Source: a virus
Taxonomy: Duplodnaviria; Caudoviricetes
DNA: 64,000 nt
IMG/VR virus record: IMGVR_UViG_641509473_000001
Location: 20,202 to 84,201 of that record
Strand: one strand, 5' to 3'
The translations under genes and the position numbers were made by a program. A model generated the notes under the pieces. That model did not search any database. It saw only the letters and a list, made by a program, of their open reading frames with translations, and was not told the DNA's origin. Shown in pieces: positions 1 through 64,000 of the stretch; within the stretch, counting starts at the first letter, position 1, and each line of letters opens with the position of its first letter.

Positions 1-500
1 AGCTTATTGGCGTAGTCGCCATCCCCGGTAAAAGGCTCCAGGTCCTCGGCCCGAAGGGTCTGCAGGAACTGACGCCTAAGGACGCTAGAGCCCTTCACCA
101 TGCGGGCAAGGGCCTTGGCGCGCTTGAGCATCTTCTTCTGGAAGGTCTCGTTAAACTTGCTCAAGCGCTTCTCGGCGGTGGATAGCGCCTTGACGGTGGA
201 CACGTAGCGCCGCACGATGGCCTCGGCGGTCTTCTGGTCAAGGGGCTGGTCAAAGGTGGGAAGGTCGGGGTAAACCTCGCCAAAGATGTTGACCGCGCGG
301 CCATCCCAGAAGAGCTCCTTCAGGGTAACGGGCTCGCCCTGAGCGAGGCGCTCCGCCGCCTTGAAGAGAGCGTTGTTCTGAGCGGCGGAAACCACCGCGT
401 TCAGGGCGCTTTCCGCCGTGCCGGCCATCTCCCGCGCCTGAGCGAACACATCCGGCTTGTCCTGAACCTGCTTAACCTCTTGCTGAAGAACGTTCTGCAT
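1..500 (-). CDS. Hypothetical phage protein, runs off the window edge (MQNVLQQEVKQVQDKPDVFAQ...)
   Basis: Not in ORF track because no stop lies in the window. ATG at 500 preceded by AAGGAGG; frame open to position 1. Confidence 0.8.
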   Translation of the reverse strand, partial: MQNVLQQEVKQVQDKPDVFAQAREMAGTAESALNAVVSAAQNNALFKAAERLAQGEPVTLKELFWDGRAVNIFGEVYPDLPTFDQPLDQKTAEAIVRRYVSTVKALSTAEKRLSKFNETFQKKMLKRAKALARMVKGSSVLRRQFLQTLRAEDLEPFTGDGDYANK

Positions 501-501
501 C

Positions 502-945
502 CTATACCTCCTTACTGTATTTCCTCACCAGGGCGTCAATGGCGCCCAGGTCAGGCTCCTTGCTTGCTAGCGCGGAGAGCTCCTCAAAGAACGGAGTCTT
601 CCGCACCAACGACGACAAACGGTCCACCATGGCCGCTAGCGGCATGCCGTCCCGCAAATCCTGCAGAAAGAGCTGGTGTAGCTCCTTGCTATGCAAGGAG
701 TTGACCAGGAAGTCCGTGGAAAACGGGACCATCATGGGAGACGGTTCGTCCCACATGAGGTGCATGCCGTAGGAGTAGTCCATGGGGTTCGCGTCTACAA
801 CGGCCAAATGGCTAGGAACCGAGTTGAAAGTGAAGAAGAACGCCTCAAAAAGCGCCCTTAGGTACAGGTAGCTTTCATACGGGTCGGCGTTCTCCTTCAC
901 GCAAAACTTGGCTAGGGTTAGGGAAAAAGGGCTAGACGGCGACAT
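502..945 (-). CDS. Hypothetical protein (147 aa)
   Basis: ORF co-oriented and tightly packed with neighbours. Confidence 0.75.
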   Translation of the reverse strand: MSPSSPFSLTLAKFCVKENADPYESYLYLRALFEAFFFTFNSVPSHLAVVDANPMDYSYGMHLMWDEPSPMMVPFSTDFLVNSLHSKELHQLFLQDLRDGMPLAAMVDRLSSLVRKTPFFEELSALASKEPDLGAIDALVRKYSKEV

Positions 946-971
946 AAGAAAAACGGGACGCGAACGTCCCG
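946..971 (-). terminator. Intrinsic terminator downstream of gp39
   Basis: Minus strand CGGGACG-TTCG-CGTCCCG followed by TTTTTCTT. Confidence 0.8.
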
Positions 972-990
972 CTTCCAGACCTAGGTAGAC

Positions 991-1416
991 TTACAGGTCA
1001 ATAAACGCGTCCACGTGGCCCATAGCGCGCATGAGCCGCACATAGCTCTCGTTGTAGGTTACCTCGTCAAGCTCTAGGACCTCAGGCACGTCTTCCAACA
1101 CCACCGGGGCGTGGTAGAGGTGGAGGATGCCGTTGTCCCCTTGCCAGGCGTAGGCGTAAGCGTAAGGGCGAGCGGCGAGGCCAAGGCCCACGTGCTCAAA
1201 CCGGTAAATGGAGACCTTGACAAGCCGCACCCGGCGTTTCCTCTTTATCTCCTCTAAGCGCACGGGTCCAGGAGGGGTATAGAGGTCGCCCGAAGGCAGG
1301 AACATGCGCGGCGGAAGGGTGTCCAAGTCGGCGTCGTAAAACGTAGCAAGCTCCGTCTCGGCATCGGGTATAGCTTCGAAAAGGCGGATATACGGCTCCA
1401 CAAATCCCTCCACCAC
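991..1416 (-). CDS. gp39: Host RNA polymerase-binding antitermination factor gp39 (141 aa)
   Basis: Sequence MVEGFVEPYIRLFEAIPDAE...GHVDAFIDL and length recognised as P23-45 gp39. Confidence 0.85.
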   Translation of the reverse strand: MVEGFVEPYIRLFEAIPDAETELATFYDADLDTLPPRMFLPSGDLYTPPGPVRLEEIKRKRRVRLVKVSIYRFEHVGLGLAARPYAYAYAWQGDNGILHLYHAPVVLEDVPEVLELDEVTYNESYVRLMRAMGHVDAFIDL

Positions 1417-1419
1417 GTA

Positions 1420-2436
1420 CTATACCAGCTTTTTCTTGAGGGGGCAAGAGTCGTGGCAAAGCCCAAACCCCTCCATAACGCGGCAACTGAAACGAGGGCG
1501 CTTGGCCTCGGCCCAGTCGTAGGCCCTAGCCGCGTCGCTGGTGCGCTCCCGGTAAGAGGCGCGGGAGGCTCCGGGGTTGGACGCGGCCCAAGCGACGAGC
1601 TCTTCCTTAGTACGCCCAGAGCGCACGAAGAAGGCGGCGAGCTGGAGGGTAAGCGCGTGCCTGGTGCCGGGCTCTGGCGGCCCTTCTTCCAACAAACGTT
1701 GAAAGCAGGGCGGGGTGAAGCGGAAGACGTAATCGTCCGTTTCCGGCTCAGGCTCCGGCTCGGCAAGCTTTTCCTGGTACAAAGCCGCGAGTAAGGTAGA
1801 CCTACCCTTGAGCCTAGGCACAGGACGCGGCGTGCGGGCAAGCTCCAGCGCGTAAGGAATCTCTTCCGGGCTAAGGGCGACCTTGTAAAGCCCGGTGGTG
1901 CCGTGGCGGGTGTTGGCCGCGCGGAAGAGGCGCCTACGGGAGTAGGCCGAGGTGTCCAGCGGGTACTTAGGGTGGGCCAAAGCGCGGGCCATAGCCCTAA
2001 GGACCTTTTCCGGTTCGCGTTGTGGGCGCATACCCAACGCCTCGGCGGGCACTACCAGGTGAAAGCCCTTGGACCCGGAGAAGTAGAGGCGGAAGGGCTC
2101 CCCCTTCAAAAGGTCGGCGTAATGTTGAGCGGCCTCCACCGCCTGGTCCAGGCTAGGGTAGTCCAGGTCTAAGGCGAAGTCCATGAGGTGAAGGTGGTTT
2201 AACCCTTCCGGCGAAGCGGCCTTTTGCAGAGAAGCAAAGAGCGGTCCTTGGCCCACCTGCAGGCCGAAGATGGACTCCGGTCGCGTGGGGCTTAAGAAGC
2301 CTCGGTACCATCCGGCGGTGTGCAACGTGCCGCACTTGGGGCAGACCAGCACCCTGTTGGACTGAACGAGTCTACCCTCCCAACAGTCGGGACAGAGCTG
2401 GTCGGCCTCCCTATGCGTGGCCCACTCACGGTACAT
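1420..2436 (-). CDS. AEP-superfamily primase/prim-pol with N-terminal Zn ribbon
   Basis: CPDC...CPKC Zn ribbon; AEP motifs DLD and SGSKGFHL; C-terminal GTRH helical region and Cys cluster. Confidence 0.8.
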   Translation of the reverse strand: MYREWATHREADQLCPDCWEGRLVQSNRVLVCPKCGTLHTAGWYRGFLSPTRPESIFGLQVGQGPLFASLQKAASPEGLNHLHLMDFALDLDYPSLDQAVEAAQHYADLLKGEPFRLYFSGSKGFHLVVPAEALGMRPQREPEKVLRAMARALAHPKYPLDTSAYSRRRLFRAANTRHGTTGLYKVALSPEEIPYALELARTPRPVPRLKGRSTLLAALYQEKLAEPEPEPETDDYVFRFTPPCFQRLLEEGPPEPGTRHALTLQLAAFFVRSGRTKEELVAWAASNPGASRASYRERTSDAARAYDWAEAKRPRFSCRVMEGFGLCHDSCPLKKKLV

Positions 2437-2650
2437 GGGCAGGCGTACCGCGCAAGTTCTGGATGCGCTGACGCCTAGACTGACGCTCCTTGGCCTTCTC
2501 CTCCAGCCTCTGCTTGGCCTCTAGCAAGTTGATGCCCTGCTCCTGCATGGCCACGCCGAGGCTTTCCAGGAGCTGGCCGGTATAGATAAGCGTCTCGCCT
2601 CCAAACTTCAAAATGCCCGGTCCTATGGCGAACCAGAGGTCTTTAAGCAT
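2426..2650 (-). CDS. Hypothetical protein (MLKDLWF..., 74 aa)
   Basis: ATG at 2650 with AAGGAGGA SD, shorter than the track ORF. Confidence 0.7.
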   Translation of the reverse strand: MLKDLWFAIGPGILKFGGETLIYTGQLLESLGVAMQEQGINLLEAKQRLEEKAKERQSRRQRIQNLRGTPAHVP

Positions 2651-2906
2651 CGGAATCCTCCTTAGATAGCGTAGCTTCCGCCACCAGGGTCGTGAGGTAG
2701 GCCGTAAGCCCTTGTTCCACATATGGCGCGAGGTCATGATTGTCCTCCAAGCCGAGGACCAGGGCGACCGCGGCGGCGTGGTTGGCGATGAGCTCAGTAA
2801 CGGCCTCGGCGGGAAGCTCTCCAACCTTACCCGACACCACGCTATCCGCAAGCAGGATGCCGAAGTAGCGGGTGGAGGTCTCTACGAACTCCGAGTCCGG
2901 CTTCAC
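2643..2906 (-). CDS. Hypothetical protein (87 aa)
   Basis: GTG start with GGAGG SD, overlapping the upstream stop. Confidence 0.7.
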   Translation of the reverse strand: MKPDSEFVETSTRYFGILLADSVVSGKVGELPAEAVTELIANHAAAVALVLGLEDNHDLAPYVEQGLTAYLTTLVAEATLSKEDSDA

Positions 2907-3226
2907 GCCTGCACCTCCGCCACGTTCTCCGCCTGGACCAAGGCTTGATGCACCTCTTTAAGTTGAGCAATGAGGTCTTTCACCTCGTCCGCGGCGTCTA
3001 GCGCCACTTTCACGTGCTCCAAGAACGCTTTTGAAAGCTCCAGGTCCACTTCGCCTGGAGCGACGTCCTTGGCCGCCGTGTACATGGCAATAAGCCCACC
3101 TACGGGAACGCGCGCGTCGCCTAAGGCCGCGCCGAGCATCAACAAGGCGAAGTCCCTATACGAGGACTCCATCCTCAACGTCCCCACTAAAGTCCGAAAA
3201 ATCCCAGCCAGTACCTGGTTCTCCAT
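2903..3226 (-). CDS. Hypothetical protein (MENQVLAG..., 107 aa)
   Basis: ATG at 3226 with GGAGG SD. Confidence 0.7.
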   Translation of the reverse strand: MENQVLAGIFRTLVGTLRMESSYRDFALLMLGAALGDARVPVGGLIAMYTAAKDVAPGEVDLELSKAFLEHVKVALDAADEVKDLIAQLKEVHQALVQAENVAEVQA

Positions 3227-3533
3227 ACGCCTCCAAACGAATGCGGTCTTTATGGCTTTCCACACAGGAAAGCGAAGGTATGGGCGACAAGTCGTCGGTA
3301 TTGACGCAAAGATAGCACAAGGAGCAGTAGGCAAGACCCTTGCCCTCGCGCACGAAGCGGTAGAAGGTTAGGTCCACAATGGAGTCTACCGGCTCTTCCC
3401 CGTTCGTCGCGACGAAGAACGTGTCTTCGCCCGGCCTGAGGTTGTGGTCGTAGCCGGCAAGGGCGGGGAGGAGTTTTTGGATATCGCGCTCCGTAAGGCG
3501 TCCAACAAAGAATCGCTTATAACGATGAGCCAC
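3156..3533 (-). CDS. Hypothetical protein with Cys cluster
   Basis: ORF with CSLCYLC motif; overlaps both neighbours. Confidence 0.55.
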   Translation of the reverse strand: MAHRYKRFFVGRLTERDIQKLLPALAGYDHNLRPGEDTFFVATNGEEPVDSIVDLTFYRFVREGKGLAYCSLCYLCVNTDDLSPIPSLSCVESHKDRIRLEAYGEPGTGWDFSDFSGDVEDGVLV

Positions 3534-3919
3534 CCAGTACCCCCAAGGAATCGCTTTGGAAGCCTAATGGCTAAGACGTCATTGTGTCCTAGCCATTGGA
3601 CGACCGTCCTTGTAGGCTTCACCTCTATCGTACCACGTGTGTCAAGAGGGAGGTCCTCTAGCCTCAGTACGTGAAACTGCTTGTTTTGCAAGGAGAAGGT
3701 ACACGGCACGCTCTTCAAAAGGGTGGCAACCCCCTTGGCCGGGTTAGAGCGCATCTTGACCTCAACGCGCACTTCCCTATTCGCCAACGGTATCCGCACG
3801 TCGGAGGAAAACCGCCCGCCTAGGGCGCCGGAAAGCGGCACACGCCAGGCGGGCAGGCCCAAGCTCTGCAACAGGGCTACGAGCTCGTTCTCGTAGGTTC
3901 TTCCCTTGGCACGGCTCAT
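3386..3919 (-). CDS. Hjc-type Holliday junction resolvase (PD-(D/E)xK)
   Basis: KGRTYENEL, SG, DV, EVK motifs typical of Hjc-like resolvases. Confidence 0.8.
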   Translation of the reverse strand: MSRAKGRTYENELVALLQSLGLPAWRVPLSGALGGRFSSDVRIPLANREVRVEVKMRSNPAKGVATLLKSVPCTFSLQNKQFHVLRLEDLPLDTRGTIEVKPTRTVVQWLGHNDVLAIRLPKRFLGGTGWLIVISDSLLDALRSAISKNSSPPLPATTTTSGRAKTRSSSRRTGKSR

Positions 3920-4494
3920 TAGAAGGGAACGGCCTCTTCCTCAGGAAGCTCCGCCGCGGCGGCGATGGGTTGGGAGAAGACTTCCTGAAGCGAGAGGTAG
4001 ACCTTGTCGTTGTAGCTCCTAGCGCGAACGGTGAAGCTAATGGTGTACAGGCCGGGAGCGGTGATGTTGTCAACGTTCATCTCCACCGTGGGCGCCAAGT
4101 CTTGCCTAGAGTTGAGGTAGGGCTGGAGCACGGCCACCTTGAAGGCCCGGCCCCTCTTGGACTGCATCTCCTTCACTTCCAGGACCTGAGCCATCATCAA
4201 GCCGCGCACGGAGAAGTCTCCAGGCCCATGTACAATGCCGAAGTTGATACCCTCCAGGTTGATGAAGGTGCGGTTGTTAAAGGTGCGAAGACCAAGAGTG
4301 GCGTTGGCGAAGACAGGCTGGTTGACTGGAATCTGGTCCATAAGGTCCAGGTAAGGAACGGCGGGACCACCCATGAAGCGAATAGGAACGGGGGTCTCCT
4401 CGTTCTTGGACCCGATAAAGATGTCCAGAATCGGCGTGCCGTTGTCGGTGTACTTGAGCTCGTAGCCTTTGAACACTCCGTCAATGTGAATCAT
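3919..4494 (-). CDS. ssb: Single-stranded DNA-binding protein
   Basis: ELKYTDNGTP OB-fold start, probably two OB folds, acidic tail EEEAVPF. Confidence 0.75.
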   Translation of the reverse strand: MIHIDGVFKGYELKYTDNGTPILDIFIGSKNEETPVPIRFMGGPAVPYLDLMDQIPVNQPVFANATLGLRTFNNRTFINLEGINFGIVHGPGDFSVRGLMMAQVLEVKEMQSKRGRAFKVAVLQPYLNSRQDLAPTVEMNVDNITAPGLYTISFTVRARSYNDKVYLSLQEVFSQPIAAAAELPEEEAVPF

Positions 4495-4504
4495 CTAGTC
4501 CTCC

Positions 4505-5731
4505 TTAGATTTGGGTGAACTCGAAGTTAAGTGTATCGCCGTCAAACGTTCCTACTACAAATGGCGGAACGTTGCCCAAGCGGGCCTTTGGGGTGTAAGC
4601 GTGCACCTCTATGCCCGATGGAGTTCTCGCGGCGTCTTTGGGCTTAAAGAGTAAAGTGAGGGTGTGGGCGTACTGCTCAATGCGCCCGGAGCCCTCAATG
4701 TCGGAACGGTTGGGCGGAGCCTGACGGGAGTAGTCCCTTTTCTTTAACTGGCTCGTCCATATCATGCTTAGGCCGAGGTGCTTTCCAAGGGCGTAAAGGC
4801 GCTCGGCAAGCAGGCTCATGCGTTCGTATATGCCCTCGCCGTGCTCCACGCTCACGGCCTGCAGAAAGTCCACAAGCACGACAGGGGGTCCCATACGGGC
4901 GCCTTTAGCCTTCATGGCCTCGTACTGTTGATGAAACGCCTGCACCGCCGCGAGCACGGTGTCTAGGGTTACGGCGCTAGGGTCAATGATAAGACGCCTA
5001 GGCGTGCCGTCCGGGAGCTTGGCCAAGAGCTTTTGGGCTTTGGTTAGAGCGTCGGGGTCGTAATCCTTACGCAAGAGCCTACTGTAGGAAACCCCTGAGC
5101 CTACCAGGTGTTGCATGTAGCGGCTAACCCGCACCTCGGCGCTAAGCTCTACGCTAATGTCCAGGACCATAGCGCCCTGGTCGGTCAGGTCCAGGAGAAT
5201 CTGCTCGGCCAAGGCGCTCTTACCGGTTCCTGGTGTAGCGCCAATCACGAGAATGGAGCCGGGGTAGAAGACGTAGTTCAAGGCCGCGAGCTTGGGGCTT
5301 TTAAGCTCCCAGACTAGGGTGTCGGAAAGAAGCCCGGCGTTTATCTCCTGGAGCACCTCCTCCACCGATAAGCCGTGCCGGTCGGAAAGGAGCGGGCTTC
5401 GGGCTAAGAGGTCGTGCAAGGACTCTTCGTCGCGGCGCTCCGCCAACACTTGCAGGCGGTTAGCCCAAGCGTGGACCTTCCTCAACCAGGCGTTCTTGCG
5501 TATACGCTCCACCGCGCTAGGCGCCTCGTCTTCGGATAGAGGCTTGTCGGCGATGGTGAAGTCCAAGATGGGCTCGTTGTTGAGGAGGGCCTGCCAGAAG
5601 CGGCGGGCCTCGAAGTCGGCGAAGTCGTCCGGGCTAAGGTCGGGGTACCGCCGAACTAGCCTCCGGTTGTGGTAAGCGGCGGATACAAAGGCCCGCTCTA
5701 GCTTGTTATCCAGCATTTCTCCTCCTCCCAA
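4505..5731 (-). CDS. dnaB: DnaB-like replicative helicase
   Basis: Walker A GATPGTGKS, SVE, VDFLQ, SQL, GSGRIEQ and KAR motifs. Confidence 0.9.
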   Translation of the reverse strand: MGGGEMLDNKLERAFVSAAYHNRRLVRRYPDLSPDDFADFEARRFWQALLNNEPILDFTIADKPLSEDEAPSAVERIRKNAWLRKVHAWANRLQVLAERRDEESLHDLLARSPLLSDRHGLSVEEVLQEINAGLLSDTLVWELKSPKLAALNYVFYPGSILVIGATPGTGKSALAEQILLDLTDQGAMVLDISVELSAEVRVSRYMQHLVGSGVSYSRLLRKDYDPDALTKAQKLLAKLPDGTPRRLIIDPSAVTLDTVLAAVQAFHQQYEAMKAKGARMGPPVVLVDFLQAVSVEHGEGIYERMSLLAERLYALGKHLGLSMIWTSQLKKRDYSRQAPPNRSDIEGSGRIEQYAHTLTLLFKPKDAARTPSGIEVHAYTPKARLGNVPPFVVGTFDGDTLNFEFTQI

Positions 5732-6014
5732 AGCGCCCGCGCAAGATTAGGTCCGCCACCCAGTTGGGCGGATAGGCGGCGTAGCGCTCAAAGCCCAAGC
5801 GTATTTGCGTGGGCGTGTGATTCGCGAGCAGGAGGTCTACGCGGTCTGGCGTAACCCCTAGCGAGGTTAGCCAGTCGCGGTAGTCGCGGAGCCAAGCCGG
5901 TTCTTTACGTCCTTGAGCACTTCCAAGGGAAGGTCGCTCACCTTGGCGGCGTTGTGTTGCTTCAGGGCTTCGCGAAGGATGGGCAAAGCTTGGGTCATGT
6001 TCGCTTTGAGCCAC
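5706..6014 (-). CDS. Hypothetical protein (start uncertain)
   Basis: Fills the gap between the annealing protein and helicase; 5' part overlaps the upstream gene. Confidence 0.4.
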   Translation of the reverse strand: MAQSEHDPSFAHPSRSPEATQRRQGERPSLGSAQGRKEPAWLRDYRDWLTSLGVTPDRVDLLLANHTPTQIRLGFERYAAYPPNWVADLILRGRFGRRRNAG

Positions 6015-6541
6015 TCTAAAACCTCCTCCTTTTCTTTGTCGGCAGTCGAGCTAGCGTTGTTAGCAGGCTTAGGGGTGCTCGCGGGCTTGGGAGCGGCCTT
6101 GACGGGCTTGACGGGGCTATCCGCGAGATTAGGGCCTTTGGTGCCGTCCACCGGGCTAGTGTCCTCGCCCTCGTCAAAGTCGGCCACGGCGAACTGAGTG
6201 CCGAATCCGGCCAAGGCCAAGGCCCTTCCGATGGCCTTGGTCTCCGCCTTCTCGCGGAAGTCGCCAAAGTCGGTGCTGGTCTCGGAGCCCCAACCCACAA
6301 CCCGCTTCTTGACCTGACCCTGCTCGTCAAAGAGGGTAACGGTGGCCTTGAAGACCGCCTCGCGCACCTTGCGCCCGCGGTCCTCCCACTCCGTCTCCTT
6401 CACAAGCTCGGTATGCAGGTCAAACCGCGGCTCGGTCTCGTTAAGCCAGAGGATGCGGTAGGCCACCTGCAGATACTTCTTGCCTTTGAGGTCCATCAAG
6501 TAAGGCTTAGGGTCAAACATACTCTCCTCCTCTATCCACAA
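5867..6541 (-). CDS. Putative single-strand annealing protein (Rad52/Sak-like); likely start 6520
   Basis: YLQVAYRI...GWG...EKAETKAIGRALA.GFG pattern, then a Pro/Ala/Lys linker and small C-terminal domain; next to SSB and helicase. Confidence 0.6.
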   Translation of the reverse strand: MWIEEESMFDPKPYLMDLKGKKYLQVAYRILWLNETEPRFDLHTELVKETEWEDRGRKVREAVFKATVTLFDEQGQVKKRVVGWGSETSTDFGDFREKAETKAIGRALALAGFGTQFAVADFDEGEDTSPVDGTKGPNLADSPVKPVKAAPKPASTPKPANNASSTADKEKEEVLEWLKANMTQALPILREALKQHNAAKVSDLPLEVLKDVKNRLGSATTATG

Positions 6542-6923
6542 TCACCCTTCCGTCGTATAACCTACCTTCTAGCCAGACGAGTCCTTTGGCCTCCAGCAAG
6601 CTAGCAATAAGAGGCTTGCTCCAGACGTACGCGGTCAAACCGCCAAAGTACGCCTCTAGACTCAACTCGTAACCGTCGTCGTAGAGCTTCAGGCGGGGGC
6701 GGCCTATAAGCTTGGCCCGGCGCAAGGGGTTGGCACCCGGAGGAAAGTCCTCCAGGTGCACCACCTTGAGGCCGTGAGGCGTAAGTTCGCCCCTAACGCG
6801 GTACCAGCCGTATAGGGGCTTGTCCACCACGGTCAGGCTATCTATGTGCACTCCGCGGTGGAACGCCCCGGCAAGCTCCGCCTCCGCCCGCACCAGCAAC
6901 GAAGCGGGCGCTACATGTACCAT
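6513..6923 (-). CDS. Hypothetical protein (136 aa)
   Basis: ORF in operon with overlapping start/stop. Confidence 0.7.
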   Translation of the reverse strand: MVHVAPASLLVRAEAELAGAFHRGVHIDSLTVVDKPLYGWYRVRGELTPHGLKVVHLEDFPPGANPLRRAKLIGRPRLKLYDDGYELSLEAYFGGLTAYVWSKPLIASLLEAKGLVWLEGRLYDGRVIVDRGGEYV

Positions 6924-8602
6924 TCCGCCACCTCTTCAAAGATGGCCTGGATGGCCTTGAGCACGTCGTCAAACGTGTTGACGACAAACCTACGGGCCGC
7001 GGCCAAGGCCGAAGAGCTATAAGGCCGCTTTCTACCGGAGAGGTCCAACCAGTAGACCTTGATGCCGGAAGAGGTAACCTTCCTGAAGGCTTCTACTAGC
7101 CTGGACGAGCTTATCTCGCCGTCGGCAAGGTAGATGACCACGCGGTGCTTGGCCGGAGAAGCGCGAAGTACGCCGAAGGCGTGGCTAAGGGCGGAAAGGT
7201 CGCCGTTGTTGGACTTGTGGGTGATGGTGGCTAGCGCGTAGGGCAACACTAGCTCGCGCACGTATTCGTGATTGCCTAGCTCGTCCAACGGCGGCGGCAA
7301 AGCCGTGTCCCCATAGCCAAAGAACTGCATGCGCACGTCGGCGTTCTTGAGCCCTTCGTACAAGATGATAGAGGTGAGCTTAGCCAAGAACGCGCGATTG
7401 GAAGCCACGCCCGAAGCCGCGCCGAGAAAAGGCTCGCCGCTCCGCCCCTGAGAGATGTCGGTCAGTCCATAGATGGACGTGCCCATACTACCAGACTCGT
7501 CCACCAGGACCACCAGGTGTAGGCTACGCTCTTCCTCCGGTTCAATGCGCATGAAGGGGGAAATGTTGGCGGCAAGCGCTTTGGGCAAGAGGTGGGTGTT
7601 GAGCCTACCGGAGGAAGAAAGCTCACGGGTCAGGTCAGAGCGTATGGCGTTTTCGGCAATCTTGCGCAAAGCGTTGATGGGCTCTTTGACCACGTTAACG
7701 AGCTCGGCGTAGTGGCGTATAGCGCTTTGGCGAGGATGGGTAACAAAGAACACGTAAGAGCTATCGTTCGCCAAAGTGGGAAGCACGCGGGGCTTGAGCT
7801 CGTACACCTGCTCCACCCTATGGGCGTACTGCTCTACCCGCGTGTTCGGAGTTTCTATCGTAACGCCGGAGTTGATTTCCTCCTGAAGCTGGACAAAGCG
7901 GCGAAGATTGTCCAGCACGGCGTCTAGAAGGTTGGTGTTGGCGAGCAAGCTTTCGGCGTTTTGAATAGGCTCAGGAGGAACAGGCGGCCCTGGCTCCCGC
8001 TCGTAAGTCGGAGGCTCGAGGTCCGCGTGCGGAACATGATGAGGTTGCGCCAAAGTTTCCAGGGGAGGAAGCGGGCGGAAGTAGCGCTCCACCAGGGCGC
8101 TCAAAGCCTCCTTAAACTTAGGCGTTTCCTGGAAGAAGACGGGTTGCTGTACCAGGGCGACAAGGTCCCTAGCGTAGTCCATGAGCACCCCGGAGCCCTG
8201 GTTTACGGTTTGCCGTAAGAGTGGAAGCAGAATGGTAGAAGTAAACGCCTTCCAGGACTCCGTAAGGCCGGGAAAGCGCTCCAAGCTCACGCGGTAAGCG
8301 CGGTGGACGTTCCAGACGAACTCCGTCAAGCGCTTGATGTTGTCGGGAAGCCTACCGGCTATCTCCGAGGGCAAGGGCTCTTCAAAGTGCGCAAACAAGG
8401 AGTGGATGAAGCTAAAATCGGCGGCAAGGTGGTCAGGAAGGTCCTGTTGCGAAAGATAAGCCACGTAGGGAACGACCTTGCCGCCGTTGGTAAGCACTTT
8501 GGAGGCCACTTCGGTGGCTTCCATGATGTACGCCGCCGCCACGGTAGGAGACAGCGCACGAAGCTTGCTTACCTGCTTTAAGCCTTCCTGGGTCAAAAGC
8601 AT
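6911..8602 (-). CDS. vWA (MIDAS) domain protein
   Basis: SGRLN, LVDESGSM MIDAS motif, YLADG. Confidence 0.85.
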   Translation of the reverse strand: MLLTQEGLKQVSKLRALSPTVAAAYIMEATEVASKVLTNGGKVVPYVAYLSQQDLPDHLAADFSFIHSLFAHFEEPLPSEIAGRLPDNIKRLTEFVWNVHRAYRVSLERFPGLTESWKAFTSTILLPLLRQTVNQGSGVLMDYARDLVALVQQPVFFQETPKFKEALSALVERYFRPLPPLETLAQPHHVPHADLEPPTYEREPGPPVPPEPIQNAESLLANTNLLDAVLDNLRRFVQLQEEINSGVTIETPNTRVEQYAHRVEQVYELKPRVLPTLANDSSYVFFVTHPRQSAIRHYAELVNVVKEPINALRKIAENAIRSDLTRELSSSGRLNTHLLPKALAANISPFMRIEPEEERSLHLVVLVDESGSMGTSIYGLTDISQGRSGEPFLGAASGVASNRAFLAKLTSIILYEGLKNADVRMQFFGYGDTALPPPLDELGNHEYVRELVLPYALATITHKSNNGDLSALSHAFGVLRASPAKHRVVIYLADGEISSSRLVEAFRKVTSSGIKVYWLDLSGRKRPYSSSALAAARRFVVNTFDDVLKAIQAIFEEVAEWYM

Positions 8603-8610
8603 AGTTTACC

Positions 8611-9423
8611 TCACGCCTTGTACTGAGCCTTAGCCGCGGCCACCAGACCGTCCACCACCTCAAGGGACATGTTCGCCACGTAAGCCCCGCCCTTGGTAAC
8701 GAGCTCCACCGCGTCCACCGGGTTGACCCCGTTGGCGAGGAGGTGGGCGAAGTCCAGGGCCTCACGCACGGAGACGAGACCAGAGTCGGAGTTGTACAGG
8801 CTAACGATGAAGCCAACCTGAGCGTCGGTCAGGCTAGGCACCCGGTCCTTGAGGATGGTACCGAGCACCACAGGCTCAGGACGGGGGATGTACACCCAAA
8901 GGTGCCTTTCCTTCATGGCCCGGTCTAGCTTGGACACGGTGTACTCCACCCCGGCGTTCGCGGTAGAGATGAAGACGACGTTGTCCGTGCGAAGCAGGCC
9001 GTACCAGTCGGAGTAGAACTCACCCTGGGCCAAAGCGCGGAAGAGGCGGTTAAGAGCGGTGGGGTGCCCGCGGTTGATTTCGTCCAAGACGATGCCCACT
9101 TTGCGGCCTTCCTGTGCCCGGAGCAAGCCCTGCAAGAAGGGGGAGGGCTTTAAGAAGGTCTGGCCGTTCTGCAGGATGACGGTACCCTCAATGGCCACCG
9201 GGTCCAAGAGGCCGCCGATGTCCATCTGGTAGACCTCGTAGCCCCGCCATTCAAGAAGCGCGTGAGCGAGCGAGGTCTTAGCCACGCCGGAAGGCCCGGC
9301 CAAGCCCAAAGCCCGCTTGGACTTGGGAGCCGCGTCCAAAGCGGCATTCAGGATGGCATACACATTGCTAGGGACGTAAAGCTTCACGCCGTTGTGTTCA
9401 ATGGTCTGGATGTTCACGTTCAA
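8611..9423 (-). CDS. MoxR/CbbQ-like AAA+ ATPase
   Basis: Walker A GPSGVAKT, Walker B VLDEINR, TAN sensor, LDRAMKER arginine finger. Confidence 0.85.
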   Translation of the reverse strand: MNVNIQTIEHNGVKLYVPSNVYAILNAALDAAPKSKRALGLAGPSGVAKTSLAHALLEWRGYEVYQMDIGGLLDPVAIEGTVILQNGQTFLKPSPFLQGLLRAQEGRKVGIVLDEINRGHPTALNRLFRALAQGEFYSDWYGLLRTDNVVFISTANAGVEYTVSKLDRAMKERHLWVYIPRPEPVVLGTILKDRVPSLTDAQVGFIVSLYNSDSGLVSVREALDFAHLLANGVNPVDAVELVTKGGAYVANMSLEVVDGLVAAAKAQYKA

Positions 9424-9428
9424 CCTCC

Positions 9429-9722
9429 TTAAAAGACGTACGTGTCAGGAAGAACTTTTATTAGGTCTGGAGCGTCCAGGTCGGCTTTGCGGTAAAGCGT
9501 ATTGGCCAAAAGAATCGCCAACGAAAGGCTAGCCTCGTTGACCGGATTGAGCGTCAAGTGCTTGGTGCCTACTTCAATGTTGACGGTCAGGTTCTTGTAG
9601 CGAACATACAGAGGGGACAAGCTCACCACTAGAGGTGAATCCCGTTGGTTCTGCAGGTGCAGGAGCAGGTCAAAGACCCGCTTCCTAGCACCCTTATCTT
9701 TGAAGCCGAGCTTCAGGTCCAT
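9429..9722 (-). CDS. Hypothetical protein (97 aa)
   Basis: ATG with GGGAG SD. Confidence 0.7.
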   Translation of the reverse strand: MDLKLGFKDKGARKRVFDLLLHLQNQRDSPLVVSLSPLYVRYKNLTVNIEVGTKHLTLNPVNEASLSLAILLANTLYRKADLDAPDLIKVLPDTYVF

Positions 9723-10281
9723 ATCTCTCCCTTTTGAACTTGATGACGCGTACGGGCTTTAGGACTTCCAGGTAACCTCGGCACACGCCAAAGGTTTTGG
9801 CTTGATGCAGGCTTGGAAACCAGATGTCCGCCCGCGAGCGCCAGCGCCTGTGCATGAGGTCTTCTACCAGGCCGTAGATGACCCGGTCGCCGCACACCAG
9901 GCGCACTTCCGTACCGAAGGGAATGCGCTTGGCCAAGTCGCGGCTCACGGCAATCACGTGGTACGGCGTGCCGTAGCGGCGCTCCACCCTGGTACGGGTC
10001 AAGGAAGCCGTAAGCCAAGGGGTGCTATCGGTAAGGTGCGGCAAAGAGGTGTAAGCGGAGATGGTTACGTAATAACGCGCGGCTACGTCGTACTGAAAGA
10101 CGGTATAAGCTTTTAGCCCTGAACCTGATGTTGGGGCGTAAGCGGGGGCAAGAGCGAGGCTCCATCCAACAAGAAGCGCAAGTCCCGCTCGGTAAAGACG
10201 TAGGAGCGGTAAGTGCCCTGCCCCTCCACTTGAAACTCTAACGAGAAAAATGCGCCTAACGACTTGACGGAAACGAGGCAA
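9694..10281 (-). CDS. 3D-domain (MltA-like) cell-wall enzyme, start uncertain
   Basis: SAYTS, TAS, IAVSRD, IPFGT, VED and RADIW pattern of 3D domains; hydrophobic stretch upstream. Confidence 0.65.
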   Translation of the reverse strand: MPRFRQVVRRIFLVRVSSGGAGHLPLLRLYRAGLALLVGWSLALAPAYAPTSGSGLKAYTVFQYDVAARYYVTISAYTSLPHLTDSTPWLTASLTRTRVERRYGTPYHVIAVSRDLAKRIPFGTEVRLVCGDRVIYGLVEDLMHRRWRSRADIWFPSLHQAKTFGVCRGYLEVLKPVRVIKFKRERYGPEARLQR

Positions 10282-10358
10282 TACTCTCCTCCTGTAGGAA
10301 CGAGAAAGCGCAAGCGCTCCCCGTTCCTTAACCGGGCAAGGACGTCTTCCATGCTCAT
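10113..10358 (-). CDS. Hypothetical protein (MSMEDVLARL..., 81 aa)
   Basis: ATG at 10358 in an ATGA overlap, with AGGAGG SD. Confidence 0.6.
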   Translation of the reverse strand: MSMEDVLARLRNGERLRFLVPTGGEYCLVSVKSLGAFFSLEFQVEGQGTYRSYVFTERDLRFLLDGASLLPPLTPQHQVQG

Positions 10359-10474
10359 TCCTTCCTCCTTAGCGCCGCCCAAATCATGAACGCGGCGATG
10401 ATGAAGAACATGGGCGGTTGAAACGGGTTCACCAAAAACGCTACGACGGCCATGAGAAACATGCCCGCGGCCAT
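10355..10474 (-). CDS. Small membrane protein (MAAGMFLMAVVAFLVNPFQPPMFFIIAAFMIWAALRRKE, 39 aa)
   Basis: Hand-translated; AGGAGGTGA SD; two hydrophobic segments; TGA overlaps next ATG. Confidence 0.7.
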   Translation of the reverse strand: MAAGMFLMAVVAFLVNPFQPPMFFIIAAFMIWAALRRKE

Positions 10475-10502
10475 GCTTCACCTCCTAAAACCAAAAAAGC
10501 CT

Positions 10503-11387
10503 CTAGACCCATGTAGAGTTCACCAGCTCTTCTATAGGGTCTATGCCGTAAGTTTCCGCAATAGCGTACAAAAACTGACGAAGTAGCTCTTCGTTGTGCG
10601 CGAGTTTGCTTATGGCCATGTCAATCAAGATGCGGATATAGTCCGACGTCCAATCCTCTTCGTAGTTCCACACGGCGTACTCTCTAGCCTTACCCAAAAC
10701 TGCATGCCAATCCAAGAAGAGAAGTTTGCTAGCTAGGTTGTCCAAGAACGTTAAGTCTTGACGCTCTTCGTTAGTGTGAGGGTTCTCGTACCCAACAGAC
10801 AGGTTCAAGCAATGCGGAATAAGGTCCTTGAATGCGGCGCTATCGGTGAAGACGCCTTCCGCCGGGGTCAAGCCTAGCAATCCGCCTAGCCAAAGGGCGA
10901 AGTCGTAGGAAGCCGTGGGAACGCCCAACTGGTGGTATACCAAGTCAGACTTTCCCTTCCGGTCTAGCGACACCATGATAAGGGGGTCGTCAAGTACCCA
11001 AGCGCCGCGCCGCATGAAGTGCGCGGCTTGCTTGGCTCCTACCAGGCCCACTTCTTCACCTACGAACAGAGCGTAAGAGGCTTCGGGAAAGTGTTCCTGC
11101 AGGTAGAGAATGAGGCTAATCCCGGCCTTGTCGTCCGCGCCGATAGGGTTCCAGCCTTTTCCAGAGACGATATTTTCGTCCAAAGCGTAGTACACCGGGC
11201 CAGCTTGCCCAACGGTGTCCAGATGGGCGGTGAACACCAAGGGAAGCTTGCCCGGCTTAATGTAGTTTCCGGCTCCGTCTTCAACAAAGCCTAGCTCGGA
11301 AAGCATGGAGCCGTAGACCACTTTCTCGTGTCCGTGAGGTACAAGGCCGAGGTCTACCAGTTCAAGAAAATATTCTGAAGGCTTCAC
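10503..11387 (-). CDS. M28/M20-like zinc peptidase
   Basis: AHLDTV, GADDKAG, EEVG, TDS and YENPHT motifs; GTG start at 11387 with GGAGG. Confidence 0.8.
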   Translation of the reverse strand: MKPSEYFLELVDLGLVPHGHEKVVYGSMLSELGFVEDGAGNYIKPGKLPLVFTAHLDTVGQAGPVYYALDENIVSGKGWNPIGADDKAGISLILYLQEHFPEASYALFVGEEVGLVGAKQAAHFMRRGAWVLDDPLIMVSLDRKGKSDLVYHQLGVPTASYDFALWLGGLLGLTPAEGVFTDSAAFKDLIPHCLNLSVGYENPHTNEERQDLTFLDNLASKLLFLDWHAVLGKAREYAVWNYEEDWTSDYIRILIDMAISKLAHNEELLRQFLYAIAETYGIDPIEELVNSTWV

Positions 11388-11884
11388 GTCTCCTCCACCA
11401 ACACCACCTTGGGCGGGGTAAGCTTGCGCCTTTCGGCGTAGCTCACCAGGTTGTAAAGCATGGTGGCAAACTCTCCTCGCCAGCCGTAGCTCTCTATCGT
11501 CTTGCGGTCCTCGGCCAGTATGGCCTCCCAAAGCTTCTTAGGCACGAGGAAGCCCTGACGGAAAGCCCGCCAACGGAAGTTGTTGACGGACTTCTCCGTC
11601 TTGTTGAGCTTCCGGGCGAGCTCTTTGGCGGGAACTGCCCGGTTGTAAAGCACTTCCACCGCCTCTTCCAAGGTGTAGGTGCTCCAGGCGGGCCGAGAAG
11701 CGGAGAGCTTGGGCGTAGATGTGGCCTCCAGGTAGACCTGAGAGCGGGGAATCCCCGCGCGCTCAATGGCCTCAAGCACGGGTTCCAGGCGTACGCCGAG
11801 GCTTTTAGCCGCGCGGCTTAGCTTGCTAGCTTCCAGAATGCCGTCCACGTACAACTTAGCAAGAACGCTTTCCATCATACGCAC
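11384..11884 (-). CDS. Hypothetical, possible HTH DNA-binding protein
   Basis: AKELARKLNKTEKSVNN HTH-like segment. Confidence 0.65.
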   Translation of the reverse strand: MRMMESVLAKLYVDGILEASKLSRAAKSLGVRLEPVLEAIERAGIPRSQVYLEATSTPKLSASRPAWSTYTLEEAVEVLYNRAVPAKELARKLNKTEKSVNNFRWRAFRQGFLVPKKLWEAILAEDRKTIESYGWRGEFATMLYNLVSYAERRKLTPPKVVLVEET

Positions 11885-11885
11885 C

Positions 11886-12095
11886 TCACTTCAAGGAGCG
11901 GTAGAGCTCCCTAAGCTTCCGTTCAAGCTCCTCCGCCTTAGTACGAACTTCAAAAGACGCGTAAGGCGAAAGGTACACCTTAAAGCGCCTAGAGCGGTGC
12001 ACATAGCCCCAAGTCATGATTTCGTTCCATATGCTAGGGCGAGCGTTGACAAGGTAGTCGTAAAGCTTGGCCGGGATGGCAATGTTCATGTTCAC
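11886..12095 (-). CDS. Hypothetical protein (69 aa)
   Basis: AGGAGGTG SD. Confidence 0.7.
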   Translation of the reverse strand: MNMNIAIPAKLYDYLVNARPSIWNEIMTWGYVHRSRRFKVYLSPYASFEVRTKAEELERKLRELYRSLK

Positions 12096-12100
12096 CTCCT

Positions 12101-12134
12101 AAAAGCAAAAACTCCTTGCGCGGGTGCAAGGAGT
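12101..12134 (-). terminator. Intrinsic terminator
   Basis: ACTCCTTGC-loop-GCAAGGAGT followed by TTTTGCTTTT. Confidence 0.75.
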
Positions 12135-12188
12135 ACGGTTTTCCCGGTACTCACTTCTAGGGTACGGTGCCTGTCAAGAGGGGGCGGT

Positions 12189-12223
12189 AAAAAAGAGGGG
12201 CTAACCCTAACGCGGGCTAGCCC
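12189..12223 (-). terminator. Intrinsic terminator
   Basis: GGGCTAGCCC...GGGTTAGCCC followed by CTCTTTTTT. Confidence 0.65.
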
Positions 12224-12232
12224 AAAGAATGG

Positions 12233-12871
12233 TTACCTATAGATGTGGCGCTCGGCAAGGCGCATGAACTCTAGAACAACGGGATGCTTGGGCGGGTTGA
12301 CGTAGGCCACCCCATTCCAATGGGAGAACTTGGGGTAAATGACCGCGTGAACTGTCTCAACGAGGCCATTCCCATCCCAAAGCTGAAGGTAAACGCCAAA
12401 CTCCGCAAGGTTAGGCGTTCCGGCGTGAGCTACCAAGCGATGTCCATCATCAAGCTGGGCCTCAAGGGTAACACCATCAGGCCCATGTCGCTTGATTGTA
12501 GCCCCAAGGCCCATAAGCCACCGAACGAGGGCCGCTTCCATGCACCTACCTTTAGCAAAATCGCTAAGCAGGTATATCAACTCCCAAGGAAGCGGAGCGC
12601 AACCACGACGAGCGGGAATGTACTCAATCTCGCCATCCGGTTGGACGATGCATGCCTCCTCGTCTTCTAGCTCCGGTATTTCCACAAACACGCCGAACCC
12701 GCCATTAGGGTACGCGTAAACGAAAGTGTTATCGAACCGCACCCAGTAGTGGGGAGCCTCCGGGTCATCCTCATACCGGGCTTCTAGAGCATGAGAAGCA
12801 AGATTGGCCTGGAGCAGAAGGTAGTGGATGACCTTTGCAACGGCTTCTATGGCTTGCGCGCTCTTTACCAT
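12233..12871 (-). CDS. Early hypothetical protein (212 aa), leaderless
   Basis: TTATTCTTTC directly abuts the ATG. Confidence 0.8.
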   Translation of the reverse strand: MVKSAQAIEAVAKVIHYLLLQANLASHALEARYEDDPEAPHYWVRFDNTFVYAYPNGGFGVFVEIPELEDEEACIVQPDGEIEYIPARRGCAPLPWELIYLLSDFAKGRCMEAALVRWLMGLGATIKRHGPDGVTLEAQLDDGHRLVAHAGTPNLAEFGVYLQLWDGNGLVETVHAVIYPKFSHWNGVAYVNPPKHPVVLEFMRLAERHIYR

Positions 12872-12902
12872 GAAAGAATAAAAAGGCTAAACCTAGTTTA
12901 GG

Positions 12903-13241
12903 CTAGCCCTTGTACTCAATGATAACTTCGTACCCGCGTTGGAGCGCCGCGCTCGCCAATAGCTCGGCAATCTCCTCCGCGTGGCAACGGAGGGGAGCGC
13001 ACCAGCAGGTAAGCTCCAACTCTCCTCGCTCAATAAGAAGCCTATAGAGCCGATTGAGCTCGGCCCTAATAGCCTTGTTTGTCTTGAGCTCCTCATTGAG
13101 CCAATCGCGGTAGAGCTCGCACACACGGTCTCGGTCTGCCTCCGACTTGAGGCGGAAAGGGTTCCCTAGCACCGAAGGGCGGCCTACATATATTCCCTTG
13201 CCACCCCTACGCTTGTTGGTGATGTATATCTTGAGAGGCAT
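12903..13241 (-). CDS. DUF4326-like protein
   Basis: YVGRPSVLGNPF and LTCWCAPLRCHA motifs. Confidence 0.8.
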   Translation of the reverse strand: MPLKIYITNKRRGGKGIYVGRPSVLGNPFRLKSEADRDRVCELYRDWLNEELKTNKAIRAELNRLYRLLIERGELELTCWCAPLRCHAEEIAELLASAALQRGYEVIIEYKG

Positions 13242-13284
13242 ACCAAAATAATAAAGGCTACCCCTCTTGGGGTAGCCTTAAGGA

Positions 13285-13641
13285 CTAGCAATCAAAGCCC
13301 TGGAAGGGGGGCTTAAAGTAGAAGTTCTCGCCTTCCCAAAGGGCCTTGATTGCTAGTAACAACTCCCACCCACAGTCATCAAAGCCGAAGGTGTCCTCCT
13401 CCCCGGTGGCGGCATCCTTAACCAGGATGGTACCGGGGTAGGTCTCATAGAGGACGACAAAATCGAGGCGGGAGTTGGTGTAGAGCTTGAGCTCCGCCCG
13501 CTTATAACCCATCATGGGATAAGCGGTACTACGCTCAACAAGCACCGCCTCCCGTTCCCCCGACTTAGGGAGTGGGAGCTTCTTGCCTTCCTTAGCCATA
13601 TACACAAGAGCCTGGAGGGTTAGCTCGTTAGTTTCTCCCAT
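13285..13641 (-). CDS. Early hypothetical protein (118 aa)
   Basis: Motif 3 nt upstream of ATG; hairpin downstream. Confidence 0.75.
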   Translation of the reverse strand: MGETNELTLQALVYMAKEGKKLPLPKSGEREAVLVERSTAYPMMGYKRAELKLYTNSRLDFVVLYETYPGTILVKDAATGEEDTFGFDDCGWELLLAIKALWEGENFYFKPPFQGFDC

Positions 13642-13718
13642 AACAAAAGAATAATATGGCTAGAAGCCTCTCCCTTAGAAAGGGATAGCTCCTAGCCAGC
13701 GGCATACTCTAGCGGTAG

Positions 13719-14081
13719 TTACAAGGTAGCAATCTCTTCAACCCAATCCTTGGCTTGAGAATCCCACTTTACGAACCAGACACTGAGGGTGCTAGGATTT
13801 GCGACTACGCGCGTAAGCTTACTATCAACGACGACGACGTCATCTTGGCGGAACACAAACGGCTTAATGTAAAGACCCTGAGAGGTGATAAACCTAATAG
13901 CCCACTCAATGCCTTGAGCAAGGATGTCTGCAAGCTTATTAGGCTTGAAGGTCTCAGAAGCGTCCGCAAGGATATTAACAAGCGCATCGCGATAGGAAGA
14001 AGAGAGTACGATAGGCGTGTCAAGACGCTCCATTGCGGTAGCCACCCTATTCACAAAGATTTCCACTTGCTTGATTCCCAT
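13719..14081 (-). CDS. Hypothetical protein (MGIKQVEIF..., 120 aa)
   Basis: ATG at 14081 with GAGGAGG SD. Confidence 0.75.
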   Translation of the reverse strand: MGIKQVEIFVNRVATAMERLDTPIVLSSSYRDALVNILADASETFKPNKLADILAQGIEWAIRFITSQGLYIKPFVFRQDDVVVVDSKLTRVVANPSTLSVWFVKWDSQAKDWVEEIATL

Positions 14082-14152
14082 GCATCCCTCCTCGCCCCTT
14101 TTATAAACCCCGCGTGGAGCTAGGGGCAAGGCCCCACGCGGGGTCAATGGGC

Positions 14153-15007
14153 TTAGGCCGAGGTCTGGATTTGGGAGAAGGTCTTCACCTTCTCCCAGAG
14201 ATTGTTAGGGATGAGGCCCGCCTCGGAACGGAGACCAGGAGGCTCAATGCCGAAGCTCTTCGCAACGGTAGGAATGGCGGCCCGCACGGTCGCGGTAACC
14301 GCCCCAGGCGTGTACGCCTGAGCAGTAGAAACGAGCTCGGCACCCTCAAGAAGTGCCTTAGTCTCCTCCCTCCAGCTAGGCGTAAGGCCGGGGTCGAGAA
14401 CGACAACATGCTTACCCGCGGCCCTAGCGGCCTGGATGAAGGGAAGGTTGGAGACCCGCGCGAGGGTTACGAGAACGCTTTGCGGCATGGAGCGCACGAA
14501 GGCTTCCGCAACCTCCATCTTGACGCGAAGGCGAGGATTGACCGTGATAAACACGGAATCCTCACGAGGCCAAGTGGGTTGCAGTTCAAGCCGGTTGCGG
14601 AACGCTTCTACGGCGTTATACCGCGCGATGATGTTCTCGCCGTCCTGGAGAGCCTCGGCGAACCTACGGCTCTCTTCGTCCCACCAGTAAACGACAACAG
14701 GACGAAGACCGTTGAAGACAGCGTCGGCCACCGCCCTATCCACCGCGCTAAAGTCCACCGCCTGAGTGTCCAGGTCAACCGCGGGCACGAAGATAGCACG
14801 AAGGCCGTCCTGGTCAAGAACGGCGGGGCCGGTGGTCTGCCCAAGCAGGCGCTCAAGGTCAATACCTTTAGCAAGGGCCTTCTGGCGGTAGACCGCCGCG
14901 AGGCCCTTGCTAAGGATGGCATTGCCGTTAAGGCGCTTCTGCTTGGGGTAGACCACAACCTCAAACGCATCCGTAGCCTGATTCCTCTTGACTTCAAGCT
15001 TCTCCAT
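14153..15007 (-). CDS. Hypothetical protein (284 aa) next to the phage RNAP
   Basis: AGGAGG SD; promoter motif at 15063-15072. Confidence 0.8.
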   Translation of the reverse strand: MEKLEVKRNQATDAFEVVVYPKQKRLNGNAILSKGLAAVYRQKALAKGIDLERLLGQTTGPAVLDQDGLRAIFVPAVDLDTQAVDFSAVDRAVADAVFNGLRPVVVYWWDEESRRFAEALQDGENIIARYNAVEAFRNRLELQPTWPREDSVFITVNPRLRVKMEVAEAFVRSMPQSVLVTLARVSNLPFIQAARAAGKHVVVLDPGLTPSWREETKALLEGAELVSTAQAYTPGAVTATVRAAIPTVAKSFGIEPPGLRSEAGLIPNNLWEKVKTFSQIQTSA

Positions 15008-15088
15008 AGTTTCCTCCTTTTCTTATCCCAAAGGTGGAGCAGGCTTACCGCCCACTCCACCTAAGGGAATAAGAATCGCTAAAAGCCC

Positions 15089-16945
15089 CTAGATACTAAA
15101 GAGGTCTGCAAACAAGGTATCTAGGGGGGCGCTATTTGCCGAAGTATTCACGCCGTCTACGGCATTGAGAGCCTCTTCAAGCTCTTCCATAGCGGGACGA
15201 TAGCCCAACTGCTTGAAGACAGCCTCAAGCTCTTCCTTGCTAGCCAAGCGTAGCCACAACTCAGGGTGGTCTGTAGCTTGACTAGCAGGGAGCCCCATCT
15301 GGACGAGGGCGTCATAGACGGCGTGGCGTTTGCCTGATTGAAGCCCTGCCGTGAGGAGGTCCTCCACCTCCTTGGGCCTAGGCTCTGGAGCAGGTAAGGC
15401 GAAGGCCAGCGCGGCGAGGACTGGACCGGGGCGCCTATGCTCACCGCGGGCTAGTACACGAGATACCTTGGACGCCAAAGGCTTCAGACCATCTTTCATG
15501 TCAGGATGGCCTACATATCCGTCCAAGGTTTCCCATGCTCTCCACCGGTTGGTAATCTTGGCCGCTGGAGTGTTGCCCTCTGGCGTGAGCTTGCCGCCCG
15601 GTACCGCTAACCTCCAGAAGTCGGTCATGACCGGGTCTTTGATGGTCTTGAAGTCAAAGTCCGGCCATTGGATGTCCCGCTTCTGGCGGTCCACCGCCAC
15701 CTGAATCATCTCGGTAGCGGCGTGTAGATAGTCTTGAGACACCTCTTCACCATTAGCCCAAGCGGCATCAAGAAGGCGACGGGTATTCACCTCTACCCGG
15801 CCCAAGATATGAGCCGCGTGGACTTGACCTGCCCACCTGTGAAGACCAGATTCGTAGTCCTTGGTGGGTAGGTCTTTACGATGTAACGCCTCGCCGTGGA
15901 AGGGCATATAAAGTCCGCCCATCTCCGGCGTGGGGAACACGTACCCAATATCGCCATCGTAATCCGCCCCGGTTGGAGCGATGTCGTGCTCGTGGGCGAT
16001 TACGGAGTCGGCGATGGGCGATAGCCCCACATAGGTGAGCTCAACCGCCGACTGGCCCGTAGGCAAATCGGGACGGCGGTTGAAGATGACACGCTCACCC
16101 GGCTTCCAACGGCGGGTGTAGGCCAACACGCCTCCGTCCTCAAGGCCGTGCAAGCCTAGGAACGGGAGAATCTTTGGAGAGAGCAAGATACCGCCAAAGC
16201 CGGTGTTTGGTCCCTTGAGCTTCAGGTACTGAGCAATAGGGTACAGAAGCTCAAGAGGCGCACCGGCCTCTACTAGTCGCGACTTCTCAGGAGGAAAGGC
16301 AAAGTCTAAGTCTAGATGCTTCCACCATCCAGGTATGCCTTGGTAGTAAAGGCCCTGGACGGTGTATTCCGCCGTGAACTGGGTTTGAAGCAAGATGGCG
16401 TGGATTTCTAAGACGTCGCCAAGCTCTTCCACGCCATACCCATCGTCAAAGGCCAATAGCGGCTCCTTGACGTTGGGATGGGTAACGATGACACCCTTCC
16501 AGGCACGGAAGATTTCGTTTCCGCGCCTGGAGAACATGCGAACTTGCGCCCATCCGTTTGGCGACGGTACGATTTCAGGCATGGGTGGGAATATGCCGAC
16601 AATACCATCGCCAAACACCTTCTTACCCTTAACGAGAGTTAGGCTAGAGGTTGGAAGTTCGGTTCTCGCCCTAGAAGGAGCGCGAACAAAATCCGACACC
16701 CTCCAGCCGGGAAGGTGGAAGTTGGCCCCCGTGCTCCCTGGCCACATAACGACATTGTCCTTGCCAATCAAACCGTGGGGAATGTGGCCAAGAGCTTCTT
16801 CCACCAAATGTGCTAAAGCATCAAAGATGTTTCTATAAGAGCCCTCGGTGGGCTCCGCCGAAGACTGCAACTCTCTAACGCGTTCTTTAGGAAACTCTAG
16901 CAGGTTCCACCCCAACAAGGTTCCGATTCGCGTTCCCATGCTCAC
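15089..16945 (-). CDS. gp64: Non-virion single-chain two-barrel RNA polymerase gp64 (ATG 16939 possible start)
   Basis: GDGIVG, QVR, WKG, FNRRP and catalytic ADYDGD (15950-15964); recognised as P23-45 gp64. Confidence 0.9.
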   Translation of the reverse strand: MSMGTRIGTLLGWNLLEFPKERVRELQSSAEPTEGSYRNIFDALAHLVEEALGHIPHGLIGKDNVVMWPGSTGANFHLPGWRVSDFVRAPSRARTELPTSSLTLVKGKKVFGDGIVGIFPPMPEIVPSPNGWAQVRMFSRRGNEIFRAWKGVIVTHPNVKEPLLAFDDGYGVEELGDVLEIHAILLQTQFTAEYTVQGLYYQGIPGWWKHLDLDFAFPPEKSRLVEAGAPLELLYPIAQYLKLKGPNTGFGGILLSPKILPFLGLHGLEDGGVLAYTRRWKPGERVIFNRRPDLPTGQSAVELTYVGLSPIADSVIAHEHDIAPTGADYDGDIGYVFPTPEMGGLYMPFHGEALHRKDLPTKDYESGLHRWAGQVHAAHILGRVEVNTRRLLDAAWANGEEVSQDYLHAATEMIQVAVDRQKRDIQWPDFDFKTIKDPVMTDFWRLAVPGGKLTPEGNTPAAKITNRWRAWETLDGYVGHPDMKDGLKPLASKVSRVLARGEHRRPGPVLAALAFALPAPEPRPKEVEDLLTAGLQSGKRHAVYDALVQMGLPASQATDHPELWLRLASKEELEAVFKQLGYRPAMEELEEALNAVDGVNTSANSAPLDTLFADLFSI

Positions 16946-16969
16946 CTCCCAAAGGGAATAAAGGGAGGA

Positions 16970-17008
16970 AAAAGAAAAGGCTTGAGCCCGAAGCTCGAGC
17001 CCAAGCCC
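16970..17008 (-). terminator. Intrinsic terminator upstream of the gp64 promoter motif
   Basis: GGCTTGGGCTC...GGGCTCAAGCC followed by TTTTCTTTTT. Confidence 0.65.
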
Positions 17009-17016
17009 TTAGACAC

Positions 17017-17298
17017 TTACCAAATCTCCCAGTAGATGGAGCGCTTGATGTCAGGCGAGATTCTCTCCCACCTATCGTCGCCGTTAAGAATCAGGTGCTC
17101 CATCTGGCGCTCGAGGCTCCTTCTTTTCTTGGCCTGAATCTTTTTGAACCAGGACAACCCTCGCTTAGAAAGGGTCTTCTGGTTCCTGTAGTAACACCTG
17201 ACCAACGTAGCCAGGTCTACCTTGATTGGGTAAACCTTGGCCACTTGGCGCTTCTTGGCTTTACGGTAGACAACCTCTTTATTCTTCCTCCTCCTCAT
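17017..17298 (-). CDS. Basic hypothetical protein (MRRRKNKEVV..., 93 aa)
   Basis: ATG at 17298 with AAGGAGG SD; the track ORF is over-extended. Confidence 0.7.
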   Translation of the reverse strand: MRRRKNKEVVYRKAKKRQVAKVYPIKVDLATLVRCYYRNQKTLSKRGLSWFKKIQAKKRRSLERQMEHLILNGDDRWERISPDIKRSIYWEIW

Positions 17299-17389
17299 CC
17301 TGCCTCCTTGAAAAGAAAGCTCCAAGAGCAATGATGACGACGGTATAGACCATAAGCCAAGCAGGCACAGGCGGTATCTGGTGCTCCAT
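17279..17389 (-). CDS. Small membrane protein (MEHQIPPVPAWLMVYTVVIIALGAFFSRRQDEEEEE, 36 aa)
   Basis: Hand-translated; variant motif CTATACCTTT abuts ATG; one TM helix and acidic tail. Confidence 0.65.
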   Translation of the reverse strand: MEHQIPPVPAWLMVYTVVIIALGAFFSRRQDEEEEE

Positions 17390-17441
17390 AAAGGTATAGG
17401 CAAAAAGAGAGGGCTAAGCGCCCTCTGTTCTGCCTAAAGAA

Positions 17442-17651
17442 TCACAAGCACGAGGACACTACTTCCCAGACGTCCTCATGCATGTCTTCAATGTCTTCGC
17501 TAGGGATGTCTCCATATGCGTTGATAGCGAACTGCTCCTCCTCACCATCGGGTAGGATGACGGTAACAAAGGTGTCCCCGAAGACCTCAACAAAGTGGAC
17601 CTTGACATTCTCCTCGCCGAAGACCTCTTTGAGCCTCCTGACTATGTCCAT
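17442..17651 (-). CDS. Acidic early protein (69 aa), leaderless
   Basis: TTATTCTTTT-ATG; terminator at 17402-17426. Confidence 0.8.
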   Translation of the reverse strand: MDIVRRLKEVFGEENVKVHFVEVFGDTFVTVILPDGEEEQFAINAYGDIPSEDIEDMHEDVWEVVSSCL

Positions 17652-17711
17652 AAAAGAATAAAAGGCTAACTAGGACAGAGCCCTAGCTAGCCTACCCGCT
17701 CAAGTACCCGC

Positions 17712-17915
17712 TCAAGCCTCTACGTCGGCCTCAAGTTTGCGGGCGTTGAGCTTGCTCTTAAGCCGATAGTAAGTGGAGCGGAGCCTACGGCCGAGCATAT
17801 AGCCCTTGAAGAAAGCACGAGAACCCTTGATGAAAGGTCGCCTAGTAAAGAGCCCACGCTTAAAGCCTTTGGCCGCATCCTGGATAGCCTTCAAAAAGCT
17901 AGCAAGCTTTCCCAT
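17712..17915 (-). CDS. Basic early protein (67 aa), leaderless
   Basis: TTATTCTTTT-ATG. Confidence 0.75.
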   Translation of the reverse strand: MGKLASFLKAIQDAAKGFKRGLFTRRPFIKGSRAFFKGYMLGRRLRSTYYRLKSKLNARKLEADVEA

Positions 17916-18353
17916 AAAAGAATAATAAAAGGCTTGTCAAGAGCTAGCAAATCTAGCAAGCCACAAAAGTTCCAAGGTATGCTCGAGGCTAATAACGGCC
18001 AGAATCATGCTATTTGCTTTGCACTAGCGCTAGGTGTTGCTCTGCTCTAGCGCTTGTGGCTCAAACACTAGCTAGTGCGTTAGTGTTCAACGCTCGCTTC
18101 GCTCTAGCTTCCCTACCCAGCCCCGCTTCTCCGCCATTATTATTATAGCACACTTGTCAAGTCTCTAGAGTGTAGTTAGCTAAACGAGTTCCAGGTTATG
18201 CTCGAGGCTCTCAAGCAAATAGCGCTACTGGAGCTAGGATAGAGCTAGGAGCTAGGAGTGGGGAGCTAAGAGCTAGGGCTAGGGTAGAGGCTAGAAGCTA
18301 GGAAATGGGGGTGGTTTCCCCGCACCGCGCCCGTGGCCGGTGCGCTAGGGCAC

Positions 18354-18475
18354 GAGGAGAGAGAAGGAGAGGAAGGGACTATAGGGAAGGAGAGGAAGAG
18401 AGAGGAGAGAGGAGAGAAGGGAGAAGGAGGATAGGGGTATAAGGGGAAAGGAGGAAGAGGGAAGAGAGGAGAGAG
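18354..18475. repeat. Two polypurine/polypyrimidine mirror repeats (triplex/H-DNA forming)
   Basis: Perfect 25-nt mirror 18354-18378/18383-18407 (loop CTAT); 33-nt mirror with one mismatch 18405-18437/18443-18475 (loop TATAA). Confidence 0.9.
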
Positions 18476-18762
18476 CAAAACGGCAATCAGTCAAAGCCCC
18501 TAGACGCATAGCGCTAGTCGCTTAGCCATGCGCCGCTAGCGCCTCCTGCTCCGCCATGCGCTAGTCGCTTCTAGCTCATGCTACCTCATCCCTCTGTTTA
18601 AATGCCCCTATAACGGCCTGTAATGCCCTTATTTGGCCCTGCATGAGGTGCCCTAGTGGTAGACACTACCCCTAGTCCTGCAAGGCCGTATAAGCCGTTA
18701 TAGAGGCTTACAGAGGCTAATGCAAAAAGAGAGGGCTAGGAAGCCCTCTTAGCCAATAGAGC

Positions 18763-19074
18763 CTAAGGATTAAGAAGCCATTCGGGTACTTTGAAGCCCT
18801 TGAACTCTTCTACAATCTTGAGCTCTTTGCCATCGTAAACTACGGTTGCCCTCTCTACTGGTAGATAGTCCGGGTGCTGCTCCAACACATATATCACGCT
18901 TGAAGATGTGATGATTAGCCTCTCATCAAAGGCTTCATCACCTCGCTCTAGCGTGATGGTACTATCATCGTCGTTTATTTCCAGATAAACGGCGTAAATG
19001 GGGAAGTCCAAGAGGAACCTTGCCATTAGCCTCTGCTGCCATTCGTACCTTATGTACCTTCCCACAGTTCCCAT
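18763..19074 (-). CDS. Early protein, paralog family copy 1
   Basis: Leaderless; WQQRL...F, YDGK, PEWL. Confidence 0.8.
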   Translation of the reverse strand: MGTVGRYIRYEWQQRLMARFLLDFPIYAVYLEINDDDSTITLERGDEAFDERLIITSSSVIYVLEQHPDYLPVERATVVYDGKELKIVEEFKGFKVPEWLLNP

Positions 19075-19141
19075 AAAGGAATAAAATGTGCGCGTAGTAT
19101 GAGGCTCAAAAAGGAGAGGCTAGGAAGCCCTCTCCTCTATG

Positions 19142-19399
19142 CTAGCCCCAGAGGGCACAGTAAAGCCAAGCCGGAACCTTCAAGTTCGGCAATGGCTTAC
19201 CGATGAGCTTGAGGTCTTCACCATCAAAGTACCACGCGCATTGAAAATCAGGGTGGGTAACCATGATGGTACCGTCGTCATAGAGGAAGAGCGTAGTGCG
19301 GTCTTTAGACCGCATTTCCACCACGCCATCTTGCGCCCATACGTCTTTCACGTCGGGGAAGTAGGTAGCCACCCGCTTTTGGACTCTTGTCAGTTCCAT
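19142..19399 (-). CDS. Early protein, paralog family copy 2 (MELTRVQKR...)
   Basis: Start re-called to the ATG at 19399 next to the variant motif; FDGE, PAWL. Confidence 0.75.
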   Translation of the reverse strand: MELTRVQKRVATYFPDVKDVWAQDGVVEMRSKDRTTLFLYDDGTIMVTHPDFQCAWYFDGEDLKLIGKPLPNLKVPAWLYCALWG

Positions 19400-19476
19400 A
19401 AAGGTATAATAAGCGCTAGCAGTTCTGTGCATGGCGTACGGCTCACTAAAAAAAGGGGCTAACGCCCCCTCCAACG

Positions 19477-19773
19477 CTACTCGCTCTCTTCGGATGGACC
19501 GGTAAATATTTCGGTTAGCCAAGGCGGATTTGGAAAGACCATATCGCGTCCGTTCCACACACGCTCACCATCGTAGTACGCCATGTGAATGGTGTAGCGC
19601 GTGCGCGAGTAGAAGTAGAAGCGGTCCTCCGAGTAGCACACCAACTCTCGGTATATCCCTTCGTCTTCCGATATAAAGACGAGAGCATCCTGCTCCACCT
19701 TGAGCCTAACATTCCCGTATAGGGCCAAGAACCTAGAAGCCGCTTTCTGTTGAAACTCTCCTAGCTTGTTCAT
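19477..19773 (-). CDS. Early protein, paralog family copy 3 (MNKLGEFQQK...)
   Basis: TTATTCCTTC-ATG at 19773; YDGE, PPWL. Confidence 0.8.
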   Translation of the reverse strand: MNKLGEFQQKAASRFLALYGNVRLKVEQDALVFISEDEGIYRELVCYSEDRFYFYSRTRYTIHMAYYDGERVWNGRDMVFPNPPWLTEIFTGPSEESE

Positions 19774-19845
19774 GAAGGAATAAGTTCTAGAAGTGCGCGT
19801 AGTATGGAACCCCAAAAAGAGAGGGCTAGCGCCCTCTCCTGCTAC

Positions 19846-20121
19846 CTACAAGACCTCAAGCATCCAGTTGGGGATGGCCACGTCAAAGTTGCCGCGCGTG
19901 ATGAAGGTCTCGCCGTCAAAGAAGATGGAGTTCCTACCCACTCCGTCCACAGTGAGGGTATAGAGGAAAGAGCCGCCACGATAGATGACGAGCTCTTCCC
20001 TACCGGCGGCGTGATGGCGAGTAGCCACAATACGCTCGCCATCGGCAAAGAGGTCTACCGCCTTGTCGGAGGCCATCATGAAACCAGCTAGAAGCCGTTT
20101 CTGCCACGCTTGCAGTACCAT
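19846..20121 (-). CDS. Early protein, paralog family copy 4 (MVLQAWQKR...)
   Basis: TTATTCCTTT-ATG at 20121; FDGE, PNWM. Confidence 0.8.
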   Translation of the reverse strand: MVLQAWQKRLLAGFMMASDKAVDLFADGERIVATRHHAAGREELVIYRGGSFLYTLTVDGVGRNSIFFDGETFITRGNFDVAIPNWMLEVL

Positions 20122-20197
20122 AAAGGAATAAGCAGTTCCTACCGTGCGCGCTGTACGTAGGTCCAAAAAGAGAGGGCTAGCGCCCTCTCCCCCACGC

Positions 20198-20524
20198 CTA
20201 AGCCCGCCTCCAGTATGGGGCAGGCTCGGCGTGGACTTTGGGCCACCCCGTTCCCACCTCCATCAGGACCCGCTTCAACTTCTTACGGGACAGGCCCTCC
20301 ACCTGGAGGACCACCGCCGGGCCGAGCGGGTACTCGACCCAGCCATCCCTAAACTCCCCGTCGCGGAGGTCATAAACGACCTCGCGTTGGACGTGGAGCC
20401 GCGAACGTAGGCGGCCCCACACCTTCACGCATGTAGCCCCCGCGGCAACGAGGGCCTCCGCCAGCTCCCTAGCCGGGGTGGTGTCCCGGCGCGCTCCAAG
20501 CCGCACCACAACGAGCTTGGCCAT
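20198..20524 (-). CDS. Early hypothetical protein (108 aa)
   Basis: CTATTCTTTT-ATG. Confidence 0.75.
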   Translation of the reverse strand: MAKLVVVRLGARRDTTPARELAEALVAAGATCVKVWGRLRSRLHVQREVVYDLRDGEFRDGWVEYPLGPAVVLQVEGLSRKKLKRVLMEVGTGWPKVHAEPAPYWRRA

Positions 20525-20601
20525 AAAAGAATAGTTCTTTTGTGCTCGCCGTACGGCTCACTAAAAAAGGAGGGGCTAGAACGCCCCCTCCCTCTACCGC
20601 C

Positions 20602-20742
20602 CTACTCGTCGTCGCAATGCTCGCATAGACCTTGTGCGGCTTGCTTCAGATACCAGTATTCCAGGTTGTATTCCAGGTCGTCCTCCTCGTCCTCTTGCCA
20701 ATCCGCCCATAGGTCGAGGTAGAGCAAGTCAAGCTCGCTCAT
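20602..20742 (-). CDS. Highly acidic 46-aa early protein (MSELDLLYLDLWADWQEDEEDDLEYNLEYWYLKQAAQGLCEHCDDE)
   Basis: Hand-translated; TTATTCCTTC-ATG and downstream terminator. Confidence 0.8.
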   Translation of the reverse strand: MSELDLLYLDLWADWQEDEEDDLEYNLEYWYLKQAAQGLCEHCDDE

Positions 20743-20814
20743 GAAGGAATAAGCTCCGTACTTGTGCAAGCCGTACGGAGCCCTAAAAAAGGGAGGGCTA
20801 ACGCCCCCACCGCC

Positions 20815-21048
20815 CTACCAGTCTCCTCCCGCGAAGGAGACCGGGCGGTCCATTTGACGGTTCAACTCCCGCTTCAACTCCCGTAATAGCCTCCACATGG
20901 GGCTATCTTCAGGGATTTGAAGCTCGGTACCATCCAGCATTACGTAGACGGTTTCTAGGCCGTCCATCTTGACGGTTCCCCCACTTACGAGCTTGACGAC
21001 AAGCTCCCGGCCAAGTGGGGAGATTTGCACCCCCTGGACGATGTCCAT
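20815..21048 (-). CDS. Early hypothetical protein (77 aa)
   Basis: TTATTCCTTT-ATG. Confidence 0.8.
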   Translation of the reverse strand: MDIVQGVQISPLGRELVVKLVSGGTVKMDGLETVYVMLDGTELQIPEDSPMWRLLRELKRELNRQMDRPVSFAGGDW

Positions 21049-21122
21049 AAAGGAATAAGCTCCGTACCCGTACCCGGCGTACGGAGGTCAAAAAAGAGGG
21101 GCTAGACGCCCCCCGGCCAGAA

Positions 21123-21278
21123 CTACCACCAGTAGTCGCCTTCGTCCTGCTCCTCGAAGATGTCGGTCCCGATGTCGAGCGTTGTTATACGCTCGACGAA
21201 ATCCGCAATCTCCTCAGGACGAAGCGCCCCTTCCGCCACAAGAGCCTCCACTATAGCCTCCACAGAGACTGTGCGCAT
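21123..21278 (-). CDS. gp76: Host RNAP inhibitor gp76 (51 aa; MRTVSVEAIVEALVAEGALRPEEIADFVERITTLDIGTDIFEEQDEGDYWW)
   Basis: Hand-translated; motif upstream. Length, acidity and position match my recollection of P23-45 gp76. Confidence 0.75.
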   Translation of the reverse strand: MRTVSVEAIVEALVAEGALRPEEIADFVERITTLDIGTDIFEEQDEGDYWW

Positions 21279-21348
21279 AGTAAAGGAATAAAGGGGGGGC
21301 TAGGGGTTTCCCCCATCGCCCCTCCTCTCTTCCGTTGCTCCCTACTAG

Positions 21349-21561
21349 CTACAAAACGGTAGGGAAGTCATCTTGCGCCCAGCAATACAAATCATAGACC
21401 GTATGCTGGGCTAGCGGGTTTCCGTCATCGCGGTATCCAACAAGACGGTTCCCCTCACGGCAGATATACACTCGTTCCCCGGAGTGGAGAACGAGCTCCA
21501 GTTGGCCCTCATGCCGCTTAACCTCCCTGGTCGCTCGCTTAATGAGCATAGCGGTATTCAT
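21349..21561 (-). CDS. Early hypothetical protein (70 aa)
   Basis: TTATTCCTTT-ATG. Confidence 0.8.
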   Translation of the reverse strand: MNTAMLIKRATREVKRHEGQLELVLHSGERVYICREGNRLVGYRDDGNPLAQHTVYDLYCWAQDDFPTVL

Positions 21562-21819
21562 AAAGGAATAAAAGCCTGCTAGATGGTAGGGGGAAATCCT
21601 ACAACCTAGCGGCGCGGGGTGTTGGGGGGCAACCCTCCAGACCAGGGGAGGGGGGGTGTTTTTCCACCACTCACACCCTTCACGCCACCCGCATTTCGCT
21701 TGGAAGGGAGGGGGTAGCTTCGGAAAATGCGCTTTTAAGTTCGGGCTTACGTACGTTGTATGACAAAAATCGCGTATTTCCTAGCAGATTTGACATCGTT
21801 TTGCGGGAAAATCCACGTT

Positions 21820-21845
21820 TTTAAAATCTTAGCCTTTGCTATGAT
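21820..21845 (+). promoter_or_regulatory. Extended -10 promoter at the start of the right arm
   Basis: TTTAAAA-N13-TATGAT with a TG extension (TGCTATGAT). Confidence 0.6.
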
Positions 21846-21857
21846 GGATTTGTACCT

Positions 21858-22499
21858 ATGAACGCGAGGGAGGCTATCGCGGCGGGACTCCGCTTTTATC
21901 AACGCGTGGGTCGCGCTCCTAGACGCGAAGACTTTAGACCCAAGCATAAAGCTCGTTGGGAGGCTATTCTAGGCTTTGAGCTTCCAGGTGAGTACACCAT
22001 AAAAAAGGAGTTTGGAGGGTTCAACAACTACATTCGCGCTATGGGCTTAAGCCTGAACGTGGCTAACGATGTGGAGGAAGTGGAAAACGCTAGCTTGCGG
22101 CATGTGCTTGAGGTCTACCCCAACGCTCAACTGGTGAAGTCTGAGCAGTCGGTGTACGACCTAGAGATAGGCCAGGAGCGGGTGGAGGTTAAAGGCACGC
22201 AACTTTCTATTCGCAATGACAACGGCGCCATGCACTTCTCCTGGCGGCTTCACAACCGCATCTTTAGCAAGCTAGTGGACAGGGTGATTCTGGTTGGGTT
22301 GGACAAGGACTTAAACCCTCTAGTGCGCCTGGAGTTCAAAGGGAGCGGTCTAAGGCTTTTGGACAACAAAGACACCCTTACCGTGTACGCCGATGCGCTA
22401 TTAGGCGGTCATAGCAAATACAAGCCATACATCACCTGGATTGCGCCTATCGCGGGAGACTTGAGCCAATATGCCAGAGTATCCAAAGCACGCCTCTGA
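21858..22499 (+). CDS. Putative endonuclease (homing-endonuclease-associated repeat plus PD-(D/E)xK domain)
   Basis: GRAP...FGGFNN...AMGL repeat; YDL...EVKG nuclease motif. Confidence 0.6.
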   Translation: MNAREAIAAGLRFYQRVGRAPRREDFRPKHKARWEAILGFELPGEYTIKKEFGGFNNYIRAMGLSLNVANDVEEVENASLRHVLEVYPNAQLVKSEQSVYDLEIGQERVEVKGTQLSIRNDNGAMHFSWRLHNRIFSKLVDRVILVGLDKDLNPLVRLEFKGSGLRLLDNKDTLTVYADALLGGHSKYKPYITWIAPIAGDLSQYARVSKARL

Positions 22500-22683
22500 T
22501 GAGCCTTTCGGGTTGATAAGCGAAGAAGGAGAGGTTTTTCTAGGCTTCTACCCCGAAGAGGACGACGTAGTAATAGAAGCTACGTTAGGCACTTTCAAGG
22601 TAAGCAAAGAGCTTTTGCTTCAGTTGGCCGACGCTATTTACTACCGGTTTGGACACATTCGCGAGCCCAAGGTGAGAGCATGA
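22471..22683 (+). CDS. Hypothetical protein (70 aa)
   Basis: GGGAG SD; ATGA coupling to the next gene. Confidence 0.65.
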   Translation: MPEYPKHASDEPFGLISEEGEVFLGFYPEEDDVVIEATLGTFKVSKELLLQLADAIYYRFGHIREPKVRA

Positions 22684-23366
22684 CGGTAGAGCTCAAACAA
22701 GTTCCGCTAACGGACATACAACCTAACCCTTGGAACCCTCACCGCATGACGGAGGAGGAGTTTGAGGCGCTAATCGCTTCCGTGCGTGAAGATGGTCAAT
22801 GGCGTCCAATCATCGTGGTGGAGATGGACGTCCCTGACGAGTACACGCCGAAGGTGGAGTTCCCATACCGCATTGTGGACGGCGAACATCTTTACCGCGC
22901 CCTGGTTCAACTTCACATGGAAGGCGTGTGGCCCAACTTGGCCAACGTGGTGGTCTACGGCAAGAACTCCGAGGTTCCGGCCTGGAAACAGATGGAGATT
23001 GGCCAGACCATCAACCACGGCCTCCGAGGGTCCAAGGAAGACCCGGTCAAGACTAAGCAGGTGCTTGAGCAGATTCTCAAGCATAGACCTGTAGAAGCGG
23101 TGGCGAGGAAGCTCGGTATGGGCGTGGCCGGAGTAAAGCGTGTGGCGGAAGCGCCCAAGCCGGTTCGGCTAAGCGGGCCGTCTTACATGCCAACGTACAA
23201 GGAGCGGCAAAACCACGTCATCGCCCTACTCTTTTCCACCGCGGATGAGCTTAAAGAGTTTGACGACCTGGTTCAGAGCCTGGCGACTCCAGAAGAGCGG
23301 AAGCTCCCTAGGGGTCAACGTAGGCTTAGCGTTCTTAAAAGAGCTTTGCAAGCGCTCAAAACCTAG
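22680..23366 (+). CDS. ParB/Srx-like domain protein
   Basis: PNPWNP, LIASV...G..RPI, IVDGEH.YRA. Confidence 0.8.
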   Translation: MTVELKQVPLTDIQPNPWNPHRMTEEEFEALIASVREDGQWRPIIVVEMDVPDEYTPKVEFPYRIVDGEHLYRALVQLHMEGVWPNLANVVVYGKNSEVPAWKQMEIGQTINHGLRGSKEDPVKTKQVLEQILKHRPVEAVARKLGMGVAGVKRVAEAPKPVRLSGPSYMPTYKERQNHVIALLFSTADELKEFDDLVQSLATPEERKLPRGQRRLSVLKRALQALKT

Positions 23367-23376
23367 GAGACGTCTT

Positions 23377-23538
23377 ATGGAGTACGAGACCCTTTGCGAC
23401 GTGTGCATTCGTAAATACGAGGGATGCTACCTTTACGAGTTTTTCATCGCTCCCCTATCCGCCGACGGTGTGCGCCTTGAGGTCAAAGACTGTGTGCAGT
23501 ACCTGTCTGAGGTAGAAAGCGATGAGCGTGAGTTTTAG
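23377..23538 (+). CDS. Small Cys-rich protein (MEYETLCDVC..., 53 aa)
   Basis: AGGAG SD, ATG at 23377; four Cys. Confidence 0.65.
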   Translation: MEYETLCDVCIRKYEGCYLYEFFIAPLSADGVRLEVKDCVQYLSEVESDEREF

Positions 23539-24017
23539 GGATAGAGTGCTCAAGCTCTACCTGCTTGGCTTTGACCCTAGCGAGATTGCGCAAACCCTTA
23601 GCCTGGACGCCAAGCGCAAGGTTACAGAGGAGGAAGTTCTACACGTCCTAGCCGAGGCTAGAGAGCTTCTTTCTGCCTTGCCTTCCCTTGAGGACATCCG
23701 GGCCGAGGTGGGTCAGGCCCTAGAGCGCGCCCGGATTTTCCAGAAAGACCTGCTAGCGATTTACCAGAACATGCTCCGCAACTACAACGCCATGATGGAA
23801 GGCTTGACCGAGCATCCAGACGGTACCCCGGTGATTGGCGTAAGACCGGCGGATATAGCCGCTATGGCCGACCGGATTATGAAGATTGACCAGGAGCGCA
23901 TCACCGCTCTGCTCAATAGCCTCAAGGTGCTAGGCCATGTTGGGTCCACAACCGCCGGAGCTCTCCCCTCCGCTACAGAGCTAGTGCGCGTGGAGGAGCT
24001 GGTGGCGGAGGTGGTGG

Positions 24018-24037
<20 letters not shown>
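23522..24037 (+). CDS. terS: Terminase small subunit
   Basis: N-terminal HTH; directly upstream of TerL; matches G20c/P74-26-type TerS. Confidence 0.9.
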
Positions 24038-26833
<2,796 letters not shown>

Positions 26834-27853
26834 ATGTCTCAGATAGACGGCGTGCTGTTTTCCGAGAGCGGCGCCGAGGTTACGATTCAGGACCTCATCT
26901 TTACCGACGAGATTCCGCCCCTGTTCTCCGGTAACAAGGTCATCGGTCCCAAACCCCTGGTGGCGGAAGGAACGTACTACGTGTACGACCTCTACAGCGA
27001 CAAATACATCAAGCGGGTCATCACCAAGCAGGACTTGGAGAAATACTTCCGCAACGCTACCAGGGACGTGGCGGTAAACTACGAGCACGACCGCACCTCC
27101 GGGGTCAAGGGTTGGGTTCGGCTTAGGGACACCAAGTACCTGGGCGAGATACAGACCCCGGATGGACCCAAGACGGCCATCTTCGCGGCCATTGAGCTCA
27201 TGCCGGAGGCGGCGGAGCTCGTGGCCAAAGGCTACTACCGGGACGTGTCCATAGAGCTCAAGCCCATTAGCTACGAGATTACCGGCTTGGCGCTCACCGC
27301 TTATCCCGTAATCCGGCACTTGCAGTTCTATTCCGATACGCAAACCGCTAGCGAAGAGGAGGGTTTAAAAGAACCCACCCAGTATAATGAGGGAGCCACG
27401 ATGGATAAAGAGACGCTTTTGAGTGAGGCGCTTCAGGCGTACGGCCTCACGCCTGAAGACTTGGCGCGCCTGCCTGAGCTTCTGGCCAAGGCCAAGGAGG
27501 CCGAGCGGCAGGCTGAGGAGGCCCGGCGTCAGGCCCGGTTTGCCCAGCTTCGCGTGGAGCTGGAGCAGAAGGTGGTCAAGGACGGGCTCAAGGTGGCCCC
27601 AGGCGCCCTGGACGCGCTGGCCGCGCTTTACCTCTACGCCGAGGAGCACGAGGTGAAGTTCTCCATGGACGACCGGCAGACCGACCTCAAGGGCCTGCTT
27701 GACGAGGTTCTTGCCGGGATTGAGGCGGTGAGCGTGTTCGGGGAGACCGGGGCGGCCCAGCTCAAGCCCAACCCTGAACCTTCTGGCGTTAACAAGGAGC
27801 GGGTGGAGGAGATTGTCAACATCGCCATCCGGCGTTTGAGCGACAACCTGTAA
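26834..27853 (+). CDS. Prohead protease/scaffold
   Basis: NYEH, GWV, YRDVSIE, LALTAYP (Mu gpI-like protease), then a helical C-terminus. Confidence 0.8.
   Translation: MSQIDGVLFSESGAEVTIQDLIFTDEIPPLFSGNKVIGPKPLVAEGTYYVYDLYSDKYIKRVITKQDLEKYFRNATRDVAVNYEHDRTSGVKGWVRLRDTKYLGEIQTPDGPKTAIFAAIELMPEAAELVAKGYYRDVSIELKPISYEITGLALTAYPVIRHLQFYSDTQTASEEEGLKEPTQYNEGATMDKETLLSEALQAYGLTPEDLARLPELLAKAKEAERQAEEARRQARFAQLRVELEQKVVKDGLKVAPGALDALAALYLYAEEHEVKFSMDDRQTDLKGLLDEVLAGIEAVSVFGETGAAQLKPNPEPSGVNKERVEEIVNIAIRRLSDNL
27364..27388 (+). promoter_or_regulatory. Internal late promoter before the in-frame scaffold start (ATG 27401)
   Basis: TTTAAAA-N12-TATAAT, then GAGGGAG SD and ATG. Confidence 0.65.
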
Positions 27854-27862
27854 AGGAGCGCT

Positions 27863-29535
<1,673 letters not shown>

Positions 29536-29540
29536 TCCCT

Positions 29541-30157
<617 letters not shown>

Positions 30158-30159
30158 CC

Positions 30160-32545
<2,386 letters not shown>

Positions 32546-32546
<1 letters not shown>

Positions 32547-33040
32547 TGACCCGGCTTTCCGACCTCTTCGCCCCGGAGTGGACCCTGCAGGTGGGTGAGG
32601 AGGTCTGGAGGATGCGGCCCCTCAGTCTAGCCACGCTAGCTGAGGCTGAGGGGCAAGGCATCCTGTTGGAGAACCTGCAGGCCGGGGACCTGCAGAGCTG
32701 GACCCGGTTTTTAGAGTTCCTATCGGGCGTAGAGGCCGCCAAGCTGGTAGCCGCGCTGGAGAAGTACCCCCTAGTGCTGGAGGCGTTCCAGCGCAAGGTA
32801 ATGTGGGCCTTCGGCGCGGACGACGCTAGCGAGGTCAAGGTCAACAGGAGAAGAGTTAAAAACCCGCTCAAGGATACTAAGGAAGAGGTCAAGCCCGAAC
32901 CCACGGACTTCGGCTTTCTCGTTACGCTAAGCCGCGTAACGGGAATCGCCCTTAGCGACCTCTCCCGGATGACCTTGCGCGGGTTGATGGCGGTGCAGGC
33001 GAGCCTGAAGGACTTGCCGCCCGCACCAAAGCTGTTCTGA
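32546..33040 (+). CDS. Tail assembly chaperone
   Basis: Between tube and TMP. Confidence 0.7.
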
Positions 33041-33045
33041 CGACC

Positions 33046-33077
33046 GCCGGGGGAGGGGGACCTCCCCTGGCTTTTTT
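33046..33077 (+). terminator. Intrinsic terminator immediately upstream of the TMP gene
   Basis: GCCGGGGGAGG-GGGA-CCTCCCCTGGC followed by TTTTTT. Confidence 0.8.
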
Positions 33078-33085
33078 CTTCGCTT

Positions 33086-36000
33086 ATGGACCTGGAGAGA
33101 TACGCCATCGTTGTTTCCGCGGCGGTTGAGGCCGACGAGCTGGTGCTGGACCTGGACAAGTCCACCTTGGAGGAGCTGGAAGCCAAGCTCAACCAGGAGT
33201 TGGCGGGTACGGACCAGGTGGGCGAGCAAGCGGGCAAGGAGCTAGCCGAGGGCTTGGAGCGCGGCGCGGTGGAGGGCCTGGACGTTCGTCAGGTCCTGGC
33301 CAAGCTCAAGGCGGCCCTAAAAGGCGAAGTGCGCGAGCTGGCCACGGAAGAGGTCAAGGCTCTCCGCGCCGCCATCCAGCACGCCTTAGGCGTAGAGCTG
33401 GACGACAACGCCAAGCGCCAGTTGGCGGAAAGCGCCAAGCTTCTTGACCGCATCATTGAATCCGCCACCCGCAACCAGAGCCTCACGGTCAAGCTTCGGT
33501 TTGACGCCGACCGGAGCGCCCTGCTTACCGCGGAGCGCTTAGCGGACGCTTATCTAAACCGGATTAGAGAAGCTCTAAAGCAAGACAAAAGCTCTCCTCT
33601 TTACCAGGCGTTTAGCGCCTTGGCTAAGGGTACGGGGGAGAAGCTATCCCCGGACGAGGCCAAGTTCAGGGCCGGTCTATTCGCCGACGTTCGCGACCGC
33701 TTCTTGGCCCTCCTCAAGCAGGACCTGCAGAGCTACATTGCCGACCAGCTCAAACGCGGACACGCCGTTGGCGATATTAAACTGCCAGACACTCAAGCGA
33801 TACTTAGCGAAGCTGGTCTGCCCACCTTGAAGCAGGCCCTGCTCTTGAGCCGGGCGGTGGACCTGGACGCGAACAACCGGGCTAAGCTGGCCAAAGACCT
33901 CGGCCAGTTTATGCCCGAAGTGGCTCAGGTGTTAAAGGCCCCTGAAAAAGGCGCAAGTTGGGAAGAAATCAACGCCGTGGTGCGTGAGGCCAAGAAGGCC
34001 ATCCACGACGCGGAGGAAGCGCGTAGAGTCGCCCTCTCGCTTAGGAGCGTAACCAAGGAGGGCAACAAACCTTTCGCCCAGCAAACGGGACGGTTCCACA
34101 CGATAGAACTTCAGGAGGAAGGCTCTCCCGACGAGTTTCAGGAGCTTTTGCGCCTTCAGGCCAGCACTCAAGGCCATGTAGACGAAACCACCTTGGCTAG
34201 GCTTGTGGTCCAGAAGCGGGCCACCAAGGCCATCCTTAAGAAGCTTTTGGAGACTGCCGACCGCCCGGAGGAGCAGGCCGTTTGGCGGGCGGCCATTGAG
34301 CGGTTGGTTATCGGCAACACGGCGTACGATTTGAAGGACGACGAGAGCTTCGCCAAGCTCATAGAGCTAGCGAAGAAACACCCGTTAGAGAAAGTGGTTA
34401 AGAACGTCCGGGAAGTGCAGTTCTCCGAGAAGGTAACCCTAAGCGACAAGTACGCGTTTGTACCCGCCTCTAACCAGGGGCGAATCTTCCTAAGCCACCT
34501 CCGGCGGGAGAACATCTACCGCACGCCCACGCAACGGCCTTTGAGCCTTAAGGTGGCGGAAGAGGGCGAAGGGGTTCGCCTAAAAGAGATGGAGGAGAAG
34601 GCGCTAGGCGACGGCGCCTTGGGCATCTTGCGTCCCCAGTCCTTGGGGTTGCCGGAGGACTACACCGGGGTAGTGCAGGTTCGCGGCGAGCTCGCGGACC
34701 CGGAGGGGAACGTCTACGCCGGGCTCAAGGGCACGGTCATCGTAGACCCTAGGGCCAAGGAGGATTTCCTCAACCTGAACGACCTTTACCGCGGGGACAC
34801 CGTGGTAGACGGCAAGAAGTACACCAAGGAAGAGGTGGACGCCCTCATACGGGAGAAGCTCAAGACGGGAGCGCTCCAGCTCAACCTCGGCATTCACCGC
34901 GTGTCCACGGTAGAGGAAGCCAAGGTGGGCAAGCAGGTCTTCCTGCGGCACATGGGCGGGGTGCCCTTCAACCGCGGGCGCATCTCCCCGTCCGAGGCCG
35001 CCAAGTGGGCGGCTCAGGCCAAGGAGCTCAAGTTCCTCCCCATGATTGCCGGTAGGGAGATGGGCCTCTCCCACTACCAGCAAATCGCCACCTTGGCCAA
35101 GACCTTTGGCGTGGAGGTGGACGAGGGCCAGTACTCTATGGCCGCGTCCCACACCGCCTACAAGGAGCTTGACCCGGAAATCTACCGCCTGCTGGAAGAG
35201 GGAGTGGAGCTTGACGCGGAAGGACGCCCCATCGTCCCCATCGTCATCGGCAAGGAAATGGCCGCCAAGCTCGGTTTGAAGGAAGGGGACATCGCCTTCA
35301 CCTTCCGCAACCCGGTGATGGGCCACGGCGGGGCGCTACTGCAGGCCCGCGTCGCCGCCATCCGCGACCGCCTGAACGCGGTGGTGGTTAACCAGGAGTA
35401 CGCCAAGAGCACGGGCGTGGACTTTGACGGGGATACCCTGGTAGTCCTGCCCAAGGGTCTACCCGTGGACCCGCACCGCCTGGAGGTCTTCCAGACCCTG
35501 ATGGCCCACGCCGGTCTGGCCGGAGGACGTAAGGGCGGAGGTTCGGTAGAGCCCTCTCCTGGAGAGCTACGCTTCAAGGAACAACTTGAAGTGTACGACA
35601 AGGTTCTCGCTCGGCTAAGCAAGTCCCGCTTGGCCGCGGAGCTACGCAACGCCGGGGTGGAGGACCTGAGCAACCCCTTTGAGGTGGTGCGCCAGCTAGA
35701 ATCCTTGGGCGAAGAGGAGCTTCTCAAAGCGTTCAAGGGGTACTTGCGGAAAGGCTTCGCCAAGGAGCTTGGCTTGGACCTGAAGAGCGAAGAGGACCGC
35801 GCCCGGCTCAACCAGTACCTTTTTGAGGGTTTCCTGGACTACCGCAAGCAGTTCCAGGACCCAAGGCGGGTCTACAAGAAGCTTCCCCTCATGCCCTCCG
35901 CCGCTTTAGCCGCTTCTTTACTCCAGGTGGAGGCCCACAAGAAGGAGTACGACCCCTCGGACCCCGTGGCCTTGGCCGCGGGCCAGCTCACCACGTCCTT

Positions 36001-39000
36001 CCTCGGCCTATCGGAAAAGCTAGCCCAGGATTTGGAAACCTCTATAGACTTTCCCAAGTTGGCCGAAGCCATTCGCGCGTACAACCAAGCGTATTCGTCT
36101 GGAAATGAAGAGCAGGTAGCGAAGGCCAGGGCCGAGCTAGTGAAGGTGCTTAACGACCCGACCGTTCAAAAGTTCTCCCTGAGCAACCTGCTTTACCAAA
36201 TCATCACCGACCGGAAGAAGCGGGACTACAGCTTGCGGGTGCGTACCGAAAGCGGAAAGACGTACGAGTACCGAAACCTGTACGCGGTGCTTAACCGCTT
36301 GATGCAGAACCTTCCCGTAGAAGAAGTGGCCGATACGGTTTATGACGCTTCTGGACAGGCCGTAGAGGAAAGGGTTCCGCTAAAGCAAAGCGCTACAAGG
36401 TCGTTGGTGAAGGGGCTCTTGGACCTTGCTTCCGGTAAGGTGAAGGAGGACCCGGATGGCACCGTGGCCGAAGACTTGGCGGACCTTCCCGTATTCGGCG
36501 AGCTAGAACAGCTATACGGTTTAGTAGCCGACGCGAAATACGACCCTAGTAGCTTGAAGTCGGCTCTTGTCAAGCCGAACAAGCCGCAAGGTTCTTACGC
36601 TGAGATTACGACCCTCCTGTACCGGGGCATAGCTAACCAAGAGGGCTTGGCGGAAACCAACTTGCCTAGGGACGAGGTGGCTAGGCGCACCGCGGACCTT
36701 TTGGCGAAGATTGCCGACCTAAAGAGGGCGGTAGCTCTTGGTGAGCTTAGAGGGTACGAACACCTCAGCCGTCAAGAGCGCGAAGAAGTCCAAAAGTACT
36801 ACCTACGGATGCTTGAAGAGCAGGAAACGCTAGTCAAGCAGTCCTATAAAGAGCTTGTAGGCGGTACTTTGCGCTCCAAGCTTCTAGAAAGCGGGTTTAG
36901 GGAAAATCTTACCCAAGCCTTGGCCGGGACTAAGGTTTCCGAGAAGAATCTGCCGGAATACGTAGAGCGCCTTATCGGACGCATAACGGCGCCTGAAACG
37001 GACGCGGAGCTTAGCGGCAGGCTACAGCGCGCCCGCAAGAACCAGCGCTTGGGGGTGCTCAACAAAGCGCTAGCGGAAATCTTTAGCGATAAAGACCTTG
37101 GCGTTGGGGAAGCCCAAGCCAAGAAGGTTTTAGAAGTTCTTCGCAAAGCGGATTTGCTTGACCCTAGCTTGGCCCTCAAATCCGGGGGCATGCTGTCGGC
37201 GGCCATCCTCCCTGTGAGCCGCCTCTCTACCTACCTAGACCTTGTTCAGCCGCCGGTAGCGGAGATACCTGAAGGTATTCGCAATCCAGAGCTCCGCTCC
37301 TTGCTTGAAAGGCTCAGGGGCGTGTCCAGCCACAAGTTCTGGAGCGAGCACCAGACCTACGGCGCCTTGGTGGACCGCTTGGCCGAGCTTCTTGGCGAAG
37401 ACACGGAGGAAACTAAGCTCGCCAGCCGCTACGTAGCCGAAGCGTTCCTAGGCGCCGACGTGGCCTACCGCGTCCTCCCCCCCACGCACTTGGGCGAACT
37501 GCTCCAGCGTGAAGTGGCCATCAAGGGTCAGCGCGGTAAGGCCGTCAAAGCGCTTCTTGGCGACAAAGCGCCTACGCTAGGCAACTTCTTCCAGACGGTG
37601 TACAAACCGCTCTGGGAGACGTTGGGGAACCTGTTGCCCGTAATGGGCCTTGTGAAGCGCGATGGCCGGGTTACCAACGTGGGCTACGAAGCCTTAGGCC
37701 CGGCGTTGCTCATGCCGGAAAGCCTAGTAAAAGGGGATACGCTAGCTTACGCTGACATACTGGCCAAATACGTTCCTGACCTAGAAAAGGCGCAAGCCAA
37801 GTTTGGAAAGCGCGGCGGAGTATTGCTTGAGCGTGTAGCTACGGGATACCTGGACGAGCGCGGGAAGTTTGTGGAAAGCGAGGAGCGGCGCGAGCTAGCC
37901 AAGTACCGCTTAGTAGTTCAGGGGGTGAACCTCGGCAAGCGGGCGGAGAGCATCACCGCCCTTCTCACCGCCGCGGTCAACCGGGTGCTTCCCGCTTCCG
38001 CTACCGTGGACAACCTAACCCCGGTGGCCCGCTTCAACCGCGAGTTGGAGCGCACCCTGCTTCAGGCCATACAGGAGGCGGTGGAGGAGCCTACCAACCT
38101 AGGCGAAGCCAAGGCGTTGGAGGCTCTAGAGGAAGCCGTGAACCAGGTGCACCAGGCCGTGGCCGAGGAGGTGAAGGACCCCGCGGTCAAAGCCGCCCTA
38201 GAAGAGGCCAAGGAGCGAGTTTTGGAGGCGCTCAAGGCCGAAGCCGAGGCCAAAGAGCCCTCCGAGCTGGAAGAGGTCAAGGAGAAGGCCAGGGAGCTTC
38301 AGGAAGCTAAGGAGAAGAACCGCGAGCGCATCCGTAGCGCCGTGGCCCGGCTGAAAGCGGGCGAGGCCAAGCTCCAGCGCATCCAGGCGCTTAAAGAGAG
38401 GCAGGACCACATCACCGGGCGCGAGCCCGTAGACGAGAAGACCCTGGAAGCTCAAGCCGCCTTCGCCGCTAGGTACGCCACCGAGGCGGTGGAGCGCGGG
38501 CAGTACGACGCCGCCGAACAGATTTTGGAGTCCATGAAGGCCAACCCCACGGTCAACGCCAAGGCCGTAGAGGAAGCGCAACGCGTGGTGCGCAATCTGG
38601 CTTCCGCCTCTGGCGGGGGCGGCGGGGACCGTCCACCTTCCAAGCCTCCGGCTCCTCCTCCGCCTCCAGAACCTGAGGACGAGGAGCGCAAGCGTAAAGA
38701 GCGCAAGGTGGTCTACTGGCCTTCCGTCTTCTTCACCGAAAAAGAACGGCAAGCGCTTTTTGGTACGCCAGAAAAACCAAAAGACTTCTCTTGGAGCGTG
38801 TACCGCGGCCTTGTGCGCAACCAGGCCGAGGAAGAGCTCTTCCGAGCGATTTACCTCAACTCTCAACGCGGCCAGTCCTCTAAGCTCGGTTTTTACGACT
38901 TTGTCGTGGAATACCCGGAGGTGGCCAACGCGTTCTTCGGTCCTCTACGCTCCTTCGCTGGTCGTGAAACCGTATTGCCGGAAAAGTACTTAGCGAGCTT

Positions 39001-42000
39001 AGCCGAACAGTTCGACAACATCCTCTCGGCCTACGAAGCCGGGGATATGGACACCCTAACCAACCTGGTGGAAGACCTGAACATTAGCGTCAAACGAATG
39101 GAGAACGCGAGCAAGATTTTGGCCGACCTCCGCGAGTTCAAGCGCACAGGGGCTCTTCCCCACGGCAGGAACCTACACACGGCTTCCAGAGACGCCCTCT
39201 ACTACCGCCGTCTGATGAGCCTTGGTGGTAAGGAGCTTGAGCGGGCGGTGGAGGAGGGCGACCTGGACACCGTGCTCAAGGTGGCCGACCGGGCAAGGCA
39301 CGTGGAAGAGCGCATCAAGCTAGTGCAGAACGCCATCTCCAACTCCTTGGCCTTCATGCTTTCCAGCACGGTCATGGGCCTATTCGGCACCATTCAGCAG
39401 GAGTTCGTCAAGATTGACCGTCAGGCCAAGGCCGTGGCCGCGCTGGCCAACATGACTGGAAAAGAGGGAATCGGTAAGGGACTCTCTCAAGTGGCCAATG
39501 CTTTGAACGTGGCTCAGGAGGAGCTCACCCAGGCCCTGGTAGCCCTGAGCAAGGAAGGACATGACCCGGAGAAGGCCCGCGAGACCTTTGCCCGGCTCAA
39601 GGGGGTGCTGGACGCCACCGGCGAGGGAATGAACGAGCTGGTTCAGCTCTACAAGGAGCTGGACCGGGTAGGGGTGGAGTCCAAAGACGCGCTCATAAAG
39701 AGCGTGGTCAAGGAGCGGGTCTATCTTGGCGAGGCCGCCGAGGTGGTGAGCAAGCTCAACCTGAAGCCTGGAGAAGTAAAGGCTTCCGACCTGGACGAAC
39801 TGATTGTGGCCGCGAGCCGCTACTACCGCTCTGGGGTGCCCCTAGTCCTACCGGAGAGGGGCGAGGAGCGTAGAAAGCGCTTAGAAGAACTGGTTAAGGA
39901 AGGCCGGGCCATCGCGGCAAGCACCCCCGACGCCAAGACCGCCCTAGAGCCCACGGCCATGGAAAGGCTCTTGAAGCAGGCGGAGCGCACCATGCGGGCG
40001 GTGATTGAGGCCGCCAAACCCGCTCTAGCCGTTATTGGAAGCTTCCTCATGGCCTTGCTCAAGGTGTTGGAGGGCGTGGCGTACGTGCTTAGCACCCCCT
40101 TGGGCAAGGTGGCGGTGGTGGCGGGAACCATCTACGCCACCCTCCTCGCCATCATGCAAATCCAGAAGACCTTCCAGGTGGCGGAGTGGGTGAAGAGCCT
40201 GATGGTGGGCCTGCAGGAGCTAAACGCGGAGCTGGTGAGCTTCCTGAAGAACCTGGTGCGGGCCTTCACCGACGGGACCTTCGCCGAAGGGCTCAAGAAC
40301 GGGCCTTTCGGCTCCCTGGTGCAGACCCTGCTGGGGAGCCTCGAGGCCGTGTTCAACCACCCCAAGCTCCGCGAGTTTGGCGCGGCGTTAGAGAGGGTGG
40401 TGAAGGGCGCCTTTGAGCGCATCAAGGTTGGCGCGGGAAGCGTGGCCGACCTCTTGCGCCGCGTTATCTTGGGCGACCGCGAAATCCCCATCGGGTTTGT
40501 GGACCCAAGCTCGGCCCGTATGGCGGAGCTTGTTCGCAAGCATGGTTGGAAAGGCGTGGTTACCGGCGCTTTGCCCATCCTCGGCGTGTTGGGAGCCGGG
40601 GCGTACCAGATGGCCCACGCCGGGGACATGAACCCCTTCCAGCACCTCTTGGCCACGGCGGGCAACGCCCTCATGTTCGCCTCCATGTTCCTACCCGGTG
40701 GGGTCTTGGTGCGCGGCCTTACCTTGCCCTTGCGGGCCTTGGCCGGAGCGGCGGGCGCGGGGCTTGCCTTTGGCGTGCCCTTCTTGGCCGAAAGGACCAA
40801 GCGCGCTAGGGAAAGCGCCGAAGCCGATAAGGAGTTCAACCGGGCGTTGTCCATCGCGGGAGGACCGGAAGCCTTGGCCAAGGCCGTGGCGGGCGAGCTC
40901 ACCCCGGCTTTGGAAAAGGCCGGATACAACGCGGAAAACCTAGGTCAAATCCTGGACGCCGCCATGACCAAGGGAAGCGCCAAGGTGAAGAACGCGGCCC
41001 GCGAGGTCAAGGCTATGGCCGATAGCCTGGTGGGCGTGCGTCGGGTGATGGACGGCCTAGAGGAGCGCTCGCGTAAGTATGTTCAGGAATACGCTTCCTA
41101 CTTCCGCTTCGCCGGGTCCAACGCGTTCACCACGCTAACCGACGAGCAGTTGGAAGTCTTCAACCGCCTATTCACCACCGAGCTAACCCAAGAGCCCGCA
41201 TACCGGGTCTTGACCAAAGGGCTCAACCTCCGCCTGCAGGCCAAGATAGTTGAGCTATTCCAACAGAACTTCATAGAAGGACCTTTGGGGTTTATGGCAA
41301 GAGGTTTAGGCATAGACCAAGGCAAGCTACTGTACGAAGTGGCCAAAGTGCGCGAAGAAGCCCGCCAGTTTAGCATGGTGGACCAGGGCTACTTCCCGGA
41401 GCTCTTCAAGTCCGCTAGCTTGGACTACTACACCGGGAAGGGTCTGGACTACAACCTGAAGAACGCCCTGATGGTGGAGCTCCTGAGCGGGCTTCGCGGG
41501 GCCACGCTTGGCGAAACGCTTAAGCGCACCCAAAGCGCCCTTGGCTTGGTGGGGGCTAGCACCGGATTCGCTATCGGCACGGCCATTCTTCCCGGTGCCG
41601 GTAGCTTCCTGGGAGCCTTGCTTGGCTACCTGCTTAGCCAGTTCGCTAGCCCTTACGTAGCGGGCTTGGCTCAGAGGTACGGCAACCTGAACGTGGTGCG
41701 GCCCACGGGCTATCCATCCGCCTCCCTTAGGGCCGCGCTCTCCGTGGCCGGGGCTAGCGCTCAGGTAGAGGCCGACCTGGTGGACGCTTTGAAGACCGAC
41801 GGGGTAAAGAGGGCGGAAGCGGTATTCACCAGGGGCCTTTCCGCCTTCCGGGGCAAGGAGAGGGTGAAAGCCCGCCAAGCGGTGGAAGAGGCGGTCAAAG
41901 AGCTTAACGAATACGTGAGCACCGTGCAGAGCGGCCTGGTCAAGCAGTACACCCTCCAGGCCCTAGGCTTTGACTTCAAGGCCCGGCTTGAAGGCGGACA

Positions 42001-45000
42001 GGCGTACATGAGCCTTGGGGGTCTTGGTACCCGCCGGATACGCTCCCAGCTTCCTGAGCTGGAGGCCCAGTACCGCGCCGAGCTAGAGAAGCTTAACATT
42101 CTAGAAGCCGGGTTTAGTAAGTACCTCACCTTCACCCGCACAGACTCTGGGGTGGAGGTGCGCATACGGGAAGGGCAGGAACTTAACCCCATCGCGCAAG
42201 CGGCTTTCGCCCGCGCGGTGGAAGAGGTCAAGGACTTTGGTCTCAACCTCGCCAAGCTAAACGACCAGCTCAAGCAGGTGCGCTTTGCCGAGCTCTTAGA
42301 GCAAATCGCCATCAAGGCCGAAGAGGCGTTCGTGCGCCGGATTGGCCAGATTGGCCAAGGCGCGGAGCTGGTGGCCGGTAAGCTCGCGATGCCGGAAAGC
42401 CCCTTCAACGCCTTCCTCAACCGCCTGGTGCAGAATAACCTTAGGGACACCGGGCTCTTCGGGGACACCCGCGGCGGCCTTGCTTCGCCGCAAGGCTTCA
42501 ACCCGACCTCCGTGTTCGGCGGTAAGGTTACCCAGAAGCCTGGAGAAAAGCTTACCAACCCCAACGGCCACCGGGGGTACGACATCGCCCTGCCCGCGGG
42601 CTCGCCCGTGCGCTGGGGCAATGTTGAAGGCAAGGTGCTCCAGGTGGGCTACGAGGAGAAGGGCTACGGGAACTACGTGGCCGTCCAGGCCCCGGATGGG
42701 AGCGTTCACATCTTCGCTCACCTGCAGGAGCTTCCCAAGCTAAAGCCGGGGAGCGTGGTGAAGCCTGGTCAAGTGCTAGGCAAGTCTGGAAGCACGGGTA
42801 AGTCCACCGGGCCGCACCTGCACTACGAAATCCTCTCCCCCAACCGGGTGCCCGTGCGGGACGAGGCGGCTTTCCAGACATACGCTAGCCGCGTGTACGG
42901 CCAGAACGCCCTAAGCGTTCCCGCCTCGGAGTTCCTGCTAGACGAGAAGACCCTGAAGGAAGCCGAGCTCGCGTGGCGGAAGGTGATGGCGCCCTACTTC
43001 GCCGCCCCGTACGGCACCAGCGTGGAAAAGCGGCAGGAGCTTCTCAACCGGGCGGTTCAGGCGGCCCAGCAAGACGCCGCCATCCGCAAGGCGGCCCTCA
43101 CCGCCTTCCAGCAGGTGTACGAGCGGGCGCCTAAGAAGGGCGAGCTGGAAGCCTTCGTGCGCAAGGTGATTTACCTGAGCGCCGAAGGGCGGGACCTGGA
43201 CAACGCCCTAATCCTCGCCTTGGGCGAAGCCCAGGCTAGGGAGCGGGAAACGGCTATGGAGAAGGGCACGGTGCGGCTTGAGCGGGAGCTTTACGCCCCC
43301 GACAAGACCATCACCACCTTCCGCTTCCAGCGGGAGCAGGCGGAGAAGGAGTTTGAAGAGGCCAGGCTACGCGCCAAGACGGAGATGGAGACCGCCTTGG
43401 CCCAGCTGGACGCCCGCTACAAGACGGACCAGCGCCCGGTGGACCTAGCCTACCGCTCCGAACGCCAGCGCATTCTGGACCGCTACAAGACCGAGGTAGC
43501 TAGGCTTCAGCAAAACCTAGACGTCAAGCTAGCGGAGATTGCGTACAACGAACTGGTCTACCGGCTTGAAAGGGAAACGGCCCTCATCCGCAACGAACGG
43601 GAGCGCATCACCCGCCAGCTCAACGCGCTCAAAGCTTACCGGGAGCAGAACTGGAACAAGCTCAAGGCCAACACCAACGCCGAGCTAAACAAGCGGATTG
43701 AAGAGCTAGAGCTCCAACTGGCCATGATGGGGCCGGACTTCAGCGCTTTGCGTGAAGCCGAGGTCCGGGCCAACCTAGCCCAGATGCTCACCGGGCTAAA
43801 CCGTCCCAACCTTGCACTCAACGTTCAGAAACTGGCGGAAAGCGTCTACAACGATAGGGAACTCACCACCGAGCAAAAGCGCAAGCTTGGGGTCAACCCC
43901 TTCGCCACTTCCCTTCAGGACCTCCTGCTTCCCGGTGGCCTCATGGAGGGCTTCCTCGCCGCCGGGAAGGTGGCCGACAAGTACGCCGACACCACCCTTC
44001 CCAAGCTCCAGGCGTACAAGAACCGCCTGGCCTACGCCGCTTTGCAGGGCGCGGCTTACTTACTGGAAAGCCCGGTGGAGCTCGCCAACCTGCTCCAAAA
44101 GAAGGCGGAGTACATGGCCTCCGAGCTACGCAAGAACCCCAAGGTGGCCCAGGCGGCCAAGGCGCTTGGGGTGGGCGTGGAAGAGCTCGTGGGCTACGTG
44201 GCGGAGAACGTCTTGGGTGGAGCGCTTAGGGAAGGGTACGCTTTGGCCCGTCAGGCCAAGCAGAGCGCCCTACAGCTCAGGGTGCTTGGGGCCGCGGCCT
44301 CGCCCTTCTTCTCCGACCTCAGCGTGGACTTCCAGCGCCGCGCCTTGGAGATGGAGGCCGGGCTTGAAGACCTAAAGCGCTCGCCCCTTGACCTTAGCGG
44401 TACTGAACGCCTAGAGCTTATCAAGCGGGCGGAAGCGGCGGTCAAGCGGGCCAAGGAGGTCGCCCCCATCCTGGACGAGGTGGCCACCCGGTACAACCGT
44501 CTTCAGGTTGCGGCCTTCCGGGACAACCTGCAGGGCGGTAGGTTGCTAGAGGCCCAGCTCCAGTTCGCGGAAAGCGTGCTGGAAAATAAAAGGCTTTCCG
44601 ACGAGGAGCGCTACGGCGTTCTTCGCTCCTTCGGGCTTAGCCCGGAGGGCCTGAGGCAACAGATTCGGGACCTGGTCTTCCAGCGGCAAGCCGAAGTGCA
44701 GGACTTCGCCTTCCGCTTGCGCCAGCGGGAGCAGGCGGTGGCCCTCTTCCAGCGCTACGGCCTGTCGCCCAGCCTCGAGGCCGACCTCGCCCGCGCCGAG
44801 CTTGAAGTTCAAAGGGAGCGCGAAGCGGCCCTTCTAGAAGTTGCCCGCCAGAGGGAGCAGACCCTGAGGGCGGTGGACACCTACAGCACCCCCGAACTCC
44901 TAGCCGTGGCGCAAGAGCTAGGCGTGCCCGCCGAAGTGGAAGACCTTAGGACGGCGGTCAAGGAAGCGCTTAGGGAGAGGTTCGCCGCGCTTGAGCGGGC

Positions 45001-48000
45001 CATCCAGGCCGGAGCGGAGCAGGCTTCGCAAGAGGCGCGCTTCAAGGTGCTTCGCGGCAACCTGCAGAGCGGCCTCTTCGCCAACCGGGTGCAAGCGGCT
45101 AGTGAGCTTCTGACCAAAGAAATGTTCAAGCGGGCCCTCTCGCCCGAAGAGCTGAGGACCGCGAACTACCTGGCCCAGCTTGACGGGGCGAAGGTGGACG
45201 CGGCGCTCAAAGCCCTTTCTAGCGGCGAAGCGGTAAGCGACAAGCTCGGCAAGGAAGAGGCCGACCTTCTCGCCTTCCTTGGCGTGGACTTGAGGAACTT
45301 GGCCGTTACGCCTGAGCTTAAGAAGCTCCTGGAAAGCCCGTACCTAACCGACCGTAGGGCGGGACTGCAGGAGCTCTTGGCCAAGCTCAAGGGGGTTGTG
45401 GCGCCTGACGCCGAAGTCCTCACCGCCTTGCAACGGGAGCTCAACACCCTGACGGCTCAAGTGGGCGAAGCGGACCTGCAACGCGCGCTAGAGGACCTGA
45501 ACAACTCCGAAGTGTTGCGCTACGGAGTGGGCGGAACGCGGGCGGCCTTGGAGGCCGTGCGCCAGCAGATGGCCCTGGTCAGGATGGCCGCGGTCCGCAC
45601 GGGCCTTCCCGTGGAAGGTTTGGAAACCCTGAGCGAGGAGCAGGTGGAAGCCCTGGCCAAGAAGCTAAACCTGAACACGGACGCGGTGAGGTCCTTGGTT
45701 AAGCTTTACCGGGACGTGCGGCTCAAGGTGCAGGGCCTGGAGCGGGAAGTGTCTATGAACGAGTACCTCCGCCCGGCGGACAGGCTCCTCTTCCGCTACG
45801 AGCGCCTTGGGGTGGACCTGGCCTACGCCGACATCGCCGCTAAGGTTCAGGCGGAGGAGGGCTTGTTTGGCGGGATGCAGGAGGAGCTCTTCCGGCTCGC
45901 GGGTGGCAAGGTGGATTACCAGAGCCTGCTCGGCCTTAGCCCCAACGAGCTTAGCGAGCTCTTCGGCGTGGCCCCGGAAGTGGCCCAAAAGATTCTAGAG
46001 CTAGCTAGGGCCTTGGACGCCCTTAAGCGCCAGTTGGAAGACGACAAAGTGGCCCAGAGCGTGGAGAACCTAGCTAGGGTCATGGCGGAAGTCTCCCGCA
46101 TGCTGGACCGGGCTTCTCAGACCGGCAACTTCGCTCAGGTACTTGAAGCGCGTCAAGCCGCGTTCACCAAGTATTCCGATACCTTGGAGGAAGGCTTGGC
46201 CCGGCTTGGCATCAAGGAAGAGGACCTGTACCTGACCGACGACGAGCTAAAAGCTAGAGGTCTAGGCAACCGCCTGCCGGAGGTGGAGAGGCTCAGGCAG
46301 TTGGCCGGGCTCAAGCGTCAGGCTAGGGTGGACGCCCTTAGCCTAGAGCTTCTAACGGTGCAGAACGTTGAAGGCGCTAAGGAAGTCCTGCAGAAATACG
46401 GCGTGGACATGAACGCGGCGATGGCCGCGGCGCCTGGTACGGAAGGGGCTAGGCTCCGGGAGACCTTGATGGAGAACCCCATCATCAAGCGGCTCCTAGA
46501 CCTCGGCAGCTTCGCCTATGGCCGTAGGCTAGGCGAGCTGGCCGCGAGCGGAAACACCGAGGCCATCCTGCAGGAGTTTGAACGGTTGGTGCAGGCTTTG
46601 GACGACTCCAGGTTCGGCAACCTCAAGGCCATGTACCGGAAGGGCCTGGACCCCGGAAGCTTCGCGCAACTGGCCAAGATGACCGGGGTGGACCCGGATA
46701 CCGCCAATAGGCTTGACCTCTTGACCTTGGCCTACGCTACCGGGCTTTCCAGAAAGGTGCAGGAAGCGGGGGACGAGATTGCGCGGCGCTACGACGTGAT
46801 GGCTCCCCTCTTCAACGGCCCATTTAGCGCCGCTAGGCTGGAGATTTTAAAACTGCAGGAGCTGTATGCTAAGTATAGCGAAAGCGCGGAAGAGGCGGCC
46901 AAGGAAGGTCGCTCGCCTGAAGCCGAGGCGTTCAAGGAGCAGGCCGAACGGGTGTTCAAAGAACTGCTTGATGCGCAAAAGCGCTATAGCCTCCTCATCG
47001 TGCGCGAGTGGAACGCCCTCTTGGCTAGCATGGAAGCCGCCCTCAAGGGAAGCTTGAAGGAAGCGGCCTCCGCCATCCTGTCCGAGGTGCTCTTCAACCG
47101 CTCCGGCAAGGAACTCGCTAAGGTGGACCGGAGGTACAAGGACGAGATAGGGTTCACCGAAAGCGAACTGGAAGAGGCCAAAAGGCAAAAGCAGGCGTTG
47201 GAGGAAAAGCTACGGCAAGGCGGCCTGAGCCAAGACGAGTACATCCGCACCAAGGAGCTTTACGAGTACTACACCCGCAAAGTCCAAGAGTTGGAGGACA
47301 AAGTCAAGCGGGTGAAGTTTGAGTGGGAGCAGGCTAGGCGGGAAGTGGAAAGCTTGGCGGAGGTTTTGGACCGCATCATCCAAAAGCTTGGCGACGCCAT
47401 TCTAGACAAGTTTATCGGAATGCTCGTGGACATGCTGTTTGAAGGGCTTAAGGTTAGCTGGAGCGGAAGCGGAGGCGCTACCGCTAGCGCGGGTAGCTCT
47501 GCCCTGGCGCCGCAAGGCGTGGCTACCCAGTCCTCCGGCATCACGGCGCAAAGCGTGCAGGCGGGCGCCACCACCGCCGCGGCGGTTACCGCTAGTGCGG
47601 TTAAGCCTCAAGGAAGCGCCGCGCCACAAGCTATACCGCCAGAGCTAGGTATGGCCTTCACCGGGTTCGCCGTGGGAAGCAAGATGGGCGACGGGGACAA
47701 CCTAGCCGCGGGTATAGGCGGGACCATGCTAGGCGTAGCCGGGCAGTCCGCAATGGGTGCGCTAGTCGCCGGAGCGGGTCTGGAAGGGGCCATGATGGCC
47801 GGACTTGGCGTTCTCGCCAACCCCGTGGCGTGGCTAGCCGTGGGCGCCGGAGTGGCTCTTGGCGCGGCCATAAGCTCTCACCTAAGGGCGGACGAGTTCA
47901 ACCGCAAGAACGCCGGTAGCGCCACCTACGGCCTGTACAATCCGGCGGACCAGGCTAGGCGCGGAGCGAAGCTTCAGGTCAAGGTGGACGTGAAGTCCGA

Positions 48001-48094
48001 CCTAGACCCCGACAAGGTAGCGGAAGAGGCCAAGAAGGCCATCGCGCAAGAAATGCGCAAAGAGGAGTACCGGGGAGGGCTAGAAAAGCTGTAA
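33086..48094 (+). CDS. gp96: Giant tape-measure protein (5,002 aa) with N-terminal virion RNA polymerase and internal M23 peptidase
   Basis: Position after chaperone; long helical body with TM segments; GDGALG (34607), DFDGD (35420-35434); HRGYD...HLHYE M23 motif (~42565-42835). Confidence 0.93.
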   Translation: MDLERYAIVVSAAVEADELVLDLDKSTLEELEAKLNQELAGTDQVGEQAGKELAEGLERGAVEGLDVRQVLAKLKAALKGEVRELATEEVKALRAAIQHALGVELDDNAKRQLAESAKLLDRIIESATRNQSLTVKLRFDADRSALLTAERLADAYLNRIREALKQDKSSPLYQAFSALAKGTGEKLSPDEAKFRAGLFADVRDRFLALLKQDLQSYIADQLKRGHAVGDIKLPDTQAILSEAGLPTLKQALLLSRAVDLDANNRAKLAKDLGQFMPEVAQVLKAPEKGASWEEINAVVREAKKAIHDAEEARRVALSLRSVTKEGNKPFAQQTGRFHTIELQEEGSPDEFQELLRLQASTQGHVDETTLARLVVQKRATKAILKKLLETADRPEEQAVWRAAIERLVIGNTAYDLKDDESFAKLIELAKKHPLEKVVKNVREVQFSEKVTLSDKYAFVPASNQGRIFLSHLRRENIYRTPTQRPLSLKVAEEGEGVRLKEMEEKALGDGALGILRPQSLGLPEDYTGVVQVRGELADPEGNVYAGLKGTVIVDPRAKEDFLNLNDLYRGDTVVDGKKYTKEEVDALIREKLKTGALQLNLGIHRVSTVEEAKVGKQVFLRHMGGVPFNRGRISPSEAAKWAAQAKELKFLPMIAGREMGLSHYQQIATLAKTFGVEVDEGQYSMAASHTAYKELDPEIYRLLEEGVELDAEGRPIVPIVIGKEMAAKLGLKEGDIAFTFRNPVMGHGGALLQARVAAIRDRLNAVVVNQEYAKSTGVDFDGDTLVVLPKGLPVDPHRLEVFQTLMAHAGLAGGRKGGGSVEPSPGELRFKEQLEVYDKVLARLSKSRLAAELRNAGVEDLSNPFEVVRQLESLGEEELLKAFKGYLRKGFAKELGLDLKSEEDRARLNQYLFEGFLDYRKQFQDPRRVYKKLPLMPSAALAASLLQVEAHKKEYDPSDPVALAAGQLTTSFLGLSEKLAQDLETSIDFPKLAEAIRAYNQAYSSGNEEQVAKARAELVKVLNDPTVQKFSLSNLLYQIITDRKKRDYSLRVRTESGKTYEYRNLYAVLNRLMQNLPVEEVADTVYDASGQAVEERVPLKQSATRSLVKGLLDLASGKVKEDPDGTVAEDLADLPVFGELEQLYGLVADAKYDPSSLKSALVKPNKPQGSYAEITTLLYRGIANQEGLAETNLPRDEVARRTADLLAKIADLKRAVALGELRGYEHLSRQEREEVQKYYLRMLEEQETLVKQSYKELVGGTLRSKLLESGFRENLTQALAGTKVSEKNLPEYVERLIGRITAPETDAELSGRLQRARKNQRLGVLNKALAEIFSDKDLGVGEAQAKKVLEVLRKADLLDPSLALKSGGMLSAAILPVSRLSTYLDLVQPPVAEIPEGIRNPELRSLLERLRGVSSHKFWSEHQTYGALVDRLAELLGEDTEETKLASRYVAEAFLGADVAYRVLPPTHLGELLQREVAIKGQRGKAVKALLGDKAPTLGNFFQTVYKPLWETLGNLLPVMGLVKRDGRVTNVGYEALGPALLMPESLVKGDTLAYADILAKYVPDLEKAQAKFGKRGGVLLERVATGYLDERGKFVESEERRELAKYRLVVQGVNLGKRAESITALLTAAVNRVLPASATVDNLTPVARFNRELERTLLQAIQEAVEEPTNLGEAKALEALEEAVNQVHQAVAEEVKDPAVKAALEEAKERVLEALKAEAEAKEPSELEEVKEKARELQEAKEKNRERIRSAVARLKAGEAKLQRIQALKERQDHITGREPVDEKTLEAQAAFAARYATEAVERGQYDAAEQILESMKANPTVNAKAVEEAQRVVRNLASASGGGGGDRPPSKPPAPPPPPEPEDEERKRKERKVVYWPSVFFTEKERQALFGTPEKPKDFSWSVYRGLVRNQAEEELFRAIYLNSQRGQSSKLGFYDFVVEYPEVANAFFGPLRSFAGRETVLPEKYLASLAEQFDNILSAYEAGDMDTLTNLVEDLNISVKRMENASKILADLREFKRTGALPHGRNLHTASRDALYYRRLMSLGGKELERAVEEGDLDTVLKVADRARHVEERIKLVQNAISNSLAFMLSSTVMGLFGTIQQEFVKIDRQAKAVAALANMTGKEGIGKGLSQVANALNVAQEELTQALVALSKEGHDPEKARETFARLKGVLDATGEGMNELVQLYKELDRVGVESKDALIKSVVKERVYLGEAAEVVSKLNLKPGEVKASDLDELIVAASRYYRSGVPLVLPERGEERRKRLEELVKEGRAIAASTPDAKTALEPTAMERLLKQAERTMRAVIEAAKPALAVIGSFLMALLKVLEGVAYVLSTPLGKVAVVAGTIYATLLAIMQIQKTFQVAEWVKSLMVGLQELNAELVSFLKNLVRAFTDGTFAEGLKNGPFGSLVQTLLGSLEAVFNHPKLREFGAALERVVKGAFERIKVGAGSVADLLRRVILGDREIPIGFVDPSSARMAELVRKHGWKGVVTGALPILGVLGAGAYQMAHAGDMNPFQHLLATAGNALMFASMFLPGGVLVRGLTLPLRALAGAAGAGLAFGVPFLAERTKRARESAEADKEFNRALSIAGGPEALAKAVAGELTPALEKAGYNAENLGQILDAAMTKGSAKVKNAAREVKAMADSLVGVRRVMDGLEERSRKYVQEYASYFRFAGSNAFTTLTDEQLEVFNRLFTTELTQEPAYRVLTKGLNLRLQAKIVELFQQNFIEGPLGFMARGLGIDQGKLLYEVAKVREEARQFSMVDQGYFPELFKSASLDYYTGKGLDYNLKNALMVELLSGLRGATLGETLKRTQSALGLVGASTGFAIGTAILPGAGSFLGALLGYLLSQFASPYVAGLAQRYGNLNVVRPTGYPSASLRAALSVAGASAQVEADLVDALKTDGVKRAEAVFTRGLSAFRGKERVKARQAVEEAVKELNEYVSTVQSGLVKQYTLQALGFDFKARLEGGQAYMSLGGLGTRRIRSQLPELEAQYRAELEKLNILEAGFSKYLTFTRTDSGVEVRIREGQELNPIAQAAFARAVEEVKDFGLNLAKLNDQLKQVRFAELLEQIAIKAEEAFVRRIGQIGQGAELVAGKLAMPESPFNAFLNRLVQNNLRDTGLFGDTRGGLASPQGFNPTSVFGGKVTQKPGEKLTNPNGHRGYDIALPAGSPVRWGNVEGKVLQVGYEEKGYGNYVAVQAPDGSVHIFAHLQELPKLKPGSVVKPGQVLGKSGSTGKSTGPHLHYEILSPNRVPVRDEAAFQTYASRVYGQNALSVPASEFLLDEKTLKEAELAWRKVMAPYFAAPYGTSVEKRQELLNRAVQAAQQDAAIRKAALTAFQQVYERAPKKGELEAFVRKVIYLSAEGRDLDNALILALGEAQARERETAMEKGTVRLERELYAPDKTITTFRFQREQAEKEFEEARLRAKTEMETALAQLDARYKTDQRPVDLAYRSERQRILDRYKTEVARLQQNLDVKLAEIAYNELVYRLERETALIRNERERITRQLNALKAYREQNWNKLKANTNAELNKRIEELELQLAMMGPDFSALREAEVRANLAQMLTGLNRPNLALNVQKLAESVYNDRELTTEQKRKLGVNPFATSLQDLLLPGGLMEGFLAAGKVADKYADTTLPKLQAYKNRLAYAALQGAAYLLESPVELANLLQKKAEYMASELRKNPKVAQAAKALGVGVEELVGYVAENVLGGALREGYALARQAKQSALQLRVLGAAASPFFSDLSVDFQRRALEMEAGLEDLKRSPLDLSGTERLELIKRAEAAVKRAKEVAPILDEVATRYNRLQVAAFRDNLQGGRLLEAQLQFAESVLENKRLSDEERYGVLRSFGLSPEGLRQQIRDLVFQRQAEVQDFAFRLRQREQAVALFQRYGLSPSLEADLARAELEVQREREAALLEVARQREQTLRAVDTYSTPELLAVAQELGVPAEVEDLRTAVKEALRERFAALERAIQAGAEQASQEARFKVLRGNLQSGLFANRVQAASELLTKEMFKRALSPEELRTANYLAQLDGAKVDAALKALSSGEAVSDKLGKEEADLLAFLGVDLRNLAVTPELKKLLESPYLTDRRAGLQELLAKLKGVVAPDAEVLTALQRELNTLTAQVGEADLQRALEDLNNSEVLRYGVGGTRAALEAVRQQMALVRMAAVRTGLPVEGLETLSEEQVEALAKKLNLNTDAVRSLVKLYRDVRLKVQGLEREVSMNEYLRPADRLLFRYERLGVDLAYADIAAKVQAEEGLFGGMQEELFRLAGGKVDYQSLLGLSPNELSELFGVAPEVAQKILELARALDALKRQLEDDKVAQSVENLARVMAEVSRMLDRASQTGNFAQVLEARQAAFTKYSDTLEEGLARLGIKEEDLYLTDDELKARGLGNRLPEVERLRQLAGLKRQARVDALSLELLTVQNVEGAKEVLQKYGVDMNAAMAAAPGTEGARLRETLMENPIIKRLLDLGSFAYGRRLGELAASGNTEAILQEFERLVQALDDSRFGNLKAMYRKGLDPGSFAQLAKMTGVDPDTANRLDLLTLAYATGLSRKVQEAGDEIARRYDVMAPLFNGPFSAARLEILKLQELYAKYSESAEEAAKEGRSPEAEAFKEQAERVFKELLDAQKRYSLLIVREWNALLASMEAALKGSLKEAASAILSEVLFNRSGKELAKVDRRYKDEIGFTESELEEAKRQKQALEEKLRQGGLSQDEYIRTKELYEYYTRKVQELEDKVKRVKFEWEQARREVESLAEVLDRIIQKLGDAILDKFIGMLVDMLFEGLKVSWSGSGGATASAGSSALAPQGVATQSSGITAQSVQAGATTAAAVTASAVKPQGSAAPQAIPPELGMAFTGFAVGSKMGDGDNLAAGIGGTMLGVAGQSAMGALVAGAGLEGAMMAGLGVLANPVAWLAVGAGVALGAAISSHLRADEFNRKNAGSATYGLYNPADQARRGAKLQVKVDVKSDLDPDKVAEEAKKAIAQEMRKEEYRGGLEKL

Positions 48095-48150
48095 GGGACA
48101 TGGCGGGGGTTTCACGCCCCCGCCAAGCCTCCCCTGGTCTAGGAGGCGCC

Positions 48151-48756
48151 ATGGCAAGCACCTTTGGCTCCCTTTTCCCCAACTACCTTCTGGTCTACCC
48201 GGACGAGACCTTTGTTTGGGACGTTAGCGACGACGCTCTTGTAAACGCGTTATTTCAAGGTCCTAGCGATGGGGCCTTAAACGGCACCCCGGTTAGCGAG
48301 CTAGACCGCTTAGAGTACGGGAAAAAGTACACCTACCAGGGAAGCGACCTCTTGGTGGTGGAGTACTACTTGAAGTCGGGAAGCCCGTGGGCGGTTTTGC
48401 TAAACGAGCAGTACGCCGCTCCGCTTCCCTCTTCTCTTCACGTGCAGAGGCTAAGGCGCCGCACCTCCAGGCTCACCATCAACGGCAAGGTGCTATTTAG
48501 CTGGGCCATTAGCGGCAAGCCGGTGTACGTCCAGCTAGACTGGGAGGACCTTGACCCGCTGACGGCGAGCGTGGGGATTGCCGTCATCGCTACTAGCCGG
48601 GGAAACCTGCAGACGCTTACCCTACCCGCCAAGGAGCGCCTGGTGCTCTTGGCTGGGCCGCCTGAGGTGCAGGCCACCTTGAGCGAAGGCCGGACGAGCA
48701 TGCATTGGTACGCGGCGGGTAAGGTGTATGAGCCAGACACCGTGGCGGCGATGTGA
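48151..48756 (+). CDS. Tail-tip protein (distal-tail position)
   Basis: AGGAGG SD before ATG at 48151; follows TMP. Confidence 0.6.
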   Translation: MASTFGSLFPNYLLVYPDETFVWDVSDDALVNALFQGPSDGALNGTPVSELDRLEYGKKYTYQGSDLLVVEYYLKSGSPWAVLLNEQYAAPLPSSLHVQRLRRRTSRLTINGKVLFSWAISGKPVYVQLDWEDLDPLTASVGIAVIATSRGNLQTLTLPAKERLVLLAGPPEVQATLSEGRTSMHWYAAGKVYEPDTVAAM

Positions 48757-49445
48757 GGCGTATGTTGCTAGTCAAAGAGACCGTTCCTAACGCCGACCTG
48801 GTGGTCTACCGGGAAGGCTTTCTGTATCTCAAAGTAGGCGCCCGTTGGTATGTCGACCCGATTCAGGCCGACCCGGTGGAGCTAAAGCCTAGCTTTCTGC
48901 CCTTGCGGGCGGTGGTGATAAGAGAGGGACTCGTGCTTCTTGGAGAGCACGGAGCCGCCATCGTAAAGGGCGCGGCTATGGAGGAATACCTAGACCTAGA
49001 GCGGCCTTGGGCGCCGCTTGGCGTGCTAATGGACGGGAACAAGACGGTGAGCGGCGTGCCCCACCGCCTAAGGGACCGGGAGGACCTGTGGGGGCTTCCC
49101 CTAACCCGTACCAAGACCTGGTGGGTTTCAGGCCAGTTCGGGCTAAAAGGAAGCTTCCCGGTAGTAGGAGGTCTAGCTAGCGAGGCCAAGTGGGTCTTCG
49201 GCGACAAGCAGATGTTCGTCTACTGGTCTGGGCTCAAAGGCACCCTGCACTTCGGCGCCCCGCCGGAGGTGGGCATCCCCTACACTTACACCCTGCCCTT
49301 GGTGGGTAGCCGGGACGCCTACTACTTCTCCGGGGACGGGGCTAACTGGGTGATGCGCCGGGTGGAGGGTTGGACATTCGGCACGGAGAAGGGTCTTGGC
49401 CTGTACCAGGAGGGCAAGGTCTACGCCCTGAAGGGGTTGGTGTGA
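48753..49445 (+). CDS. Putative tail-tip protein
   Basis: ORF in late operon. Confidence 0.6.
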   Translation: MRRMLLVKETVPNADLVVYREGFLYLKVGARWYVDPIQADPVELKPSFLPLRAVVIREGLVLLGEHGAAIVKGAAMEEYLDLERPWAPLGVLMDGNKTVSGVPHRLRDREDLWGLPLTRTKTWWVSGQFGLKGSFPVVGGLASEAKWVFGDKQMFVYWSGLKGTLHFGAPPEVGIPYTYTLPLVGSRDAYYFSGDGANWVMRRVEGWTFGTEKGLGLYQEGKVYALKGLV

Positions 49446-50567
49446 ATGCTTAGAGGCGGCTCTATAGAGTTCAACCGGGACGCGTACCGTACCCTAGGCC
49501 AAGGCGGAGGGTTTTTGGTAGGTACCAAAGAGGCCGTAGGGAGCGTGTTCGCGCCCAAGGACTTCGCCCAAGGACAAGGCGGCTACGCCCTAGCCTACCG
49601 CAACTACGATTACGTCTTGAGCTACCTGCCCTTTGACGACCGGGTGTACTGGATTCCAGAGCCTAGCGAGCTTTTGGTGCGGCTAGGCCGTAGCGGAGAC
49701 GTGCTCTACACCCAAGGAGGCCCGGCCTTCTTCCAGAAGGGCAATCCCGACTTGCTTGACATGGACTACGTAATGAGTTGGGACCTCATGAGCCGGGAAG
49801 TCTTAGACGTGGTGGAAAGCGTGGTGGAATCCAACCAACCCCTAATCCTAAGCCCGGACCCCTTCGGGTTGGCCCTGGTGGCCTACGCCGAGGACCTCAA
49901 CGTGGAGCCGGTCAAGGGCGTCCAGGACGGCTACCGAGTGCGCCTGGAGACCACCATCCTGGAAGCGGCGGCCTTGGGGGTGCTCCAGCTCCCGGCGGAC
50001 GGGTCCAATCCCGCCGCCGACTGGTGGGGTAACGATTTCGTTAGGGTGTCTAGCGCCGCTAGGGCTAGCAACGGGGTCTGGGTCTACCGGGACGCGGCCT
50101 ATGTAGACGACACGGTGAAAGGAGCCATGTATCCGGGCATAGGCGCCGTGGCTATAGCCTTTATGGAGTCCGTGCCTAGAGTTTTGGTGGGCACGGAAGG
50201 CTACAGCACCTACTTCCAAGTGGGGCTTACCACCTTACGCTTAGGCGACAAGACCGTGTCCTTACCTGCAGGTATGGGCAAAGGAACGGTGGGCGTGGTG
50301 TTATTCGCCTACGACGTGGTGCGCAAGACCATGTGGGGAGCGCTAGCCGCGGTGGGGATTGGGCACGACCCGGTTAGGATGGTGGTGGACCAACCCCTAC
50401 CCGCGAGCTTCCGCACCCCAGACGTGTTGAACGTTGGTGGGATGACTTACTGGCGTCCCATTAGCGGGCGTGTGGGTTGGCCCTACGAGTTTTCCGAGGG
50501 ATTGGTTAGCCATCTATTAAGCCTAACGCTAGAGGAGACGGGAAGCTGGAGGTGGGCACGTGGCTGA
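49446..50567 (+). CDS. Putative tail-tip protein
   Basis: ORF in late operon. Confidence 0.6.
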   Translation: MLRGGSIEFNRDAYRTLGQGGGFLVGTKEAVGSVFAPKDFAQGQGGYALAYRNYDYVLSYLPFDDRVYWIPEPSELLVRLGRSGDVLYTQGGPAFFQKGNPDLLDMDYVMSWDLMSREVLDVVESVVESNQPLILSPDPFGLALVAYAEDLNVEPVKGVQDGYRVRLETTILEAAALGVLQLPADGSNPAADWWGNDFVRVSSAARASNGVWVYRDAAYVDDTVKGAMYPGIGAVAIAFMESVPRVLVGTEGYSTYFQVGLTTLRLGDKTVSLPAGMGKGTVGVVLFAYDVVRKTMWGALAAVGIGHDPVRMVVDQPLPASFRTPDVLNVGGMTYWRPISGRVGWPYEFSEGLVSHLLSLTLEETGSWRWARG

Positions 50568-53500
50568 GCACGTCTTTACCCCTTACCGCACGGAAAAGCC
50601 TTGTAGCGTTAAAGCTTATAGCGTAAACAAAAGCCAAGCGAAGCACTACTTGGTAGTGTCGGTGAGGTTTGTAGCGGCAGAGCCCAATGTGCAGAACTAT
50701 CAAAACGTCATTGAAACTTATGTCTTAGACCCGCACGAACTCGCAAGCTGGTACAACGCCGGTATAGACGCTGATAAGGCTTTGCAACTAGACCTATTCG
50801 CGGAATCGGTGATGCATGTGGGTCGGTACGACCCGTTTTATCCGTTGAACTTACCGCTATTTGCCGTATCCTCGCCGATTAACTGGAAAACAAGAGCGCT
50901 CATTAGCTCACTAAATGGGGCACCCACACCTTACCCAATGCCGGGCGGACAAGCTTCTTGGTTTGCGTTCGGCTACTACGACCAATGGGGCTCTAGTTTT
51001 GTTGCACCGACGGCACAGAACAAGTACATAGATGGAACTACTCAAAAGGCTATTACTAGTGGCCTTATCCCAAAAATAGGACAGATAAGGTCTGGAATAC
51101 AAGCTCAATGGACCACCACATGGCCCGGAAACGTACTTGACGCGTATGGCATAACCATTAACGGTACACCAGTAGTGTCCCCTAATAATGTGGGCACTCC
51201 ACAGGTAGAAAGCCGCTTCTTCATTTACGGAGGGATTCGCAAGTTTACAGAAGGTGATGCCGACAACTTCCTCTTCGTGCTAAAACATTCCTTTAACGCT
51301 AGTCCAGCACAAGCCGGAAGCGTCATACCAAGCACCTTCACCGTGGTTATTGAAGACAAAATCTCCCAAGGCGACTGGCTGATGGCAAACACCAACGCCT
51401 CTAGCTATGGGAGATATTACAAAGCCGAGCTCGCGTTAAGCCAACTACCGTTAGGGGTTAGCGGCTTTATGCGCCGTATAACGGAAGATGGTTGGAACTG
51501 GTGGGTTTACAATAAGCCTAACACCGGAGCGGAAACCTTCCTAACTGGCCAGCCTGTGGGTACGCCCGAAGGTGAGATGGGCAGGCTATTGGACGCCGCC
51601 ATTAGCTACATCCTGTCCTACGGGGTGGTCGCCTCGGCACGGGTGGCAGACGCCTTCGCCTACCTAGTGCGGGCGGCGCCTTTAAACGACTACAGCGGTA
51701 CACCAAGCGCCTATTTCAACTTTTGCCCTAGTAGCCAGCCCCCAGGCGGCGGGGATGGAGGTGGCGGCTCAGGCGAGGGTACTGGTGGAGGCGACGCTGG
51801 CGGAGGGACTGACGGAGGAACCGGGGGCGGTACGGGCGGGGGAGATAGCTCGGCCACTTCGCCCGACCTAGGTCCAATCTTCACCCAGTCCCTATACCGC
51901 TACGGCTTCGCCAGCGACTTCCCCCTTTGGAGCTGGTCCTCGGAGCGGCACGAGTACCGGGCGGCCACCAAATACAACGTGGTAACGCGCCACCCGCTAA
52001 TGCCGCGCGACCTGCAGGACCTTTACATCACCAACTTCTCCGGTGCGCCCGTTTCCTACACCACGTACGAGGACCGCATCGTCATCAACGGAGAGCCGCC
52101 CTTTTTCGTCTACTTCAACCCGCAATCGGGTCAAGGCGCGGTGCCGCTAAGCTTGCCCCCAGTTGGCGAGTGGTCGGCGGTGCAGAAGCGCCTACCTTTG
52201 GCCGGGTTTGAGCCGGAAAACGGGCTATGGGTGGTGAAGCTAGGCGGCTACGGAGAACCCGACCCGACCTTGGCCGCGGCTAGGCGAGATGCCGTTACTC
52301 CATACGACGCTAGCCCGTACGTTACGCGCATAACCGGAAGCGCGGTAGAGCTTGTTGTACCGCATAACGTAGCCCAACAGGTGCTCTCCAACGTAACCTT
52401 CCCCATCTACGTGGGCTACCGCACGGATACCCAAAGCGAACTTCCGGTGAAGTACGCCTACGTTACCCAAACGAGCATTGAACCTGGACAGAGCACGCTA
52501 AGGGTGAGCTTGGGCATGGTGGAGCCCAAGAGCTTCTTCAACGTGGACATCTCCTCTCTAGAAAAGAGCGACGCCTTGCCTAGAGGCGTGCAGAGCGAGC
52601 TAGACTGGGTGCGGTGGCTATTCAAGCTTTCGGGCATGTACGGACTTTTGAGCATGGAACCTGGACTAGGGTTCAAGCCGCTAGAGTTCTGGACGGCGGC
52701 CTACCCGGACGGCCCTGGAATACCCGAAGAGGAAATGTGGGACCGATTCTTGAACCTGAACCTTACTAGCACCATTGGCGAAATAGAGAACCTCCTGCAA
52801 GCTAACCTGTGCACGAGCGTAGAAAGACCGGACGGCGGACTTCACATTGTACCGCTAGTTCCGAACGCTCACTTGACGCCCGCGGAGTTTCTAAGGCCGG
52901 AAGCTAGGGTGCTCTTCTACGGTGTGGACGCCGACGCGCGCACCTACCGCCGAGACCCCAAGCTAGACATCGGTAGCCTGGAAGTGAACGTGGACAATAG
53001 CTTCGCCGTGGTGGAGGTGGAAGGGTACAGCAACACGGTGCAGGGCAACCTCGTGCGCACCTACGCCACCTTCGTGCAGGGAGGAAGAGAAACCCAAATC
53101 CTGCAGATAGACGCCGGGCTTTGGGACAACGACTCTGGGCGTTTTGAGCAGATGTGGGAAACCATGAAGACCGCTCAAGGAAACTACGACGACCCGGATA
53201 CTGTTGTTCCGAACGTAATGGACGCCAACGAACCCGGCTTCCGCTTTTCTAAACTTTTTAATGGCGTGCCTAAGCGCGTGTATTACCCGGAGTCCTGGTA
53301 CCGGCTGGTAGGTATGGATAGCCGGGACCCTAGCAATCTAGAGTGGGAATCTGGGGACGCTAACTACCATGTGGCTCTAGAAAAGTACCAGTTTGGGCTT
53401 TTAACAGAACAAGCCGCCCAAGGGTACGACTTAGACAACTACTACAACCTACTTCCAGAAAACCAAAAGAACTTTAACAAAGCTCAGGTACTTTTGGGAT

Positions 53501-54234
53501 TTGTAGCACGCGGCTACGCATCTAACGTGTGCGGAAGCGTTTTTGGCGACCCATTCTACCGCCTAAAGCTCAAAGCGCCAGATATAGACTCGGCCACCTT
53601 GAGCATCGTGCCGCTAGTGGGTCAACCCAAAGACAAGTTTGCTCCCAAATGGTTCCCCAACTTCTATAGCAAGTACGTCCAGCCCAACTTGGCCGCCTAT
53701 CCGCGCAAGGTGCGCCGAGTGCAGAACCCGTTTGTTAGCGAGATGGCCTCGGCACGGTACCTGATGCGCCACGCCGCGCCGTGGGCCTCGGCCTACACCT
53801 CTCCCGATGCCCTCGCTTCCCATCTAGCTACGTGGCTCACCTTTATGGAGTTCCTGAAAACCCGCCGCACCACTTTGAGCTACGCCGGGTATGCGCCGTG
53901 GACAAACTACCAGATTATCGGCGTGGCGGTGCGACCCGTGTCGGGCAACCAGGTACGCTACTTTGACTTTTACATGCTTGACGAGGTACAGCCCGACGTT
54001 ACCATCGGCGGGGAAATATGGACCAGGGCGGTGGGCTACTACCTGTTCCGCTTGGATGTGTTGACGCTAGAAGTGAGCTACCAGCTACCCATTCAGCCAA
54101 ACATGGAAGGGATTGTGGTGGACACGGGTAACACCAACACCAATCCTCCTAGCAACTCGCCTAACACAGGCTCCACCACCGGTTCCTACGACATGGCCAA
54201 CGAGATAAACGTGAGCGGATTCTGGGAGTTGTGA
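50560..54234 (+). CDS. Large tail/baseplate protein (1,224 aa) with Gly-rich linker
   Basis: Position; GGGDGGGGSGEGTGGG linker. Confidence 0.7.
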   Translation: MAEHVFTPYRTEKPCSVKAYSVNKSQAKHYLVVSVRFVAAEPNVQNYQNVIETYVLDPHELASWYNAGIDADKALQLDLFAESVMHVGRYDPFYPLNLPLFAVSSPINWKTRALISSLNGAPTPYPMPGGQASWFAFGYYDQWGSSFVAPTAQNKYIDGTTQKAITSGLIPKIGQIRSGIQAQWTTTWPGNVLDAYGITINGTPVVSPNNVGTPQVESRFFIYGGIRKFTEGDADNFLFVLKHSFNASPAQAGSVIPSTFTVVIEDKISQGDWLMANTNASSYGRYYKAELALSQLPLGVSGFMRRITEDGWNWWVYNKPNTGAETFLTGQPVGTPEGEMGRLLDAAISYILSYGVVASARVADAFAYLVRAAPLNDYSGTPSAYFNFCPSSQPPGGGDGGGGSGEGTGGGDAGGGTDGGTGGGTGGGDSSATSPDLGPIFTQSLYRYGFASDFPLWSWSSERHEYRAATKYNVVTRHPLMPRDLQDLYITNFSGAPVSYTTYEDRIVINGEPPFFVYFNPQSGQGAVPLSLPPVGEWSAVQKRLPLAGFEPENGLWVVKLGGYGEPDPTLAAARRDAVTPYDASPYVTRITGSAVELVVPHNVAQQVLSNVTFPIYVGYRTDTQSELPVKYAYVTQTSIEPGQSTLRVSLGMVEPKSFFNVDISSLEKSDALPRGVQSELDWVRWLFKLSGMYGLLSMEPGLGFKPLEFWTAAYPDGPGIPEEEMWDRFLNLNLTSTIGEIENLLQANLCTSVERPDGGLHIVPLVPNAHLTPAEFLRPEARVLFYGVDADARTYRRDPKLDIGSLEVNVDNSFAVVEVEGYSNTVQGNLVRTYATFVQGGRETQILQIDAGLWDNDSGRFEQMWETMKTAQGNYDDPDTVVPNVMDANEPGFRFSKLFNGVPKRVYYPESWYRLVGMDSRDPSNLEWESGDANYHVALEKYQFGLLTEQAAQGYDLDNYYNLLPENQKNFNKAQVLLGFVARGYASNVCGSVFGDPFYRLKLKAPDIDSATLSIVPLVGQPKDKFAPKWFPNFYSKYVQPNLAAYPRKVRRVQNPFVSEMASARYLMRHAAPWASAYTSPDALASHLATWLTFMEFLKTRRTTLSYAGYAPWTNYQIIGVAVRPVSGNQVRYFDFYMLDEVQPDVTIGGEIWTRAVGYYLFRLDVLTLEVSYQLPIQPNMEGIVVDTGNTNTNPPSNSPNTGSTTGSYDMANEINVSGFWEL

Positions 54235-54241
54235 GGTACGC

Positions 54242-55765
54242 ATGTTTACCAATCAACAGTTACTTAGCGCTTTAGACGCGCACAGGATAAACTCTAGCAA
54301 TCCGGACACCGACGGGCTGTATCCGTGGGATATAGCTTGGGAGCAAGCTTCGTTGGAAGCCATCACCACGGCGCAAATAGAGCACTTCCGCTCGGTGTTT
54401 GCCGGGCAGAGCTTCACCCCGTTCTGGGTAAACTCTCGGATTTTTGTGAAAGACCCGAACGACACCTTCTACGCCGATAACGGCTACCCCAATCCGCCTT
54501 TAGGAGCGGTCTTCCGAACCATGCAACGGGACGGAACCCTAGGCACGGGCAACTTTATTGAAGTCATGCCCGCTTTCTTCATCGTAGACGCGGCCATAAG
54601 AAGGAATGACCTTACTAACGCGGAAAGAGCTCTAAGCTTTTTAGACTTCATGACCGTGAACGCGAGCTTCTACGGCTCGCCCATCAAGGTCATGGCCGGC
54701 ATTGCCAAGTACGAGAACGGAAGTTGGGTGAAGAAGACCGACACCATCATCATGCGCAACATATTTGGCGCCGCGTGGGCCTTTTTCCGGTACGCCAACC
54801 GTACGGGCTCCGCGTTGCACGCGGAAAAAGGCGCGGGCTTTCTCAAAACGCTTGCACTAGCGGTGAACAATACCGTAGCTAGGGTTAGGCGACAAGAACT
54901 CGCGCCTATATTAGAAGGAGCGCTTTACGCGCACATGACGGATTACGGAGGGAACTTTCCCTTCGTGTGGAATAGATTCACCATTGAAGGAAACTGGCTA
55001 TTCTGGATGGCGCTATCGGAAGCGGCCAACTGGTATGGATGGGATACCGAGCTAGTAGATGCCGAAGGAACGCCGTTTACCCTACGCTACCTAGCCCAAA
55101 AGGTCGGTAGCTTTTTTGACCGGATGCTCACAAGCGGCAAGGGGATTATGAAGCACCGCAACCCCAAGTCGCTATATTTGCCCTACCAGTTTTTCATAGA
55201 ACAGGCTTGGCACCACGACGACCGCTCGGTAGCGGGCATGAACTTCGACTGGACGGGGGAAAGCGGAACGACCTTCGGGGACACCTACTGGGTTGGGGAC
55301 CTGGAGTTGTGGGGGCTCATCGGCCTAGCGTACCTCAAGCAGAACGGGTATCTAAGCTTTGACGTGGGGCGGTTTGTGTACCAGTTTGGAAAGCTAGCCG
55401 TGAACAACGGCCCGTACTGGCACGACAGGTACGACTTCTTTGGCAAAAGCATACCGCACGACGAGAGCATTTCCATTACCTTTACCGCGCTATATGGTGT
55501 GCTTGTCAATGTTCTTCCAAACGAAGTTGTATATCCGCCAAACTTGAGAATAACCTCAATAGGTAAACTACCCTTAGTCATATTTCCAGCAACTATCTAT
55601 ACGGTTACAGTGGAAAGCGAATATCCCACTAGGATTAAAATCATGGCCTATGGAGAATCCTTACAAGCCCCAGAAGTGGGCCAGTTTACTCTAAATAAGG
55701 GAAGCAACACCATATCGTTTACGGTGATGGGTAGGCCCAAGCTAGTGCTAGAGGACATAGGCTAA
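54242..55765 (+). CDS. Virion protein, possible alpha/alpha-toroid glycosidase-like fold
   Basis: Aromatic-rich helical repeats; function inferred only. Confidence 0.55.
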   Translation: MFTNQQLLSALDAHRINSSNPDTDGLYPWDIAWEQASLEAITTAQIEHFRSVFAGQSFTPFWVNSRIFVKDPNDTFYADNGYPNPPLGAVFRTMQRDGTLGTGNFIEVMPAFFIVDAAIRRNDLTNAERALSFLDFMTVNASFYGSPIKVMAGIAKYENGSWVKKTDTIIMRNIFGAAWAFFRYANRTGSALHAEKGAGFLKTLALAVNNTVARVRRQELAPILEGALYAHMTDYGGNFPFVWNRFTIEGNWLFWMALSEAANWYGWDTELVDAEGTPFTLRYLAQKVGSFFDRMLTSGKGIMKHRNPKSLYLPYQFFIEQAWHHDDRSVAGMNFDWTGESGTTFGDTYWVGDLELWGLIGLAYLKQNGYLSFDVGRFVYQFGKLAVNNGPYWHDRYDFFGKSIPHDESISITFTALYGVLVNVLPNEVVYPPNLRITSIGKLPLVIFPATIYTVTVESEYPTRIKIMAYGESLQAPEVGQFTLNKGSNTISFTVMGRPKLVLEDIG

Positions 55766-55774
55766 GGAGGGAGC

Positions 55775-56149
55775 ATGCCATATCTACCCCACGCCGCGAT
55801 GGTTTCTATGCGCGACCTAGCGGGCCGGATTACCAAGGTACATGTCGTAGACAAAGGGGACAACGCTAGGCCACGCTACTCCTTGAAGGTGGACGTGTCC
55901 CTCACCCAGTTACCTAGGACTGCCACCATCCGCGGGGTAAAGCTCTTTAGCCCCTTGTCCATACCGCACCCCAACGGAGGAAGTCGGCTCACAGCTAACG
56001 GCGGAAACTACGACGACCTCGTATCGGCCTTGAGCGCGTACTACGGAGGCGACCTAAAAGCGGTGGGGAGGTATCTCACCTCTCAACTAAAGAACCTTCC
56101 CGTCATGCTTCAGACGATAGGAGGGGTGTGGGTTATATCCCAACTTTAA
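55775..56149 (+). CDS. Hypothetical protein (124 aa)
   Basis: AAGGAGG SD. Confidence 0.75.
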   Translation: MPYLPHAAMVSMRDLAGRITKVHVVDKGDNARPRYSLKVDVSLTQLPRTATIRGVKLFSPLSIPHPNGGSRLTANGGNYDDLVSALSAYYGGDLKAVGRYLTSQLKNLPVMLQTIGGVWVISQL

Positions 56150-56168
56150 AAACCAAGGATGGTATACT
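56145..56168 (+). promoter_or_regulatory. Extended -10 late promoter
   Basis: TTTAAAA...TGGTATACT, followed by AAGGAGG. Confidence 0.7.
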
Positions 56169-56181
56169 AAGGAGGTCCTGA

Positions 56182-57864
56182 GTGCTAAACGCGGACGAGT
56201 ACCCGTTGTGGCACTTCGTCAGGAAACCGGTGCCCAAGCGCCAAGCTTTGGCGATAAGTTTGGGACCGGAAGAATACGGCCAAAACCCGCCCTTCACCAA
56301 GACCTACGTCCTGGTAAAAAGCGGAAACCGGGTAGAGCTATACCGAAGCACCGGAAGCCTAAACGAAAGCCAAGTATCGGATTATCCTATACCGACCAAC
56401 GCGGTTAGAAATAGCTACCAAGGGCGCTTCGCCTTGGCTATGACCCCCACGCAAGCCCTGGTGGCGGTGCAGACCGGAAACCCTGGTGGCACTAGAGGAG
56501 AGCCTTCTACCATAGAGGTCTACGCCGGAAGTGTCCAGGTCTACGCCACCCAGGGCTACGACCCTCAGTTGGTCTATAGCGCTCTCCTGGTACCGCCAAG
56601 CCTTCTCAATACCTACCCGGAATGCGCGGTGAAGCTTGGCGCGGTAATCCTCTTCTACATGCATCCGCAAGAAAGCAAGTTAGTGGCGGAATACCTAAGC
56701 CCGCCGTACACCGCGGCTTCGTCCCGCGTTGAGTTTTCCCTAAGCGAACCCCTTCAGTTGGTAGCCGCCGTTCCGGTGGAGGGCAAGGCCCAGCTATGGT
56801 TCGTAAACGGCAAAGGGGAATGGGTGGCGGCTCAGTTCTCCGCGAGCATGCTCCTGCCTAGGCTATCCGGGGAAGTGCCGGGGCCGGAAGTGTGGAACGA
56901 CCCGCAAGACGGAAGCTACGCCAAGGTTTTCGGCCAGACCTGGACCTGGAGGGTGGACAAGGCCAACAACCGCTTCATGTTCACCAAGACGGGAAGCCAG
57001 ACGGCGTACTTCGTGCCCGCGGACCACAGCCTGCAGGACGTGTGCTTCGCCGCGGCGGCCTTTGACCAGGCGGGCTACCCGGCGGTGGCCTACCAGATAG
57101 GCGACCAGACGTACGTCAAGTACTGGAACATCCTAGAACGTAGGTACGTCAACACAGGACCCTTGCCGTTGCGCTTCCCGCTCATGTTCCAGGAAGCCAC
57201 GGTGCTAGGGTGGCGCTTTGTGCCTGGAGCCGACGTGGTGCTCTTGGGGCAAGGAAGCTCAGGTAATCTAGTATCGCGAAGGCAGAAAGACGCTTATGGG
57301 GTGGAGTACGTGCTAGCGGCGGAAAGCGCGCTCATCCCGGAGAGCGTGGACCTGAGCCAAGCCTTGCGCTACAGCGTGCAGGCGGTAGACCAGGGCACGG
57401 TATACCGCACCCCGCTCTTCCCCTACGATAGCTACGCGTACCGCAAGTTCAAACAGGCAACGCCGGAATACCCGATAGAGCACAACTTGTTCGCTTGGCT
57501 TACTAGAGCGAGCATTAGCACTAGAGAGCTAACAACACAATATAACCCGCCACCCATAGAAATAGTGGCCCAGCTTAATGGAAGTGGCCTTAGCGTACGC
57601 GACTTAGTTACGGTTTACACCTTAAGTTTCGGAATAACCGCCCAGCTCATTACAGCCGAAGTTAACACTCGAACTGTAACCACCGTCTACACGCCGCCAA
57701 CCCTAAACATGTCGGCTAACCTCACGAGCGGCGACGTGAGTACCAAGGAAGTTGTTAAACCTTATAACCCACCTACCATAAGCTTCCAAGCCGTACTAAC
57801 TGATGCAAGTGTGTCCGTGTTCCCAGATGGTCCTAGTACAGACCCGGTTAGCCCTAATAACTAA
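56182..57864 (+). CDS. Tail-associated protein with C-terminal ~25-aa repeats
   Basis: Beta-rich; repeated [IV]S[TV]R...Y.PP...A.L units. Confidence 0.7.
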   Translation: MLNADEYPLWHFVRKPVPKRQALAISLGPEEYGQNPPFTKTYVLVKSGNRVELYRSTGSLNESQVSDYPIPTNAVRNSYQGRFALAMTPTQALVAVQTGNPGGTRGEPSTIEVYAGSVQVYATQGYDPQLVYSALLVPPSLLNTYPECAVKLGAVILFYMHPQESKLVAEYLSPPYTAASSRVEFSLSEPLQLVAAVPVEGKAQLWFVNGKGEWVAAQFSASMLLPRLSGEVPGPEVWNDPQDGSYAKVFGQTWTWRVDKANNRFMFTKTGSQTAYFVPADHSLQDVCFAAAAFDQAGYPAVAYQIGDQTYVKYWNILERRYVNTGPLPLRFPLMFQEATVLGWRFVPGADVVLLGQGSSGNLVSRRQKDAYGVEYVLAAESALIPESVDLSQALRYSVQAVDQGTVYRTPLFPYDSYAYRKFKQATPEYPIEHNLFAWLTRASISTRELTTQYNPPPIEIVAQLNGSGLSVRDLVTVYTLSFGITAQLITAEVNTRTVTTVYTPPTLNMSANLTSGDVSTKEVVKPYNPPTISFQAVLTDASVSVFPDGPSTDPVSPNN

Positions 57865-57875
57865 GGAGGGTTGTA

Positions 57876-58034
57876 GTGAACCGACGCATGCGGCGTACCT
57901 TAGCTAAACTTATGCGTAAAGCGCAAAAGCGCAAAGACCTTAAGGCTTCTATCGGTATGCAGGTGGAGATTGGCGCGATAGAGGTCGTGCGCTCCGATGG
58001 GAGCGTTGAGGTTTTGTACCGGAGGGAGGAATGA
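57876..58034 (+). CDS. Small ORF (MNRRMRRTLAKL...EVLYRREE, 52 aa), possibly a split N-terminus of the next gene
   Basis: Hand-translated; AAGGAGG SD; ATGA overlap. Confidence 0.6.
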   Translation: MNRRMRRTLAKLMRKAQKRKDLKASIGMQVEIGAIEVVRSDGSVEVLYRREE

Positions 58035-58924
58035 TAACCGATTACGGATTAGCAAACCAAAAAACATTAAGCCCAAGACAGTCCATCAATAGCTCTACTT
58101 ATTTAACTTTTGGCTTTAACTATTTAGCAGTTGGAACTGGTTCTAGCGAACCCGACCCTACTCAGACAACTCTAGCCAACGAGGTTGCTCGCACGAGTAG
58201 TACTGGGGGCTTTACAGATACAGAAAATGTTGCGTATAGTAGTACCAGACACGCCCATGTTTGGAACGCGAACTTAACGCGACAGTTCCAGTTTAACACT
58301 AGTTATAACCTAACTGAGTTTGGCTTCTTTTCTGGAAGCTACGGCGCCAACTGCATGTACCGCCAGCTTTTCCGCACGGACCCTAACGACCCTAACTCCG
58401 ACCCAGTTGTGGTGTCCGTGCAAAATGGAGACCAGCTTAGGATTAGATATACTGTGAGCTGGATTGTCCCGTTGGTGGTGCTAGACCCCATTAGCGTTAC
58501 GATTAATGGGGTGCAAGCCAATATGAAAGCTTTTCTGATTAGAACAAGTATATTCGACCCAAACAAAATAAACTTTATGCTACACCCCAAGAGCCTAAGT
58601 CTAAACTACGTTACGGTAACGCCAGATTCCTATTATAGCTTCAATAATAGCGACTTACTTAGCAACTTTTCTAGTTTACAGAGATGGGGCTCTAGCTCGT
58701 TTAGCATAACCACAACATTTCCGACCGCAACTTCTGCTTCCGTGTCTATCAAGCTAATAAGTAGTGTAGCGTTTAGCAACATGCGTACTGTGTTCTTTTC
58801 TCCTAGCCGGGAATCTAGCACAGTTACTTACGGAGGTATAGCCTACGCATTTGACACTCCTATTAGTAAGACCGACTTACAAGAGATGACCTTTACCTTT
58901 GAGTTCACTTGGGGGAGGGCATGA
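58031..58924 (+). CDS. Tail fibre/baseplate-type protein, AT-rich
   Basis: ITDYGL, YLAVGTG...L.NEV.R, LTEFG motifs. Confidence 0.7.
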   Translation: MITDYGLANQKTLSPRQSINSSTYLTFGFNYLAVGTGSSEPDPTQTTLANEVARTSSTGGFTDTENVAYSSTRHAHVWNANLTRQFQFNTSYNLTEFGFFSGSYGANCMYRQLFRTDPNDPNSDPVVVSVQNGDQLRIRYTVSWIVPLVVLDPISVTINGVQANMKAFLIRTSIFDPNKINFMLHPKSLSLNYVTVTPDSYYSFNNSDLLSNFSSLQRWGSSSFSITTTFPTATSASVSIKLISSVAFSNMRTVFFSPSRESSTVTYGGIAYAFDTPISKTDLQEMTFTFEFTWGRA

Positions 58925-59169
58925 CCAGGATTATCGTTGATATTTACGTAACGCACCCGGACGACACCTCTACGCGGGTAGGCACCTACGAGTTTACCGA
59001 AGAGGTGGACTACGACCAGGTGGACGACGCTTACGCCTTCCAGCTCTTCAAGACCCGCGTGGGCTACCGGATGCAGGACGGGTTTTTGGAGATTGGGAGC
59101 GACGTCTTTCCTTTGGCCCAGGTGAAGCGTATAGCGGCTAGGGTACTGCTCAAGGAGCGTCTAGGCTAG
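58921..59169 (+). CDS. Hypothetical protein (MTRIIVDIY...)
   Basis: ATGA overlap, GGAGG SD. Confidence 0.7.
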   Translation: MTRIIVDIYVTHPDDTSTRVGTYEFTEEVDYDQVDDAYAFQLFKTRVGYRMQDGFLEIGSDVFPLAQVKRIAARVLLKERLG

Positions 59170-59223
59170 CGGATTAACCTAACCGGGGGCAGGGTGGCCT
59201 CACCCTCCCCCGTTTGCCTTGCC

Positions 59224-59571
59224 ATGGACCAGTTTCTCGTACTTCTTATAGAGCGTTTCGGCGTACTCGGCCTTTCCATCATCGCTTTGGCTATGGTGAG
59301 CCGATGGTTCGTGAGCTCCTACGAGGAGAAGGAAGCCCGCATCATGAAGCTCCTGGACGAGCGGGAGCAGGAAATCAAGCGCCTGGTGGGGATTATTGAC
59401 GCCAGGGAGCAAGAGTACCGCAACGACATCAAGGAGCTCTCGGACAAGTTCATCGCCTCGCTAGAGCGCATTAGCGCCACCATTGACAACTTGACCCAAA
59501 AGATTGAGGCCCTGAGCACCGACGTGCGTCAGCTCAAAGGGAGGAGACGTGAGGCTACCGACAAAAACTAG
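59224..59571 (+). CDS. Holin-like membrane protein with coiled coil
   Basis: N-terminal TM; upstream of lysin. Confidence 0.6.
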   Translation: MDQFLVLLIERFGVLGLSIIALAMVSRWFVSSYEEKEARIMKLLDEREQEIKRLVGIIDAREQEYRNDIKELSDKFIASLERISATIDNLTQKIEALSTDVRQLKGRRREATDKN

Positions 59572-60046
59572 CCGGTTTGGTTACGTGCACGGCCAGACCA
59601 ACCACGAAGGTATTCCCCATCCAGGTTATGACCTAAACTTTGGCCCTACACCTGACGCCGACTATGGGCAAGCCGTGTACGCCCCCGAAGACGGCAAGGT
59701 GGTCTTCGCCAGACAAGGCTTAGGCACTTGGGGCGGGCTAGTGGTGGTGCTAGGAGCATCGGGCTACGCCCACCGCCTAGGTCATGTAGAGCGCATGACG
59801 GTAAAGGAAGGCCAACAGGTCAAAGAGGGCGACCAGGTGGCGGTGATTGGCCGCGTGCAGGGCATGGCACCGCACCTGCACTACGACATGGTCAGGCCGG
59901 AGGTCATCAAGACCATCACCATCTTGCTCAAGGCGCCCTACGAGCGTTGGGACTTCTGGCACGTGAACTTCCCAAAGCTCTTTGACGTGATGTACCTGGA
60001 CCCGGCCAAGTTCCACCCGGAGTTGGCCAGGCTTCTAAGCAAGTGA
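59549..60046 (+). CDS. M23 family endolysin
   Basis: HPGYD and HLHYD motifs. Confidence 0.88.
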   Translation: MRLPTKTSRFGYVHGQTNHEGIPHPGYDLNFGPTPDADYGQAVYAPEDGKVVFARQGLGTWGGLVVVLGASGYAHRLGHVERMTVKEGQQVKEGDQVAVIGRVQGMAPHLHYDMVRPEVIKTITILLKAPYERWDFWHVNFPKLFDVMYLDPAKFHPELARLLSK

Positions 60047-60047
60047 G

Positions 60048-60410
60048 GTGCGTATGGACATTCTAGACGTTCTTACCAAACCCGAAGTGGCTACCGTTGT
60101 CGGGGTACTGCTAGCCGCCCTTTTGCCTCGTCAAGTGTGGGAGCTCATTCCGCCCGTAAGGGCCGCGCTTCAGGTGCTTGACGCTGGGTACAAGGCGTAC
60201 GAGAGCAAGAAGAAGGCGGAGGCCCTGGAGGCCGCGGCCAAGGCCGCCGAAGAGGCGGTTAAGGGCACGGAACAGCTCATCAAAAGCGGCCAGCTCACCA
60301 AGGAAGCGGCCAAAGCTCAGGCCACAAGCTTCCTCATGAGCAACTTTGGCTTGGACCAAGGAACCGCCGAGCTCTTGGTGGAGAAGGCGGTGCTTGAGCT
60401 CAAGCGATGA
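60048..60410 (+). CDS. Holin-like protein
   Basis: N-terminal hydrophobic segment; AV...EQ...G...K...A...LVEKAV pattern as in LL-H type holins. Confidence 0.6.
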   Translation: MRMDILDVLTKPEVATVVGVLLAALLPRQVWELIPPVRAALQVLDAGYKAYESKKKAEALEAAAKAAEEAVKGTEQLIKSGQLTKEAAKAQATSFLMSNFGLDQGTAELLVEKAVLELKR

Positions 60411-61219
60411 TAGACCTGCTGGAGATAGCGAAGACGCGCCAGCGCTACTCCCGCATCCAGGACACCAGGGGGCTTTCCCTTACCCGGAAGCCCCCGGTGT
60501 ACCTGGTCTTCACCGGGGACTGGCACCTAGGCGCTCCGGGCACGGACTACGACCTGTTTCGGCGGGACCTAGAAGCTTTAGTTAGCTTGCGCGAAAAGCT
60601 AGGCGAATCCTTGGTACTCGTGGGCATGGGGGACTACGTGGACGGCTACACCACGTCTAGCCCCAAGAGCGAGCATGACCAGGTACTATCCCCGTGGGAG
60701 CAACGCCTGGCCGCCAAGCAAGCGTTTGAGCTTATCAAGCCTGACCTGGTGCTCATAGGCGACCACGACTTCTGGCTTTCCGGCGGCGAAGAGGGGTACA
60801 ACTGGCTTCACGACTGGGCCATGGAGACCGGAACCCCCTACGCCGAGTGGGGAGGGGAGCTGGAGGTGTGGACCGGAAGCCGGGTGTGGCGGTTTCTTGT
60901 GCGCCACCGGTACAAAGGCTCCGTCAACGGCCTGGACCACCTAAGGCCGCACAAGGCTCTCTACACCGAAGCGGGACCTGCAGACGGAGTAGTCCTAGCC
61001 CACTTCCACACCCGCACCGGGGTCTACCGCGTGTCGCCGATTCGCCGCAAAGAGGCGAGCTACTGGGCGGTGCAGACCGGGACGTACAAGCTTCAGGACA
61101 CGTACGGGCGCAAGGTGAGCGCGGCTTCGGCGGAGTATTGCGTTCCGGCCATAAAGCTTACCGACAAGGAGCTCAAGCCTTACGACAGTTTTCTTGAGGT
61201 GCTAGATGAGCTGGATTAA
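60407..61219 (+). CDS. Calcineurin-like metallophosphoesterase
   Basis: GDWH, GD..D, GDHD, H and AHFH motifs. Confidence 0.85.
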   Translation: MIDLLEIAKTRQRYSRIQDTRGLSLTRKPPVYLVFTGDWHLGAPGTDYDLFRRDLEALVSLREKLGESLVLVGMGDYVDGYTTSSPKSEHDQVLSPWEQRLAAKQAFELIKPDLVLIGDHDFWLSGGEEGYNWLHDWAMETGTPYAEWGGELEVWTGSRVWRFLVRHRYKGSVNGLDHLRPHKALYTEAGPADGVVLAHFHTRTGVYRVSPIRRKEASYWAVQTGTYKLQDTYGRKVSAASAEYCVPAIKLTDKELKPYDSFLEVLDELD

Positions 61220-61381
61220 GCGCGCTATCAAGCGGCCCGGCTCCTTTCGCGCTAAAGCCAAAAAGCGGGGCCTGAGCACCAAGGAGTTCGCCCGCAAGGT
61301 TCTCAAAAACCCCCATCGGTACGACAAGCGCACGGTGCGGCAAGCGCGTTTGGCGCTTACGTTGATGAGGATGCGTAAAAA

Positions 61382-61385
<4 letters not shown>
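61206..61385 (+). CDS. Small very basic protein (MSWIKRAIKRPGSFRAKAKKRG...RMRKK, 59 aa)
   Basis: Hand-translated; fills the gap exactly; overlaps both neighbours. Confidence 0.75.
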
Positions 61386-62241
<856 letters not shown>

Positions 62242-62243
62242 GA

Positions 62244-62795
62244 ATGAGCCGCATTCGCGGTTGGCAGATAAAGCCCGGCGACCTAGCGCTAGAGCACCTA
62301 AACCAAGAAGCGCGGGCGTACCTTGACGGGCTAGCCGCTTCTTTGCAATCGCTAAGCCAACAGGCGGGCGGGCTAGTAGAGGAAGTAACTTCCCTGCAAA
62401 ACGAGCTAGAGCGCCTTAATGTGGAACTAGAAGAGGCGGCGCAAGACTTGCTAGGCATTCAACAACGAGTAGAAACCTTAGCGCAAGAGGTGGCTAGGCT
62501 AAGCGACAGGGTTTTAGCCCTAGAAAGACGTCCTGGTTCTCAAGCCTCGCTAAGCTTGGTGGAGCTAAGCGGCACCACCGAGGTTAGCGAGCCAACCTTG
62601 GTGATGGTGCTAGAGGCGAGGTTGCAAAGCGCCGGAGCGCTCAAGGTGTACGCCGACGACGAACTTATCGCGGAGTATAACGACGTAGCCGGTACATACC
62701 GGTTCAACCCGGTAGGAGAAGGACTAGCCACCGCGACGATTCGAGTGGAGGGGCCAGGCACGGCCCTCGTGTCGCTAGTGCCTTTAGGAGTCTAA
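62244..62795 (+). CDS. Coiled-coil protein (whisker/fibre-like)
   Basis: Heptad pattern followed by a beta domain. Confidence 0.65.
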   Translation: MSRIRGWQIKPGDLALEHLNQEARAYLDGLAASLQSLSQQAGGLVEEVTSLQNELERLNVELEEAAQDLLGIQQRVETLAQEVARLSDRVLALERRPGSQASLSLVELSGTTEVSEPTLVMVLEARLQSAGALKVYADDELIAEYNDVAGTYRFNPVGEGLATATIRVEGPGTALVSLVPLGV

Positions 62796-62796
62796 T

Positions 62797-63630
62797 ATGC
62801 CGTATAGGTTTACACGGATACCGATACCGAGCACGGTGTCTACCACCACCGTCCGGCCCTTCGCGGACGCGGTAGCCAGAGCTACAGGATGGGTGGACGA
62901 AGCCGAAATCTCGGCGGCTGTAGTGCACGTAAATAGCGGGTCAACAATCCTTTACCGATACAAAACGCGCTACTTTATAGACGGTCAACGACAAATCGAG
63001 CTCATCATTGGTTTGTCCGGTGGTAGCTCGCCCGTACAAATCGCTTTCGGATTTTACGTCAACGGAAACCCGCCATACCAGCAATACATAGTCGTCTACC
63101 GCTGGTCGGTGAACACGTCGGCTATCGTGGAAGCCCTAGTCTACGCGGAAGACATGTTTGTAACCTTGGGCTACTACTTGGGCCAGAGCGTGTCCATACC
63201 CATGCCCATATTCGCTTTCATCGAAAAGCTAACGATGGACGTAGTAGAAGGGGAAACTGTATTGCCGCTGTACCTAGGATATCTAGGTACAAGCGGCAAC
63301 GTAATGGCGGGGCGGTTAACGGCAGATAGCCAAGGCTTTATGTCGGCTTATGCCGGGATAGTGGTTCCTAGCGCCATAGGATTTAGCACCTCTTTCCTAT
63401 CGCGTAGAGAACAGAGTAGCCTACTTACTGCATTTGGACCGGTTTACCTAGTCAAACCCTATGGTCTAGGACTGAAAAAACTACCGGATAGCATAAGGTA
63501 CGCGCAAATCGCGACTAACCCCGGCTCAATACTTAACGGAAGCGTTACAACTACGCCGTTCAGCATTCCCCTAAGCGCTACCGAACAAGTTTCGGTTAAC
63601 GGCTTCACGTTTATCGCTACACCTAACTAG
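62797..63630 (+). CDS. Hypothetical, lower-GC protein (277 aa)
   Basis: AGGAG SD. Confidence 0.7.
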   Translation: MPYRFTRIPIPSTVSTTTVRPFADAVARATGWVDEAEISAAVVHVNSGSTILYRYKTRYFIDGQRQIELIIGLSGGSSPVQIAFGFYVNGNPPYQQYIVVYRWSVNTSAIVEALVYAEDMFVTLGYYLGQSVSIPMPIFAFIEKLTMDVVEGETVLPLYLGYLGTSGNVMAGRLTADSQGFMSAYAGIVVPSAIGFSTSFLSRREQSSLLTAFGPVYLVKPYGLGLKKLPDSIRYAQIATNPGSILNGSVTTTPFSIPLSATEQVSVNGFTFIATPN

Positions 63631-63635
63631 CGCTT

Positions 63636-63848
63636 ATGCCTAACGCTATAGAGGTCCTATTTAGAACGTCCGAAGTTGACGTAAGCGAAACGCGGCGTGT
63701 GCTATATACCATACAAATACCAAGCCTAGTCCGCGTTCAACAAAATACGCCAGAAAACACTAGGACAATGTTTGGTACTAGCATTAACGTTCTCCAACGC
63801 GGACAAGCGGCTAAAGGGCAAGTTTGGCCTAGGAGGTGCACATGGTAA
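63636..63848 (+). CDS. Hypothetical protein (70 aa)
   Basis: ORF in operon. Confidence 0.5.
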   Translation: MPNAIEVLFRTSEVDVSETRRVLYTIQIPSLVRVQQNTPENTRTMFGTSINVLQRGQAAKGQVWPRRCTW

Positions 63849-64000
63849 GCCTATGGGGCAATACGATATTTGTAAACGCGGACCAAAATACCGAGGTAGA
63901 AATCATCGTCTTGACCCCCAACGGGGAGTGCAAGATAGCCGTCAAAAACCAGCAAGTGTACCTAGTGAAGCCAGAGGGCGAAGTGCCTATCTGTGAGTAA

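What the first reader, a model, noticed from the sequence alone, without database searches (positions are those of the whole stretch)
33086..38683. RNA polymerase built into the N-terminus of the tail tape-measure protein
Seen in sequence: the 5,002-aa TMP has GDGALGIL (residue ~508), QVR, LKG, FRNP and DFDGD (residues 779-783, nt 35420-35434). A Gly/Pro linker (SGGGGGDRPPSKPPAPPPPP, ~residue 1842) precedes the usual helical/TM TMP body. Known: DxDGD preceded by an RxP motif is the Mg-binding core of two-barrel RNAPs. Inference: the polymerase is stored unfolded in the tail lumen, ejected with the DNA and refolds to transcribe the first phage genes. I recall this being reported for P23-45 gp96, so it may not be new for this phage.
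Basis: partly seen in the sequence, partly recalled or inferred. Interest (0 to 1): 0.97.

Follow-up and report, generated by a model that had tools for sequence, protein, structure and literature searches.

The report
Published tape-measure-fused phage RNA polymerase
This is the giant tail tape-measure protein gp96 of Thermus phage P23-45, whose front part is a working RNA polymerase injected with the DNA; it is a striking arrangement, but it was already published with activity tests and crystal structures in 2024.

Summary
ORF 33086-48094 (+) encodes 5,002 aa, with GDGALGIL (508), QVR (531), LKG (547), FRNP (740), DFDGD (779-783, nt 35420-35434) and a Gly/Pro linker (1842-1861).

The window is bases 20202-84201 of an 84,201-bp virus record, the length given for P23-45. 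Residues 1-1124 are letter-identical, where printed, to PDB 8H2M/8H2N, "gp96 RNA polymerase from P23-45 phage".

Chaban et al. 2024 (PMC10770324) report:
- RNA synthesis by N-terminal fragments, with a minimal active region of 327-1124
- full-size gp96 in virions
- ChIP-seq on pre-early genes
- a clamp-less two-barrel structure

Checks made here:
- The motifs are invariant in six TMP-fused lineages, down to 31% identity.
- The domain is homologous to the phage's second polymerase gp64, at window 15089-16945 (-): BLASTP E 9e-7, hhalign 97.2%.

Two side observations: the AT-rich pre-early promoter motif contains the start codon, which suggests leaderless mRNAs; and each unit is preceded by a conserved hairpin followed by a U-run.

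Verdict: real and remarkable, but already known.

The parts
33086..48094 (+). gp96, tail tape-measure protein with N-terminal virion RNA polymerase, 5,002 aa
   Evidence: ORF and translation. PHROG 23188 'tail length tape measure protein' matched over its full 5002 positions. Same length and DFDGD position (779-783) as in PMC10770324.
33086..34063 (+). Residues 1-326: N-terminal extension, dispensable for activity
   Evidence: The paper says the shortest active fragment is 327-1124 and that the flanking regions are mostly disordered in the 1-1200 crystal. No Pfam hit.
34064..36457 (+). Residues 327-1124: minimal active two-barrel RNA polymerase (vRNAP)
   Evidence: Residues 327-1124 are letter-identical to PDB 8h2n_A, and 1-1200 match 8h2m_A (the 8h2m alignment is printed up to about residue 957). 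Foldseek names these entries 'gp96 RNA polymerase from P23-45 phage'. Activity is reported in the paper.
34607..34750 (+). Residues 508-555: GDGxxGI...GVVQVR...KGTV block (the second barrel, DPBB-B side)
   Evidence: Positions. Invariant in 6 of 6 fused homologues. Aligns with gp64 residues 112-157, BLASTP E 9e-7. The only stretch of my AF2 model with pLDDT around 70-80. [quoted passage not shown]
34922..35122 (+). Residues 613-679: short connector in place of the clamp
   Evidence: The paper says it is disordered in the crystals and half as long as in QDE-1 and phi14:2 gp66, giving a flat, clamp-less enzyme. Not tested here.
35306..35434 (+). Residues 741-783: RNP...DFDGD, the metal-binding barrel (DPBB-A)
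   Evidence: Positions. R741 N742 P743, D779, D781, G782 and D783 are invariant in 6 of 6. Aligns with gp64 NRRP...DYDGD. The paper names 779-DFDGD-783 as the metal-binding sequence.
36458..38608 (+). Residues 1125-1841: unassigned, charged and helix-prone spacer between polymerase and linker
   Evidence: No Pfam family and no usable protein-atlas hit. Composition. The paper resolved only two helices, 1125-1162.
38609..38668 (+). Residues 1842-1861: Gly5 / poly-Pro linker
   Evidence: Position. Most of its G and P positions are invariant in 5 full-length homologues.
40001..40165 (+). Residues 2306-2360: pair of hydrophobic, membrane-type segments in the TMP body
   Evidence: Kyte-Doolittle 19-residue window of 1.6 or more. 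The paper's Fig. 1a legend mentions membrane domains.
42566..42838 (+). Residues 3161-3251: M23 metallopeptidase domain
   Evidence: Pfam PF01551, E 1e-21, 77.3 bits against a cut-off of 28.7. H3162, D3166 and H3244 are invariant. Peptidase PHROGs also hit.
47759..47866 (+). Residues 4892-4927: C-terminal Gly/Ala-rich hydrophobic segments
   Evidence: Hydropathy scan.
15089..16945 (-). gp64, non-virion RNA polymerase; paralogue and first-wave product of the vRNAP
   Evidence: phmmer against PDB: 8f72_A (1432 bits) and 8f5m_A. Foldseek names 8f72 'Phage P32 gp64- RNA polymerase'. Homology to the vRNAP domain.
17386..21571 (-). Cluster of 11 AT-rich motifs, TTATTCCTTTATGG-like (a 12th lies at 12868-12881): the pre-early promoters assigned to the vRNAP
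   Evidence: 12 matches at up to 2 mismatches, all on the - strand; 0.21 expected, and 0 of 100 shuffles reach 12. The paper assigns an AT-rich motif upstream of 14 TSSs to gp96. That my motif is theirs is inferred from its position and composition; their logo is in a figure I could not see.
17398..21121 (-). Nine conserved GC-rich hairpins, each followed by a U5-7 run and preceding a promoter motif (terminator-like)
   Evidence: Repeat families D1, D3 and D10. 9 of the 10 folded stretches give a 6-12 bp hairpin directly followed by the U-run, -14.2 to -19.3 kcal/mol. The paper reports a 26-nt conserved motif at seven TTSs near the left end; equivalence is inferred.

Best explanation
The ORF is gene 96 of Thermus thermophilus phage P23-45. 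One 5,002-residue polypeptide is both the tail-length tape measure and, in its N-terminal quarter, a single-chain two-barrel (double-psi beta-barrel) DNA-dependent RNA polymerase.

Shown by others on this same sequence:
- Fragments 1-1200, 1-1360 and 1-1540 extend an RNA primer; 1-1050 does not; the minimal active piece is 327-1124.
- Five minutes after infection it sits on a roughly 9-kb block of pre-early genes (59-77).
- Its crystal structure is a flat, clamp-less two-barrel enzyme.

Shown here:
- The window protein is that protein.
- The catalytic motifs are invariant across six fused lineages.
- The domain is a paralogue of gp64, encoded 16 kb upstream.
- The pre-early block carries 11 copies of an AT-rich motif, each followed by a short ORF and preceded by a hairpin plus U-run.

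Inferred mechanism: the TMP lies in the roughly 4.5-nm tail lumen in an elongated, non-native state. On infection the C-terminal body (membrane segments, M23 peptidase) leaves first and opens a channel through the envelope. The N-terminal polymerase leaves last, next to the leading DNA end. It takes up its flat active fold while still tethered through the Gly/Pro linker. It then transcribes the AT-rich-promoter units as they enter, including gene 64, whose product takes over early and middle transcription.

The confidence given (0.9) is for the identification and the polymerase function, which I put near 0.98. The inferred storage and delivery steps are about even odds.
For: Identity:
- The window is G000:C1:20202-84201 of an 84,201-bp record, the length given for the non-redundant P23-45 genome in PMC11437467 (passage).
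- phmmer against PDB gives 8h2m_A (2580 bits, query 1-1200) and 8h2n_A (1743 bits), letter-identical where printed. Foldseek descriptions read 'gp96 RNA polymerase from P23-45 phage'.
- The same figures appear in the paper: 5,002 residues and 779-DFDGD-783.

Function: PMC10770324, Results and Discussion.

My own tests:
- Motif positions and the chance estimate.
- Invariance in 6 of 6 fused homologues down to 30.6% identity.
- BLASTP against gp64: E 9e-7 for the GDG/QVR/KG block and E 0.003 for NRxP...D[FY]DGD.
- hhalign of the fused family against the gp64 family: probability 97.2%, E 3.4e-11 over 306 columns spanning both barrels.
- Foldseek of my weak model still ranks 8f72 and 8f5m (gp64/gp62 RNAP) next after the self hits, E 6e-4.
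- In the phage records, 7 of 7 with the RNAP module also hold this TMP body and a gp64 homologue. Three of them are annotated 'tape measure protein and virion RNAP'.
- Promoter motif: 12 hits against 0.21 expected.

TMP body: M23 domain, hydrophobic segments, and position after the head and tail genes.
Against: - Library searches do not recognise a polymerase: 0 Pfam families at E up to 0.1 on residues 1-1866, and PHROGs gives only 'tail length tape measure protein'.
- My AlphaFold2 model from a 5-sequence alignment is poor (mean pLDDT 53.2, pTM 0.28; the DFDGD region is below 50). It therefore gives no independent view of the fold. TM-scores to 8h2m are only 0.23-0.24.
- The main text reports no active-site mutant of gp96. 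Promoter-specific initiation by gp96 was inferred from ChIP-seq, TSS mapping and motifs, not reconstituted.
- The state of the polymerase inside the tail, the order of exit and the tethering are all inference. The authors say packaging and pre-early transcription 'remain to be elucidated'.
Confidence: 0.9

Rival explanations
1. The polymerase is real, but it is not stored unfolded. Its sub-domains stay folded and are merely un-docked into a string ('caterpillar', about 19 nm long and 3.5 nm wide) that fits the 4.5-nm lumen and snaps together after ejection. This rivals only the storage and refolding step.
For: The authors proposed it in the preprint (10.1101/2022.12.01.518664, passage seen). 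The flat, clamp-less shape is argued to help passage through the tail channel. The tube's inner diameter is about 45 A (PMC10034513 passage).
Against: The hypothesis is absent from the published Discussion. Ruler arithmetic: an 800-nm tail (preprint abstract) over 5,002 residues is 1.60 A per residue, near the 1.5 A rise of an alpha-helix (textbook value, recalled) only if the polymerase residues are counted like the rest. The body alone (3,141 aa) would need 2.55 A per residue. If several TMP copies share the lumen, as is usual in siphophages (recalled, not tested), three 3.5-nm strings side by side would not fit in 4.5 nm.
Confidence: 0.35
2. The main job of the fused polymerase is mechanical. 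By transcribing while anchored at the envelope pore, it pulls the leading part of the genome into the cell, and RNA output is secondary.
For: The authors hypothesise transcription concomitant with translocation through the TMP pore, and note that other virion RNAPs are fused to large proteins, possibly for such coupling. All 12 promoter motifs point the same way (- strand), away from the strand-switch at about 21.6-21.9 kb. The densely spaced units span only about 4 kb next to that junction.
Against: No experiment addresses DNA entry. Each unit ends in a hairpin plus U-run, which would repeatedly release a pulling polymerase. The pre-early block encodes gp64, so the RNA output clearly matters.
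Confidence: 0.15
3. The DFDGD and neighbouring motifs are a chance occurrence in a very long, low-complexity tape-measure protein, and there is no polymerase.
For: D.DGD arises in 68 of 2000 shuffles of a protein this long. No Pfam polymerase domain is detected.
Against: The sequence is identical to a crystallised, enzymatically active fragment. The motifs are invariant at 31% overall identity. There is significant profile homology to gp64 RNAP.
Confidence: 0.01

Closest known systems
P23-45 gp96 TMP-fused virion RNAP (PDB 8H2M, 8H2N; Chaban et al. 2024, Nat Commun 15:317)
   Same: It is the same protein: 5,002 aa, DFDGD at 779-783, residues 1-1124 identical where the alignments are printed, in an 84,201-bp genome.
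   Different: Nothing found. Residues 1125-1200 of the 8h2m alignment were cut from the print-out and were not inspected letter by letter.
TMP-RNAP fusions of P74-26, G20c, the P23-45_stolb1-3 phages and TSP4, plus unnamed database proteins P0003, P0004, P0005
   Same: The same architecture and length (4,976-5,029 aa) with all catalytic motifs. Identity over 327-1124 by MAFFT: 99.1% (P0002, named P74-26), 66% (P0003 and P0004), 44% (P0005), 31% (TSP4). By tblastn: G20c 98.4%, stolb phages 82-83%.
   Different: They are orthologues in other phages. P0005 (on a 124-kb contig) is not among the 7 phage records and may be a further lineage.
P23-45 gp64 / P74-26 gp62 non-virion RNAP (PDB 8F72, 8F5M)
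   Same: A paralogous two-barrel single-chain RNAP sharing the GDGxxGI, QVR, KG, NRxP and D[FY]DGD blocks. It is encoded in the same window at 15089-16945 (-).
   Different: It is free-standing (618 aa), absent from virions, has a clamp and crab-claw shape, and uses GC-rich promoters (paper).
crAss-like phage phi14:2 gp66 virion RNAP and Neurospora QDE-1 (single-chain two-barrel RNAPs)
   Same: Both barrels lie in one chain. gp66 is also a virion-delivered enzyme embedded in a very large protein (paper).
   Different: No sequence similarity was detected here: the PDB phmmer search returned only the two gp96 entries. They have a clamp and other elements lacking in gp96, and they are not fused to a tape measure.
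Coliphage N4 virion RNAP
   Same: A polymerase packaged in the virion, injected, and used for the first phage genes. The paper cites N4-related phages for fusions to large proteins.
   Different: N4 vRNAP is a T7-like single-subunit enzyme with an unrelated fold, carried in the capsid of a short-tailed phage (recalled, not tested here).

Membership tests
Two-barrel (double-psi beta-barrel) RNA polymerases | DxDxD metal-binding motif in the beta-prime-like barrel (DPBB-A) | tested here: met
   DFDGD at 779-783 is the only D.DGD in the protein. D779, D781 and D783 are invariant in 6 of 6 fused homologues. It aligns with DYDGD of gp64.
Two-barrel (double-psi beta-barrel) RNA polymerases | RxP-type motif about 35-40 residues before the DxDxD (as in beta-prime NRAP...NADFDGD; the beta-prime wording is recalled) | tested here: met
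   R741-N742-P743 lies 38 residues before D779, is invariant in 6 of 6, and aligns with gp64 NRRP.
Two-barrel (double-psi beta-barrel) RNA polymerases | Second barrel (DPBB-B, beta-like) with conserved basic residues, N-terminal to DPBB-A in single-chain forms | tested here: met
   The block 508-555, with invariant R533 and K548, is homologous to gp64 112-157 (E 9e-7; hhalign). The paper places DPBB-B before the 613-679 connector. Which residues contact substrate was not tested.
Two-barrel (double-psi beta-barrel) RNA polymerases | Double-psi beta-barrel fold, bridge helix and trigger loop seen in three dimensions | tested here: inconclusive
   My AF2 model is too poor to judge (pLDDT 53.2). 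The feature is nevertheless met by the solved structures of the identical sequence, 8H2M and 8H2N, as described in the paper. I did not inspect coordinates.
Two-barrel (double-psi beta-barrel) RNA polymerases | Template-dependent RNA synthesis | not testable with these tools
   Reported for fragments 1-1200, 1-1360, 1-1540 and 327-1124; the 1-1050 fragment is inactive.
Two-barrel (double-psi beta-barrel) RNA polymerases | Match to a curated RNAP sequence family (Pfam) | tested here: not met
   0 families at E up to 0.1 for residues 1-1866 and for gp64. This is not a defining feature of the fold class. It only shows that the libraries have not absorbed these enzymes.
Siphophage tail tape-measure proteins | Very long, helix-prone protein with hydrophobic segments and often a peptidase domain, encoded in the tail module after the tail-tube genes | tested here: met
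   PHROG 23188 TMP; M23 domain; hydrophobic segments at 2306-2360, 2828-2846 and 4892-4927. Upstream ORFs include the major head protein (28306-29535) and a 'minor tail protein' PHROG (31500-32546).
Siphophage tail tape-measure proteins | Length proportional to tail length (about 1.5 A per residue) | tested here: met
   5,002 aa x 1.5 A = 750 nm, against the 800-nm tail quoted in the preprint abstract, i.e. 1.60 A per residue. This is arithmetic only: the tail length comes from the literature and the 1.5 A rule is recalled.
Siphophage tail tape-measure proteins | Tail-assembly chaperone pair with programmed frameshift just upstream | not tested
   ORFs 31500-32546 and 32546-33040 precede the gene. 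No frameshift analysis was done.

The most novel reading that the evidence does not exclude
Two linked ideas. (1) The polymerase residues themselves act as ruler. They would lie in the tail lumen as an extended, largely non-native chain, because 800 nm over 5,002 aa (1.6 A per residue) fits the helical rule only if they are counted. The enzyme would then fold for the first time into its active form in the host cytoplasm while tethered to the envelope pore. (2) Its promoters are unusual in containing the start codon, so the pore-tethered enzyme would make leaderless mRNAs one short unit at a time as the DNA end enters. Neither point is stated in the main text of the 2024 paper that I could read.
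Probability: 0.3. Interest if true: 0.55.

Novelty: already known. Interest (0 to 1): 0.15.

Why it matters
A transcription enzyme fused to a tail-length ruler is one of the oddest protein fusions in phage biology. It explains how a phage whose early genes the host polymerase cannot read gets started, and it shows how far the two-barrel RNA polymerase fold can be stripped down: no clamp, flat shape. All of that was established in 2024 for this exact phage, so the finding adds no new biology.

What remains open and testable:
- how an 800-residue beta-rich enzyme is kept in a 4.5-nm tube
- whether it counts toward tail length
- whether it works while tethered to the entry pore

A practical point: Pfam and PHROGs still fail to label either P23-45 polymerase. 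gp64 is called 'head protein', so automated annotation of related phages will miss both enzymes.

Tried and rejected
- **Structure prediction.** AlphaFold2 on residues 327-1124 with a 5-row alignment gave pLDDT 53.2 and pTM 0.28. I rejected it as evidence for the fold. Its Foldseek run found the self entries mainly through sequence; 4 matches had E at or below 0.001, all gp96 or gp64/gp62.
- **Alignment A2.** It mixed the fused proteins with gp64-like proteins and mis-aligned the DFDGD column, so it was not used. Separate alignments A3 and A4 were compared by hhalign instead.
- **Pfam and PHROGs.** No polymerase family was found.
- **The search for related loci.** Four scans found no relative: viral contigs with the single protein and with A3, genome contigs with A3, and metagenome contigs with A3. 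The tool notes that records of, or very near, the window's own genome may be left out.
- **Representative search of 1.84 billion proteins.** 5 proteins had E at or below 0.001. Two are TMP fusions. Three are 948-1002-aa free-standing proteins that match only the GDG/QVR/KG block but also carry DFDGD, and they align better with gp64.
- **The listing of cluster members.** It gave no names for P0003-P0006.
- **Protein atlas on residues 1125-1841.** No usable hit.
- **Ungapped terminator pattern.** It found only 4 sites because the loop length varies. The repeat families and the folds were used instead.
- **Papers.**
  - PMC13585406: passages only; nothing useful.
  - PMC5312081 and PMC7403470: passages only. 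They served only to give the PMC id of Berdygulova et al. 2011.
  - Berdygulova et al. 2011: not held. What I say about it is recalled or taken from the 2024 paper's summary.
  - PMC10770324: Methods and supplements were not read. The supplements (Supplementary Data 1 with TSS/TTS coordinates; Supplementary Figs 4, 5 and 7-11) could settle the leaderless question, the identity of my motifs with theirs, and whether active-site mutants were made.
- **The search of earlier findings.** Closed.
- **Chance explanation.** Considered and rejected (see rival explanations).

Full report
**1. What is in the sequence**

The window holds one open frame at 33086-48094 on the + strand: 5,002 codons, ATG start, no internal stop.
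- GDGALGIL at residues 508-515
- QVR at 531-533
- LKG at 547-549
- FRNP at 740-743
- DFDGD at 779-783 (nt 35420-35434)
- the Gly5/poly-Pro stretch at 1842-1861 (nt 38609-38668)

D.DGD occurs only once. QVR and LKG recur elsewhere in the protein, so they carry no weight alone. From composition, D.DGD is expected 0.03 times. It arose in 68 of 2000 shuffles, and with an R.P 25-45 residues upstream in 4 of 2000.

**2. Whose protein it is**

- The window is bases 20202-84201 of an 84,201-base virus record. PMC11437467 gives 84,201 bp as the non-redundant genome of Thermus phage P23-45 (passage).
- A phmmer search of residues 1-1866 against all PDB chains returned two sequences. 8h2m_A matched query 1-1200 (2580 bits) and 8h2n_A matched query 320-1124 (1743 bits). 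Both are letter-identical in the printed alignments, apart from the tag junction.
- Foldseek's library describes these entries as "gp96 RNA polymerase from P23-45 phage".
- Megablast against 50,697 phage records found 6 records. P74-26 is 97.8% identical and G20c 96.5%. The three P23-45_stolb phages, at about 79%, annotate the gene as "tape measure protein and virion RNAP".

**3. What is published**

The paper is Chaban et al., Nat Commun 2024;15:317 (PMC10770324). I read the outline and abstract, the Introduction, all of the Results, the Discussion, and some term searches. I did not read the Methods or the supplements. It reports:
- The authors searched virion proteins for DxDxD and found 779-DFDGD-783 in the 5,002-residue gp96.
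- Fragments 1-1200, 1-1360 and 1-1540 extend an RNA primer on a scaffold, while 1-1050 does not. The shortest active piece is 327-1124.
- ChIP-seq at 5 min places gp96 on a 9-kb block (genes 59-77) at the left genome end, and gp64 on a 49-kb region.
- 14 of 23 TSSs follow a strongly conserved AT-rich motif assigned to gp96. Seven follow a GC-rich motif assigned to gp64. Seven terminators near the left end share a 26-nt motif.
- Crystal structures show gp64 as a crab-claw and gp96 as a flat, clamp-less two-barrel enzyme, with residues 613-679 disordered.
- The authors hypothesise that the flat shape lets the enzyme pass the tail channel, and that it transcribes at the TMP pore while DNA enters. 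[quoted passage not shown] It also proposed a folded-sub-domain "caterpillar" of 19 x 3.5 nm inside a 4.5-nm channel. That sentence is not in the published Discussion.

No gp96 active-site mutant appears in the main text.

A search for later work ('gp96', 'vRNAP', 'Thermus', from 2024 on) listed 3 papers, none a follow-up on gp96.

**4. Independent checks made here**

*(a) Conservation.*
- The word-indexed search found 4 proteins of 4,976-5,027 aa.
- The exhaustive search of 1.84 billion representatives found 5 proteins at E of 0.001 or below. Two are fusions and three are 948-1002-aa free-standing proteins.
- tblastn found the module in 7 phage records, including TSP4 at 34% identity.
- In a MAFFT alignment of six fused proteins, 151 of 798 positions of 327-1124 are invariant. 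These include G508 D509 G510, G513, Q531 V532 R533, K548 G549, R741 N742 P743, D779, D781, G782 and D783.

*(b) Paralogy.*
- ORF 15089-16945 (-) is gp64: it matches PDB 8f72 and 8f5m.
- BLASTP of the vRNAP core against it aligns GDGALGIL with GDGIVGIF, QVR with QVR, LKG with WKG (E 9e-7), and FRNP...DFDGD with NRRP...DYDGD (E 0.003).
- hhalign of the fused-family alignment against a gp64-family alignment gives 97.2% probability, E 3.4e-11, over 306 columns.

*(c) Fold.* My AF2 model was poor (pLDDT 53.2) and proves nothing. The fold rests on the deposited structures.

*(d) Libraries.* Pfam sees nothing in residues 1-1866.

*(e) TMP body.* It has an M23 peptidase at 3161-3251, hydrophobic segments at 2306-2360, 2828-2846 and 4892-4927, and head and tail genes upstream.

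*(f) Co-occurrence.* The same 7 phage records hold the polymerase module, this TMP body and a gp64 homologue.

**5. The target DNA in the same window**

- A 14-nt motif, TTATTCCTTTATGG, occurs 12 times at up to 2 mismatches, always on the - strand, against 0.21 expected. Eleven copies lie between 17386 and 21571.
- Each unit is preceded by a conserved GC-rich hairpin and a U5-7 run. 9 of the 10 stretches folded do this, at -14.2 to -19.3 kcal/mol.
- These are most likely the paper's AT-rich promoters and its 26-nt terminator motif. I could not see the logos, so the equivalence is inferred.
- The ATG inside the motif opens an ORF of 36-212 aa in 12 of 12 copies.
- In the separately annotated P74-26 record there are 11 copies of the motif. 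In 7 the motif ATG is the annotated start codon. In 3 it lies in frame, 9-14 codons inside an annotated gene. In 1 it fits no gene.
- The pre-early mRNAs therefore probably have little or no leader. The words 'leaderless' and 'start codon' do not occur in the main text. A search for 'P23-45' with 'leaderless' found 3 papers, none making the point in the passages seen. The 2011 primer-extension paper is not held, so I cannot say this is unreported.

**6. How it most likely works**

*Shown by the paper:* the enzyme is active, travels in the virion as part of the whole TMP, and occupies the pre-early genes five minutes after infection. One of those genes encodes gp64.

*Inferred:* the TMP fills the roughly 45-A lumen in an elongated form. 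The C-terminal body, with its membrane segments and peptidase, exits first. The N-terminal polymerase exits last, beside the leading DNA end. It folds and transcribes short units while tethered.

The statement that siphophage TMPs sit with the C-terminus at the tip is recalled, not tested.

Ruler arithmetic favours counting the polymerase residues as ruler:
- 800 nm over 5,002 aa is 1.60 A per residue.
- The body alone would need 2.55 A per residue.

It rests on a literature tail length and a recalled rule, so I give it about even odds.

**7. Verdict**

The feature is real and biologically remarkable, but it is already known for this exact phage, with biochemistry, ChIP-seq, TSS mapping and crystal structures. 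Interest as a new finding is therefore low.

The residual open questions are:
- the storage state in the tail
- the ruler contribution of the polymerase residues
- tethered transcription at the pore
- leaderless promoter architecture

Noticed in passing
window 12868-12881 and 17386-21571 (- strand); L002 278-4636: The AT-rich pre-early motif TTATTCCTTTATGG ends in an ATG that opens an ORF of 36-212 aa in 12 of 12 window copies. P74-26 has 11 copies. In 7 the motif ATG is the annotated start codon; in 3 it lies in frame 9-14 codons downstream of the annotated start; in 1 it fits no gene. This leaves no room for a Shine-Dalgarno sequence, so the mRNAs are probably leaderless. The three longer P74-26 annotations (P74p67, p68, p71) may have over-extended starts.
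   Followed up: partly
window 17398-21121 (- strand): Nine sequence-conserved hairpins (RGGGC-loop-GCCCYC), each followed by U5-7, sit 20-45 nt upstream of the next promoter motif. Each short gene is thus its own promoter-to-terminator unit. They look like ordinary intrinsic terminators, although the paper calls the termination mechanism unusual.
   Followed up: partly
window 15089-16945 (-): The non-virion RNA polymerase gp64 is still labelled 'head protein' in PHROG 25317 and in RefSeq P74-26, 'capsid protein' in G20c, and 'Envelope glycoprotein gp62' or 'TPR_REGION domain-containing protein' in PDB molecule names. Pfam has no family for it.
   Followed up: no
proteins P0005 and P0006-P0008 (database hits, no locus): P0005 is a 4,976-aa TMP-polymerase fusion from a 124-kb contig. 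It is only 44% (MAFFT) to 49% (phmmer) identical in the polymerase core and is not among the 7 phage records. P0006-P0008 are 948-1002-aa free-standing gp64-like proteins with DFDGD and a long C-terminal extension. Their genomic context could not be fetched.
   Followed up: partly
window 33086-48094 (+): The 5,002-residue protein contains no cysteine at all.
   Followed up: no
window 21572-21857: A gene-free stretch of about 290 nt separates the - strand pre-early genes from the + strand genes that start at 21858. This strand switch may mark the physical genome end that enters the cell first. That is inference only.
   Followed up: no
window 36458-38608 (+): Residues 1125-1841, between the polymerase core and the Gly/Pro linker, match no Pfam family and gave no usable atlas hit. 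Yet many positions are invariant across five homologues. Their role is unknown.
   Followed up: partly
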